Source of the DNA: a virus
Taxonomy: Duplodnaviria > Heunggongvirae > Uroviricota > Caudoviricetes
Virus record (IMG/VR): IMGVR_UViG_2547132253_000001
DNA length: 17,844 nt
Reading direction: 5' to 3' (one strand)
Both the position numbers and the translations under genes were made by a program. The notes under the pieces are model-generated. The model did not search any database. It had not been told where the DNA came from and worked only from the letters and a program-made list of their open reading frames with translations. Shown piece after piece: positions 1 through 17,844 of the stretch. How positions within the stretch are numbered: the stretch's first letter is position 1; every line of letters begins with the position of its first letter.

Positions 1-1254
1 ATGCTGGAACAAATGGGCATTGCCGCGAAGCAAGCCTCGTATAAATTAGCGCAACTCTCCAGCCGCGAAAAAAATCGCGTGCTGGAAAAAATCGCCGATG
101 AACTGGAAGCACAAAGCGAAATCATCCTCAACGCTAACGCCCAGGATGTTGCTGACGCGCGTGCCAATGGCCTTGGCGAAGCGATGCTTGACCGTCTGGC
201 ACTGACGCCCGCACGGCTGAAAGGCATTGCCGATGATGTGCGCCAGGTGTGTAACCTCGCCGATCCGGTGGGGCAGGTAATCGATGGCAGCGTACTGGAC
301 AGCGGCCTGCGTCTTGAGCGTCGTCGCGTACCGCTGGGGGTTATTGGCGTGATTTATGAAGCGCGCCCGAACGTGACGGTTGATGTCGCTTCGCTGTGCC
401 TGAAAACCGGTAATGCGGTGATCCTGCGCGGTGGCAAAGAAACGTGTCGCACTAACGCTGCAACGGTGGCGGTGATTCAGGACGCCCTGAAATCCTGCGG
501 CTTACCGGCGGGTGCCGTGCAGGCGATTGATAATCCTGACCGTGCGCTGGTCAGTGAAATGCTGCGTATGGATAAATACATCGACATGCTGATCCCGCGT
601 GGTGGCGCTGGTTTGCATAAACTGTGCCGTGAACAGTCGACAATCCCGGTGATCACAGGTGGTATAGGCGTATGCCATATTTACGTTGATGAAAGTGTAG
701 AGATCGCTGAAGCATTAAAAGTGATCGTCAACGCGAAAACTCAGCGTCCGAGCACATGTAATACGGTTGAAACGTTGCTGGTGAATAAAAACATCGCCGA
801 TAGCTTCCTGCCCGCATTAAGCAAACAAATGGCGGAAAGCGGCGTGACATTACACGCAGATGCAGCTGCACTGGCGCAGTTGCAGGCAGGCCCTGCGAAG
901 GTGGTTGCTGTTAAAGCCGAAGAGTATGACGATGAGTTTCTGTCATTAGATTTGAACGTCAAAATCGTCAGCGATCTTGACGATGCCATCGCCCATATTC
1001 GTGAACACGGCACACAACACTCCGATGCGATCCTGACCCGCGATATGCGCAACGCCCAGCGTTTTGTTAACGAAGTGGATTCGTCCGCTGTTTACGTTAA
1101 CGCCTCTACGCGTTTTACCGACGGCGGCCAGTTTGGTCTGGGTGCGGAAGTGGCGGTAAGCACACAAAAACTCCACGCGCGTGGCCCAATGGGGCTGGAA
1201 GCACTGACCACTTACAAGTGGATCGGCATTGGTGATTACACCATTCGTGCGTAA
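1..1254 (+). CDS. proA: Gamma-glutamyl phosphate reductase (glutamate-5-semialdehyde dehydrogenase), complete 417 aa
   Basis: 417-aa ORF from ATG at 1 to TAA at 1252-1254; the protein matches E. coli ProA as I recall it, essentially full length; followed by thrW as in the E. coli proBA-thrW locus. Confidence 0.95.
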
Positions 1255-1368
1255 ATAAAACCGGGTGATGCAAAAGTAGCCATTTGATTCACAAGGCCAT
1301 TGACGCATCGCCCGGTTAGTTTTAACCTTGTCCACCGTGATTCACGTTCGTGAACATGTCCTTTCAGG

Positions 1369-1444
1369 GCCGATATAGCTCAGTTGGTAGAGCAGCGCAT
1401 TCGTAATGCGAAGGTCGTAGGTTCGACTCCTATTATCGGCACCA
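1369..1444 (+). tRNA. thrW: tRNA-Thr (anticodon CGU)
   Basis: 76 nt GCCGATATAGCTCAGTTGGTAGAGCAGCGCATTCGTAATGCGAAGGTCGTAGGTTCGACTCCTATTATCGGCACCA: 7-bp acceptor stem (GCCGATA/TATCGGC), D-loop AGCTCAGTTGGTAGAGC, anticodon loop with CGT, T-arm GGTTCGACTCC, encoded 3' CCA; sits directly downstream of proA. Confidence 0.92.
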
Positions 1445-1460
1445 TTCAAACATCTCCCCA

Positions 1461-1547
1461 AGTCTACTAAAGTCTTTCAAAACCCCTTATAATCCGCGTA
1501 TTAAAGCCCCGTTCGTCTTTTGACGTCTACTAAAGTCCCTCAAAATC
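1461..1547. repeat. Two about 22-bp direct repeats in the attL region, candidate integrase arm-type or accessory-factor sites
   Basis: AGTCTACTAAAGTCTTTCAAAA (1461-1482) and CGTCTACTAAAGTCCCTCAAAA (1524-1545), about 90% identical; GGGGGTA motif at 1560-1566 and 1571-1577, with inverted copy TACCCCC at 1601-1607. Confidence 0.5.
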
Positions 1548-1609
1548 TACGGTCAGATGGGGGTACTTATGGGGGTATTTGCTGTTCGGTTTAGTGGAGG
1601 TACCCCCAA

Positions 1610-2824
1610 GTGAAACTCAATGCCCGTCAAATAGACACAGCCAAGCCAAAAGAGAAGGCTTACAAGCTGGCCGATGGTGGCGGTTTGTATCTCTTGGTAA
1701 AACCTAATGGAGGTAAATACTGGCGACTTAAATATCGTGTAGCTGGTAAAGAGAAGCTATTGGCACTAGGTGTGTATCCTGAGGTTACTCTAGCCGATGC
1801 TCGGGCAAAACGTGAAGATGCGAAAAGAGGTATCGCTGGTGGTATCGATCCGATGGAAGCGAAACGAGAGGAAAAGATTGCCCGGGAAACGCAGTTAAAC
1901 AACACCTTCAAAGATATTGCCCTTGAGTGGCACAGCAGCAAATTAAAAAAATGGTCTGCTGGTTATGCTTCAGACATCCTCGAAGCCTTCAACAAAGATG
2001 TGTTCCCTTACATTGGCAAAAAACCAATCGCCGAAATCAAACCACTTGAACTTCTGAATGTGCTGCGGCGCATCGAGGGGCGCGGTGCTACAGAAAAAGC
2101 CAAAAAAGTGAGGCAGCGGTGCGGGGAAGTTTTCCGCTATGCAATAGTCACTGGTCGCGCAGAGTATAACCCTGCTCCAGACCTTACTAGCGCGATGCAA
2201 GGCCATGAATCTAATCATTACCCTTTCCTTACAGCCAAAGAATTACCTGATTTTTTCAAGGCATTGTCCAGTTACTCAGGAAGCGCATTGGTTGTTATGG
2301 CGGCTCGTCTACTGATTATCACAGGCTTGCGGACTGGCGAACTACGTGGCGCATTATGGGATGAAATTGATTTCAACAAGGCTCTCTGGGAGATACCCGC
2401 TTCACGTATGAAAATGCGGCGGCCTCATATTGTGCCATTGTCTGAGCAGGCTCTTTCGCTTATTGGGAAGATTAGAGAAATAACAGGCAATTACCCTCTT
2501 ATGTTTCCCGGGCGCAATGATCCAAGGAAAACAATGAGTGAGGCCAGCATAAACCAAGTGTTTAAGCGCATTGGCTACGCTGGACGTGTAACTGGTCATG
2601 GGTTCCGGCACACTATGAGTACGATTTTGCATGAGCAGGGCTATAACACCGCGTGGATAGAAACGCAGCTCGCTCACGTTGATAAGAACTCAATTCGTGG
2701 CACATACAACCATGCGCAATATCTGGATGGAAGGCGGGAGATGCTTCAATGGTATGCCGACTATATGGATTCTCTCGAGCATGGCGGAAATGTGGTGCAT
2801 ATGGTGTTTGAAAAACACGCATGA
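1610..2824 (+). CDS. int: Site-specific tyrosine integrase, P4-type, 404 aa
   Basis: ORF with GTG start at 1610 preceded by GGAGG (1596-1600), stop TGA 2822-2824. N-terminal arm-binding-like region (KLADGGGLYLLVKPNGGKYWRLKY) and C-terminal catalytic region with HGFRHT and a Y in TYNHAQY resemble phage integrase motifs. Placed directly next to the tRNA. Confidence 0.9.
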   Translation: MKLNARQIDTAKPKEKAYKLADGGGLYLLVKPNGGKYWRLKYRVAGKEKLLALGVYPEVTLADARAKREDAKRGIAGGIDPMEAKREEKIARETQLNNTFKDIALEWHSSKLKKWSAGYASDILEAFNKDVFPYIGKKPIAEIKPLELLNVLRRIEGRGATEKAKKVRQRCGEVFRYAIVTGRAEYNPAPDLTSAMQGHESNHYPFLTAKELPDFFKALSSYSGSALVVMAARLLIITGLRTGELRGALWDEIDFNKALWEIPASRMKMRRPHIVPLSEQALSLIGKIREITGNYPLMFPGRNDPRKTMSEASINQVFKRIGYAGRVTGHGFRHTMSTILHEQGYNTAWIETQLAHVDKNSIRGTYNHAQYLDGRREMLQWYADYMDSLEHGGNVVHMVFEKHA

Positions 2825-2917
2825 AACAACTGGACAAGTATACAGAGGTTTACTAAAGTATAGGGGAGTAGATTGATAAAAACTCACAGAGGATTACTAT
2901 TTAACAGTTAGCCCTGG

Positions 2918-3214
2918 AGAAGGGCAATCGCTCTTTTAACAACGAAGATGGAATCTTCTACGCAGCTGAAAAGCTGGATGCTCTTTAACAGCCTTTGGTG
3001 CTTTCCTGATGCAGGAAAGAATAGGGATACATGCACCTTTACAATGCATGTAATGATTCATCCATGAGGCTGCGGATCGCTGACAAAGCGCAATTGCTCT
3101 TTAACATTGATGTGGGCGGGATGGTTCGTCCCGCAGTGACCGATAGATTTCTATCGGGAAACATACAATGATTCAAATATGAATCTACGGCGCTGACAAA
3201 GCGCAATTGCTCTC
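2918..3214. repeat. Family of three related direct repeats with a near-palindromic GCAATTGC core, in the int-alpA intergenic region
   Basis: AATGATTCA...CGCTGACAAAGCGCAATTGCTCT at about 3052-3101 and again at about 3166-3213 (23-bp identical core); diverged third copy GGGCAATCGCTCTTTTAACA at 2920-2939. Core AAGCGCAATTGCTCTT is nearly self-complementary. Confidence 0.55.
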
Positions 3215-3355
3215 TTGCCTGCCCACCATGCCCTGAAAAAGGGCGTTCTTTAAAACTACTGGATGTCACGCCTAATAGCGTGATCCTGCCGAAATGCAGG
3301 GTAGCTCTACCCTTGTGGAGCAAACAAACCAAAACAATCTGACTATCTTTTATAA

Positions 3356-3388
3356 AAGACCGCAATATGTTTTTCATATTGTGGTCTT
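3356..3388. repeat. Inverted repeat (14-bp arms, 5-nt T loop), operator-like or hairpin
   Basis: AAGACCGCAATATG-TTTTT-CATATTGTGGTCTT; arms complementary except one position (G.T wobble if RNA); about 90 bp upstream of alpA. Confidence 0.5.
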
Positions 3389-3475
3389 TGGCGTATTCGA
3401 CATTTGATGCAAATAAAACTCTCGCCATTCGTTGCAGGAGGGAGTTATTGCGTCATTAGTACAGGATATTAATAA

Positions 3476-3679
3476 ATGGCTAATTACAATTCATTAATTC
3501 GTCTCTCTGAAGTTCAAAGGCGAACTGGTTATAGCAAAGCATGGATTTATCGTCTTATTAGTCAGGGGAGGTTCCCTAAACAGGTAAAAATTGGAAGTCG
3601 GGCAATTGCTTTTGTTGAGTCTGAAATAGATGAATGGATTGAGAAGTGTATATTAGAATCTAGAGACGAGGTGGCCTGA
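3476..3679 (+). CDS. alpA: AlpA-family phage transcriptional regulator (HTH), 67 aa
   Basis: ATG 3476 to TGA 3677-3679; sequence LIRLSEVQRRTGYSKAWIYRLISQGRFPKQVKIGSRAIAFVESEIDEWI fits the AlpA/MerR-like HTH pattern; stop overlaps the next ATG (TGATG). Confidence 0.85.
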   Translation: MANYNSLIRLSEVQRRTGYSKAWIYRLISQGRFPKQVKIGSRAIAFVESEIDEWIEKCILESRDEVA

Positions 3680-4110
3680 TGGAAAAGAAAAACCGCCCAT
3701 TACAGGCGGCTAATTCAGATATTCGCGTATCTGATGTTACGCCCCTGACAAAATCCCTTCAAGCACCAAAGCGCACACCGAAAAAGCATCGTGCCAGAGT
3801 CTATATGCTGCGTACTGGTATAGAGGGATGGACAGAAAATGACATTCTTCGCTACTGCCGTCTGTCTTCTGGTCGTAACTATGCAACAGAGTTAGAACGC
3901 CAGCTTGGAATCACTCTGGAGCGTATCGACGAAAAGAATCCTGATGGTATCGGAACACACCTTCGCTACCGTTTCTCCTGCCGTGGTGATGTTCTGAAAG
4001 TGATCACTCATGTTAACCATCTTGCGAGCATAAATGATCACAACGGACTTTCTCAGCAGGAAATTGCCGACATTCTGAAACTCTACCCGGACGCGTTTAA
4101 CGCCGCCTAA
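3679..4110 (+). CDS. Hypothetical protein, 143 aa, basic N-terminus
   Basis: ATG 3679 preceded by GAGGTGG; translationally coupled to alpA; no motif I can assign. Confidence 0.6.
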   Translation: MEKKNRPLQAANSDIRVSDVTPLTKSLQAPKRTPKKHRARVYMLRTGIEGWTENDILRYCRLSSGRNYATELERQLGITLERIDEKNPDGIGTHLRYRFSCRGDVLKVITHVNHLASINDHNGLSQQEIADILKLYPDAFNAA

Positions 4111-4122
4111 CGGAGACTGAAA

Positions 4123-4956
4123 ATGAACATCGAAAAAAGCAGATTAATTTCTGAGGCCGCCCCTCATCTGAACGCCTCTCTGGGCACAATTAACGGTAAT
4201 GAATTTGCCGCAATTGTCCCGGTTATTCCTGGTCATATCGGTGGGCGTGAAACCAATATTGTTAGCGCAAAAGCGTTACACAAAGCGTTGGGCGTGGGAA
4301 AAGACTTCTCTACATGGATCACTGATCGCATCTCTGAATATGACTTCACCATTGGGCACGATTACTCAGTCCATAAAACAATTTCCCCAAATTTGGGGAA
4401 AAGCCCGAATGGCGCGGCTTACAGCAAGATTAAGCAGTCTGGCAGACCCGGCAAAGACTATCTGTTAAGTGTCGGAATGGCGAAAGAACTGGCAATGATC
4501 GAACGCAATGATCAGGGTCGCGCTATCCGCCGTTATTTCATCCAGTGCGAGGAAGAATTACAGCGTAGCGTGCCTGAAATCGCCGCCCGCTATCGTCGCC
4601 AGCTAAAAGCCCGTATCAGTGCCGCAAACAACTTTAAGCCAATGTGCGATGCGCTGAATATGGCCCGTGCCGAGATGGGTAAAACGACGCAGCAACACCA
4701 CTACACAAACGAGAGCAATATGATTTCTCGTATCGTTCTTGGTGGGCTAACTGCTAAACAGTGGGCGCGGATAAATGGCTATTCTGGCGAACCTCGCGAC
4801 CATATGAACGCAGAACAACTTGAGCACCTCTCATATCTCGAAAGCACCAATATCACGTTAATTGATATGGGCATGGAATATGAGCAGCGCAAAGGAGAAC
4901 TCACCCGCCTGTCGCAACGCTGGCTCGCCAAGCGTCTGGAGGTGGTCAATGTCTAA
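4123..4956 (+). CDS. Phage antirepressor-like protein (AntA/AntB-type N-terminal domain), 277 aa
   Basis: ATG 4123 with GGAGA SD; N-terminal region NIVSAKALHKALGVGKDFSTWITDRI and following LLSVGMAKELAMIERNDQGRAIRRYFIQCEEEL resemble the AntA/KilAC antirepressor pattern as I recall it. Confidence 0.65.
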   Translation: MNIEKSRLISEAAPHLNASLGTINGNEFAAIVPVIPGHIGGRETNIVSAKALHKALGVGKDFSTWITDRISEYDFTIGHDYSVHKTISPNLGKSPNGAAYSKIKQSGRPGKDYLLSVGMAKELAMIERNDQGRAIRRYFIQCEEELQRSVPEIAARYRRQLKARISAANNFKPMCDALNMARAEMGKTTQQHHYTNESNMISRIVLGGLTAKQWARINGYSGEPRDHMNAEQLEHLSYLESTNITLIDMGMEYEQRKGELTRLSQRWLAKRLEVVNV

Positions 4957-5131
4957 GCCAACAGGAACACCACAACCACAAAAACGCTACAAAGATGCCC
5001 ACGGAGCACTCGTTACTGTCGAAAGCGTGTCTCACAACCGAGTGACGTTTTATCGCGACGGGTATCAATCGCCATGCGTACAACCGCTGGCGCGTTTCAT
5101 GAAGGAGTTCGCGGAGGTTAACAAATGCTAA
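4949..5131 (+). CDS. Small hypothetical protein, 60 aa (DUF4222-like by recollection)
   Basis: ATG at 4949 overlaps the stop of the upstream gene (ATGTCTAA); this is the in-frame C-terminal part of track ORF 4862-5131; sequence MSKPTGTPQPQKRYKDAHGALVTVESVSHNRVTFYRDGY. Confidence 0.5.
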   Translation: MSKPTGTPQPQKRYKDAHGALVTVESVSHNRVTFYRDGYQSPCVQPLARFMKEFAEVNKC

Positions 5132-5562
5132 CCGTCCAGAAGAAGACATTTTCACTGGCTGGTATGTCGCCAAAATCCAGCAATATGACGGCAAAGTCAG
5201 GCATTAATACAGCAGATACAAGCAAAGTTTATCATTTGCTGTTGGTCGGAACGGATGCCTTAACCATATCAGAAATCTCGGGCGATGATATTAGCATTGA
5301 GAAGGTCAGCGGCTGCGCCAGAAAATTTCTGGTCGTAGATGATGTCTTCCGCTCGTGTAGTGACTCCACAAAAACATTCGTCCACGCGCGTGACGTTAAC
5401 GAAATGAGCGCGATGTACTGTGCATCTGGTGCTTCCAATAGCGAGTTTTCGGAGTCCATAAAAAAGAGCTTGCCGTTATGCGGCAACACGGTTTATGGTT
5501 ATAAGGCACCTCATAAAACGGGTGCCGGGATTGGCGTCCTGGTAAATCGAATGGCGACATAT

Positions 5563-5584
5563 GACGCGCCGAGCGTCTTTTTTT
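5563..5584 (+). terminator. Rho-independent terminator
   Basis: GACGC-GCCGA-GCGTC hairpin (5563-5577) followed by TTTTTTT (5578-5584). Confidence 0.6.
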
Positions 5585-5611
5585 ATGTCGTAGGTCTGAC
5601 TCACCCATTTT

Positions 5612-5636
5612 TTGGGCGTTGGTGTATAATCCAGCG
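5612..5636 (+). promoter_or_regulatory. Putative sigma70 promoter (perfect -10 TATAAT at 5625-5630; no good -35)
   Basis: TATAAT hexamer 5625-5630 immediately after the terminator and about 150 nt upstream of the Icd-like start; the -35 element is weak or mis-spaced (TTGGGC at 5612-5617). Confidence 0.3.
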
Positions 5637-5639
5637 CCT

Positions 5640-5786
5640 TTGTCAATCAATGGTGGCTCAGGCAGGGGCTTCTTCGGAAGCGCCGGTATCCATTCGAGCC
5701 GGTTACGCCAACCCTGTCTGGGCTACCACCAGCGAAATTGGCGTTTCCGGTGGTAGCGTTACATGCTATCGAATGGAGGCTGCCAC
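5640..5786 (+). ncRNA. Candidate structured leader / small regulatory RNA (P4 CI- or C4-like immunity RNA hypothesis)
   Basis: GCUUC-UUCG-GAAGC tetraloop hairpin (5668-5681); 9-bp stem GCTACCACC (5722-5730) pairing with GGTGGTAGC (5749-5757); an upstream GGTGG (5652-5656) could pair alternatively with CCACC; no coding frame supported here. Confidence 0.3.
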
Positions 5787-5981
5787 ATGCTGGCTACTAC
5801 CCCTACCCAAAAACCGCAATTTATCTGGATTATCGCCGCAGTTCGCCGCGATTGCCCGACAATTACCGCCAAAATTCATCATATTGCTGCCGAGTCTGAA
5901 CGCGATGCTCGCCGTTCTCTGGTGCGCGATCACGTCTGCTTTTTTGCTGGTCGTATCCGCATGGAGGTGGCTCATGATTAA
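5787..5981 (+). CDS. Icd-like host cell division inhibitor family protein, 64 aa
   Basis: ATG 5787 with GGAGG at 5775-5779; MLATTPTQKPQFIWIIAAVRRDCPTITAKIHH... resembles the Icd-like small proteins of P4-like prophages (recollection). Lies in a different frame inside the artifactual 355-aa track ORF. Confidence 0.65.
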   Translation: MLATTPTQKPQFIWIIAAVRRDCPTITAKIHHIAAESERDARRSLVRDHVCFFAGRIRMEVAHD

Positions 5982-6192
5982 AACCTACGATGTGCATATG
6001 GATCCCCTCGAACGCACAAGCCAGATCATCACACTGACAGAAGTGATTAACGACATTCTGGTGAGCAACTCTCCCTCACGAGACGAAAGACTGAAGGCGT
6101 TACTCGCGATATTGGATCTCGCCGTTCGTGACGTTCATTTCCTGCTGGAAGGTGGCGAAATGCCAGGAAAAACGGGGGCAACCAATGAATAA
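5974..6192 (+). CDS. Hypothetical small protein, 72 aa
   Basis: ATG 5974 preceded by GGAGGTGG (5963-5970); overlaps the Icd-like stop (ATGATTAA); C-terminal in-frame part of track ORF 5125-6192. Confidence 0.55.
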   Translation: MIKTYDVHMDPLERTSQIITLTEVINDILVSNSPSRDERLKALLAILDLAVRDVHFLLEGGEMPGKTGATNE

Positions 6193-6379
6193 CTCAATTA
6201 ATACCCCTCGCCTTACGTCCGCACTTCAATTAATCGAGCAAGCAGCGGCTGTCCTGGTTGCTGTCAGTCTTTCGGCTGAAGAAATGGACGCTGCTGATGT
6301 CGTGGATGCGATTAAAGCGTGCTCATCTTTGGTTAACGATGCCCGTGCCGAGCTGGTAATTCTTGGGGGTGAAAAATGA
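6185..6379 (+). CDS. Hypothetical small protein, 64 aa
   Basis: ATG 6185 overlaps the upstream stop (ATGAATAA); in-frame part of track ORF 6128-6379. Confidence 0.5.
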   Translation: MNNSINTPRLTSALQLIEQAAAVLVAVSLSAEEMDAADVVDAIKACSSLVNDARAELVILGGEK

Positions 6380-6639
6380 ATATCAACTTAATTTATCGTC
6401 ATCCGTGTGAGCTGGAAATTGAATCATTGCTGGGGCGTGAAGAGCCATATCCAGACACATTCACTCCCGCAGATTGCGCGACTGAACGGCTTACCAGAGC
6501 GCGCACAGGTCTGGTTCATGTGATGAATGAGATTGTTCCCTCGGTGGGAGGGGAACAGGCGACAGTAATCAATAGCTGGCTACAAAAAGTTACCTCCCTG
6601 ATAGATATCGGTTTAATCGATGTGGAGAGTGCGAAATGA
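6376..6639 (+). CDS. Hypothetical small protein, 87 aa
   Basis: ATG 6376 overlaps the upstream stop (ATGA); SD GGGGTGA upstream. Confidence 0.55.
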   Translation: MNINLIYRHPCELEIESLLGREEPYPDTFTPADCATERLTRARTGLVHVMNEIVPSVGGEQATVINSWLQKVTSLIDIGLIDVESAK

Positions 6640-6857
6640 CCAACATCCAGCTCATTGAAGCGCAATGTCGCATCGAACAGGTTCAGACTGTTTTAGGGTT
6701 CTGGCTTGAAGGGGCCAGCCCCAGCAACAGAGACAAGTTAATGATTGGCGCGGTTATGTCACTGCTCAATGGCGTACCAGAAGCTATTCAGGAAGCGGAC
6801 GAATTGTTGGGCAAATATGAGTTACAGAATCATTCAGGCGAGGCGAAACATGAATAA
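6636..6857 (+). CDS. Hypothetical small protein, 73 aa
   Basis: ATG 6636 overlaps the upstream stop (ATGA); part of the coupled operon leading to the primase. Confidence 0.55.
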   Translation: MTNIQLIEAQCRIEQVQTVLGFWLEGASPSNRDKLMIGAVMSLLNGVPEAIQEADELLGKYELQNHSGEAKHE

Positions 6858-7452
6858 TTTCTTAACCTTCCATGCAGAAGCAACGCCTGACGGCGTAAAC
6901 ATCATGCACCGCAGCAACGATGGCATGACAGAACGCGTTGAGACCGTCTCATATATTGATGCCGTAAATCGTCTGGATGCCGGGGATTATGACGATAAAC
7001 CAGATGAAGGCATGTTTATACATCTCGCTATTGCCAGTGGCGGCAACCAGGGATATTTCGATTACACATCACAGCATCACGTGATTATGTGGCGCTGGCT
7101 GATAGCAACAGCATTCATCAATGAAATGAGAAAGGAAAACGGCACCGTCAGCATTATTGATGACAGTGGCAATCATTCCGTGGTTTCTGTTTATTCCAAT
7201 GGCATCGTCGCCATGCCGCTGTATCCAGTAGCAGAGCGCCTCGCTATGGCAAACAACATTGAGGGCGCAATGATCGAGAAATATGGTGTTGATGTCGGAA
7301 CAAAGAATGCCATCATTTTTTACAGCAACATGTTCGATGTCGAACAGGGAACACTCACTTCGTTTGGGCGAGAAGTGCTTGCCGATCTTCACAACAGCTT
7401 TATTGCCGAACTAAACGAAAACGGCATCCCAGAAGCACCAGTGACGCACTAA
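6850..7452 (+). CDS. Hypothetical protein, 200 aa
   Basis: ATG 6850 overlaps the upstream stop (ATGAATAA); the track ORF 6745-7452 is extended upstream, but the internal ATG with coupling is the more plausible start; immediately precedes the primase. Confidence 0.6.
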   Translation: MNNFLTFHAEATPDGVNIMHRSNDGMTERVETVSYIDAVNRLDAGDYDDKPDEGMFIHLAIASGGNQGYFDYTSQHHVIMWRWLIATAFINEMRKENGTVSIIDDSGNHSVVSVYSNGIVAMPLYPVAERLAMANNIEGAMIEKYGVDVGTKNAIIFYSNMFDVEQGTLTSFGREVLADLHNSFIAELNENGIPEAPVTH

Positions 7453-7464
7453 ACGGGGGCCAGA

Positions 7465-10221
7465 ATGCGAAACATTGATCTTATCCGTCAGGTTATCAGT
7501 GCGTCTGAAAACAACTGGCCTCATGTGCTGGGCTGTCTGAACATAAATGTCCCTGACTCTCCTCGCCGTCATGCTCCCTGCCCTGCATGTGGGGGCAAAG
7601 ATCGATTCCGGTTCGACGACAACGGGCGCGGTAGCTTCATCTGTAATCAGTGCGGCGCTGGTGATGGGCTGGATTTAATTAAACGCGTAAATAACTGCGA
7701 CACAACAGAGGCGGCGCTTCTTGCCGCTGATGTTCTGGGTATTGATTACCGGACAACGGAAACACCAGAAGCCACCAGCCAGAAACGGGAACAACTGGAA
7801 ACCGAGCGCCAGCGACGCGAACAGGAGCGCCTGAAAAGGGCAGAGAAGGACGAACAACAAAGACGGGATACGTTTTCCCGTCAGTTTGATGACATGCGCA
7901 GAAAGGCTGTAAACGGCAAATCTGATTATCTGGTTGCGAAAGGGGTAGGTGATTTTACATTCCCAGTGTTGCCCGATGGATCTCTGTTGCTGGCGCTGGT
8001 GGATAAATCCGGCGCAGTCACAGCAGCACAGACTATTACCTCACATGGTGAAAAAAGACTCCTGACAGGTTCAGCAAAGCGAGGGGCATATCACGCCATA
8101 AACGCACCAGAAACAACACAGAGCATCTTAATCGCAGAAGGGCTGGCAACGGCATTATCTGCCCATTTAATTCGTCCAGAATCGCTGACAGTGGCGGCGA
8201 TTGATGCCGGGAACCTGTTATATGTCGCCCAGGTACTGCGGGATAAATTTCCTTCAGCACAAATCATCATTGCTGCGGATAACGACCACAGCGAAGGAAG
8301 ACAAAACACGGGGAGAATAGCAGCAGAAAAAGCAGCTTTATCTGTTTCTGGATGGGTGGCATTACCCCCGACAGATCACAAAGCAGACTGGAATGATTAC
8401 CACCAAAAACACGGCATTAAATGCGCCACAGAAGCGTTCAATAAGTCAATGTACCAACCACAGGGTAATGGCGTGAAACAGCAGCCACAGACCATTGAGG
8501 GAAGCGATTTTAAGGTTATGGATACCGACCCACTGAAACCAAGAATAGAAAGCCGCGAGGATGGTATTTATTGGGTATCTCCGAGAGCTGACAGCCAGAG
8601 TGGAGAAATCATCAATAACGAAAGCTGGTTATGTTCTCCGTTAAGCGTTATCGGTACTGGCAGAGACGATAAAGACCAGTATCTCATTCTTCGCTGGCTG
8701 TCGTTTGGTTCTGAAACGCCGACAACCGCTGCCATTCCACTGGCTGATATTGGTGAACGTGAAGGATGGCGCACACTTAAAGCTGGTGGGGTAAATGTCA
8801 CGACCAAAAGCAGCCTCAGAGCAATACTGGCAGACTGGCTACAACGCAGTGGCTCTCGTGAATTGTGGCGTGTTGCTCATGCCACTGGCTGGCAATGCGG
8901 AGCGTACATCATGCCTGATGGGGAAATCATCGGAACACCTGAAAATCCTGTGCTGTTCAGCGGGAGAAGCTCAGCCGCAGCCGGATATACCGTCTCAGGG
9001 AGCGCGAAAAGCTGGCGTGATAACGTGGCGCGTCTGGCCTTTGGTAACTATTCAATGATGACCGGGATCGGCGCAGCACTGGCAGCGCCATTGATTGGGC
9101 TGGTGGGCGCTGACGGGTTCGGCATTCATTTCTATGAGCAGTCGAGCGCAGGTAAGACCACCACGGCAAACGTGGCGAGCAGCTTATACGGCAACCCTGA
9201 TTTACTGCGGCTGACGTGGTACGGAACCGCGCTGGGGCTGGCAAATGAAGCCGCCGCCCACAATGACGGACTAATGCCGCTTGATGAAGTTGGTCAGGGC
9301 GCTGATCCTGTCAGTGTTTCACAGTCTGCCTATGCGTTATTTAACGGTGTAGGGAAACTGCAAGGCGCTAAAGATGGTGGAAACCGGGATCTAAAACGCT
9401 GGCGTACAGTGGCAATCAGCACTGGAGAAATGGATTTAGAAACATTTATCGCTACTTCCGGGCGAAAAACCAAAGCCGGGCAACTGGTGCGACTGCTGAA
9501 TATTCCGTTGAGTAAAGCAGTACGCTTTCACGATTACCAGAACGGAAAACAGCACGCAGACGCACTGAAAGACGCTTACCAGCATCACCACGGCGCAGCC
9601 GGGCGTGAGTGGATTAAATGGCTGGCAGACCACCAGCAACAGGCTATTAAAACTGTTCGTGACTGCGAAAGCAGATGGAGAAGCCTGATTCCATCCGATT
9701 ATGGTGAGCAGGTTCACCGTGTAGCCGCGCGATTTGCCATTCTGGAGGCCGCATTGCTGTTAGGCGAGGTTGTAACAGGCTGGGATGCTCAGACATGCCG
9801 TGATGCGATACAGCACAGCTATAACGCATGGTTGCGCGAGTTCGGCACAGGTAACAAAGAACATCAGCAGATTATTGAACAAACGGAGGCATTTCTTAAT
9901 GCCTATGGGCTTAGCCGTTTTGCACCATTTCCATACAGCCCGGCAGATTTGCCAATCAAAGATTTAGCCGGATACCGTCAGCGTGGAGAACATGACGAAA
10001 GCCCAATGATTTTCTACACATTCCCGGCCACATTTGAAAAGGAGATCGCATGTGGTTTCAACGCAAAACAGTTTGCTGAAGTGTTGAAAAAAGCCGGGAT
10101 GCTAACCCCACCAAACAGCGGTCGTGGATACCAAAGAAAATCACCACGTATTCAGGGACGACAAATAAACGTTTATGTACTCAATTACCAGCCAGGAGAT
10201 TACAACTCATCTGAAGAATGA
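7465..10221 (+). CDS. P4 alpha-like replication protein: zinc-finger/TOPRIM primase fused to a P-loop (D5/DUF927-like) helicase, 918 aa
   Basis: ATG 7465 with GGGGG SD; N-terminal zinc motif CPACGGKDRF...FICNQCG; TOPRIM-like acidic motif IIIAADNDHSEGR; P-loop FYEQSSAGKTTTANV in the C-terminal half; followed directly by iterons. Confidence 0.9.
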   Translation: MRNIDLIRQVISASENNWPHVLGCLNINVPDSPRRHAPCPACGGKDRFRFDDNGRGSFICNQCGAGDGLDLIKRVNNCDTTEAALLAADVLGIDYRTTETPEATSQKREQLETERQRREQERLKRAEKDEQQRRDTFSRQFDDMRRKAVNGKSDYLVAKGVGDFTFPVLPDGSLLLALVDKSGAVTAAQTITSHGEKRLLTGSAKRGAYHAINAPETTQSILIAEGLATALSAHLIRPESLTVAAIDAGNLLYVAQVLRDKFPSAQIIIAADNDHSEGRQNTGRIAAEKAALSVSGWVALPPTDHKADWNDYHQKHGIKCATEAFNKSMYQPQGNGVKQQPQTIEGSDFKVMDTDPLKPRIESREDGIYWVSPRADSQSGEIINNESWLCSPLSVIGTGRDDKDQYLILRWLSFGSETPTTAAIPLADIGEREGWRTLKAGGVNVTTKSSLRAILADWLQRSGSRELWRVAHATGWQCGAYIMPDGEIIGTPENPVLFSGRSSAAAGYTVSGSAKSWRDNVARLAFGNYSMMTGIGAALAAPLIGLVGADGFGIHFYEQSSAGKTTTANVASSLYGNPDLLRLTWYGTALGLANEAAAHNDGLMPLDEVGQGADPVSVSQSAYALFNGVGKLQGAKDGGNRDLKRWRTVAISTGEMDLETFIATSGRKTKAGQLVRLLNIPLSKAVRFHDYQNGKQHADALKDAYQHHHGAAGREWIKWLADHQQQAIKTVRDCESRWRSLIPSDYGEQVHRVAARFAILEAALLLGEVVTGWDAQTCRDAIQHSYNAWLREFGTGNKEHQQIIEQTEAFLNAYGLSRFAPFPYSPADLPIKDLAGYRQRGEHDESPMIFYTFPATFEKEIACGFNAKQFAEVLKKAGMLTPPNSGRGYQRKSPRIQGRQINVYVLNYQPGDYNSSEE

Positions 10222-10243
10222 GCTTCTTCATGTGCGTAGAAAA

Positions 10244-10360
10244 GGTGTTGGTTCAGTTGGTTCAGTTGGTTCAATTTGTAAAGAGTATTGTTTTATAAGG
10301 ATTTTATTCTTTTTATTGAACCAACACTGAACCAACAACACGGTATTTTGAACCAACACA
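10244..10360. repeat. Origin-like iteron cluster (ori): 3 tandem GTTGGTTCA, about 43-bp AT-rich spacer, 3 inverted TGAACCAAC
   Basis: GTTGGTTCA at 10247-10255, 10256-10264, 10265-10273; AT-rich 10274-10316; TGAACCAAC at 10317-10325, 10328-10336, 10349-10357; 22 bp downstream of the primase stop. Confidence 0.7.
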
Positions 10361-10678
10361 ATGTGACTGAATTGATGCGCACAACACCTGGCTGGCATCA
10401 GAGAGTGTTTTACGAGACTTTCGTAAAATCCTGTGTACAAGGGCGTGACGTTTTTGAAAGTGAGCACTACGAAATTTTCGTAGTTCAAAAAACAGCCTTT
10501 GAGAAGTTGTTATGCCTGTTCAGCAAACCATCCGCATAGCTGATCGCGAATCAAATTACCAATGGAGCCAGAAGCAAGGGCAGAACTGGAAAGCGCCTGC
10601 CGTGAAGAGTAATGCGACACCATAAATATAGTTTTTAGAGTCCATAAAAAACCTGTCAAAACCTGACATACAGAACGA

Positions 10679-10710
10679 TGCCACCAGCTACTGAGCGGTG
10701 GCATTTTTTT
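10679..10710 (+). terminator. Rho-independent terminator separating the replication module from the cargo operon
   Basis: TGCCACC...GGTGGCA stem (10679-10703) followed by TTTTTTT (10704-10710). Confidence 0.55.
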
Positions 10711-10805
10711 GTGCTATTTGTTTCATATTTTGCAATTACGATGATGAATATTGCGATTTGTGAAACTATAATAACTGTTGTTTTATACAGTTCTAAGGGG
10801 GCGTT

Positions 10806-10979
10806 ATGGCTATTTCAGTAAAGCCAGTATTGATAAGTGAGAAGCAAATGGAAGCGATAAAGAAAATTCAGGAGGAGCAGCGTAAAAAATCAGAGGTAGG
10901 AGTTGCGCCAACGATCCACGAAATTGCTCGGGGATTAATGGATAAGGCGCTGGCTTACACTTTAACTGGACGTGGGTAA
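10806..10979 (+). CDS. Small protein, 57 aa, possible ribbon-helix-helix DNA-binding protein; first gene of the cargo operon
   Basis: ATG 10806 preceded by strong SD AAGGGGG (10795-10801) and a TATAAT at 10767-10772; below the 60-aa cutoff of the ORF track; sequence MAISVKPVLISEKQMEAIKKIQEEQRKKSEVGVAPTIHEIARGLMDKALAYTLTGRG. Confidence 0.45.
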   Translation: MAISVKPVLISEKQMEAIKKIQEEQRKKSEVGVAPTIHEIARGLMDKALAYTLTGRG

Positions 10980-10983
10980 ATCA

Positions 10984-12450
10984 ATGGCTACGTGGCAACA
11001 GGGTATTAATTCTGGTGGTTTTCTGGCTGGCATCGGTACGCAAAATGAGAATGCGCCAAAGGCAAGCGACATTAACGCAACGCTTGGTCTGATCCGCGAA
11101 AACAATGAACTGGCTCGCTCAGGTGCAAATAACGTTGGTCTGACCGCGTTACGTGGTCTGGCTGGAGTTGCTGATATTTATAAGCAGCAGCAACAGCAGG
11201 AGCGTAAAGCGGCATTCCAGAAAGGTTATGCAGATGCTTATGCGTCCGGCGACAGGGAGCAGATGCGTAATCTTATTACAGCATTCCCAGAAGAGTTTGA
11301 GGAAGTCCGTAAAGGGATGAGTTATGTCGATGATGCTCAAAGGGATGATTATGGCAATCTGGCGCTCAAAGCACAGGTAGCCTCATCGCTTGGTCCGGGC
11401 GCATTTGGCAGGTTCATGATGGATAATGAGCAGGAGATGCGTCGTTTAGGTATCCCTCCAGAAACTATTGCTGAAATGCAGGTTAATGACCCGCAGGGCT
11501 TCCAGCATTTCGCAGGTAATCTGGCGCTGTTTTCTCTCGGTCATGAGAAGTATTTCGATATCAAAGATCAAATGGAAGGTCGGGATATTGAGCGCGGCGA
11601 GTTGGCAGAGACAATCCGCAGCAATCAGGCTGGCGAAGCACTTCAGGCGAGAGGGCAGGATATTAGCCGAGCAAATGCGTTAACGTCAGCATATGCACCA
11701 ACAGCAGCAATGCAGAATTACAATCAGTACGCTCAAATGTTAAAGGCGGATCCAGAGGGGGCGGCGGCATTTGCGGCAGCGGCTGGAATTAATACAAACG
11801 CCAAAAAATTAATGAGTGTTAGGGAAAACGATGATGGCACTGTCACAAAATACTACACAGACGGAAGTGAAGAGCAGGGAAAACTAAACCAGCCAATATC
11901 TGGAGATGGGTTTCGTCCAATAGCTTTGCCAACAGCTCAAAAGATCATGGAAAAGTCGCCAGAAGGGGCTAAAAAAGCTGCTGGATTTGCATACAGAGTT
12001 AGGGATGCTCTTGATTCAATGGATACACTGAAAGGCCAGATTAGCCCACAGCGAGTGGCGATCATTAATAATGCTTTGGGTAATGGGACGCTGGCTAACT
12101 TAACGCTCAGCCCAACAGAGCAGCAATACGTTGTTAATGCTAATGACGCAATAATGGCAATACTCCGTCAGGAAACAGGGGCAGCTATCGTACCTGCTGA
12201 AATGTCAAAATATTATCAAATGTATTTCCCTCAGCCTGGTGATTCCACAAAAACCATTGATACCAAGCGCCGGAAGATGGAAAACCAGTTCAATTCGCTG
12301 AAAGCTGCTTCTGGTCGAGCTTATGATGCTTTGCAGGTTATTTCAGCAGTTGACAGAGGAACTTCTTCTTCGTCGCAGACATTGCCGCAATCTGAGCAGG
12401 TATCACAGCCAGCAGCCAGCAGTAACTTTTCTTCACTATGGGGTGATTAA
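10984..12450 (+). CDS. Uncharacterized Ala/Gln/Gly-rich protein, 488 aa (cargo gene 1)
   Basis: Long ORF; ATG at 10984 (MATWQQ) preferred over the track GTG at 10972; low-complexity composition (QQQQQ run, AAAFAAAAG), few aromatics, no catalytic or NTP-binding motif I can see; stop overlaps the next start. Confidence 0.7.
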   Translation: MATWQQGINSGGFLAGIGTQNENAPKASDINATLGLIRENNELARSGANNVGLTALRGLAGVADIYKQQQQQERKAAFQKGYADAYASGDREQMRNLITAFPEEFEEVRKGMSYVDDAQRDDYGNLALKAQVASSLGPGAFGRFMMDNEQEMRRLGIPPETIAEMQVNDPQGFQHFAGNLALFSLGHEKYFDIKDQMEGRDIERGELAETIRSNQAGEALQARGQDISRANALTSAYAPTAAMQNYNQYAQMLKADPEGAAAFAAAAGINTNAKKLMSVRENDDGTVTKYYTDGSEEQGKLNQPISGDGFRPIALPTAQKIMEKSPEGAKKAAGFAYRVRDALDSMDTLKGQISPQRVAIINNALGNGTLANLTLSPTEQQYVVNANDAIMAILRQETGAAIVPAEMSKYYQMYFPQPGDSTKTIDTKRRKMENQFNSLKAASGRAYDALQVISAVDRGTSSSSQTLPQSEQVSQPAASSNFSSLWGD

Positions 12451-13427
12451 TGGCTAAAGCATGGAAAGATGTTATCGCCTCTCCACAGTATCAGGCGTTA
12501 GCACCAGAACAAAAAGCGCAGGCTCAGGAGCAATACTTCAACGAAGTCGTTGCCCCGCAAGCCGGAGAAAGTGTAGAGCAGGCTAAGCAGGCTTTTTATG
12601 CTGCCTATCCACTACCATCAACGAATGAAATAGACCGAGCCCAATCAGCAACTCAAAATATTCAACATACATCATCTGATAATTCTCTTGCGTCAGGGTA
12701 TGCAAAGTTAGCGACTCAGCAAAGAGAGGGGCTTGAACGTTCAGCAGAACAGGGAGCCAGTCTTGGGGCTGCGATGCGCGATGCTATAACAGGCGAAAGC
12801 CGAATGACTCCAGAGATGGAGAGACTGCAAAATGTCGACCTTGCCCCAGAGTTAACCTCACTCAGCATGGATGCTCTAAAAGCTCGATGGTCTCAACTTT
12901 TCGGCTCTGACGCATCTCAGGAAAAGATTCTTCAGAGCATGGGAGCGAAATTAAGGCAGGATGAGAAGGGTAACACTATCGTTTCCCTACCATCCGGTGA
13001 TTATGCTCTGAACAAGCCGGGTTTATCACCGCAAGACGTGGCATCGTTTCTGGCTAATGCGCTGGCGTTTACACCAGCGGGCAGGGCCGGAACGGTGCTG
13101 GGGGCCATAGGGAAATCAGCAGCTACAGATTTAGCACTACAGGGAGCCACCAGCCTCGCTGGTGGAGAAGATATTGATCCGTTACAAACGGTAATCTCTG
13201 CTGGCATTGGCGGCATTGGTAAGGGTCTGGAGAATACAGTGAGTGCCGTTTCGAGGGCCGTTCGCGGTGATATGGCACCGGAAGCGAAAGCCGCTGTTGA
13301 TTTTGCATCGGAAAGAAACCTACCGTTAATGACCAGTGACGTACTGAAAGATAAAAACACTGTGCAGAGTCTGGCCCAGAAAACAGGCGAAAAAATTCCT
13401 TTTTTGGAACGGGTACGAACAGGCTGA
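12450..13427 (+). CDS. Uncharacterized Ala/Gly/Ser-rich protein, 325 aa (cargo gene 2); possibly the N-terminal part of a frameshifted fusion with gene 3
   Basis: ATG 12450 overlapping the gene 1 stop (TAATG), SD-like GGGG upstream; glycine-rich stretches (VLGAIGKSAATDLALQGATSLAGG, ISAGIGGIGKG); ends 22 nt after a T_TTT_TTG heptamer. Confidence 0.65.
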   Translation: MAKAWKDVIASPQYQALAPEQKAQAQEQYFNEVVAPQAGESVEQAKQAFYAAYPLPSTNEIDRAQSATQNIQHTSSDNSLASGYAKLATQQREGLERSAEQGASLGAAMRDAITGESRMTPEMERLQNVDLAPELTSLSMDALKARWSQLFGSDASQEKILQSMGAKLRQDEKGNTIVSLPSGDYALNKPGLSPQDVASFLANALAFTPAGRAGTVLGAIGKSAATDLALQGATSLAGGEDIDPLQTVISAGIGGIGKGLENTVSAVSRAVRGDMAPEAKAAVDFASERNLPLMTSDVLKDKNTVQSLAQKTGEKIPFLERVRTG

Positions 13428-13576
13428 ATCAACAACAGGCTCGGGAAAATCTGGTCAGAACATATAACGATGGTCTGGGAGGCATTTCAGATAAACAGCT
13501 TTATGAGTCTGCTACTAAAGGGCAGCAAAAATTCATTGAGGCCGCAGGTAAGCGATATAACCGCATAATTGACGCT

Positions 13577-14554
13577 ATGGGGGATACCCCTGTCGACCTA
13601 TCAAACACGGTAAAAGCTATCGACAATCAGATTGCCGTGTTAAGCCGCCCGGGCAAATCTCAGGATAGAGCCGCGGTAAAAGTCTTGCAGCAATTTAAAG
13701 ACGATATCACCAGCGGACCCAATGACCTGCGTCTGGCGAGAGAAAACAGAACTGACCTTCGAAAGCGGTTCATGAATTCAAACGAGACTGTTGATAAAGA
13801 CACGCTCCAGAAAGCCAGCGATATTGTCTACAAGGCATATACGCTGGATATGAGAAGGGCAGTAGCCCAGAAACTGGGTTCAGAAGAAGCAGCCAATATG
13901 GCAAGGGTTGATCGCTCATGGTCTAAATTCAATGACATGATGGGAAGAACGCGCGTTCAAAAGGCAATAGCCAGCGGCAAGGCCACGCCTGAGGATGTAA
14001 CAAAACTCGTGTTTAGCCAAAGCCCATCAGAACGTTCTCAGCTTTACAGGCTTCTGGATGACAATGGTAGGCAAAACGCACGAGCAGCCATAGTTCAGAA
14101 TGCTGTAGATAAGGCGACTGATCCGTCTGGAAATATCAGTGTTGAGAAGTTTATTAATGCGTTACACCGGAACAGGAAGCAATCAGCAACTTTCTTTAAA
14201 GGCGTGCACGGAAAGGAACTGGACGGCATTATTAAATACCTCAACGATACCAGACAGGCGGCAAAGGTTGACGGTCAGAAATTAAACAGCCAGAAACTTT
14301 ATGGCCTGCTGGTTGGTGGAGGCGCTATAAATGCGGCAGTTCTGGCGGGGATGCTGAAAACGGCTGCGTTTGTTGTTCCTGCTGCTGGTGCTTTAGGCGG
14401 AGCAGCGAAGGCATACGAAAGCCCTGTTATACGAAATGCCTTATTACGTCTGGCAAATACGCCAAAAGGTAGCACAGCATATGACAGAGCGATCAGTACA
14501 GTCACACAATCACTGACCACAGCAGCACAAGCATCGCAAAAGGAAGCTCAATAA
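13577..14554 (+). CDS. Uncharacterized protein, 325 aa as annotated (cargo gene 3), with C-terminal glycine-zipper hydrophobic hairpin; reading frame is open upstream to 13355
   Basis: First ATG at 13577 has no SD; the same frame is open and protein-like from 13355 with no ATG/GTG/TTG in between; hydrophobic Gly/Ala-rich segments LYGLLVGGGAINAAVLAGML and AAFVVPAAGALGGAA near the C-terminus. Confidence 0.6.
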   Translation: MGDTPVDLSNTVKAIDNQIAVLSRPGKSQDRAAVKVLQQFKDDITSGPNDLRLARENRTDLRKRFMNSNETVDKDTLQKASDIVYKAYTLDMRRAVAQKLGSEEAANMARVDRSWSKFNDMMGRTRVQKAIASGKATPEDVTKLVFSQSPSERSQLYRLLDDNGRQNARAAIVQNAVDKATDPSGNISVEKFINALHRNRKQSATFFKGVHGKELDGIIKYLNDTRQAAKVDGQKLNSQKLYGLLVGGGAINAAVLAGMLKTAAFVVPAAGALGGAAKAYESPVIRNALLRLANTPKGSTAYDRAISTVTQSLTTAAQASQKEAQ

Positions 14555-14613
14555 CAGATGACCATGGATGGTTGGCTATAATAGTAATTAGTTTTTTCAA
14601 ATAGTTATGAACA

Positions 14614-15012
14614 TTAACACTTGCCTTTAACATTGCCGACAAATGAGCCTGTAAATGAGCCTATATCAGATCGACTAATTGTTCGTGTATGGATCACTTT
14701 TCCGTCATTTGAGATTGCCCATGTGACAAGCGTCAGTTGACCATCTCGATAGCTTCTTCCCATCATGGCATTCGGAGATAGCGGGTAATAATCAATACCT
14801 CCACCTATACCATCTTTTGCCAAGATAAGATCCGCCTTCTCTTTACTTATTACCAAATGAAAGGTATCTGGTATAGATGATAACTTATAGTTATACCCAT
14901 CTGAACTTGAGGCTTCTTGTCCTTTCAGATCACCAATAATCCAGCATTCAGCGTTCGCTCCAAAAGAAGCAAATAATAAACCGGAGACAACCAATCGCTT
15001 CAATTGATTCAC
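14614..15012 (-). CDS. Small secreted/periplasmic protein of unknown function, 132 aa precursor with Sec signal peptide
   Basis: GTG start (complement of 15010-15012) preceded on the minus strand by strong SD AAGGGAGGG; N-terminus MNQLKRLVVSGLLFASFGANA then E (positively charged n-region, hydrophobic core, A-x-A cleavage motif); the longer 218-aa track ORF 14614-15270 is an upstream extension lacking an SD. Confidence 0.6.
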   Translation of the reverse strand: MNQLKRLVVSGLLFASFGANAECWIIGDLKGQEASSSDGYNYKLSSIPDTFHLVISKEKADLILAKDGIGGGIDYYPLSPNAMMGRSYRDGQLTLVTWAISNDGKVIHTRTISRSDIGSFTGSFVGNVKGKC

Positions 15013-15204
15013 ACCAACCCTCCCTTTAGCGTTGTTTAGAATGGCAATCATCATATATCCAAGACATGGCATTTGGTACATAGCTTGGGTCGGGATTTCA
15101 AATCCGCCCCCGTTGATGGGGTCGTTACAGTACGCGCATATCCGCTTTATGTGAAACAGGAAGATTTTTCTGATATCACTGCCACAGCAAAACACCAATT
15201 TCGA

Positions 15205-15505
15205 GACAAGTACGCGCGCGAGGGGTATCAGTTGCAAAAAGTTTTGCAACTGCGTCCGACCAGTACGCACACAATGGAGGGGAGTACCATGAAACTGTTC
15301 TCTACACGAGACAGAGTGGTGGTGATGTGTTGATTATCGGCGTATATGCGCACAGGACGCGCTATGACGATGTTTTATGCGGGTACACCATCACATGTAT
15401 CTGGTGTGATAAATCGCGTTACATGACCTCTCATGTTGTGCTGGTGGTTATCACGACTTTCTGAATCTGGCCTTTGCCTGATATTTTGCGACAAGTACGC
15501 GCGCG
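15205..15505. repeat. Two copies of a 16-bp perfect direct repeat GACAAGTACGCGCGCG (15205-15220 and 15490-15505), with a related inverted partial copy between them
   Basis: Identical 16-mers 285 bp apart with similar left flanks (TTTCGA / TTTTGC); alternating CG core; related GTACGCGCATAT at 15130-15141 and its near-complement ATATGCGCAC at 15345-15354. Confidence 0.5.
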
Positions 15506-15656
15506 TAGCATCGAAATTATCGGATGGCGTATGCTGCTGGCAATATGAAGACCGATAGTATTAACCGAAAAGCGATTAAGGAGTGCCAACTTTTCAGTAG
15601 AGAAACTAGCCAGCATAGGAAAATGTAGAAATTACCCAATTAATAGGTAAAAGTTA

Positions 15657-15774
15657 TTGACACAGCCTGTAGTGGATAACGATATGAATAAAAACCACAT
15701 ATAGTGGTTTTTCGTGAGTGATGATAGTACCTATGTTAGTTTCCTAAGTAACTGTGCATTGACATGTGGATAAC
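15657..15774 (+). promoter_or_regulatory. Two TTGACA hexamers each followed by a DnaA-box-like GTGGATAAC motif, upstream of the Abi gene
   Basis: TTGACA 15657-15662 followed by AGTGGATAAC 15671-15680; TTGACA 15759-15764 followed by TGTGGATAAC 15765-15774 (TGTGGATAA is the reverse complement of the DnaA box TTATCCACA); palindrome AAAAACCAC-ATATA-GTGGTTTTT at 15690-15712. Confidence 0.35.
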
Positions 15775-15884
15775 TTCGGATAGAGTTACACTCAACTGAG
15801 CCCGGCCCCCTGGCTTTATCTTGTCTTAGATGAGAAATTGTTATGGCCGGGCCTTCTTGTATCTGGAGGTAGGAAACCTTTTGT

Positions 15885-16754
15885 ATGGCTGTTCCGGTTA
15901 AGGTTCATAAAGAATATGATGAACTTGTCGATTTATTGCTGTCTCGGGGTATGGATGTGCCAGATCGCGAACATGCTATCAAGAAAATCTCACAAGTAGG
16001 CTACTACCGATTATCAGGCTTTTGGTACCCCTGCCGAATCCCCCATATAACAACAGACAATATTAGAACCAGACTCGATCAGGTTCGTCCAGGTACTAAT
16101 TTTCGCGCAGTATATGACCTCTATTTATTCGATAAAAATCTGCGTTTGCAGATGATGAATGCGTTAGAACGCATTGAGGTTTATGTTCGGTCAGTTATTG
16201 CTCATGAGCTTGGTAAGATATCTCCTTTAGCATATCTTGATGACTCGCTAATAAATCCAAAACACTTTAGACCACGTTCCCATGGTCGCCCAAGCGCCAG
16301 AGAAGAATGGATAAATAAACATAATGCCGAGATTGCTAAAAGTCGCGAAGACTTTATCAAATGGCATGAAAACAAGTACGAAGGTCTTCCTTTCTGGGTG
16401 GTTATTGAAGTGTGGGACTTCGGCTTAATGTCAAAGTATTATGCGATGCTAAAAGACAGCTATCGCAACAGGATACTATCTAGGCTAGGGATAGCGGCAG
16501 GCAATGGAGCTATCTTCCAAAACTGGCTTAGCGCAATGAATGTGCTAAGGAATCGGTGCGCTCACCATTCACGCATCTGGAACAAGGTCAACGAACCAAG
16601 ATTAATGCCTTTGCCAAATGAGCCGTACTTTGAACAATTAAATATGAATGATGATGCGTACGAAAGAATGTACGGAATGATCGCTGTGTTATGGTTTTTA
16701 GTGAAAAAAATTGGACCGGGATCTGACTGGATAAAAAAGTTGCCAACCTTGTAG
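15885..16754 (+). CDS. Abi_2 family (AbiD/AbiF-like) abortive-infection protein with HEPN-type R-x4-H motif, 289 aa
   Basis: N-terminal EYDELVDLLLSRGMDVPDREHAIKKISQVGYYRLSGFWYP matches the conserved Abi_2 N-terminal pattern as I recall it; LRNRCAHHSRIWN (nt about 16549-16572) carries an R-x4-H HEPN-like motif; ATG 15885, stop TAG 16752-16754. Confidence 0.8.
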   Translation: MAVPVKVHKEYDELVDLLLSRGMDVPDREHAIKKISQVGYYRLSGFWYPCRIPHITTDNIRTRLDQVRPGTNFRAVYDLYLFDKNLRLQMMNALERIEVYVRSVIAHELGKISPLAYLDDSLINPKHFRPRSHGRPSAREEWINKHNAEIAKSREDFIKWHENKYEGLPFWVVIEVWDFGLMSKYYAMLKDSYRNRILSRLGIAAGNGAIFQNWLSAMNVLRNRCAHHSRIWNKVNEPRLMPLPNEPYFEQLNMNDDAYERMYGMIAVLWFLVKKIGPGSDWIKKLPTL

Positions 16755-16847
16755 ATAACAAGCCTAACTTACCAGGATGTAACCTGACAGCCATGGGATT
16801 ACCTGATAATAACGGTTTCCCAAGGCATTTATTTGATATTGAATAAA

Positions 16848-17303
16848 TTATAGCGATGGCGCTGAATGTAGCGCCACTGATAACTTTTCAGCATTGCTTC
16901 CCTGACGCTTCCACGCGCTGTAAATATCTTTATCCCATGCCTTACCAGCTTTTGTTTGATAGCCTGCTTCATTGATCCGTTCAGCTATCACGCGCCCATT
17001 ATCAAATCCCTGTCGGATGGTATCGGCAATGATCTTTATAACTGCCGTTTCGTTATATGGCTTTGGTGGGATGTTCGGCTTTCCGGCAATAAGCGACGCA
17101 GCGGCTTTTTCCATGCGCTCCACCAGCCCAAGCATTCGTGAATCAATAGACTTTTCCGGCTGTCCCAGCTTCATGCGAATCGCATCAACAAGCCAGGAGG
17201 TTTTATCCCCTCCAGAAGCGAGAACAGACCGATTAAACTCATCCTGCAATTCAGATGGGATGCGGAACGCGACCAGATTAGATTTGCTCATTGCAAAGAC
17301 CAT
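16848..17303 (-). CDS. Putative DNA-binding regulator, 151 aa (N-terminal ribbon-helix-helix-like, C-terminal recombinase-type HTH-like segment)
   Basis: Minus-strand ORF convergent with the Abi gene; N-terminus SNLVAFRIPSELQDEFNRSV; C-terminal NGRVIAERINEAGYQTKAGKAWDKDIYSAWKRQ resembles the DNA-binding segment seen in serine-recombinase-associated domains. The start (first or second ATG) is uncertain. Confidence 0.55.
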   Translation of the reverse strand: MVFAMSKSNLVAFRIPSELQDEFNRSVLASGGDKTSWLVDAIRMKLGQPEKSIDSRMLGLVERMEKAAASLIAGKPNIPPKPYNETAVIKIIADTIRQGFDNGRVIAERINEAGYQTKAGKAWDKDIYSAWKRQGSNAEKLSVALHSAPSL

Positions 17304-17400
17304 ATCAGTGAGTAATATCCATACAGTATACCACTGTATAACACTGTTATACGCTCAAATATCAGCCAGAAAATAACGGACCAATCACAAAGCTATCGCT

Positions 17401-17529
17401 GTGTTGTTGGTTCAGAGCTGGGCTGTGTTGGTTCAAAATGAGTTGATGTTGGTTCAATATTTTAGAAAAAACACAATAAAAACAACGATCTTTACAAATT
17501 GAACCAACTGAACCAACTGAACCAACACC
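17401..17529. repeat. Second iteron cluster (crr-like), inverted relative to the ori cluster
   Basis: GTTGGTTCA at 17405-17413, 17427-17435, 17448-17456; AT-rich spacer; tandem TGAACCAAC x3 at 17500-17526; 17489-17529 is the exact reverse complement of 10244-10284 (41 bp). Confidence 0.7.
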
Positions 17530-17562
17530 TTTTTGCTTATCTATATAATCTGAGAGGCAGAA

Positions 17563-17844
17563 ATGATAAGGGACAGGAAAGCTGAAGAGCTGGAGTCAAA
17601 AGGGCTATACCGGAGAGCTGCCGCACGATGGATGGAAGTCATGCTGTTATGCACCGAGGACGATGATCGGGAATGGATAAAGCGCCGCCGTGAAACGTGT
17701 CTGGAGAACGTGAAGCGCCCGCCCGTGAAGGTTGAGGAATTTGGCGACCTGCATAAAGCTGTTACCGAAACGCAACACCGCATGGGGATAGCGCAACCGA
17801 ACGGTAACGCCTTCCGGTTAAATGGCGGCAAGAGGCAAAGGTAG
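17563..17844 (+). CDS. PerC-family-like small transcriptional regulator, 93 aa (family assignment tentative)
   Basis: ATG 17563 to TAG 17842-17844; MIRDRKAEELESKGLYRRAAARWMEV... resembles the PerC/Pch N-terminal motif as I recall it; SD-like GAGAGG upstream. Confidence 0.5.
   Translation: MIRDRKAEELESKGLYRRAAARWMEVMLLCTEDDDREWIKRRRETCLENVKRPPVKVEEFGDLHKAVTETQHRMGIAQPNGNAFRLNGGKRQR

Follow-up and report, generated by a model that had tools for sequence, protein, structure and literature searches.

The leader in front of a small Icd-like gene raises the question of whether it carries a regulatory RNA and, if so, of which kind. Reading the letters alone, the initial annotation had described positions 5563–5786 of the window (the whole 17,844-nt stretch of DNA analysed here) as a terminator, a promoter and about 150 nt of structured non-coding sequence, and had proposed a P4-type immunity RNA controlling an operon from the Icd-like gene to a primase gene. 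Our analysis supported the core of that proposal: the region is a P4 CI/C4-type riboregulator in the Icd-like-to-primase leader and an ordinary member of a known family. It is not non-coding, since a conserved eta-like open reading frame (ORF) crosses all of it.

The window is Escherichia coli chromosome, with proA and a tRNA-Thr(CGU) gene followed by an integrative island whose insertion site is the E. coli tRNA-Thr gene thrW. Positions 5450–6000 were 100% identical to many complete E. coli genomes in a sequence search, and 1167 of 5426 genomes carried sequence related to this segment. The layout of the island in the window is as follows.

1369–1441: tRNA-Thr(CGU)
1610–2824: integrase
3476–3679: AlpA-type regulator
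4123–4956: AntA/B protein
4949–5131: DUF4222 protein
5787–5981, + strand: Icd-like / P4 Kil-like gene, 64 aa, with a Shine–Dalgarno sequence (SD) GGAGG at 5775–5779
between the Icd-like gene and the primase gene: several small ORFs
7465–10221, + strand: primase with Zn-ribbon, Toprim and DUF927 domains (Pfam)
5974–10221, + strand: tightly packed genes up to the primase, presumed to be a regulated operon; ORFs overlap or abut

The genes at 5974–10221 are presumed to be co-transcribed given how closely their ORFs are packed, and the Icd-like gene is the first cistron of the regulated operon. Its product, named 'host cell division inhibitor Icd-like protein' in RefSeq, was 44% identical to the ORF at the P4 kil position (E = 4e-11), and the SD with its spacer, GGAGGCTGCC, was near-invariant in related loci. 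On the 3' side of the primase region, Pfam and PHROG matches to the window ORFs indicated P22-type ejection-protein genes, an Abi_2 gene and perC. Psu, Sid and Delta had zero Pfam or PHROG matches among the ORFs of the window, which may be shorter than the island. Judged by the gene content of the window, the element has integration, immunity and replication modules in common with P4; unlike canonical P4, for which P2 is the helper, it has no Psu, Sid or Delta genes that we could find, and its cargo and downstream genes differ. The element is very probably a P4-like integrative island, that is, a Gram-negative PICI or P4-type satellite, and the region its immunity module.

Scored against curated Rfam gathering thresholds, the window matched two RNA covariance models. 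RF01695, the C4 antisense RNA family that includes P4 CI, aligned over its full length (model positions 1–87 of 87) at 79.5 bits against a threshold of 45 (E = 1.7e-14). RF01394 (isrK) aligned at full length on the + strand at 67.1 bits against a threshold of 50. The parts of the first RNA are listed here.

5646–5733, + strand: C4 / P4 CI-type antisense RNA (Rfam RF01695)
5651–5667 with 5712–5728: outer (closing) helix of C4, 17 bp
5668–5681: C4 hairpin 1, GCUUC-UUCG-GAAGC, with a UUCG loop
5682–5703: C4 hairpin 2
5689–5697: box b', UCCAUUCGA, in the loop of C4 hairpin 2
5705–5711: box a', ACGCCAA, in the C4 junction
5728–5731: tRNA-like 3' ACCA of C4

Homology to P4 was also apparent in the DNA: blastn aligned 5647–5808 with the P4 cI region (71% identity, E = 2e-12) and additionally matched "immunity regions" of SfV-like and Stx phages. 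The 88-nt C4 core had a minimum free energy (MFE) of −47.2 kcal/mol (z = −5.8), and 0 of 200 shuffles were as stable; the longer segment 5636–5800 likewise gave z = −5.8. The MFE structure of C4 was that of the Rfam model, with computed unpaired probabilities of 0.68 and 1.00 for the two boxes. The tetraloop hairpin that the initial annotation had pointed out is present as C4 hairpin 1. The GGTGG at 5652–5656, which had been suggested as an alternative partner for a downstream CCACC, is also present but has a different role: as GGUGG it pairs with CUACC at 5723–5727 and forms the 5' strand of the closing helix, which is the main helix of C4. Two RNase P features, U(−1)/G(+1) and a 3' RCCA, were conserved in related loci, and the mature RNA is predicted to span approximately 5652–5731, or about 79–80 nt. 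P4 CI is 79 nt long. Cleavage by RNase P has been documented for the P4 CI and P1 C4 precursors (PMC5499578).

The second RNA lies 62 nt upstream of C4 and consists of three hairpins, the last of which is an intrinsic terminator.

5506–5583, + strand: isrK / P4 seqA-like RNA (Rfam RF01394)
5531–5537: target box a1, in the loop of isrK hairpin 2
5547–5554: target box b1, in the isrK linker
5563–5584, + strand: intrinsic terminator, GACGC-GCCGA-GCGTC followed by T7, the 3' hairpin of isrK

The terminator had already been noted from the letters, and the terminator scan called it too; the known RNA to which it belongs had been missed. We take it to be the equivalent of P4 t1; the P4 terminators are reportedly t1, t4 and timm. 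A different Rfam model for this position, RF03163 (c4-a1b1), stayed below threshold in the window (17.9 bits vs 46.7 at 5493–5545), and two relatives, L015 and L017, did pass it. The isrK model is the better descriptor for the window. Previous work has equated isrK with P4 seqA and C4 with P4 CI RNA (PMC3632133; PMC4825925).

Conservation was assessed in 19 loci from other enterobacterial species, collected with the Icd-like protein as the only bait, to which P4 was added. C4 was found in 19 of the 19 loci and in P4, with its end about 54 nt upstream of the ATG, and isrK in 18 of the 19 and in P4. Across the whole C4 structure, 92.2% of cells were paired, as against 35–49% in slid controls, with double changes in 21 pairs. 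The closing helix (99.4% of cells paired, 11 pairs with double changes) and hairpin 1 (98.0%, 5 of 5 pairs compensatory) were the parts scored separately. The isrK fold behaved similarly, with 91.6% of cells paired vs 32–41% in slid controls and double changes in 7 pairs. The covariance-model search, the folding analysis and the comparison among relatives that the initial annotation had called for all gave positive results, the last of these extending to a 9-bp helix discussed below.

Both C4 boxes have exact complements of 7–9 nt on the same strand on either side of C4: b' is complementary to 5547–5554 and to 5769–5777, and a' to 5531–5537 and to 5738–5744. The upstream pair is a1/b1 in isrK. 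The downstream pair lies directly in front of the Icd-like gene.

5738–5777, + strand: downstream target, equivalent to P4 seqC and P1 a2/b2
5738–5744: box a2, exact complement of a'
5769–5777: box b2, overlapping the SD GGAGG (5775–5779) of the Icd-like gene

The composite pattern TTGGCGT-N(5-30)-TCGAATGG occurred 3 times in the 17.8-kb window vs 0.00 times expected, always inside one 250-nt stretch. When viral contigs were scanned with this pattern, there was a single match per contig among the matches listed; a further scan with a longer C4-box pattern matched 15 contigs, mostly of about 20 kb. Among 21 elements we counted 15 distinct b' and 8 distinct a' boxes, every one of them matched on both sides by the targets of its own element. 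Cognate b2 pairing averaged 8.1 of 9 positions, vs 5.3 for non-cognate combinations, and in a permutation test of cognate box pairing the observed total was attained 0–2 times in 10000. Boxes and targets co-vary over distances of 140 nt. In position and complementarity, the arrangement is the seqA/seqB/seqC layout of P4 and the a1b1/a'b'/a2b2 layout of P1.

The boxes themselves differ from those of P4, which are UUCUCAC and UCCUGUGAA where the window element has ACGCCAA and UCCAUUCGA, so the island and P4 should be heteroimmune. The module would then set the immunity specificity of the island. The finding of 15 b' boxes in 21 related elements suggests that RNA immunity types diversify fast, which bears on predicting cross-talk between satellites and prophages.

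A long open frame also runs through the same DNA.

5125–6192, + strand: eta-like ORF, 355 aa (ORF list), with an SD GGAGG at 5113–5117

The ATG of this ORF overlaps the stop of the DUF4222 gene, and the frame crosses the promoter, isrK, the spacer, C4, the downstream target and the Icd-like gene, which it reads in the +1 frame, before ending together with the next small gene. Read through an invariant ATGGTGG, the frame was free of stops between isrK and a point 50 nt beyond C4 in 24 of 26 related loci; the other two frames contained 70 and 88 stops in total. The distance from isrK to C4 was 0 mod 3 in 24 of 24 open-frame loci, all spacer-length variants being frame-preserving. Pfam Phage_ASH matched aa 124–232 (E = 3e-30), that is, nt 5494–5820, and coincides with the RNA region. 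Could the region then be purely protein-coding, an Ash/Eta protein of the Bro network in which the RNA structures are incidental? The conserved open frame and the Phage_ASH match would favor this, as would the RefSeq and phage records, which annotate only proteins here. Against it, 11, 5 and 5 base pairs carry double changes that alter the codons of both helix strands, boxes and targets co-vary over 140 nt, two independent covariance models score far over threshold, and the domain match is exactly the RNA region. Moreover, the P1-like JL22 and Klebsiella phage Kpn74 retain both RNAs, although, unlike in the window, the eta-like frame is closed. We consider a purely protein-coding region extremely improbable and reject it on the helix and box covariation.

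The +1 frame of icd had no stop in any of the 8 loci that eta enters in this frame, the window included, and was closed in 12 of 13 loci where eta is in frame with icd. The eta frame is thus kept open in whichever frame it reaches icd, which suggests that selection acts on ribosome transit rather than on the peptide. P4 eta has 197 codons, and the segment 1246–1839 of L002 is consistent with this length. According to PMC10111431, which cites Forti et al. 1999, P4 eta encloses both the RNAs and PLE, is translated only from an upstream late promoter, and by its translation prevents the termination that depends on immunity.

Which promoter drives the module was the next point on which the initial reading needed revision, as it had placed a promoter at a perfect TATAAT between the two RNAs. 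Two elements of the region bear on this.

5470–5499, + strand: predicted PLE-like sigma-70 promoter, TTGCCG at 5470–5475, an 18-nt spacer and TATGGT at 5494–5499
5614–5639, + strand: hairpin in the isrK–C4 spacer, with TATAAT (5625–5630) in its apical loop, 5623–5630

The PLE-like promoter lies inside the eta-like ORF at the position homologous to P4 PLE, its −10 ending 7 nt upstream of the start of the isrK model. Its hexamers, their spacing and the distance to isrK were the same in nearly all of 20 loci, and TTGCCG-18-TATGGT is collinear with TTGCCT-18-TATAGT of P4, of which the −10 is annotated by the depositors. The driving promoter is most likely this one. We placed the transcript start at approximately 5506 because the PLE-like promoter is conserved and the spacer with TATAAT is not, and C4 would arise when transcription continues past the isrK terminator, a route reported for both P4 and Gifsy-1.

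The TATAAT is real as sequence, a perfect consensus −10 kept exactly in 8 of the 12 loci that have the full spacer, and a start about 7 nt past it would give a 14-nt leader, a size that RNase P could remove. On these grounds it could be a true internal promoter, loosely analogous to a dedicated c4 promoter, that transcribes C4 independently of the upstream promoter and of isrK read-through. However, it has no acceptable −35 and no extended −10, and the promoter scan made no call at 5625–5630 for want of a usable −35. It sits in the apical loop of a hairpin whose stem of 8–13 bp shows G:U and compensatory changes (per-sequence folds, 12 loci), an RNA-level signature on the + strand. Further, 7 of 19 loci lack this part of the spacer and P4 has unrelated sequence there, with C4 intact in all, and the PLE-like promoter, unlike TATAAT, is kept in essentially all loci. 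We therefore discarded TATAAT as the main promoter of the module, and regard an independent internal promoter for C4 as quite improbable, though it may act as a minor, second C4 promoter. As a further alternative pairing, the 5' strand of C4 was predicted in most loci to form a duplex with the CACCC region of the spacer (−15 to −21 kcal/mol); the difference between cognate and non-cognate pairs was not significant (776 of 10000 permutations; −16.6 vs −15.8 kcal/mol).

By homology with P4 and P1, from which we infer RNA expression, RNase P processing, termination on pairing and anti-termination by translation, the module would work as follows. Transcription would start at the constitutive PLE-like promoter, and the first 78 nt would form the isrK/seqA-like RNA, ending in the terminator at 5563–5584. 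Transcripts that read through would contain the C4/CI-like RNA, which RNase P would most likely cut at U5651/G5652; after trimming at the 3' ACCA, a stable species of about 80 nt would remain. Its boxes b' (UCCAUUCGA) and a' (ACGCCAA) could pair with a1/b1 in nascent isrK and strengthen termination, an autoregulation as in P4. The same boxes could pair with a2/b2 upstream of the Icd/Kil-like gene and cover part of its SD, causing premature termination or polarity, such that the Icd-like-to-primase operon would stay off while the island is quiescent. Transcripts from further upstream would be translated across the region by way of the eta-like ORF, which would override RNA-mediated termination during induction, as in P4. 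The module thus most likely keeps the replication genes of the island silent.

The comparison with P4 is a close one. DNA homology extends from C4 through kil, and the order and spacing of the putative promoter, isrK with its terminator, C4, the two-sided two-part targets and the Kil/Icd-like cistron are the same. As in P4, the start of the eta-like ORF precedes the putative internal promoter, the ORF is coupled to the gene before it, and a primase-type replication gene lies downstream. The differences are that the isrK–C4 spacer comprises 62 nt with the TATAAT-loop hairpin in the window and 107 unrelated nt in P4, and that the eta-like ORF, unlike P4 eta, reads the kil-like gene in a different frame and stops only where the following gene ends. 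The immI region of P1/P7 has a C4 of the same Rfam family and fold, with RNase P substrate features and target pairs on both sides, the downstream pair lying at the ribosome-binding site of the Icd-like gene. Unlike P1 immI, which is ordered c4-icd-ant with ant as the antirepressor gene, the window has a downstream operon for replication functions, with small ORFs and the primase gene after the Icd-like gene, and its AntA/B gene lies upstream (4123–4956).

Salmonella Gifsy-1, with IsrK and STnc1160, offers a different precedent for the same architecture, an isrK with a leaky terminator followed by a C4-type processed RNA: there, the short IsrK activates instead of repressing (PMC4825925), by activating orf45-anrP translation in trans, which leads to AntQ expression. 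Wiring of this kind could coexist with C4-mediated repression in the window. The two RNAs are mutually complementary, and the full read-through transcript has two nearly isoenergetic predicted conformers: the MFE fold, at −132.0 kcal/mol, pairs a1/b1 of isrK with a'/b' of C4 in cis, and the C4 cloverleaf follows at −130.3 kcal/mol. These alternatives, with the central part of isrK paired to the C4 region, recall structures A and B of Gifsy-1. An activating step would also be plausible given that the SD of the Icd-like gene is buried in 21 of 21 loci. Nevertheless, the locus is homologous to and collinear with that of P4, including kil, the eta-like ORF and the primase operon, and there CI represses and seqA is its target; the orf45-anrP (antirepressor) genes downstream in Gifsy-1 differ from those downstream in the window, which is closer to P4. 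Gifsy-1-like wiring is accordingly an unlikely option here, and repression by the C4 RNA remains our preferred reading. As the cis isrK:C4 duplex is slightly favored in the predicted folds, C4 maturation would depend on co-transcriptional folding.

The 9-bp stem reported in the initial annotation brought in a further alternative structure that involves the leader of the Icd-like gene.

5722–5757, + strand: 9-bp alternative helix, 5722–5730 (GCTACCACC) with 5749–5757 (GGTGGTAGC), an exact 9-nt complement
5730–5792, + strand: long leader hairpin after C4, with an apical stem of 5752–5759 paired with 5763–5770

In this helix, the 3' strand of C4 together with the CC of the CCA tail pairs downstream, leaving box a2 in the loop. 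The stem is exact and conserved as had been noted, but it is not the main stem of the region: it was predicted to be about 12 kcal/mol less favorable than the C4 fold, with an equilibrium probability of about 0 in the full read-through transcript, and we set it aside as the dominant structure on thermodynamic grounds. Its covariation is real all the same. It was 97.7% paired, with 5 double-change pairs, against 32–65% in slid controls, and two positions show Watson–Crick compensation on the downstream strand where the 5' strand of C4 tolerates only G:U. SfV, sal3, an Stx2a phage, P1-like JL22 and Klebsiella phage Kpn74 also retain the helix, each with independent compensatory changes. It lies outside the Rfam C4 model, and we know of no earlier description. 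The leader hairpin buries both the SD and the start codon of the Icd-like gene, 4–5 of the 5 SD nucleotides being buried in per-sequence folds of 21 of 21 loci; its apical stem was 69.9% paired, with 5 double-change pairs.

In the predicted structures, the 9-bp helix would sequester the CCA tail and compete with the SD-burying leader hairpin. It is conceivable, if somewhat doubtful, that it forms one arm of a folding switch in cis that determines which fraction of the RNA becomes repressor and which messenger. In one conformer, the acceptor-like stem of C4 would form, the RNA would be matured and the leader hairpin would bury the SD of the Icd-like gene. In the other, the 5' strand of C4 would be held by the spacer or by cis pairing of isrK with C4, allowing the 9-bp helix to form, box a2 to be presented in a loop and the SD-sequestering hairpin to be broken. 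Such a switch, if true, would set the share of read-through transcripts that become repressor or messenger.

The module is ordinary and has been described in kind, including in PICI-type islands, where C4 and isrK matches have been reported (PMC10111431). The island shares with those PICIs an integrase, a Bro zone, a primase zone and captured phage late genes (Mageeney et al. 2023, PMC10111431), the Bro zone comprising AlpA, AntA and an Ash/eta-like gene with C4 and isrK matches, and we found no substantive difference between those islands and the one in the window. The value of the present analysis lies mainly in annotation, that of the RNA genes and the eta-like ORF, and leaves the understanding of the system unchanged; its by-products are annotation corrections and a conserved alternative helix. 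RefSeq labels the region as a truncated "ash family protein" pseudogene and annotates neither of the two RNA genes nor the eta-like ORF. In PHROGs, the Icd/Kil-like protein is labeled "transcriptional repressor", which is probably a legacy of the old reading of P4 cI as a protein.

Eta, the P4 ORF that contains the immunity RNAs, has a counterpart in the window for which RefSeq carries no annotation:

5125-6192, eta-like ORF of 355 aa, with a good SD sequence and coupled to the DUF4222 gene

Among relatives, the alternative frame through the Icd-like gene was open in all eight in which eta enters there, versus only 1 of 13 otherwise. Because the eta frame is thus open regardless of the frame in which the Icd-like gene is entered, these comparisons suggest that ribosome transit is under selection in the eta-like ORF. 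In Escherichia phage JL22 (P1-like) and Klebsiella phage Kpn74, both RNAs (isrK and C4) were retained along with the 9-bp alternative helix and the box-target pairs, but 2-3 stops closed the eta-type frame; therefore, the translated-through arrangement appears to be specific to P4-like and SfV/Stx-type loci. Compared to JL22, the window has both RNAs, the box-target pairs, and the helix in common, whereas only the window has an open eta-type frame.

A C4 segment with a' and b' boxes exactly as in the window was present in 15 viral contigs from IMG/VR (L148-L162), which, judged by these boxes, are candidate members of the window's immunity group. These contigs were mostly 19-24 kb, and the few of 43-74 kb might be helper-size prophages.

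The RNA region, from isrK through the spacer and C4 to the target, corresponds to the exact extent of a Pfam Phage_ASH (PF10554) domain (5494-5820). RefSeq annotates neither RNA in the window and places a truncated 'ash family protein' pseudogene at 5551-5760. PHROGs labels the Icd/Kil-like protein a 'transcriptional repressor', a name that probably goes back to the time when P4 cI was read as a protein.

We also observed a hairpin in the isrK-C4 spacer (5614-5639), with UAUAAU contained in its apical loop. Its stems were G:U-rich and compensatory across 12 loci, and the hairpin was missing from seven relatives and from P4. Upstream, the PLE-like promoter has a -35 that overlaps an inverted repeat, TTGCCGTTATGCGGCAA (5470-5486), which on the minus strand scored as a hairpin of terminator type with a T run after it. 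The repeat may serve as an operator or, for transcription from upstream, as a bidirectional terminator.

The island attachment site is thrW, and the far end of the island lies outside the window, which includes the following features:

1369-1441, tRNA-Thr(CGU) (thrW), directly 3' of proA
1610-2824, tyrosine integrase, after thrW
10972-14554, 15885-16754, and 17563-17844, cargo beyond the primase: P22-type ejection/DNA-transfer genes, Abi_2, and PerC-family

The P22-type genes were identified by an Inj_translocase match (E 9e-85) and the PHROG 'DNA transfer protein'; further cargo downstream of the primase includes genes for a PerC-family activator and for abortive infection (Abi_2). In its content, the cargo 3' of the primase is similar to the 'late zone' that Gram-negative PICIs have captured.

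Follow-up and report, generated by a model that had tools for sequence, protein, structure and literature searches.

An EcCIMP1-like island with two mirrored repeat clusters

The whole stretch of DNA that was analysed (17,844 nt, hereafter the window) carries, at thrW, a phage-inducible chromosomal island (PICI) that resembles EcCIMP1 and is a phage satellite of E. coli. As in other PICIs, int, alpA and pri-rep follow each other in this order at a specific att site, and capsid and lysis genes are absent. The features to which we refer are the following.

1610-2824: int, beside tRNA-Thr
3476-3679: alpA
7465-10221, plus strand: primase-helicase of the Pri-Rep type, 918 aa (Pfam Zn_Ribbon_Prim, Toprim_3, DUF927)
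9907-10218, plus strand: predicted C-terminal winged-helix domain of this protein (about residues 815-918)
10240-10360, no strand: cluster A, probable origin module adjoining the primase gene (layout seen after the primase stop in about 60 related loci)
10247-10273, minus strand: cluster A, three tandem iterons GTTGGTTCA
10274-10316: cluster A, AT-rich spacer
10317, 10328 and 10349, plus strand: cluster A, spaced iterons TGAACCAAC
10387-10396, plus strand: central motif CCTGGCTGGC; collinearity with compact origins ends with this block, and cargo starts just after it
10398-17405: 7-kb interval between the modules
10806-10979: small ORF
10972-12450: P22-like ejection protein
12450-14554: DNA-transfer protein, frameshifted at 13399
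14614-15270, minus strand: ORF
15885-16754: AbiD/Abi_2 (Pfam Abi_2, PADLOC AbiD)
16848-17303, minus strand: conserved small gene (ORF)
17406-17533, no strand: cluster B, mirrored second module (from iteron content, layout and repeat alignment)
17406, 17427 and 17448, minus strand: cluster B, spaced iterons GTTGGTTCA at 21-bp spacing
17457-17499: cluster B, AT-rich spacer
17500-17526, plus strand: cluster B, three tandem iterons TGAACCAAC
17527-17552, plus strand: conserved right flank of the origin ACCTTTTTGCTTATCTATATAATC, directly 5′ of the PerC gene
17563-17844, plus strand: PerC-family regulator, directly 3′ of cluster B (Pfam PerC, E 4e-30)

The island has a near-identical relative in EcCIMP1, the PICI of E. 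coli MP1, which is mobilised by the P22-like phage Kapi1 and whose induction and transfer have been shown experimentally (PMC11773190); by kinship, the island in the window is probably helper-inducible as well. Both share the proA-thrW integration site, the gene order and the primase, with 98.5% DNA identity over the primase 3′ end plus cluster A. Both also have clusters A and B, 8.5 kb apart in EcCIMP1, with B upstream of a PerC-like gene. AbiD is present in the island described here, and the DUF2824 gene pair of EcCIMP1 is missing from it. A search of the text of the EcCIMP1 paper (PMC11773190), the one experimental study of such islands, found no mention of iterons and no description of an origin. 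The primase and origin type of the window is present in 364 of 5426 complete E. coli genomes. Searches of phage and plasmid databases matched few records, two of them circular forms of such islands, and one split-origin element of 12.2 kb and one compact-origin element of 19.2 kb have both been deposited as circular molecules.

The genes between the two clusters are phage-hijacking and defence cargo. Profile searches of the interval matched Pfam Inj_translocase and Abi_2, PHROGs 917 and 770 and PADLOC AbiD, and what a sequence-only reading of this DNA had taken for a novel operon and a secreted protein are P22-like ejection and DNA-transfer genes (Pfam, PHROGs). These genes are common to the E. 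coli elements examined, save one 12-kb episome that lacks them, and the gene content of the interval differs among E. coli relatives.

That same reading had noticed a 41-bp perfect inverted repeat between the clusters, with a mirrored layout of one 9-mer around AT-rich spacers, and both observations hold. Positions 10244-10284 are the exact reverse complement of 17489-17529, and the perfect match runs on for a further 4 bp, to 45 bp (10240-10284 and 17489-17533). A global alignment of cluster A with the reverse complement of B (121 and 130 nt) gave 101 matching positions, and a repeat search returned one arm of 55 nt at 95% and another of 38 nt at 82%. The exact 9-mer TGAACCAAC occurs 12 times in the whole window, against 0.14 expected from composition, and every copy lies within A (10247-10357) or B (17406-17526). 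With at most one mismatch there are 17 matches, compared with 3.9 ± 2.2 in shuffled sequences, none of 200 shuffles reaching 17. Cluster A has its copies at 10247, 10256 and 10265 on the minus strand and at 10317, 10328 and 10349 on the plus strand; those of cluster B lie at 17406, 17427 and 17448 (minus) and at 17500, 17509 and 17518 (plus). Both clusters are made of three tandem iterons, a 43-bp spacer and three spaced iterons of opposite orientation, with 9-bp phasing in the tandem sets and 11/21-bp phasing in the spaced sets. The spacers are 83.7% and 81.4% AT, compared with 52.3% for the window.

Searches for DnaA boxes and for the IHF consensus gave no match near either cluster, and promoter and terminator scans found none at A or B. 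The right flank at 17527-17552 is a candidate promoter or unwinding element; a consensus promoter scan returned nothing there, and compact origins of every iteron type have the same ACnTTTTGCTTATATATA block after their outer tandem triple. A single terminator-like site lies at 10687-10702. An RNA reading of the clusters was set aside, since Rfam at a permissive threshold gave weak plant-miRNA hairpin matches only (E ≥ 0.07), which arise because the clusters are palindromic.

Iterons and primase-helicase change together

The primase-helicase consists of a Zn-ribbon, a Toprim domain, a DUF927 helicase and a predicted C-terminal origin-binding domain. By sequence, residues 401-813 match SaPI Rep (8tch; E 1e-11), and residues 7-361 share 33% identity with P4 alpha, in its N-terminal primase part only. 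The first iteron of cluster A starts 26 bp past the stop codon at 10221, and the same placement is found in about 60 related loci. Across these Enterobacterales loci the iteron sequence falls into at least seven types (GAACCAAC, GAGACAAC, TAACCCGT, GAACCGAC, TACCCGAC, TAACCCAC and TTATCCCA), and whenever the type changes it is the same in both modules of a locus. A wing segment of the protein, QRKSPRI (residues 890-897), co-varies with the iteron type: a switch from QRKS-PRI to QGRV--RE tracks the change of iteron in proteins that are otherwise 84-95% identical over residues 341-840. The identification of the 9-mers as iterons in the sequence-only reading is thus strengthened, since they are exact, phased, flank AT-rich spacers, start 26 bp from the primase stop and co-vary with the wing.

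In Gram-negative PICIs and SaPIs, the iterons lie immediately 3′ of rep as two oppositely oriented sets around an AT-rich region, and the C-terminal winged-helix domain of Rep binds them with matched Rep-iteron specificity (PMC6092414, PMC9371898). The window resembles the Rep-ori replicons of SaPIbov1, SaPI1 and EcCICFT073 in the following respects: the iterons stand directly downstream of the pri-rep ORF, at 26 bp; opposed sets enclose an AT-rich middle in A and in B; and the helicase, homologous to SaPI Rep, is of the same self-loading Rep type with a winged-helix C-terminus, predicted in our case. In silico, the covariation points to the cognate initiator-iteron specificity of such replicons. 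Origins of SaPIs and PICIs have been described as one module, whereas the family of the window adds a mirrored second one, abutting or up to 9 kb away. We consider it very probable that both clusters are arrays bound by the cognate initiator and that A is the origin of the island.

The clusters had also been proposed as equivalents of the ori and crr of P4. As a functional analogy the two-site arrangement is reasonable, but the element itself belongs with the PICIs of EcCIMP1 type and not with P4, and the helicase and origin-binding part of its protein resembles SaPI Rep. According to the annotated P4 record, from which we took the facts on ori and crr, P4 too has two iteron-bearing sites, about 4.7 kb apart, the second of which is labelled as required in cis, and within each crr repeat, as within each of our clusters, iterons of both orientations surround a central stretch, which in crr is pyrimidine/AT-rich. 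The sites had been swapped in the original comparison: it is crr that lies directly downstream of alpha, with ori about 4.7 kb away. In P4 the crr is formed by two 120-bp direct repeats beside alpha, whereas the window has one mirrored copy as its second site; what separates the two P4 sites is the alpha operon itself; and the P4 iteron is TGTTCACC as against TGAACCAAC. Beyond the N-terminal primase, the helicase and origin-binding parts of alpha cannot be aligned with the protein of the window. Neither the P4-type origin-binding domain nor the type I iteron TGTTCACC nor the crr direct repeats were found in the window.

Adjoining and separated clusters among relatives

In about 30 relatives the two modules abut and form an origin of about 300 bp, while in 11 others they are 0.6-9 kb apart. 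Within E. coli the A-B distances are 1.9, 7.2, 7.5, 7.5, 8.4 and 8.5 kb, the last being EcCIMP1 itself. The interval between the two sites is thus variable among relatives, from 0 to 9 kb, as the sequence-only reading had proposed to check. That reading had placed the cargo next to the origin; rather, the cargo separates two modules which many relatives have joined in one compact origin. Compact origins of five iteron types have a conserved CTGGCTGG motif at their centre, as do, loosely, those of a sixth, and it is at this motif that the break occurs in several lineages (the window and loci L060, L061, L035 and L038). All 43 sampled E. coli records with A plus the primase hold a second match in the record, and cluster B was present in all six E. 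coli records that were fetched. In 11 related loci no second cluster was found within 10 kb, and these elements probably extend farther. A search for att direct repeats in 22 loci gave a plausible pair in L013 only, most elements exceeding the 10-kb flanks.

A discrete set of genes enclosed by inverted repeats, with a conserved breakpoint beside it, could suggest the ends of a transposon-like insertion that brought in the cargo. We regard this as the least probable explanation and dropped it: the interval encodes no transposase, the block with its repeats was not seen at unrelated sites with target-site duplications, and the supposed ends are the island's own iterons, which follow the specificity of the primase and, in about 30 relatives, abut without cargo. 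Only slightly less improbable is that the 7-kb block flips by recombination between the arms, as had been suggested on account of the inverted layout. A 45-bp perfect inverted repeat within arms of about 120 bp, whose aligned bases are roughly 80% identical, would offer a substrate, but a BLAST search with a 700-nt chimeric junction (coverage of at least 80%) found the predicted inverted junction in none of the 551 matching genomes among 5426 complete E. coli genomes. No invertase is encoded in the interval, and the block has the same orientation in all loci examined.

Role of the second module

In 13 elements from at least nine genera, the B iteron columns and the 'tttacaaa' columns are invariant or nearly so, with the 21-bp phasing and the spacer motif kept, whereas the sequence between the iterons varies. 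This invariance amid drifting neighbouring bases, and the covariation of the B iterons with A and with the protein wing over at least seven specificities, speak against B being mainly a relic (an old origin half or a duplicate) or a regulatory region with no role in replication, which would be retained for its overlap with the divergent promoter/operator region of PerC and of the minus-strand gene upstream. Such an explanation draws on the position of B. In every E. coli element examined, B stands a short way 5′ of PerC and adjoins the conserved ...TTGCTTATCTATATAAT flank, and the linkage of B with PerC also occurs in compact-origin relatives; in Pantoea/Chimaeribacter-type elements, however, B is conserved away from PerC. 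It also draws on orphan copies. Some 150 E. coli genomes have a match to the cluster and none to the primase of the window; in L083 an intact B accompanies a protein in which a DUF5906 type, with iterons of its own, has taken the place of the helicase and origin-binding half; and in L002, an element with a non-cognate primase, B is partly deleted. Intact copies beside non-cognate primases indicate that B can persist without its cognate protein. On balance we find this explanation improbable.

Two further observations bear on how B came about and what it does. In L021, degenerate inner B-type iterons lie beside A in addition to a full distal B, which suggests that a distal B can arise by duplication and not by splitting. 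Most compact origins have a second spacer that is not rich in AT, so the role of B may differ from lineage to lineage.

Plasmids offer another precedent for a second array. In P1 (incC/incA) and F (incB/incC), a second array of the same iterons lies apart from the origin array, and initiator-mediated pairing between the two is possible. These auxiliary arrays are plain direct repeats without an AT-rich spacer of their own and act negatively, and the initiators are RepA-type proteins, not primase-helicases. By analogy with P1 incA or F incC, B might be a negative copy-control site that titrates the initiator or pairs with the origin (handcuffing) and so holds back replication of the island until the initiator is abundant. 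B does repeat the iterons of A in an additional array away from the rep-adjacent module, its specificity equals that of A in every lineage, and its position is flexible, as expected of a site acting by pairing. Yet unlike an incA-type array of direct iterons without an unwinding element, B has inverted sets and its own AT-rich spacer of 43 bp, arranged throughout as in an origin; a satellite, once induced, has to replicate in a burst; and in P4, the closest primase-helicase precedent, the second site is annotated as required in cis for replication. A negative role for B therefore seems unlikely to us.

Our preferred reading, to which we give a probability of about 60%, is that A and B are two modules of the replication origin of this island, with a positive role of B in cis. 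The orphan copies of B, the 11 loci in which B was not found within 10 kb, the second spacers of most compact origins and L021 count against it. The primase-helicase of the island would bind both clusters through its C-terminal winged-helix domain. Cluster A is very probably a complete SaPI/PICI-type origin, with opposed iteron sets around a 43-bp AT-rich spacer at which the self-loading helicase would melt the DNA and load. The mirrored module B, contiguous with A in many relatives, is in the lineage of the window separated from it by the ejection-protein operon, AbiD and the conserved small gene. From there it would most likely still act in cis with A, in the manner of crr and ori in P4: it may be a further loading site, or protein-mediated looping may hold it against A. 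The two modules, both conserved, would also provide fixed borders for the exchange of cargo. More tentatively, and with less than even odds, the centre of the origin may be a favoured landing site for gene modules, A and B cooperating over 0-9 kb through initiator pairing or as two loading sites and anchoring swaps of packaging and defence cargo between islands.

EcCIMP1-like islands are common and carry defence genes and PerC-like regulators. An origin in two parts with cargo between them would locate their variable region and explain how replicon modules and cargo are exchanged independently, and covariation of the wing segment predicts the residues that set origin specificity. How a distant second site is used has been a question for P4 crr since the 1980s. 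The series of spacings (0, 1.9, 7 and 8.5 kb), together with the orphan B copies, provides a test set for such use by a self-loading primase-helicase. If the more tentative idea of a landing site at the centre of the origin is true, these islands would form a natural series showing how a P4-style arrangement of ori plus distant crr can evolve from a single compact origin.

The element and its paired iteron clusters

The window begins inside proA, with tRNA-Thr(CGT) next, and its element shares insertion site and architecture with EcCIMP1, a PICI of E. coli MP1 for which induction and transfer by the P22-like phage Kapi1 have been demonstrated experimentally (PMC11773190). At the MP1 locus, identity with the window is 98.5% across the primase 3′ end and cluster A, and 8.5 kb separates EcCIMP1's own cluster A from its cluster B, which is directly upstream of a PerC-like gene. 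A term search of the EcCIMP1 paper (PMC11773190) found iterons nowhere mentioned and no origin described.

Features of the window (nucleotide coordinates)
1610-2824, P4-type integrase
3476-3679, AlpA
4123-4956, AntA-family antirepressor
5125-6192, Ash-family ORF
7465-10221, Zn-ribbon/Toprim/DUF927 primase-helicase, 918 aa
10240-10360, cluster A: three tandem minus-strand iterons (10247-10273), 43-bp spacer of 83.7% AT, three plus-strand iterons
10398-17405, 7-kb interval between the clusters
within 10398-17405, P22 gp16-family ejection protein (Pfam Inj_translocase, phrog_917)
12450-14554, DNA-transfer protein (phrog_770), split by a 1-bp deletion
within the interval, minus strand, ORF
within the interval, AbiD
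start at 17303, minus strand, conserved 151-aa ORF
17406-17533, cluster B: three minus-strand iterons, 43-bp spacer of 81.4% AT, three tandem plus-strand iterons
17563-17844, PerC-family gene

The sequence-only reading had reported that the sequence at 10244-10284 recurs, exactly reverse-complemented, at 17489-17529. This is correct, and the perfect inverted repeat is in fact longer, 45 bp (10240-10284 versus 17489-17533); in a repeat search the arms grow to 55 nt at 95%, with an additional 38-nt arm at 82%. The plus-strand iterons of cluster A are spaced by 11 and 21 bp and the minus-strand iterons of cluster B by 21 and 21 bp, the layout of B being the mirror image of that of A. All 12 exact copies of TGAACCAAC in the 17.8-kb window fall inside A or B (composition-based expectation, 0.14), and with one mismatch allowed the iteron has 17 matches, a number reached by 0 of 200 shuffles. 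The presence of two iteron clusters is real and far from chance.

Between cluster B and the start of the 151-aa ORF lies an inverted repeat, ATACAGT-N5-ACTGTAT (17321-17339), with an extra ACTGT half-site at 17343. It is probably an operator; relatives carry GTAAGACAG direct repeats at this position.

Iteron type covaries with a segment of the primase-helicase

As an origin, cluster A is of the standard PICI type, and the primase-helicase fits this design. (For another PICI, EcCICFT073, replication has been assayed by cloning into a temperature-sensitive vector.) Its residues 401-813 match SaPI Rep 8tch (sequence search, E 1e-11; here and below, E-values and counts refer to the named collections, not to all sequence space), and likeness to P4 alpha is limited to the N-terminal primase domain (33% identity). 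A primase scan with one genome per species gave 77 loci, nearly all from Enterobacterales, in which iterons were called by k-mer analysis of the DNA 3′ of each primase stop codon. The iteron differs among lineages (GAACCAAC, the type of the window, GAGACAAC, TAACCCGT, GAACCGAC, TACCCGAC, TAACCCAC and TTATCCCA), and modules A and B of one locus are always of the same type. Loci with GAACCAAC iterons have the C-terminal segment GRGYQRKS-PRIxGRQ, and those with GAGACAAC have GRGYQGRV--REDGRQ; the rest of these proteins is 84-95% identical over residues 341-840. The remaining iteron types pair with other versions of the segment. In a structure model, this segment (residues 890-897), part of the C-terminal domain (about residues 815-918), is located in the beta-hairpin following helix 867-876, the wing. 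Across 13 elements from at least nine genera, the cluster B iterons, their 21-bp phasing and the 'tttacaaa' spacer motif are invariant or nearly so, and the bases between iterons drift. Mainly from this conservation across genera and the covariation with the protein segment, we infer that A and B alike serve as functional binding sites of the island's own initiator.

Compact and split origins among relatives

In about 30 loci A and B abut, giving an origin of ~300 bp in which tandem iterons, an AT-rich spacer, spaced iterons, the central motif CTGGCTGG, spaced iterons, a spacer, tandem iterons and a conserved ACnTTTTGCTTATATATA flank follow one another. The A-B distance is 0.6-9 kb in 11 loci; distances in E. 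coli are 1.9, 7.2, 7.5, 7.5, 8.4 and 8.5 kb. The window and the related loci L060, L061, L035 and L038 are collinear with compact origins up to the central motif (window 10387-10396) and diverge directly after it. CTGGCTGG(CAG) stands at the centre of the compact origins of L004, L009, L016, L022, L045, L047 and other loci. It is conserved there in five of the iteron types studied and more loosely in one further type, so the motif is independent of initiator specificity; priming or host-factor binding could be its role. Sibling island L002 has copies similar to CTGGCTGG at other places too.

Gene order around B varies. E. coli elements have primase, A, a small ORF, ejection genes, variable genes, the 151-aa ORF (minus strand), B and PerC; in Pantoea/Chimaeribacter-type elements PerC comes directly after A, and B is on the far side of the 151-aa ORF; where compact-origin elements have PerC, it follows the entire origin. 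The position of B is thus flexible, which fits a site working independently of distance. Locus L021 has degenerate inner iterons beside A plus a full distal B, so distal copies may sometimes stem from duplication and not from splitting. Cluster B was not found within 10 kb of the primase in 11 loci (among them Klebsiella CP180445 and CP180447 and Leclercia L032 and L039), whose islands may extend further; an att direct-repeat search did not show that these islands end within the 10 kb. Locus L034 (Yersinia pekkanenii) has three origin-like iteron arrays in ~6 kb, at -5.7, -1.1 and +0.05 kb from the primase end. A protein annotated as an HNH endonuclease overlaps the C-terminus of its primase, and the replicon may be tandem or rearranged.

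Replicon swaps, orphan B copies and circular forms

The sibling islands L002 and L083 share the first ~190 primase residues with the window (identical in both alignments to P4 alpha) and match it at 98-99% from ~10405 up to PerC. The helicase and origin-binding half of their primase is of the DUF5906 type, and their own iteron, CTGTACCACC, forms two inverted clusters 1.1 kb apart flanking two small ORFs. The two-cluster design thus recurs in an unrelated replicon module. Because the shared N-terminal residues are joined to a different helicase half, replicon swaps break inside the primase gene, with helicase, DNA-binding domain and adjacent iterons moving together. The mosaic is seen between window 7465-~8040 and L002 8312-~8880.

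These siblings keep the GAACCAAC cluster B as an orphan, whole in L083 and cut to two iterons in L002 by a ~107-bp deletion. Some 150 E. coli genomes match the cluster and have no match to the window-type primase. Such orphan copies are the main evidence against B being indispensable; their persistence is consistent with B also overlapping regulatory DNA of the PerC region.

Two records deposited as small circular 'plasmids', NZ_CP148430.1 (12,152 bp, A and B 1.9 kb apart) and CP031370.2 (Klebsiella, 19,229 bp, compact origin), are PICIs of this family with int, AntA, primase and PerC, and are probably excised or episomal forms. They agree with replication by both split and compact layouts, though excision might also yield a circle in an assembly.

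Orientation and content of the interval

Inversion of the cargo through the A and B arms, as the sequence-only reading proposed, is not borne out by the genomes. Of 5426 complete E. coli genomes, 551 matched the predicted inverted junction (700 nt; primase 3′ end and left arm of A joined to the reverse complement of the right end of the cargo), and none of them covered at least 80% of it; block orientation was identical in every locus fetched. One thrW island that is degraded and carries IS1203 copies (NZ_CP027307.1, 10194-14215) has its PerC end and iteron cluster inverted relative to the integrase; we rejected this as an A/B flip, the rearrangement being larger.

Nor is the cargo a novel operon: Pfam and PHROGs identify P22-like ejection and DNA-transfer genes, together with AbiD. 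EcCIMP1-type PICIs carry such ejection homologues, normally virion cargo of helper-type phage (PMC11773190). The homologues (gp16 family, DNA-transfer protein and, in some PICIs, DUF2824) lie at 10806-14554 in the window and at 15695-20863 in related locus L085. The satellite might bring ejection proteins of its own or disturb those of the helper. At 13399 the loss of one T from a run of seven (T7 to T6) divides the DNA-transfer gene into 12450-13427 and 13577-14554; the 701-aa gene is intact in related locus L001, which differs from the window at 2 positions over 2106 bp. The deletion may reflect a true frameshift, slippage or an error of sequencing.

Elsewhere, Rfam gathering-score matches to isrK (67 bits, 5506-5583) and C4 antisense RNA (79.5 bits, 5646-5733) fall within the Ash-family ORF and suggest P1/P4-style RNA-based immunity in this PICI. 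A ~70-nt motif (…GCGTGACGTT…GAAAGTGAGC…, plus AGTTTTnnGAGTCCATAAAAAA) is common to 5370-5465, ahead of isrK/C4, and to 10425-10494 and 10630-10651, in the stretch that separates cluster A from the ejection-protein operon, and could act as a shared promoter/operator or as an RNA target site. Chi octamers (GCTGGTGG) number 12 in 17.8 kb (e.g. 1835, 7995, 8782, 9099, 13158, 15440), ~20 times random expectation and ~3 times the usual E. coli density.

A proposed two-module origin outside the P4 class

The proposed analogy with P4 ori and crr holds in that two iteron sites serve one primase-helicase, but it had ori and crr swapped. In the P4 record crr (4291-4590) is directly downstream of alpha (4636-6969, minus strand) and consists of two direct repeats of 120 bp; each of these contains five type-1 repeats, in both orientations. 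The ori iterons (9310-9413) lie ~4.7 kb from crr, with the alpha operon between. The window element falls outside the P4 class, differing in iteron sequence, repeat geometry, helicase and origin-binding domains. The core of the sequence-only reading, iterons forming a primary and a second cis site, was largely right; its P4 details, inversion and cargo description were not. We infer that the primase-helicase binds the iterons; B may be needed as well, and looping may bring A and B together. The best description of the feature is a PICI origin of two modules, with gene modules between its halves.

Follow-up and report, generated by a model that had tools for sequence, protein, structure and literature searches.

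P22-type gp20 and gp16 ejection-protein genes carried by an EcCIMP1-like phage-inducible chromosomal island

Layout of the island and its operon

The window, the whole stretch of 17,844 nucleotides analysed here, can be identified from its sequence as an EcCIMP1-like phage-inducible chromosomal island (PICI) at tRNA-Thr, next to proA. Its gene set comprises int, AlpA, AntA, Ash and a primase together with iterons (Pfam/PHROG domain matches and a repeat search), and the primase shares 99.5% identity with its EcCIMP1 counterpart. A preliminary description had called the element a P4-like satellite. The satellite context stands, but the element is not a P4-type satellite; a Pfam scan of its ORFs gave no match to the Psu, Sid or Delta families in those covered. 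Of the two iteron clusters in that description, the one after the primase gene holds the origin iterons, but the downstream one, at 15198-15509, holds a distinct repeat, GACAAGTACGCGCGCG. The satellite's "packaging module" slot, after the primase, is occupied by an operon of three genes encoding a 57-aa leader, a P22 gp20-type protein and a P22 gp16-type protein, the last of which is broken in the window (Table 1). Next to it a convergently oriented gene encodes a small secreted protein; in this slot other islands carry a SieA-like protein, a 3-4 TM protein or a lipoprotein; the 3-4 TM protein is also found in a CUS-3-like prophage. The true defence-type cargo of the island is an AbiD/Abi_2 gene downstream of the operon, an insertion that is absent from strain CP53.

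Table 1. Positions of features in the window.
Feature	Position	Strand	Details
Core att	1428-1437		TCCTATTATC
Replication-origin iterons	10247-10359	.	GTTGGTTCA x3, then inverted TGAACCAAC x3 around an AT-rich spacer, directly after the primase gene (repeat search)
Intrinsic-terminator-like hairpin	10670-10712	+	GATGCCACC...GGTGGCATC and T7 run; closes the upstream unit
-10 hexamer	10767-10772	+	TATAAT; found in 16/18 related islands examined (alignment)
LexA (SOS) box, predicted	10773-10792	+	AACTGTTGTTTTATACAGTT; 1 nt past the -10 hexamer
57-aa leader gene	10806-10979	+	Strong SD AAGGGGG; specific to this island family
gp20-type ejection protein gene, 488 aa	10984-12450	+	ATG start; Pfam PF16928 (Inj_translocase) E 9e-85; PHROG 917 4e-145
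gp16-type ejection (DNA transfer) protein gene, 701 aa if intact	12450-14554	+	Split in the window into two 325-aa ORFs (12450-13427, 13577-14554); PHROG 770 (2e-91) matches both, at positions 3-266 and 325-667
T6 run, 1-nt deletion site splitting the gp16-type gene	13400-13405	+	T7 in seven homologues
Hydrophobic Gly/Ala hairpin of the gp16-type protein	14297-14401	+	Residues 617-651 of the intact protein; Kyte-Doolittle 1.6-1.7 (19-residue window)
Convergent gene, small secreted protein	14614-15054	-	Signal peptide ...FASFGANA/E; PHROG 2651; slot is the sieA position in P22
AbiD/Abi_2 gene	15885-16754		Defence-type cargo

The terminator before the operon, which the preliminary description had placed correctly, is kept in EcCIMP1 and AH21H025 by alignment. 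Beyond it we found a TATAAT hexamer with the conserved blocks TTTCAT..TGCAAT and ATTGC on its 5′ side; a generic promoter scan had missed the hexamer because the -35 is weak. The adjoining putative LexA box is the single occurrence of CTGT-N8-ACAG in the window, where 0.23 would be expected, and boxes matching the consensus at 14-17 of 20 positions lie at the corresponding site in locus L040 and in islands of Escherichia, Serratia and Erwinia. In some genera the box is missing or one base short. In the window the operon is predicted to be SOS-inducible through this box. The leader gene, whose strong SD had already been recognised, possibly encodes a ribbon-helix-helix DNA-binding protein.

Two ejection-protein homologues and a frameshift

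The large proteins were initially described as having no recognisable domains, yet they match ejection-protein families in Pfam and PHROG (Table 1). The N-terminus of the 488-aa protein, MATWQQGINSGGFLAGIG, is the same as that of P22 gp20 across all 18 residues, and the two proteins are 55% identical over residues 1-238. Identity to gp20 of the CUS-3-like prophage of strain N62 reaches 87% over residues 1-253, beyond which there is no match, whereas residues 50-455 are 52% identical to APSE gp20. These alignments indicate that the N-terminal ~250 aa are a conserved Inj_translocase module and that the C-terminal half is of a different mosaic type, nearest to the gp20 of phage APSE. No identical gp20 was found in sequenced phages; the best full-length match is the APSE protein at 52%, and the N-terminal half alone reaches 87%.

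The preliminary description had listed three linked genes of 488, 325 and 325 aa. These ORFs exist, and the TAATG overlap at 12450 is real, the same junction being present between P22 genes 20 and 16; the two 325-aa ORFs, however, which are separated by 150 nt and read in different frames, form the N- and C-terminal halves of one 701-aa gene, so that the operon encodes two large proteins. Restoring T7 at 13400 yields the 701-aa protein, and its alignment to P22 gp16 then runs unbroken through the junction (BLASTP: 30% identity over 481 aa, E 1e-53, crossing the frameshift site). Residues 69-701 are 91% identical to gp16 of the N62 CUS-3-like prophage. The gene is annotated as an intact 2106-nt gene in strain CP53 and is intact in all other copies sampled except that of HB37, the only complete genome to share T6, where the gene lies in a different island and is annotated as frameshifted. 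Either the window's gp16-type protein is non-functional or the T6 run is a sequence error.

The hydrophobic Gly/Ala hairpin reported near the C-terminus is also real. It aligns with P22 gp16 residues 532-565, where G532 pairs with G623 and P546 with K637, and the segment homologous to it contains the positions of G532W and P546S, substitutions in P22 gp16 that escape SieA (PMC10883804). The earlier wording "low complexity" was overstated: the proteins are A/Q/G-rich, with an A+Q+G+S content of 36-37% as against 25-32% in the integrase and primase, their entropy is ~4.0 bits, and P22 gp20 and gp16 have a matching composition.

The preferred reading of the preliminary description, an uncharacterised defence module against phages that ends in a membrane-inserting effector with no virion function, is extremely unlikely. 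The satellite does bear an AbiD gene, and the hairpin is hydrophobic. The reading fails in part because both large proteins are unambiguous homologues of the phage ejection proteins gp20 and gp16; in addition, the supposed "effector" comes from the C-terminal half of the frameshifted gene, and PADLOC gave zero matches in the operon proteins, where Pfam and PHROG match ejection proteins instead. The fallback, that the genes encode virion-associated ejection or internal proteins, is borne out by the homologies found, although the genes lie outside a structural-gene context.

Distribution, mosaicism and selection

We observe the gp16-type gene, covered over at least 80% of its length, in 398 of 5426 E. 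coli genomes, and in an even sample this type of gp16 occurs about six times as often in islands as in prophages. The island genes are mosaics of modules from P22-like prophages. P22-like phages have the gp20-type N-terminal ~250 aa and the initial ~55 aa of the gp16-type sequence in common with the islands at 74-95% identity, and the rest differs. The boundaries coincide with stretches also found in prophages, at 94-97% nucleotide identity. In the N62 CUS-3-like prophage the order is canonical (portal ... gp10, gp26, gp14, gp7, gp20, gp16, tailspike), and most of a further 13 loci in P22-like prophages share it wherever they extend far enough. The satellite sets are not copies of the helper sets but differ strongly from them: the TUM9803 island and its tandem P22-like prophage share 33% identity in gp16 and 49% in gp20, at the N-terminus only, and EcCIMP1 and its helper Kapi1 share 26% in gp20 and 24% in gp16.

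Leader and ejection genes follow the replication module despite differing integrases, att sites and replicases, and the arrangement also occurs in Serratia. Some islands have the full gp14, gp7, gp20 and gp16 set, and in other genera the same leader gene is followed by T7-type internal virion proteins or by tape-measure proteins, the latter in Erwinia, Klebsiella and locus L039. This distribution marks the leader and ejection module as a family trait, not a relic. All seven island copies of the gp16-type gene analysed are intact at 2106 nt with dN/dS of 0.12-0.25, and dN/dS of the gp20-type gene is 0.19-0.31 in alignable copies, values that indicate purifying selection on the island copies; the signal could partly stem from recent phage import rather than from selection within islands.

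These data bear on whether the genes are a functionless passenger, a decaying fragment of a P22-like late operon gained by recombination. The frameshifts in both the window and HB37 copies, the retention of the gp16-type gene in some IS-truncated remnant islands and the match of boundaries to prophage-shared segments all fit such an origin. Decay, however, is highly improbable given a 2106-nt length held in every full-length match (even sample of 728 genomes with a match), the low dN/dS, the excess in islands over prophages, and a module kept behind one leader and promoter across integrases, replicases, att sites and genera.

A candidate role in genome delivery

We favour, with a probability of roughly 0.6, the reading that the satellite's own gp20- and gp16-type proteins serve in genome delivery after being loaded into helper virions. 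DNA damage would induce a resident P22-like helper prophage, and LexA cleavage would derepress the TATAAT/SOS-box promoter, so that the island proteins would be produced together with the helper late proteins and could enter helper procapsids through their conserved N-terminal modules. Particles from an island-carrying cell would therefore inject via a satellite-specified conduit: at the next infection the island proteins would leave the particle before the DNA, the gp20-type one building the periplasmic tube, its gp16-type partner the stretch of DNA conduit in the inner membrane. P22's ejection proteins can be replaced by very divergent ones in virion assembly and injection (PMC10883804). Speculatively, the satellite may gain an injection specificity unlike its helper's, for example entry past SieA-like inner-membrane exclusion of helper-type conduits, an idea whose basis consists of the escape-mutation positions and the mosaic divergence. 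Counting against delivery, the helper already provides ejection proteins; EcCIMP1, the sole tested relative, transduces very rarely and its authors proposed a packaging role; the gp16-type copy in the window is frameshifted; and the LexA box is not universal across genera. The findings suggest that an EcCIMP1-like PICI spreading via P22-like phages may bring its own DNA-injection kit.

The same homologues might instead be directed against P22-like phages and not serve the island itself, by forming dead-end mixed conduits, by saturating membrane or periplasmic sites (superinfection exclusion) or by lowering the infectivity of helper progeny on incorporation. We consider this unlikely. EcCIMP1, in which no defence system of a known kind was found, does add superinfection immunity against Kapi1. 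Kapi1 titres after induction are not reduced by it, and non-lysogens are unprotected (PMC11773190). Interference genes of other PICIs occupy the operon's slot, the gp16-type hairpin exceeds that of P22 in hydrophobicity, and the adjoining slot can carry a SieA-like gene. Without signal peptides, however, the proteins would be synthesised on the side of the membrane opposite to that needed for blocking a periplasmic conduit; a decoy has no obvious need of full-length architecture under purifying selection, in some islands of the whole gp14/7/20/16 set; and the adjoining membrane, lipoprotein or secreted genes are better exclusion candidates.

Packaging or capsid hijack, with helper procapsids or terminase redirected to island DNA as proposed for EcCIMP1_017-019, is rather less probable again. 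The operon sits at the canonical PICI packaging-module position, 3′ of the primase, and P22 ejection proteins adjoin the portal inside the capsid (PMC4992974). The Pfam/PHROG matches of its ORFs revealed no recognisable small terminase or capsid-size gene in the island. The P22 homologues of the gp20/gp16 class, however, are dispensable for capsid assembly and DNA packaging and are required only at injection, as known from P22 genetics. Terminase-like or scaffold-like similarity was not found, and the same slot in related islands holds tape-measure proteins, which have no packaging role.

One of the closest known systems is EcCIMP1, a PICI of E. coli MP1 whose excision occurs only upon induction of the P22-like phage Kapi1; this phage transduces it at very low frequency, and its authors proposed a packaging role (Pick, Stadel and Raivio 2025, PMC11773190). 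Both islands share the tRNA-Thr site beside proA and the core att, a backbone of int, AlpA, AntA, DUF4222, Ash, primase and iterons, the leader gene (87% identity) with an identical promoter/LexA-box region, and ejection-protein genes in the same slot. EcCIMP1 has gp14-like (DUF2824) and gp7-like (Pfam P22_gp7, 1.9e-72) genes, a distant gp20-type gene (28% identity to the window's) and, at the gp16 position, a gene for a 906-aa protein that bears a lytic transglycosylase domain, with a lipoprotein gene after it, whereas the window has just the gp20-type gene and a CUS-3-type gp16 gene, plus the AbiD insertion.

The genes resemble gp20 and gp16 of P22, CUS-3, HK620, Sf6 and APSE in gene order, TAATG overlap, N-terminal modules and composition; the 481-residue alignment to P22 gp16 takes in the SieA-targeted region, and the mosaic pattern is typical of P22-group ejection genes (PMC10883804). 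Unlike in those phages, the encoding element is a satellite without portal, coat, tail or terminase genes, gp7 and gp14 are missing from the window variant, and an island-specific leader and SOS-box promoter precede the genes in place of a phage late operon. SaPI packaging operon I is likewise a satellite operon 3′ of the replication module acting on helper virion production, an action that is only inferred here, and its LexA control is established (PMC5052747), whereas ours is predicted; it encodes TerS, CpmA/B and Pti, for packaging specificity, capsid size and interference, contains no ejection proteins and is unrelated in sequence. Satellites with their own tape-measure protein, the mycobacterial EPIPs and PLE11 (as cited in PMC12822802), also carry a copy of a helper-type DNA-delivery conduit protein, but their hosts are unrelated and their backbones different, and the window encodes podovirus ejection proteins instead of a tape-measure protein.

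Two large ejection-type genes and a homopolymer frameshift

A preliminary description of the operon reported three large, low-complexity Ala/Gln/Gly-rich proteins with no recognizable domains. We found all of the ORFs behind that description (table); however, the large proteins number two, and both have matches in the profile databases. The 488-aa protein matches Pfam PF16928 (Inj_translocase) over profile positions 1-217 of 218 (E 9e-85; 284.2 bits, curated cut-off 29.7) and PHROG 917 at full length (4e-145). Its first 18 residues are identical to those of P22 gp20, with 55% identity over residues 1-238. The two 325-aa ORFs lie in different frames and match positions 3-266 (7.6e-41) and 325-667 (2.3e-91) of PHROG 770, "DNA transfer protein", as the halves of one gp16-type gene. 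The intact gp16-type protein aligns to P22 gp16 by BLASTP (30% identity over 481 aa, E 1e-53) across the frameshift site, and in some RefSeq records it is named "P22-gp16 family". The Pfam library gave no gp16-family match for it, no NCBIfam model matched the window proteins, and a PDB sequence search with both large proteins returned no match. The gp20-type gene lies directly 5′ of the gp16-type gene and is coupled to it by a TAATG overlap at 12450, the same stop/start overlap that joins P22 genes 20 and 16 (at 11484 in P22). As for composition, Ala/Gly/Gln/Ser make up 36-37% of the window proteins, matching the 35-40% of P22 gp20 and gp16; the sequence entropy is ordinary, and "low complexity" is an overstatement. 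The hydrophobic hairpin noted earlier is real, spanning residues 617-651 of the intact gp16-type protein; it aligns to P22 gp16 residues 532-565, the segment in which the SieA-escape substitutions G532W and P546S fall (PMC10883804). Judged by homology, the two large proteins are satellite-encoded P22-type ejection proteins.

The gp16-type ORF is interrupted in the window and intact in all seven other copies analyzed. The interruption maps to a T-run that is T6 in the window and T7 in seven homologous copies. Restoring T7 yields a gene of 2106 nt encoding 701 aa, as annotated in E. coli CP53, and the frame of the second 325-aa ORF is open upstream to about 13350. Each of the best matches to the 4-kb cassette exceeds the query by one base, and all full-length gp16-type matches in an even sample (728 genomes with a match) are exactly 2106 nt. 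T6 occurs in just one complete genome, HB37 (L041), in a different island at another att site, where the gene is annotated as frameshifted. The slip is seen in HB37 independently of the window, which makes the run a site of recurrent error or else a hotspot of mutation. Since the deletion is near-private to the window, it reflects either a recent slip or a sequencing error in the homopolymer. Programmed frameshifting at the T-run is not supported, as all other copies but one have T7 with a continuous frame. For annotation, the lesson is that a homopolymer frameshift produced a false three-gene picture, and that island genes labeled "hypothetical, low-complexity" are by identity putative ejection proteins.

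Both proteins are mosaic. From residue 69 onward, the gp16-type protein has 91% identity to its counterpart in a CUS-3-like prophage of strain N62, and its first ~55 residues form a module common to HK620 and others (74-93% identity). The N-terminal 253 residues of the gp20-type protein are 87% identical to the protein of the same prophage (94% at the nucleotide level); the C-terminal half is unrelated to it and is nearest to APSE phages (52%). Recombination boundaries map precisely to the gp20 start codon and to the surroundings of the gp20/gp16 junction. P22-like ejection proteins have the same mosaic pattern, and very different alleles are interchangeable for assembly and injection (PMC10883804). 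The genes are also under selection, with pairwise dN/dS of 0.12-0.25 among the seven intact gp16-type copies (dS up to 0.26) and 0.19-0.31 among those gp20-type copies that could be aligned.

We also observed that the junction is conserved: in many E. coli prophages and islands, allele types with no other relationship are 95-100% identical in nucleotide sequence over the final ~50-60 nt of the gp20-type gene and the initial ~170 nt of the gp16-type gene. This stretch may serve as a linker for recombination, or it may encode a gp20 tail and a gp16 head that interact as a module.

An EcCIMP1-like island and its cassette variants

The element was initially labeled a P4-like satellite. This label fails: the P4 core genes psu, delta and sid, which serve capsid size and decoration, are missing by Pfam, with no match to the Psu, Sid or Delta families in the ORFs scanned, and the features held in common with P4 are limited to the Zn-ribbon/Toprim/DUF927 primase, the Ash-family gene and the C4-type antisense RNA. 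The element is an EcCIMP1-like PICI, having an integrase, AlpA and a primase/replicase module with an adjoining origin in which the GTTGGTTCA array forms a typical set of iterons. Its backbone gene order is the same as that of EcCIMP1, the published island of E. coli MP1, and the two primases are 99.5% identical. Capsid, tail, terminase and lysis genes had no Pfam or PHROG match in the ORFs scanned, among which the ejection proteins are the sole virion-type genes. The left att core, TCCTATTATC, lies within tRNA-Thr, and the right end of the island lies past the window.

Features of the window and of the slot 3′ of the gp16-type gene in other islands (L-numbers denote other loci, whose positions are their own)
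Locus	Feature	Position	Strand
Window	proA	start of window	
Window	tRNA-Thr(CGT)	1369-1444	
Window	Left att core	1428-1437	
Window	Tyrosine integrase	1610-2824	
Window	AlpA regulator	3476-3679	
Window	AntA antirepressor	4123-4956	
Window	Ash-family ORF, 355 aa	5125-6192	
Window	isrK (Rfam)	5506-5583	+
Window	C4 antisense RNA (Rfam)	5646-5733	+
Window	Zn-ribbon/Toprim/DUF927 primase, 918 aa	7465-10221	
Window	Origin iterons, three direct and three inverted copies, directly 3′ of primase	10247-10359	
Window	Hairpin and T-run past iterons	about 10670-10712	
Window	TATAAT of leader promoter	10767-10772	
Window	Leader gene, 57 aa	10806-10979	
Window	gp20-type gene, 488 aa	10984-12450	
Window	Conserved gp20/gp16 junction	12398-12619	
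Window	gp16-type gene, first ORF, 325 aa	12450-13427	
Window	T6 run	13400-13405	
Window	gp16-type gene, second ORF, 325 aa	13577-14554	
Window	Convergent gene, secreted 146-aa protein	14614-15054	-
Window	Three GACAAGTACGCGCGCG-like 20-mers and inverted pair	15198-15509	
Window	AbiD segment	15515-16880	
Window	AbiD/Abi_2 abortive-infection gene	15885-16754	
SCU-172 (L020)	SieA-like inner-membrane protein, 29% identity, common RYPGEA motif	14126-14740	
XH987, TUM9803, KC-Dl-1 (L021/L025/L026)	Protein with 3-4 TM, 87-89% identical to that of a CUS-3-like prophage	14125-14514	
EcCIMP1 (L002)	Lipoprotein, 232 aa	11749-12447	

EcCIMP1 is a 20-kb island located at tRNA-Thr between proA and yagU that excises only upon induction of the P22-like (Lederbergvirus) phage Kapi1, is transduced by Kapi1 and requires its own AlpA and integrase; the Kapi1 titer is not reduced by it, and lysogens gain additional superinfection immunity from it (PMC11773190). 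Helper-dependent excision, replication and transfer have been demonstrated within this family for EcCIMP1 with Kapi1 only (PMC11773190), and this is the one validated satellite-helper pair in our comparison. Using profile searches, we found that EcCIMP1 has a complete P22-type set: DUF2824 (the gp14 family), P22_gp7 (1.9e-72), Inj_translocase (gp20) and, in the gp16 position, a 906-aa protein with a lytic transglycosylase domain. Compared with the Kapi1 proteins, these are 83% (gp14), 57% (gp7), 26% (gp20) and 24% (gp16) identical. TUM9803 has an intact P22-like prophage in tandem with its island at thrW; the prophage and island proteins have 33% identity for gp16 and, confined to the N-terminal module, 49% for gp20. 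The divergence from the Kapi1 and TUM9803 prophage proteins indicates that islands carry an alternative ejection set and not a spare copy. In TUM9803 (NZ_CP135671.1, 4445319-4515000; L035 and L025), the apparently complete prophage and the island occupy the same tRNA-Thr site, making them a natural candidate helper-satellite pair.

The operon is a variant of the uncharacterized "DNA transfer" module of this published PICI family. In E. coli genomes, four arrangements follow the leader gene: (a) the gp20-type gene and CUS-3-type gp16 of the window; (b) gp14, gp7, gp20 and the 906-aa protein of EcCIMP1; (c) gp14 and gp7 with the window-type pair; and (d) Kapi1-like gp20 (75% identity) with Kapi1-like gp16 (41% identity). 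They are seen with differing integrases, att sites (thrW; dinD/yicG region) and replicases (DUF927 or DUF5906), and the cassette is a conserved yet interchangeable module of the island family. The gp16-type gene, at least 80% covered, is present in 398 of 5426 complete E. coli genomes (about 7%), mostly in such islands. Among eight evenly sampled copies whose genomic context was inspected, five are in intact islands, two in IS-truncated island remnants and one in a genuine CUS-3-like prophage with canonical structural order (89.8% nucleotide identity over 89% of the gene). A scan of other species with the gp16-type protein as query gave 14 loci, of which 13 are P22-like prophages or fragments, ordered portal ... 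gp10, gp26, gp14, gp7, gp20, gp16, tailspike where the locus is long enough, and one is an island (L005). An origin of the operon as a prophage remnant is rejected on the basis of context and selection.

Two further regions of the island were observed. Rfam places isrK (67 bits) and C4 antisense RNA (79.5 bits), both exceeding their gathering scores, inside the annotated 355-aa Ash-family ORF; annotations of EcCIMP1 and other islands show here a truncated ash gene and, after it, an Icd-like gene. These observations point to an antisense-RNA immunity switch of the P1/P4 type and to over-calling of the Ash-family ORF. Additionally, intergenic repeats downstream of the convergent gene, including a CGCGCG-containing inverted pair, are unrelated to the origin iterons and may be what was earlier taken for a second iteron cluster.

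The leader gene, its promoter and its partners across genera

Related islands were located better through the leader gene than through the gp16-type protein. The leader gene is absent from all of the P22-like prophages found in other species, and its 57-aa product has no match in Pfam, NCBIfam or PHROG. Among 45 homologs, a GVAPT-H-IARGL-DKAL helix is invariant. An AF2 monomer model, examined for a ribbon-helix-helix fold, has an extended N-terminus and two helices (pLDDT 76), and Foldseek found no match to this model. A fragment of gp7 or gp14 was ruled out as the source of the leader, as both tblastn against 50,697 phage records and BLASTP against prophage gp7 were empty.

The genes that follow the leader differ among genera. 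In Serratia (L027/L028) these encode a gp20-type protein and an SLT-gp16-type protein, and in L040 a full gp14/7/20/16 set. In Erwinia persicina (L031/L032) and L039, a small ORF is followed by a 1050-1166-aa tape-measure protein (PHROG 1107, 1202 bits). Klebsiella quasipneumoniae (L033/L034) has a 671-aa tape-measure protein with an SLT domain together with a Dit-like protein, and Raoultella (L029/L030) has a 605-aa protein with a TMP/transglycosylase-like region. In L037 and L038, the leader is followed by a virion protein with an SLT domain and by other large virion proteins; in L038, a T7 gp14-like internal virion protein comes ahead of these. Altogether, 9 of 9 distinct contexts have in this slot protein types predicted to build or open the route of DNA delivery. 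According to a December 2025 preprint, satellites otherwise lack tape-measure proteins, except for one proposal, PLE11 (PMC12822802).

Promoter architecture is also conserved. Aligning 190 nt around the leader start from seven islands in five genera revealed an invariant TATAAT and conserved upstream blocks. This promoter was missed by a generic promoter scan because of its weak -35 and was found only by the cross-genus alignment. One base downstream of TATAAT is AACTGTTGTTTTATACAGTT (10773-10792), a canonical LexA box, and CTGT-N8-ACAG occurs once in the 17.8-kb window against an expected 0.23. Islands of Escherichia, Serratia and Erwinia, as well as L040, have a predicted LexA box (as CTG-N10-CAG) in the corresponding place, with 14-17 of 20 consensus matches; those of Klebsiella and Raoultella and the metagenomic relatives L037-L039 miss it by one base or lack it altogether. 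LexA is predicted to bind AACTGTTGTTTTATACAGTT, and the operon is probably under an SOS promoter. Such control would be a functional parallel to SaPI operon I, the packaging/interference module of staphylococcal PICIs, which is LexA-controlled (PMC5052747). We also note that AlpA or the leader protein might bind at the two conserved upstream blocks (TTTCAT..TGCAAT).

Possible exclusion, proposed genome delivery and comparison with known satellites

The operon was proposed at first to be a new anti-phage defense system, possibly with a membrane effector. It is not such a system: both large proteins are clear homologs of gp20 and gp16, and a PADLOC search gave 0 matches for the leader, gp20-type and gp16-type proteins. 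The real defense hotspot of the island is the AbiD segment, which contains the abortive-infection gene (PADLOC AbiD, 5e-54) and is missing from the otherwise 99.9% identical CP53 island. A Serratia island (L027) has in the corresponding position an AbiD copy of 86% identity, and the copy in Erwinia is 68-71% identical.

The main rival to a role in delivery is that the operon proteins mediate exclusion or interference, a view that appeals to the unexplained immunity of EcCIMP1; for that immunity, however, the gene in the adjoining slot is the more obvious candidate. This slot, directly 3′ of the gp16-type gene, has the position of P22 sieA and holds a convergent gene of variable content (table). 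Its genes are candidates for the EcCIMP1 superinfection immunity. The window version was rejected as a SieA homolog because no similarity was found, although another island's version is SieA-like.

In the delivery reading, the operon proteins would be made during SOS/helper induction, would enter helper procapsids via their conserved N-terminal modules and would build the conduit at the next infection. Full-length conservation, the whole gp14/7/20/16 sets of some islands, the interchangeability of ejection proteins, the unaffected helper titer and the genome-delivery theme across genera all fit this reading. In its general form, a widespread enterobacterial satellite family, marked by the 57-aa leader and often by an SOS-box promoter, would load delivery proteins matched to the helper morphotype into helper virions: gp14/7/20/16-type proteins for P22-like podoviruses, T7-type internal core proteins for other podoviruses and tape-measure proteins for long-tailed phages. 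Injection specificity would thereby be a matter of the satellite and not of the helper, and SieA-type exclusion in lysogens, for instance, could be evaded. We give this general reading a probability of roughly 0.3.

The gp20 and gp16 proteins are the targets of SieA and the most variable virion proteins (PMC10883804). Since they are, and since helper lysogens would be the best recipients for a satellite, an own set could serve as an escape from injection-level exclusion; this idea is the most attractive one and is speculative, with a probability likewise of roughly 0.3. Replacement of the conduit proteins by a satellite, if true, would help to explain in concrete terms why gp20 and gp16 are so extremely mosaic and would link satellites to injection-level superinfection exclusion. 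The islands also bear AbiD and PerC-type cargo, making the mechanism relevant to the spread of these traits.

The element and its protein families are already known, and genome-delivery proteins supplied by a satellite are only hinted at in the literature. Known satellites redirect packaging, resize capsids or, in the case of capsid-forming PICIs, make their own heads. A satellite that replaces the proteins of the DNA-injection conduit would, if true, extend this piracy to a new level, that of entry into the next cell.

Follow-up and report, generated by a model that had tools for sequence, protein, structure and literature searches.

A gp16-family ejection protein gene on an Escherichia coli island is very probably split by the loss of one base from a run of seven T's

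The window, by which we mean the whole 17,844-nucleotide stretch of DNA that was analysed, is an integrated element adjoining proA and tRNA-Thr in E. coli. Its island genes include a tyrosine integrase, an HTH regulator, an antirepressor, an Ash-family gene and a 918-aa TOPRIM/DUF927 primase, and the primase is followed in the window by a P22-type ejection module in which a gp20-like gene precedes a gp16-like one. The gp20-like gene (10972..12450, plus strand) encodes a P22 gp20-like ejection protein (Inj_translocase) that matches Pfam PF16928 with an E value of 9e-85 and phrog_917 with one of 4e-145. Its stop codon overlaps the ATG of the gp16-like gene in a TAATG at 12448-12452, and the two genes stand in the same order as genes 20 and 16 of P22, genes 12 and 13 of Sf6 and their counterparts in phage N7. 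An integrase/primase island that carries no capsid or tail genes in the window thus has a gp20/gp16 module of its own; the corresponding island of E. coli HB37 additionally has DUF2824 and gp7-like genes. Matches to the gp16-like segment were found in 728 of 5,426 complete E. coli genomes, with at least 80% of the segment represented in 398.

The gp16-like gene, which belongs to the P22 gp16 family of DNA ejection or DNA transfer proteins, extends over 12450..14554 on the plus strand and is interrupted. It measures 2105 nt in the window, compared with 2106 nt in orthologs, whose intact product has 701 aa, and it is called as two open reading frames of 325 aa each. Gene 2 (12450-13427, plus strand) ends at a premature TGA at 13425-13427 and comprises the first 319 residues of the gp16-like protein followed by an out-of-frame tail of 6 residues; the sequence here, LERVRTG, departs from the intact protein starting at the L. 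Gene 3 (13577-14554, plus strand) lies in the -1 frame relative to gene 2 and corresponds to residues 377-701, the C-terminal 325, of the gp16-like protein. The frame of gene 3 has a TAA at 13352-13354 and is open from 13355, and re-reading the sequence agrees with the preliminary description both on this point and on the position of the gene 2 stop. Likewise as described there, the stretch from 13355 to 13576 has no start (none of ATG, GTG, TTG or a stop codon occurs among its 74 codons in the gene 3 frame), and the ATG at 13577 is without a Shine-Dalgarno sequence, no GGAG/GAGG-like motif being present in GCGATATAACCGCATAATTGACGCT, directly upstream of it.

Within the overlap of the two frames lie the two homopolymers that had drawn attention to the locus, and both are indeed present: an A6 run at 13390-13395 and the heptamer TTTTTTG at 13400-13406. 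Since a gene 2 codon starts at 13401, the heptamer reads CC(T TTT TTG), in the X_XXY_YYZ register. No stop interrupts the -1 frame anywhere in the overlap, and the 0-frame stop comes 19 nt 3' of the heptamer. The run of six T's (13400..13405, plus strand), which has seven T's in orthologs, is the site at which one base appears to have been lost. Beyond it, the start-less stretch in the -1 frame (13406..13576, plus strand) specifies residues ~321-376 (GTGTNRLNQQQARENLVRTYNDGLGG...) of the protein in its intact form, the segment with the conserved core motif of the family.

Together, genes 2 and 3 make up one ordinary phage gene for a gp16-family ejection protein, which orthologs and homologs carry as a single reading frame. 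Insertion of one T into the window yields a 701-aa open reading frame identical to the CDS WP_016238273.1 of the near-identical E. coli locus CP53, which upholds the earlier proposal that the two genes form one unit with a -1 offset at the T run and a joined product of about 700 aa. The profile phrog_770, annotated as a DNA transfer protein, aligns with the ortholog carrying the T7 run over residues 19-700 (profile positions 3-667 of 668, E 4.7e-156). In the window its coverage is divided, with gene 2 accounting for profile positions 3-266 and gene 3 for 325-667, while positions 267-324 correspond to the start-less stretch and so fall outside both called reading frames. That stretch had been described as protein-like; it in fact encodes the most conserved motif of the family, and phrog_770 runs straight through the junction in the T7 ortholog. 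In tblastn searches, the joined protein was aligned in one piece with Sf6 gp13 (residues 1-700, E 3e-82), with P22 gp16 (residues 210-683, E 7e-44) and with the phage N7 homolog (66.5% identity). Scanned against Pfam and NCBIfam, neither the fused protein nor either half matched a family even at E <= 10. P22 gp16 and Sf6 gp13 also have no match in the copies of these databases that we used, and because no model there recognizes even P22 gp16, the scans are uninformative. A sequence search of the PDB with the gp16-like protein returned no solved relative. A continuous reading frame of ~600-740 aa is a feature of the gp16 family, and it is found in the orthologs, whereas the window has 325 + 325 aa. 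As its reading frame is split by the T6 run, the window copy is a disrupted or mis-sequenced member of the family. The gene 3 product falls into a 90% cluster whose representative is a 355-aa "ash family protein"; a duplication of the island Ash gene (5125-6192) in gene 3 was considered and dropped, as there is no similarity between them (E > 1) and the label is a quirk of clustering.

The orthologs leave little doubt about which allele is the normal one. At the near-identical E. coli loci CP53 and LR14 the site reads CCTTTTTTTGG, with seven T's, and the gene is a single 2106-nt CDS of 701 aa; the codons at the site are CCT TTT TTT GGA, for Pro-Phe-Phe-Gly. Direct comparison of loci placed the T7 run in L001, L002, L004 and L017-L021, and the T6 run in the window, L003 and L005-L011; T8 was not seen at any locus examined, only T6 and T7. 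In 39 of the best 40 complete-genome matches the 2105-nt query aligns with a span of 2106 nt, and when 60 complete E. coli genomes were drawn across the whole ranking of matches to a 311-nt query covering the site, 59 of them spanned 312 nt. The exact 701-aa protein occurs on 377 contigs, and the 325-aa fragment was counted on 5 (8 contigs carrying it were read). Orthologs at 97, 94, 90 and 86% nucleotide identity all keep the T7 run and one open reading frame, of 670-701 aa, and among the E. coli alleles the run is retained down to 86% identity despite many substitutions nearby. T7 is therefore the ancestral state among the E. coli alleles sampled, and the ancestral run is made up of the final T of CCT and the two TTT codons after it. 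More distant homologs in phages (N7, Sf6 gp13, P22 gp16, Proteus V3 and a Vibrio phage) are likewise single reading frames, of 609-738 aa, and have no T run at the aligned spot, where their codons are ATA GCC, CTG GCT, TTG CTT, TTT GCT and GTT ACT. Alignment with them places the break inside the best-conserved motif of the family, AE.IP..GTG..R..QQ.AR..L, and shows the "start" methionine of gene 3 to be an internal Met/Leu column that the phage homologs conserve. The A6 run is the same in T7 and T6 alleles, so that of the two homopolymers first noted only the T run has a part in the split: it is the sole indel relative to the intact allele. In short, the gene reads as split because its T run is one base shorter in the record than in other copies (six against seven), and we consider it almost certain that a non-programmed loss of one base from this homopolymer divides what is one gp16-family gene; none of the evidence counts against this reading. 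The preliminary description had offered a genuine frameshift mutation and a homopolymer sequencing error among its explanations, and these two are the alternatives that fit the evidence.

Between them the balance is close. Over 6,978 bases the window matches scaffold GL878028.1 of GCA_000194255.1 with 100% identity. Against CP53 it shows one indel across 16.5 kb aligned, which is the T run, and the other five runs of seven in the window are all intact; the assembly is therefore not generally prone to indels, a point in favour of a real mutation. Between the gp20 and gp16 segment of the window and the T7 allele of CP53 there are 0 mismatches. Other contigs with the T6 run have SNP differences from the CP53 allele or carry different gp20 alleles, so that there is no T6 clade but rather a T6 run on several slightly different haplotypes, from which it follows that the change from T7 to T6 is recurrent. 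Recurrence of this sort is expected at a hotspot for miscalls, and is compatible with a hotspot for replication slippage too. The only complete genome with the T6 run is HB37, in which the island is present twice in tandem. Over 10.8 kb the two copies show 0 mismatches to each other and are distinguished by 4 single-base homopolymer indels; one of these is the T6/T7 difference itself, and another disrupts the gp7-like gene in the other copy. Because the second tandem copy, with no SNPs, has seven T's, the T6 run of HB37 is an assembly artefact. Three of the SRA-derived T6 contigs (L007, L009 and L010) also have G5>G4, G3>G2, G4>G3 or C5>C4 deletions, which again points to an artefact, and four T6 data sets (window/L006, L005, L008 and L011) show no further homopolymer errors, which favours a real mutation. 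We had considered whether the remaining contigs with six T's might count as independent evidence that the mutation is real, and dropped this since half of them are indel-prone; the indel-prone ones instead support recurrence of the miscall. Several T6 records besides the window are in this way shown to be artefactual. On balance an assembly undercall of the 7-mer is a slight favourite, at about even odds, and a genuine pseudogene produced by real replication slippage in the strain is a serious contender whose chances we put just short of even.

The layout of the locus might suggest something more purposeful. Programmed -1 ribosomal frameshifting, with a deliberate 325-aa product made alongside a ~701-aa fusion through tandem slippage on U UUU UUG, would account for a heptamer in the 0-frame register, an open -1 frame and a 0-frame stop close downstream, and phage genes such as those for tail assembly chaperones do use frameshift layouts of this kind. 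The register, however, is the automatic result of deleting any T from an in-frame T7 run and is no independent evidence for recoding. The alignment of orthologous loci that had been proposed as a check found neither the heptamer nor the two-frame layout conserved: the E. coli loci have one fused reading frame with T7, the phage homologs lack both the T run and the two frames, and about 99% of E. coli copies as well as all phage homologs examined are single reading frames. This absence of conservation refutes programmed frameshifting as it had been put forward. The heptamer itself is a poor one, as re-pairing of the A-site codon from UUG to UUU is non-cognate. In an E. coli survey, heterogeneous ZZN codons such as UUG shifted worse than homogeneous ones, the U_UUG tetramer reached only 1.8-3.6-fold over background even with the IS3 pseudoknot, and motifs without a stimulator reached at most ~10 times the 0.055% background (Sharma et al. 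2014, PMC4066793). As for stimulators, the 94 nt downstream (13407-13500) fold at -17.3 kcal/mol with z = -1.04, 37 of 200 shuffles being as good, and the 20 nt upstream of the heptamer, AAAACAGGCGAAAAAATTCC, have no SD-like GGAGG, so neither downstream structure beyond that of shuffles nor an upstream SD is on hand. Elsewhere, moreover, the T6 run is demonstrably an assembly error. Of four hallmarks of a programmed -1 site the locus thus has the register and lacks the other three (an efficient class of heptamer, a stimulator and conservation), and we regard this explanation as very improbable.

We are just as doubtful that the tract is a phase-variable (contingency) switch, in which slipped-strand mispairing would reversibly turn the ejection gene off (T6) and on (T7). 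Retention of the T7 tract in E. coli alleles to 86% identity and the recurrence of T6 on several haplotypes are what such a switch would predict, but a tract of seven bases is on the short side for effective contingency switching. Moreover, the T6 run occurs in one of the 60 sampled complete genomes, that one being artefactual, indel-prone data underlie at least half of the T6 records so that sequencing explains the recurrence, and no T8 accompanies T6 and T7 at the loci examined. The appreciable polymorphism in tract length beyond sequencing error that marks a contingency locus is accordingly lacking here. A related possibility, to which we give slightly more credence while still holding it improbable, is that the T6 run is real and the T tract acts as a leaky or reversible switch yielding a little full-length protein beside the 325-aa fragment. 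This might come about through low-level -1 ribosomal slippage, slippage of RNA polymerase on the T run, or T6/T7 phase variation, and, if true, it would tune whether helper-phage virions get the island's own gp16. Least credible of all is that genes 2 and 3 are truly distinct, gene 3 having a start of its own at M13577. Gene callers do annotate a 325-aa reading frame from 13577, and phrog_29117 (327 positions) starts exactly at that methionine. Yet this start has no SD, no alternative start exists within the 222 nt of open frame, and M13577 is internal in every intact homolog. In addition, the best-conserved motif of the family lies in the start-less stretch, and phrog_770 and all the phage genes are continuous over the junction. 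Most likely, phrog_29117 collects fragments of the same kind as gene 3.

A one-base loss from the T7 run would account for the locus in a simple way. The normal allele is a single 701-codon reading frame containing CCT TTT TTT GGA, and from its T7 run the record has lost one T. A ribosome translating the shortened message would read ...IPF-LERVRTG-stop after codon 319, leaving the remaining 382 codons in the -1 frame without a start of their own. The slip may have arisen in sequencing or assembly, as an undercall of the 7-mer, or in the DNA of the strain, as replication slippage leading to a pseudogene; under either origin frameshifting would play no part in the expression of the gene. Background slippage at U UUU UUG, expected to be sub-percent, would supply at most traces of full-length protein. 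If the T6 run is real, the 325-aa product would lack the conserved central motif and the entire C-terminal half. P22 DNA delivery needs all three ejection proteins (PMC10461980), and we therefore infer that the truncated products would be non-functional.

The outcome is mainly a negative result, in that a textbook-looking heptamer proves to be what a one-base loss leaves behind automatically, and it illustrates that register alone is no evidence for recoding where a homopolymer makes up the heptamer itself. The comparison further marks the T7 run as a site of recurrent miscalls in public E. coli assemblies. For annotation, it means that both 325-aa reading frames are to be merged into one 701-codon gp16-family gene or pseudogene. 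None of this is new in kind: the gene family is known, and PGAP already labels the same allele in HB37 as "frameshifted".

That HB37 pseudogene, an injection-protein entry under HKW69_RS00950, is the closest counterpart of the window gene, with an identical T6 allele at the identical site in DNA that is 99.9% identical. The two records differ in that the T6 error of HB37 is provable from its tandem copy, whereas the window has no such internal control. Bona fide -1 sites, such as the A_AAA_AAG of dnaX, those of IS911/IS3 and the G/GT-type sites of phage tail chaperones, resemble the window in combining a 0-frame X_XXY_YYZ heptamer with an open -1 frame. Unlike them, the window heptamer is of a weak class (with UUG in the A site) and has no hairpin, pseudoknot or SD, and, again in contrast to bona fide sites, neither it nor the two-frame architecture is conserved in orthologs.

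The intact gene is best compared with P22 gp16 and Sf6 gp13 of the P22-like podophages (Lederbergvirus). P22 gp16 is packaged in the virion, is released before DNA entry and is needed for the DNA to cross the inner membrane; in P22, gp16 has to be matched to its gp20, and changes that escape SieA map to gp16 residues 532 and 546 (PMC10461980). The window protein has only about 30% identity to P22 gp16, a value that is usual in so mosaic a family (PMC10461980). A P22-like prophage is complete, whereas the window gene sits on an integrase/primase island with no capsid, terminase or tail genes in the window, and the family reading frame is intact where that of the window is broken by a 1-nt loss. 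Common to the window gene, P22 gp16 and Sf6 gp13 are near full-length homology within a size class of 609-738 aa, a position directly 3' of a gp20 homolog with a similar start-stop overlap, and the conserved motif in the middle of the protein.

The gp20-like gene (10972-12450, +) and the gp16-like ejection protein gene directly downstream of it (12450-14554, +) are not housed in a complete P22-like prophage, as judged from window positions 1400-17844 and from the corresponding E. coli loci L004, which carries the intact seven-T allele (T7), and L022, from strain HB37. The element that carries them is integrated next to tRNA-Thr and proA, and in the window it encodes a tyrosine integrase (1610-2824), an AlpA-like HTH protein (3476-3679), an AntA/AntB antirepressor, an Ash-family gene and a TOPRIM/DUF927 primase (7465-10221). 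Capsid, terminase and tail genes are all absent from the window, and the layout of the island is therefore satellite- or PICI-like, yet it comes with ejection proteins of its own. Our literature search found no description of satellites that encode ejection proteins. Of 5426 complete E. coli genomes, 728 contain a match to the gp16-like segment and 398 retain at least 80% of it, and the HB37 variant of the island additionally contains DUF2824 and gp7-like genes.

HB37 (NZ_CP053080.1, 186000-215000) has two tandem copies of the island. A comparison of them over 10.8 kb shows no SNPs and four single-base homopolymer indels. The "frameshifted" pseudogene call falls on the gp16-like gene in one copy and on the gp7-like gene in the other. 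The tandem island is a clear case of unpolished long-read errors within a repeat. Two other loci with the six-T allele (T6), L007 and L010, are SRA-derived contigs from different runs (ERR10497821 and SRR30949554). Besides the T6 run, both have a second one-base deletion in the gp16-like gene, GGG to GG, aligned to window position 13651, and they likewise have in common a shortening of G4 to G3 at 15222. Either one strain or lineage was sequenced twice, or the platform made a systematic error at the same sites.

Within 12450-14554, phrog_29864 ("transglycosylase") covers residues 65-411, and phrog_29117 ("head morphogenesis", 327 positions) begins exactly at the internal methionine that opens the downstream half of the split gene, "gene 3". 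Both seem to be families put together from pieces of gp16-type genes, and neither label is likely to be reliable. The 90%-identity cluster of the "gene 3" product (P0016, P0017) has as its representative a 355-aa "ash family protein" to which that product has no detectable similarity (E > 1); this is a clustering artefact of the protein collection, and names drawn from the cluster would mislead.

The gp20-like gene is mosaic across islands whose gp16-like genes are 99.9% identical (window compared with the T6 loci L003 and L008). Around 11187-11421 the HB37 sequence departs from that of the window by numerous mismatches and indels, and the middle section of the gene is different in L008. Such variation fits the recombinational mosaicism that has been reported for ejection proteins. 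A minus-strand ORF directly downstream of the gp16-like gene (14614-15270), an Abi_2-family gene (15885-16754, +) and a PerC-family regulator (17563-17844, +) may constitute an exclusion or defence cargo region. The minus-strand ORF corresponds in position and orientation to sieA in P22.

Follow-up and report, generated by a model that had tools for sequence, protein, structure and literature searches.

An AbiD/AbiF-type HEPN gene with a conserved structured RNA upstream: a likely two-part module in an EcCIMP1-like satellite

In the current literature, AbiD and AbiF proteins are regarded as HEPN RNases that act as toxins in type III toxin-antitoxin systems, and a small RNA whose gene directly precedes that of the toxin serves as antitoxin (PMC12373285, PMC12737573, PMC13064643). 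One such system, PbAbiF-AbiFr, is a Prevotellaceae AbiF dimer bound to its non-coding RNA (PDB 8VZ6; Zilberzwige-Tal et al., Cell 2025, as recounted in PMC12737573 and PMC12373285). According to the account in PMC12373285, its R210A+H215A double variant is inactive. Among mobile elements, EcCIMP1 of E. coli MP1 is a phage-inducible island that is induced and transduced by the P22-like phage Kapi1, and in which no known defence systems were found (PMC11773190).

The DNA analysed here, referred to as the window, is a stretch of 17,844 nucleotides from an IMG/VR virus record (IMGVR_UViG_2547132253_000001), and its features are collected in Table 1. To our knowledge, the Rfam abiF RNA is the only RNA class that has been tied to AbiF so far. 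It has reportedly been proposed in recent work that AbiF is the ancestor of Cas13 and that the AbiF antitoxin RNA is the forerunner of crRNA. The window by itself is a modest result, a known kind of defence gene on a known kind of satellite. The locus is likely to be a two-part AbiD/AbiF-type module, composed of an RNA named R1 and a HEPN RNase whose mechanism is proposed by analogy, in the slot of an EcCIMP1-like satellite.

Table 1. Positions of the features described in the window.
Feature	Position	Strand	Evidence or remark
proA	1-1254
tRNA-Thr	1369-1441		Rfam match
Integrase	1610-2824
AlpA	from 3476
AntA	from 4123
Ash	5125-6192		C4 and isrK RNAs inside
Toprim+DUF927 primase	7465-10221
P22-type ejection-protein genes	10972-14554
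Small secreted-protein ORF	14614-15015	-	GTG start 15013-15015, GGGAGG Shine-Dalgarno, signal peptide
Accessory (cargo) slot relative to EcCIMP1	15571-17425	.	holds abi promoter, RNA, abi and convergent ORF
Sigma-70-type promoter of the abi module	15759-15786	+	-35 TTGACA 15759-15764, 16-nt spacer, -10 TAGAGT 15781-15786
R1 structured RNA motif, candidate antitoxin or leader RNA	15794-15866	+	covariance model, fold, covariation
R1 stem P1	15800-15807 paired with 15845-15852	+	GCCCGGCC/GGCCGGGC
R1 5' bulge CCC	15808-15810	+
R1 P2	15811-15843	+
R1 3' bulge U	15844	+
R1 pyrimidine/U-rich tail	15853-15866	+	CUUCUUGUAUCUGG
abi ORF as read in the window	15885-16754	+	289 aa; predicted Abi_2/AbiD-F HEPN RNase, C-terminally truncated; R-x4-H at 222-227
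A6 homopolymer, frameshift site	16733-16738	+	intact allele A7; alignment to E. coli MSB1_8G
Out-of-frame remnant, conserved C-terminal ~36 codons	16739-16846	+	VANLVDNKPNLPGCNLTAMGLPDNNGFPRHLFDIE, then stop; reads through in L001 as residues 285-320
Convergent ORF	16848-17303	-
perC	from 17563		window ends inside perC

The abi gene and its reading frame

The plus-strand ORF that the initial annotation had assigned to the Abi_2/HEPN proteins exists and translates as it stated, and the family assignment was upheld. The Pfam profile that had been proposed for a search, PF07751 (Abi_2), matched the ORF well above its gathering cut-off (178.2 bits against 25.6; E 2.7e-52) and over profile positions 3-184 of 184. 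Similarly, the PADLOC AbiD model matched with an E-value of 5.1e-54, and the RefSeq label of the orthologue is 'Abi family protein'. The N-terminal YYRLSGFW region and the R-x4-H motif RNRCAHH noted earlier were both found, the former as GYYRLSGFW at residues 39-47 and the latter at residues 222-228, and both are invariant in a family alignment of 24 sequences.

When PDB sequences were searched with the abi protein by phmmer, the sole match was PbAbiF 8VZ6 (E 7.5e-34, residues 10-307), with R222 and H227 of the R222-N-R-C-A-H227 motif aligned to the catalytic R210 and H215 of PbAbiF. An AF2 model of the 320-aa form described below (mean pLDDT 91.4) was compared with the PDB by Foldseek, and 8VZ6_A was again the only match at E <= 0.001, with TM scores of 0.75/0.80 over 316 columns. 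The ORF is an AbiD/AbiF-family (Abi_2) HEPN protein, an assignment that is secure and far beyond chance. From the lactococcal AbiD/F proteins, we infer that its product is an anti-phage RNase of the AbiD/AbiF family.

The initial annotation took the gene at its length of 289 aa and overlooked that this is a frameshift-truncated allele. In E. coli MSB1_8G the same abi gene encodes 320 aa, and the sole consequential difference in the alignment is a run of seven A residues (A7) where the window has six (A6). After the A6 site, the reading frame of the window stops following six foreign residues, and the intact frame would end at TAA 16844-16846. The end of the 289-aa ORF is an artefact of this 1-nt deletion, and the intact gene encodes 320 aa and extends to 16846. 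Homologues of abi are 315-335 aa in length. The protein encoded in the window lacks the conserved C-terminal segment of the Abi_2/AbiD-AbiF family, in which K293, P294, C299, G305 and P313 are invariant (family alignment of 24 sequences). This segment is ordered in the AF2 model (pLDDT 93-97) and can be aligned to PbAbiF as far as residue 290 of 300. The abi copy in the window is probably disabled, and if the deletion is real, the truncated Abi protein is probably impaired.

A real frameshift would make abi in the window strain a decaying pseudogene with an inactivated toxin and no defence function, and the intact RNA might stay behind as an orphan antitoxin. This reading is plausible, though it is not the one favoured here. 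The neighbouring gene, for an injection protein of 701 aa, is split by the loss of one base from another homopolymer (T7 to T6 near 13400), which is consistent with decay of the element, but both indels shorten 7-mer homopolymers, which is the classic signature of sequencing error and suggests such an error at the two sites. The identical 289-aa protein (WP_001367043.1) is recorded from 14 contigs, whereas all 55 complete E. coli genomes with abi carry the A7 form (72 nt across the site, against 71 in the window) and none carries A6. Although the deletion costs about 36 conserved and ordered residues, the HEPN core and the R-x4-H motif are intact, and apart from A6 the window gene shows 99% identity to intact alleles and no other damage in the alignment.

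The upstream structured RNA

The abi gene had been described as a standalone gene, a view that did not survive comparison with related loci: a conserved, covarying RNA, R1, with a promoter of its own lies directly upstream. The promoter gave 10 of 12 matches in a consensus scan, and in most related loci TTGACA and a -10 element stand at an equal distance before the RNA motif. R1 is a bulged hairpin of about 60 nt (53-65 nt across the class), and abi starts about 30 nt downstream of it. The minimum free energy fold of the window R1 is -26.3 kcal/mol (z -3.3), and the architecture was identical in all seven diverse homologues that were folded. In a 42-sequence MAFFT alignment, 92.9% of cells were paired, as against 30-45% when the partners were slid. 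Changes on both sides were seen at 14 of the 17 pairs, and the observed values were reached by none of 500 shuffles. The structure was assigned to the sense-strand RNA because G-U cells (145) far exceed A-C cells (6).

The related loci were sampled as 80 loci with abi relatives at 40-87% identity, drawn from Enterobacterales, Pseudomonas, Vibrionaceae, Desulfobacterota, cyanobacteria and others. Their upstream consensus consists of TTGACA and the -10 element followed by AAYNG(Y)-GCCCGRNC-CYC-UG...(variable hairpin)...UA-Y-GNYCGGGC-CUUCUUGUUU. The invariant unpaired nucleotides are the CYC bulge, UG/UA and the AAYNG 5' flank, and CCUUCU in the tail is also invariant. The R1 covariance model gave a single match in the window (60.9 bits, E 1.8e-15), and exactly one match per locus was found in 76 of the 80 related loci as well as in the window and L001, always in the orientation of abi. 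No additional R1 matches occurred in 664 kb of related-locus DNA. The match ends 13-63 nt before the abi start codon in 75 of the 76 loci, and in L047 it lies 3 kb upstream of a disrupted abi gene. Among the R1-negative loci, the abi gene of L007 is 5'-truncated, L016 is on a contig without upstream DNA, and the Pasteurellaceae loci L077 and L079 have the same folded shape with a different P1 sequence. DnaA boxes or an origin were also considered for this region and rejected; TGTGGATAA-like sites are found at 15672 and 15766, one of them inside the promoter spacer and not conserved in L002 or L003.

R1 is absent from Rfam 15, and a 1-kb scan of the abi upstream region (14950-15950) gave no Rfam match at E <= 10. 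Rfam matches in the window are limited to tRNA-Thr, C4 and isrK, all outside this region. That the R1 hairpin is the known abiF motif was ruled out by reciprocal covariance-model tests, in which the PbAbiF locus and its relatives from metagenomes served as the positive control. RF03085 (Rfam abiF) scored 52-58 bits just upstream of the gene at the PbAbiF loci (gathering score 37) and had no match in the R1-bearing loci L002, L008, L019 and L067; the R1 model had no match at the PbAbiF loci. The Rfam abiF motif is 37 nt long and consists of two stems, of 6 bp and 3 bp, and a loop of 11 nt. In R1, the 8-bp P1 is followed by bulges of 3 nt on the 5' side and 1 nt on the 3' side, and P2 has at least 9 bp. 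R1 is treated here as a second RNA class for an AbiF-type system and as a putative variant of the AbiF-plus-RNA design, judged against Rfam 15. On the model of PbAbiF and C. difficile AbiF, R1 probably serves as the antitoxin RNA in a type III toxin-antitoxin module. It is through analogy that this function is assigned, because RF03085 misses the R1 loci and the R1 model misses the PbAbiF loci.

A different role for the hairpin would be that of a purely cis-acting leader, either an attenuator/terminator or a translational operator, that keeps abi expression low, with Abi working as a single-protein system. The hairpin and its U-rich tail are 15-30 nt from the abi ribosome-binding site, as would suit such a leader, but a terminator needs neither the invariant unpaired bases (CYC, UG/UA, AAYNG) nor the invariant CCUUCU tail. 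Also, R1 is present in phages that have no abi gene to regulate. RCd22 of C. difficile acts partly by premature termination, yet binding of the RNA to the protein is known from both AbiF systems that have been studied. A leader role alone is considered unlikely, and R1 is discussed below as a probable antitoxin RNA.

R1-type RNAs were also observed in phage DNA. A degenerate R1 pattern matched 47 IMG/VR contigs, 36 of which were confirmed by the R1 model at 38-78 bits. About 14 of the confirmed contigs have abi right downstream, and about 22 (roughly 14 distinct) are without abi in the DNA that was fetched. These orphan RNAs are located in intergenic gaps of phage late operons: some follow the major head gene, some precede portal, scaffold or tail genes, and others separate the gene for the internal virion protein from that for the tail fibre. 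On contig L175, the orphan R1, at 4138-4201, forms a standalone, sRNA-like gene of promoter plus terminator; another orphan lies at 1099-1161 of L190. The structure is preserved in the orphans, in which 91% of cells are paired as against 24-42% with slid partners and P2 covaries; flank and bulge bases outside the search pattern are retained as well. In cultured phages, no nucleotide match for abi or the R1 RNA was found, and protein matches to abi were all at 32% identity or less, most of them from Firmicutes phages and a few from records of uncultured faecal phages. One published report, which offers no interpretation, describes an RF03085 RNA in a lytic cyanophage (PMC9964418).

A tentative proposal, based on analogy, is that R1 represents a further class of AbiF antitoxin RNA, not described before, that serves a large proteobacterial, desulfobacterial and cyanobacterial Abi_2 clade, and that the phage orphans are possibly decoys, or else that the Abi RNA mimics a phage RNA sensed by the toxin. 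If the decoy reading is true, the orphan RNAs would keep host AbiF neutralised during infection, a counter-defence like that of pseudo-ToxI against ToxIN, and this would be a new RNA-based anti-defence strategy. Phage-borne antitoxin mimics for ToxIN were reportedly described by Blower et al. in 2012.

The satellite element and its cargo slot

The initial annotation regarded abi as satellite cargo, and this was borne out. Sequence comparison places abi on an EcCIMP1-like phage-inducible chromosomal island (PICI) at tRNA-Thr next to proA, and the cargo description holds because of this identity. The int, alpA and primase-replicase genes lie in the conserved order at tRNA-Thr, and P22-type ejection proteins are the only virion-related genes; genes for capsid, tail and lysis are absent. 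Nucleotide identity to the mobilised EcCIMP1 is 94-98% over 1254-10954, 15087-15570 and 17426-17844, with int, alpA, antA, ash, primase and perC as the homologous genes, and no EcCIMP1 match was found across 15571-17425. The attR site falls outside the window because the window ends inside perC. A P4-type satellite was rejected; Psu, Sid and Delta-like proteins were not found in the window, and the PICI/EcCIMP1 type fits.

The slot that holds abi in the window holds other genes in relatives of the element. These are ImmA/IrrE with a hypothetical gene in L163, a small hypothetical gene in L164, and an HTH gene in L165 and EcCIMP1. The abi gene of the window occurs in 54-55 of 5426 complete E. 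coli genomes. In 75 of the 5426, only the promoter stretch 15750-15804 is present, 94.5% conserved; the one of these that was examined, E. coli 97-3250 (L162), has another abi allele downstream of this stretch. The slot of 97-3250 contains an abi gene of 50% identity, preceded by an R1-type RNA of its own (43 bits) and the same promoter, so that RNA and protein have been replaced together while the promoter was kept. That RNA and protein were exchanged as one unit is clear from the breakpoint, which falls inside the 5' arm of P1. The convergent ORF was considered as a partner of Abi and rejected, since it is 92% conserved beside the 50%-identical abi, is found beside non-abi cargo as well, and tracks the element.

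A second RNA architecture in a broad Gram-negative clade, swapped along with its protein, provides a natural experiment on the co-evolution of specificity between HEPN toxins and their RNAs. Defence finders that consider only proteins would call this locus a one-gene 'AbiD' and miss the RNA needed for cloning or testing. They also miss frameshifted alleles like that of the window.

If the minus-strand ORF is taken to start at its GTG codon, the gap upstream of abi measures about 869 bp. It contains five CAGTACGCGCA-like copies within 15129-15502 and one perfect 11-nt palindrome at 15229-15252. The length and the repeats are thus as the initial annotation described them, an upstream region of about 870 bp and repeat-rich, but the region does not belong to abi as a whole, and the repeats sit in the backbone. 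The stretch 15016-15760 is present in 545 of 5426 complete E. coli genomes, in which the cargo is different or absent. On this comparison, 15016-15570, most of the region, is satellite backbone whatever the cargo, and only about 125 bp (15759-15884) belong to abi. The suggestion that a long upstream region reflects tight regulation of abi falls away, since 15016-15570 is carried by the 545 genomes irrespective of cargo. For the same reason, the AGTACGCGC repeats were rejected as regulators of abi. Their count over the whole window is marginally above chance, being reached by 7 of 200 shuffles.

The proposed module and comparison with known systems

In the mechanism proposed, R1 would serve as a type III antitoxin in the manner of PbAbiF-AbiFr (8VZ6) and C. 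difficile AbiF-RCd22, binding to the Abi dimer so as to occlude the RNase site. The R1 hairpin and U-tract may also terminate most transcripts ahead of abi. By the same analogy, phage infection would disturb the balance of RNA to protein and free the Abi RNase, which would cleave cellular and phage RNA and abort the infection, with the cell dying or arresting before phage release. The module would travel with a satellite of P22-like phages, from the variable slot of an island at tRNA-Thr, because it is seated in the accessory slot of the EcCIMP1-like island. It is not tied to the measured phenotypes of the satellite, because EcCIMP1, the sole tested member of the family, is without abi.

It is improbable that the module is mainly an addiction (post-segregational killing) device that stabilises the island rather than an anti-phage defence; type III toxin-antitoxin logic is compatible with either role, the module is on an excisable element, and prophage stabilisation was suggested as a possibility by the C. 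difficile authors (PMC12373285), but an anti-phage phenotype led to the discovery of lactococcal AbiD, AbiD1 and AbiF, the slot is exchanged between alleles and other cargo as in a defence hotspot, and the phage-borne orphan R1 copies suggest an arms race with phages.

Read as a likely two-part AbiD/AbiF-type module on a satellite, the locus has counterparts for both its element and its genes. Like EcCIMP1, the element is integrated at tRNA-Thr next to proA and has the 94-98% identical backbone given above. Unlike the window, EcCIMP1 has a 53-aa HTH gene in the slot and no abi, and its allele of the ejection-protein module is divergent from that of the window. Mobilisation of EcCIMP1 has been seen experimentally, whereas the window element is known here from its sequence. 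The module itself would resemble ToxIN/AbiQ, in which an RNase toxin is neutralised by a cis-encoded RNA with abortive infection as the outcome. In contrast, the toxin fold of ToxIN/AbiQ is unrelated, and ToxI consists of tandem repeats arrayed behind a terminator, whereas R1 in the window is a single hairpin without tandem repeats.

Closer relatives are found among the Abi_2 proteins. Lactococcal AbiD, AbiD1 and AbiF belong to the same Pfam and PADLOC family as the window Abi. The sequence upstream of lactococcal AbiD/AbiF is better conserved than the gene and is required for function or cloning (PMC13064643). These systems are plasmid-borne in Firmicutes, whereas the window abi is on a satellite. 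In AbiFCd-RCd22 of the C. difficile prophage phi027, as in the window, an Abi_2 toxin is carried on a mobile element with an upstream non-coding RNA that has its own promoter (PMC12373285). A terminator-like 3' end yields a short RNA and a read-through abi mRNA in that system (PMC12373285), to which the hairpin and U-rich tail of the window can be likened. The identity between AbiFCd and the window Abi is about 29%. RCd22 differs in that it has two RF03085 motifs and lies inside the prophage lysis module (PMC12373285), whereas the window has one R1 in a satellite slot.

With PbAbiF-AbiFr, the difference lies in the topology of the RNA, and the covariance models R1 and RF03085 are mutually blind. 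The protein family and fold are shared (29% identity, TM 0.75-0.80), and the catalytic R-x4-H is aligned. In both, a small hairpin RNA is encoded just upstream of the gene and on the same strand, and R1 and the Rfam abiF RNA are alike in this position and strand. The two RNAs also have a common design, which consists of a GC-rich basal stem starting with CCCG, an unpaired CCUCU-like tract on the 5' side and a U-rich tail.

Iteron clusters and the non-coding backbone

Two clusters of TGAACCAAC iterons are found in the window, each with six exact copies, three per strand, a count that was reached by none of 200 shuffles. The second cluster repeats the first in inverted orientation, and the pair thus brackets a 7-kb segment holding the ejection-protein genes and abi, the AbiD/AbiF-family gene. 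The clusters probably represent iterons or the replication origin of the island. Within this segment lies a non-coding backbone stretch (15016-15570), which is kept in 545 of the 5426 complete E. coli genomes searched and contains several kinds of repeats (see table).

Features of the island and of related loci
Feature	Sequence	Position	Strand	Remark
isrK (Rfam)	window	5506-5583	+	67 bits; inside annotated 355-aa "Ash family" ORF
C4 antisense RNA (Rfam)	window	5646-5733	+	79.5 bits; inside same ORF
TGAACCAAC cluster 1	window	10247-10357	three copies each	directly after primase gene
Ejection protein	window	10972-12450		Inj_translocase domain
DNA-transfer/transglycosylase injection protein	window	12450-14554
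Small ORF, 133 aa	window	14614-15015	-	GTG start at 15015; GGGAGG Shine-Dalgarno; Sec-type signal peptide
Five AGTACGCGC-type repeats	window	15129-15502		backbone
23-nt direct repeat	window	15198/15483		backbone
Perfect palindrome CAGTTGCAAAA-AG-TTTTGCAACTG	window	15229-15252		backbone
TACATG microsatellite, variable	window	near 15397		backbone
TGAACCAAC cluster 2	window	17406-17526	three copies each	directly upstream of perC
sRNA-Xcc1 (RF02221)	L002	6379-6467		75 bits; 1.4 kb downstream of Edwardsiella abi orthologue
Orphan R1 match	L170 (IMG/VR)	1147-1203
Orphan R1 match	L175 (IMG/VR)	4138-4201
Orphan R1 match	L180 (IMG/VR)	1454-1517
Orphan R1 match	L183 (IMG/VR)	3052-3114
Orphan R1 match	L185 (IMG/VR)	5958-6020
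Orphan R1 match	L190 (IMG/VR)	1099-1161
Orphan R1 match	L204 (IMG/VR)	5826-5889
Orphan R1 match	L209 (IMG/VR)	12770-12832
Orphan R1 match	L213 (IMG/VR)	5596-5658

Structured RNAs in the island and in viral contigs

The presence of isrK and C4 within a single "Ash family" ORF suggests that the antirepressor region of the island is under an antisense-RNA immunity switch in the style of P1, P7 and P4, and also that the long ORF call may be mistaken. At the Edwardsiella locus, sRNA-Xcc1, a small RNA associated with integrons and mobile elements, hints at a different mobile context for the abi orthologue.

Motifs matching R1, the model of the hairpin RNA just upstream of abi, were also observed in IMG/VR viral contigs (38-74 bits) with no abi gene nearby; the nine tabulated are examples, and further loci exist. 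Most of these orphans occupy gaps between the genes of late structural operons. With a TTGACA promoter of its own and a U7 tail, the L175 orphan looks like a standalone sRNA gene. Orphan R1 RNAs could be phage decoys of the putative antitoxin RNA.

The ejection-protein module and the adjoining ORF

The satellite lacks capsid, tail and lysis genes, yet carries its own P22-type ejection-protein genes (in the region 10806-14554). A T7 run in the injection-protein gene is shortened by 1 nt to T6 (13394-13399), the second homopolymer indel in the window, so that the 701-aa P22 gp16-like protein is split between two ORFs of 325 aa each (12450-13427 and 13577-14554). This deletion reflects a sequencing error or else decay of the gene.

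The gp16-like gene is followed immediately by the small minus-strand ORF, which matches phrog_2651, a family of unknown function, and may be a superinfection-exclusion moron. In P22 this position is occupied by sieA, and related elements carry another ORF here.

The module shares patches of 86-93% nucleotide identity with P22-like genes 20/16 of Salmonella phages, among them ST104 and UPF_BP1. The module of EcCIMP1, a phage-inducible island of E. coli MP1, and that of the window are divergent alleles.
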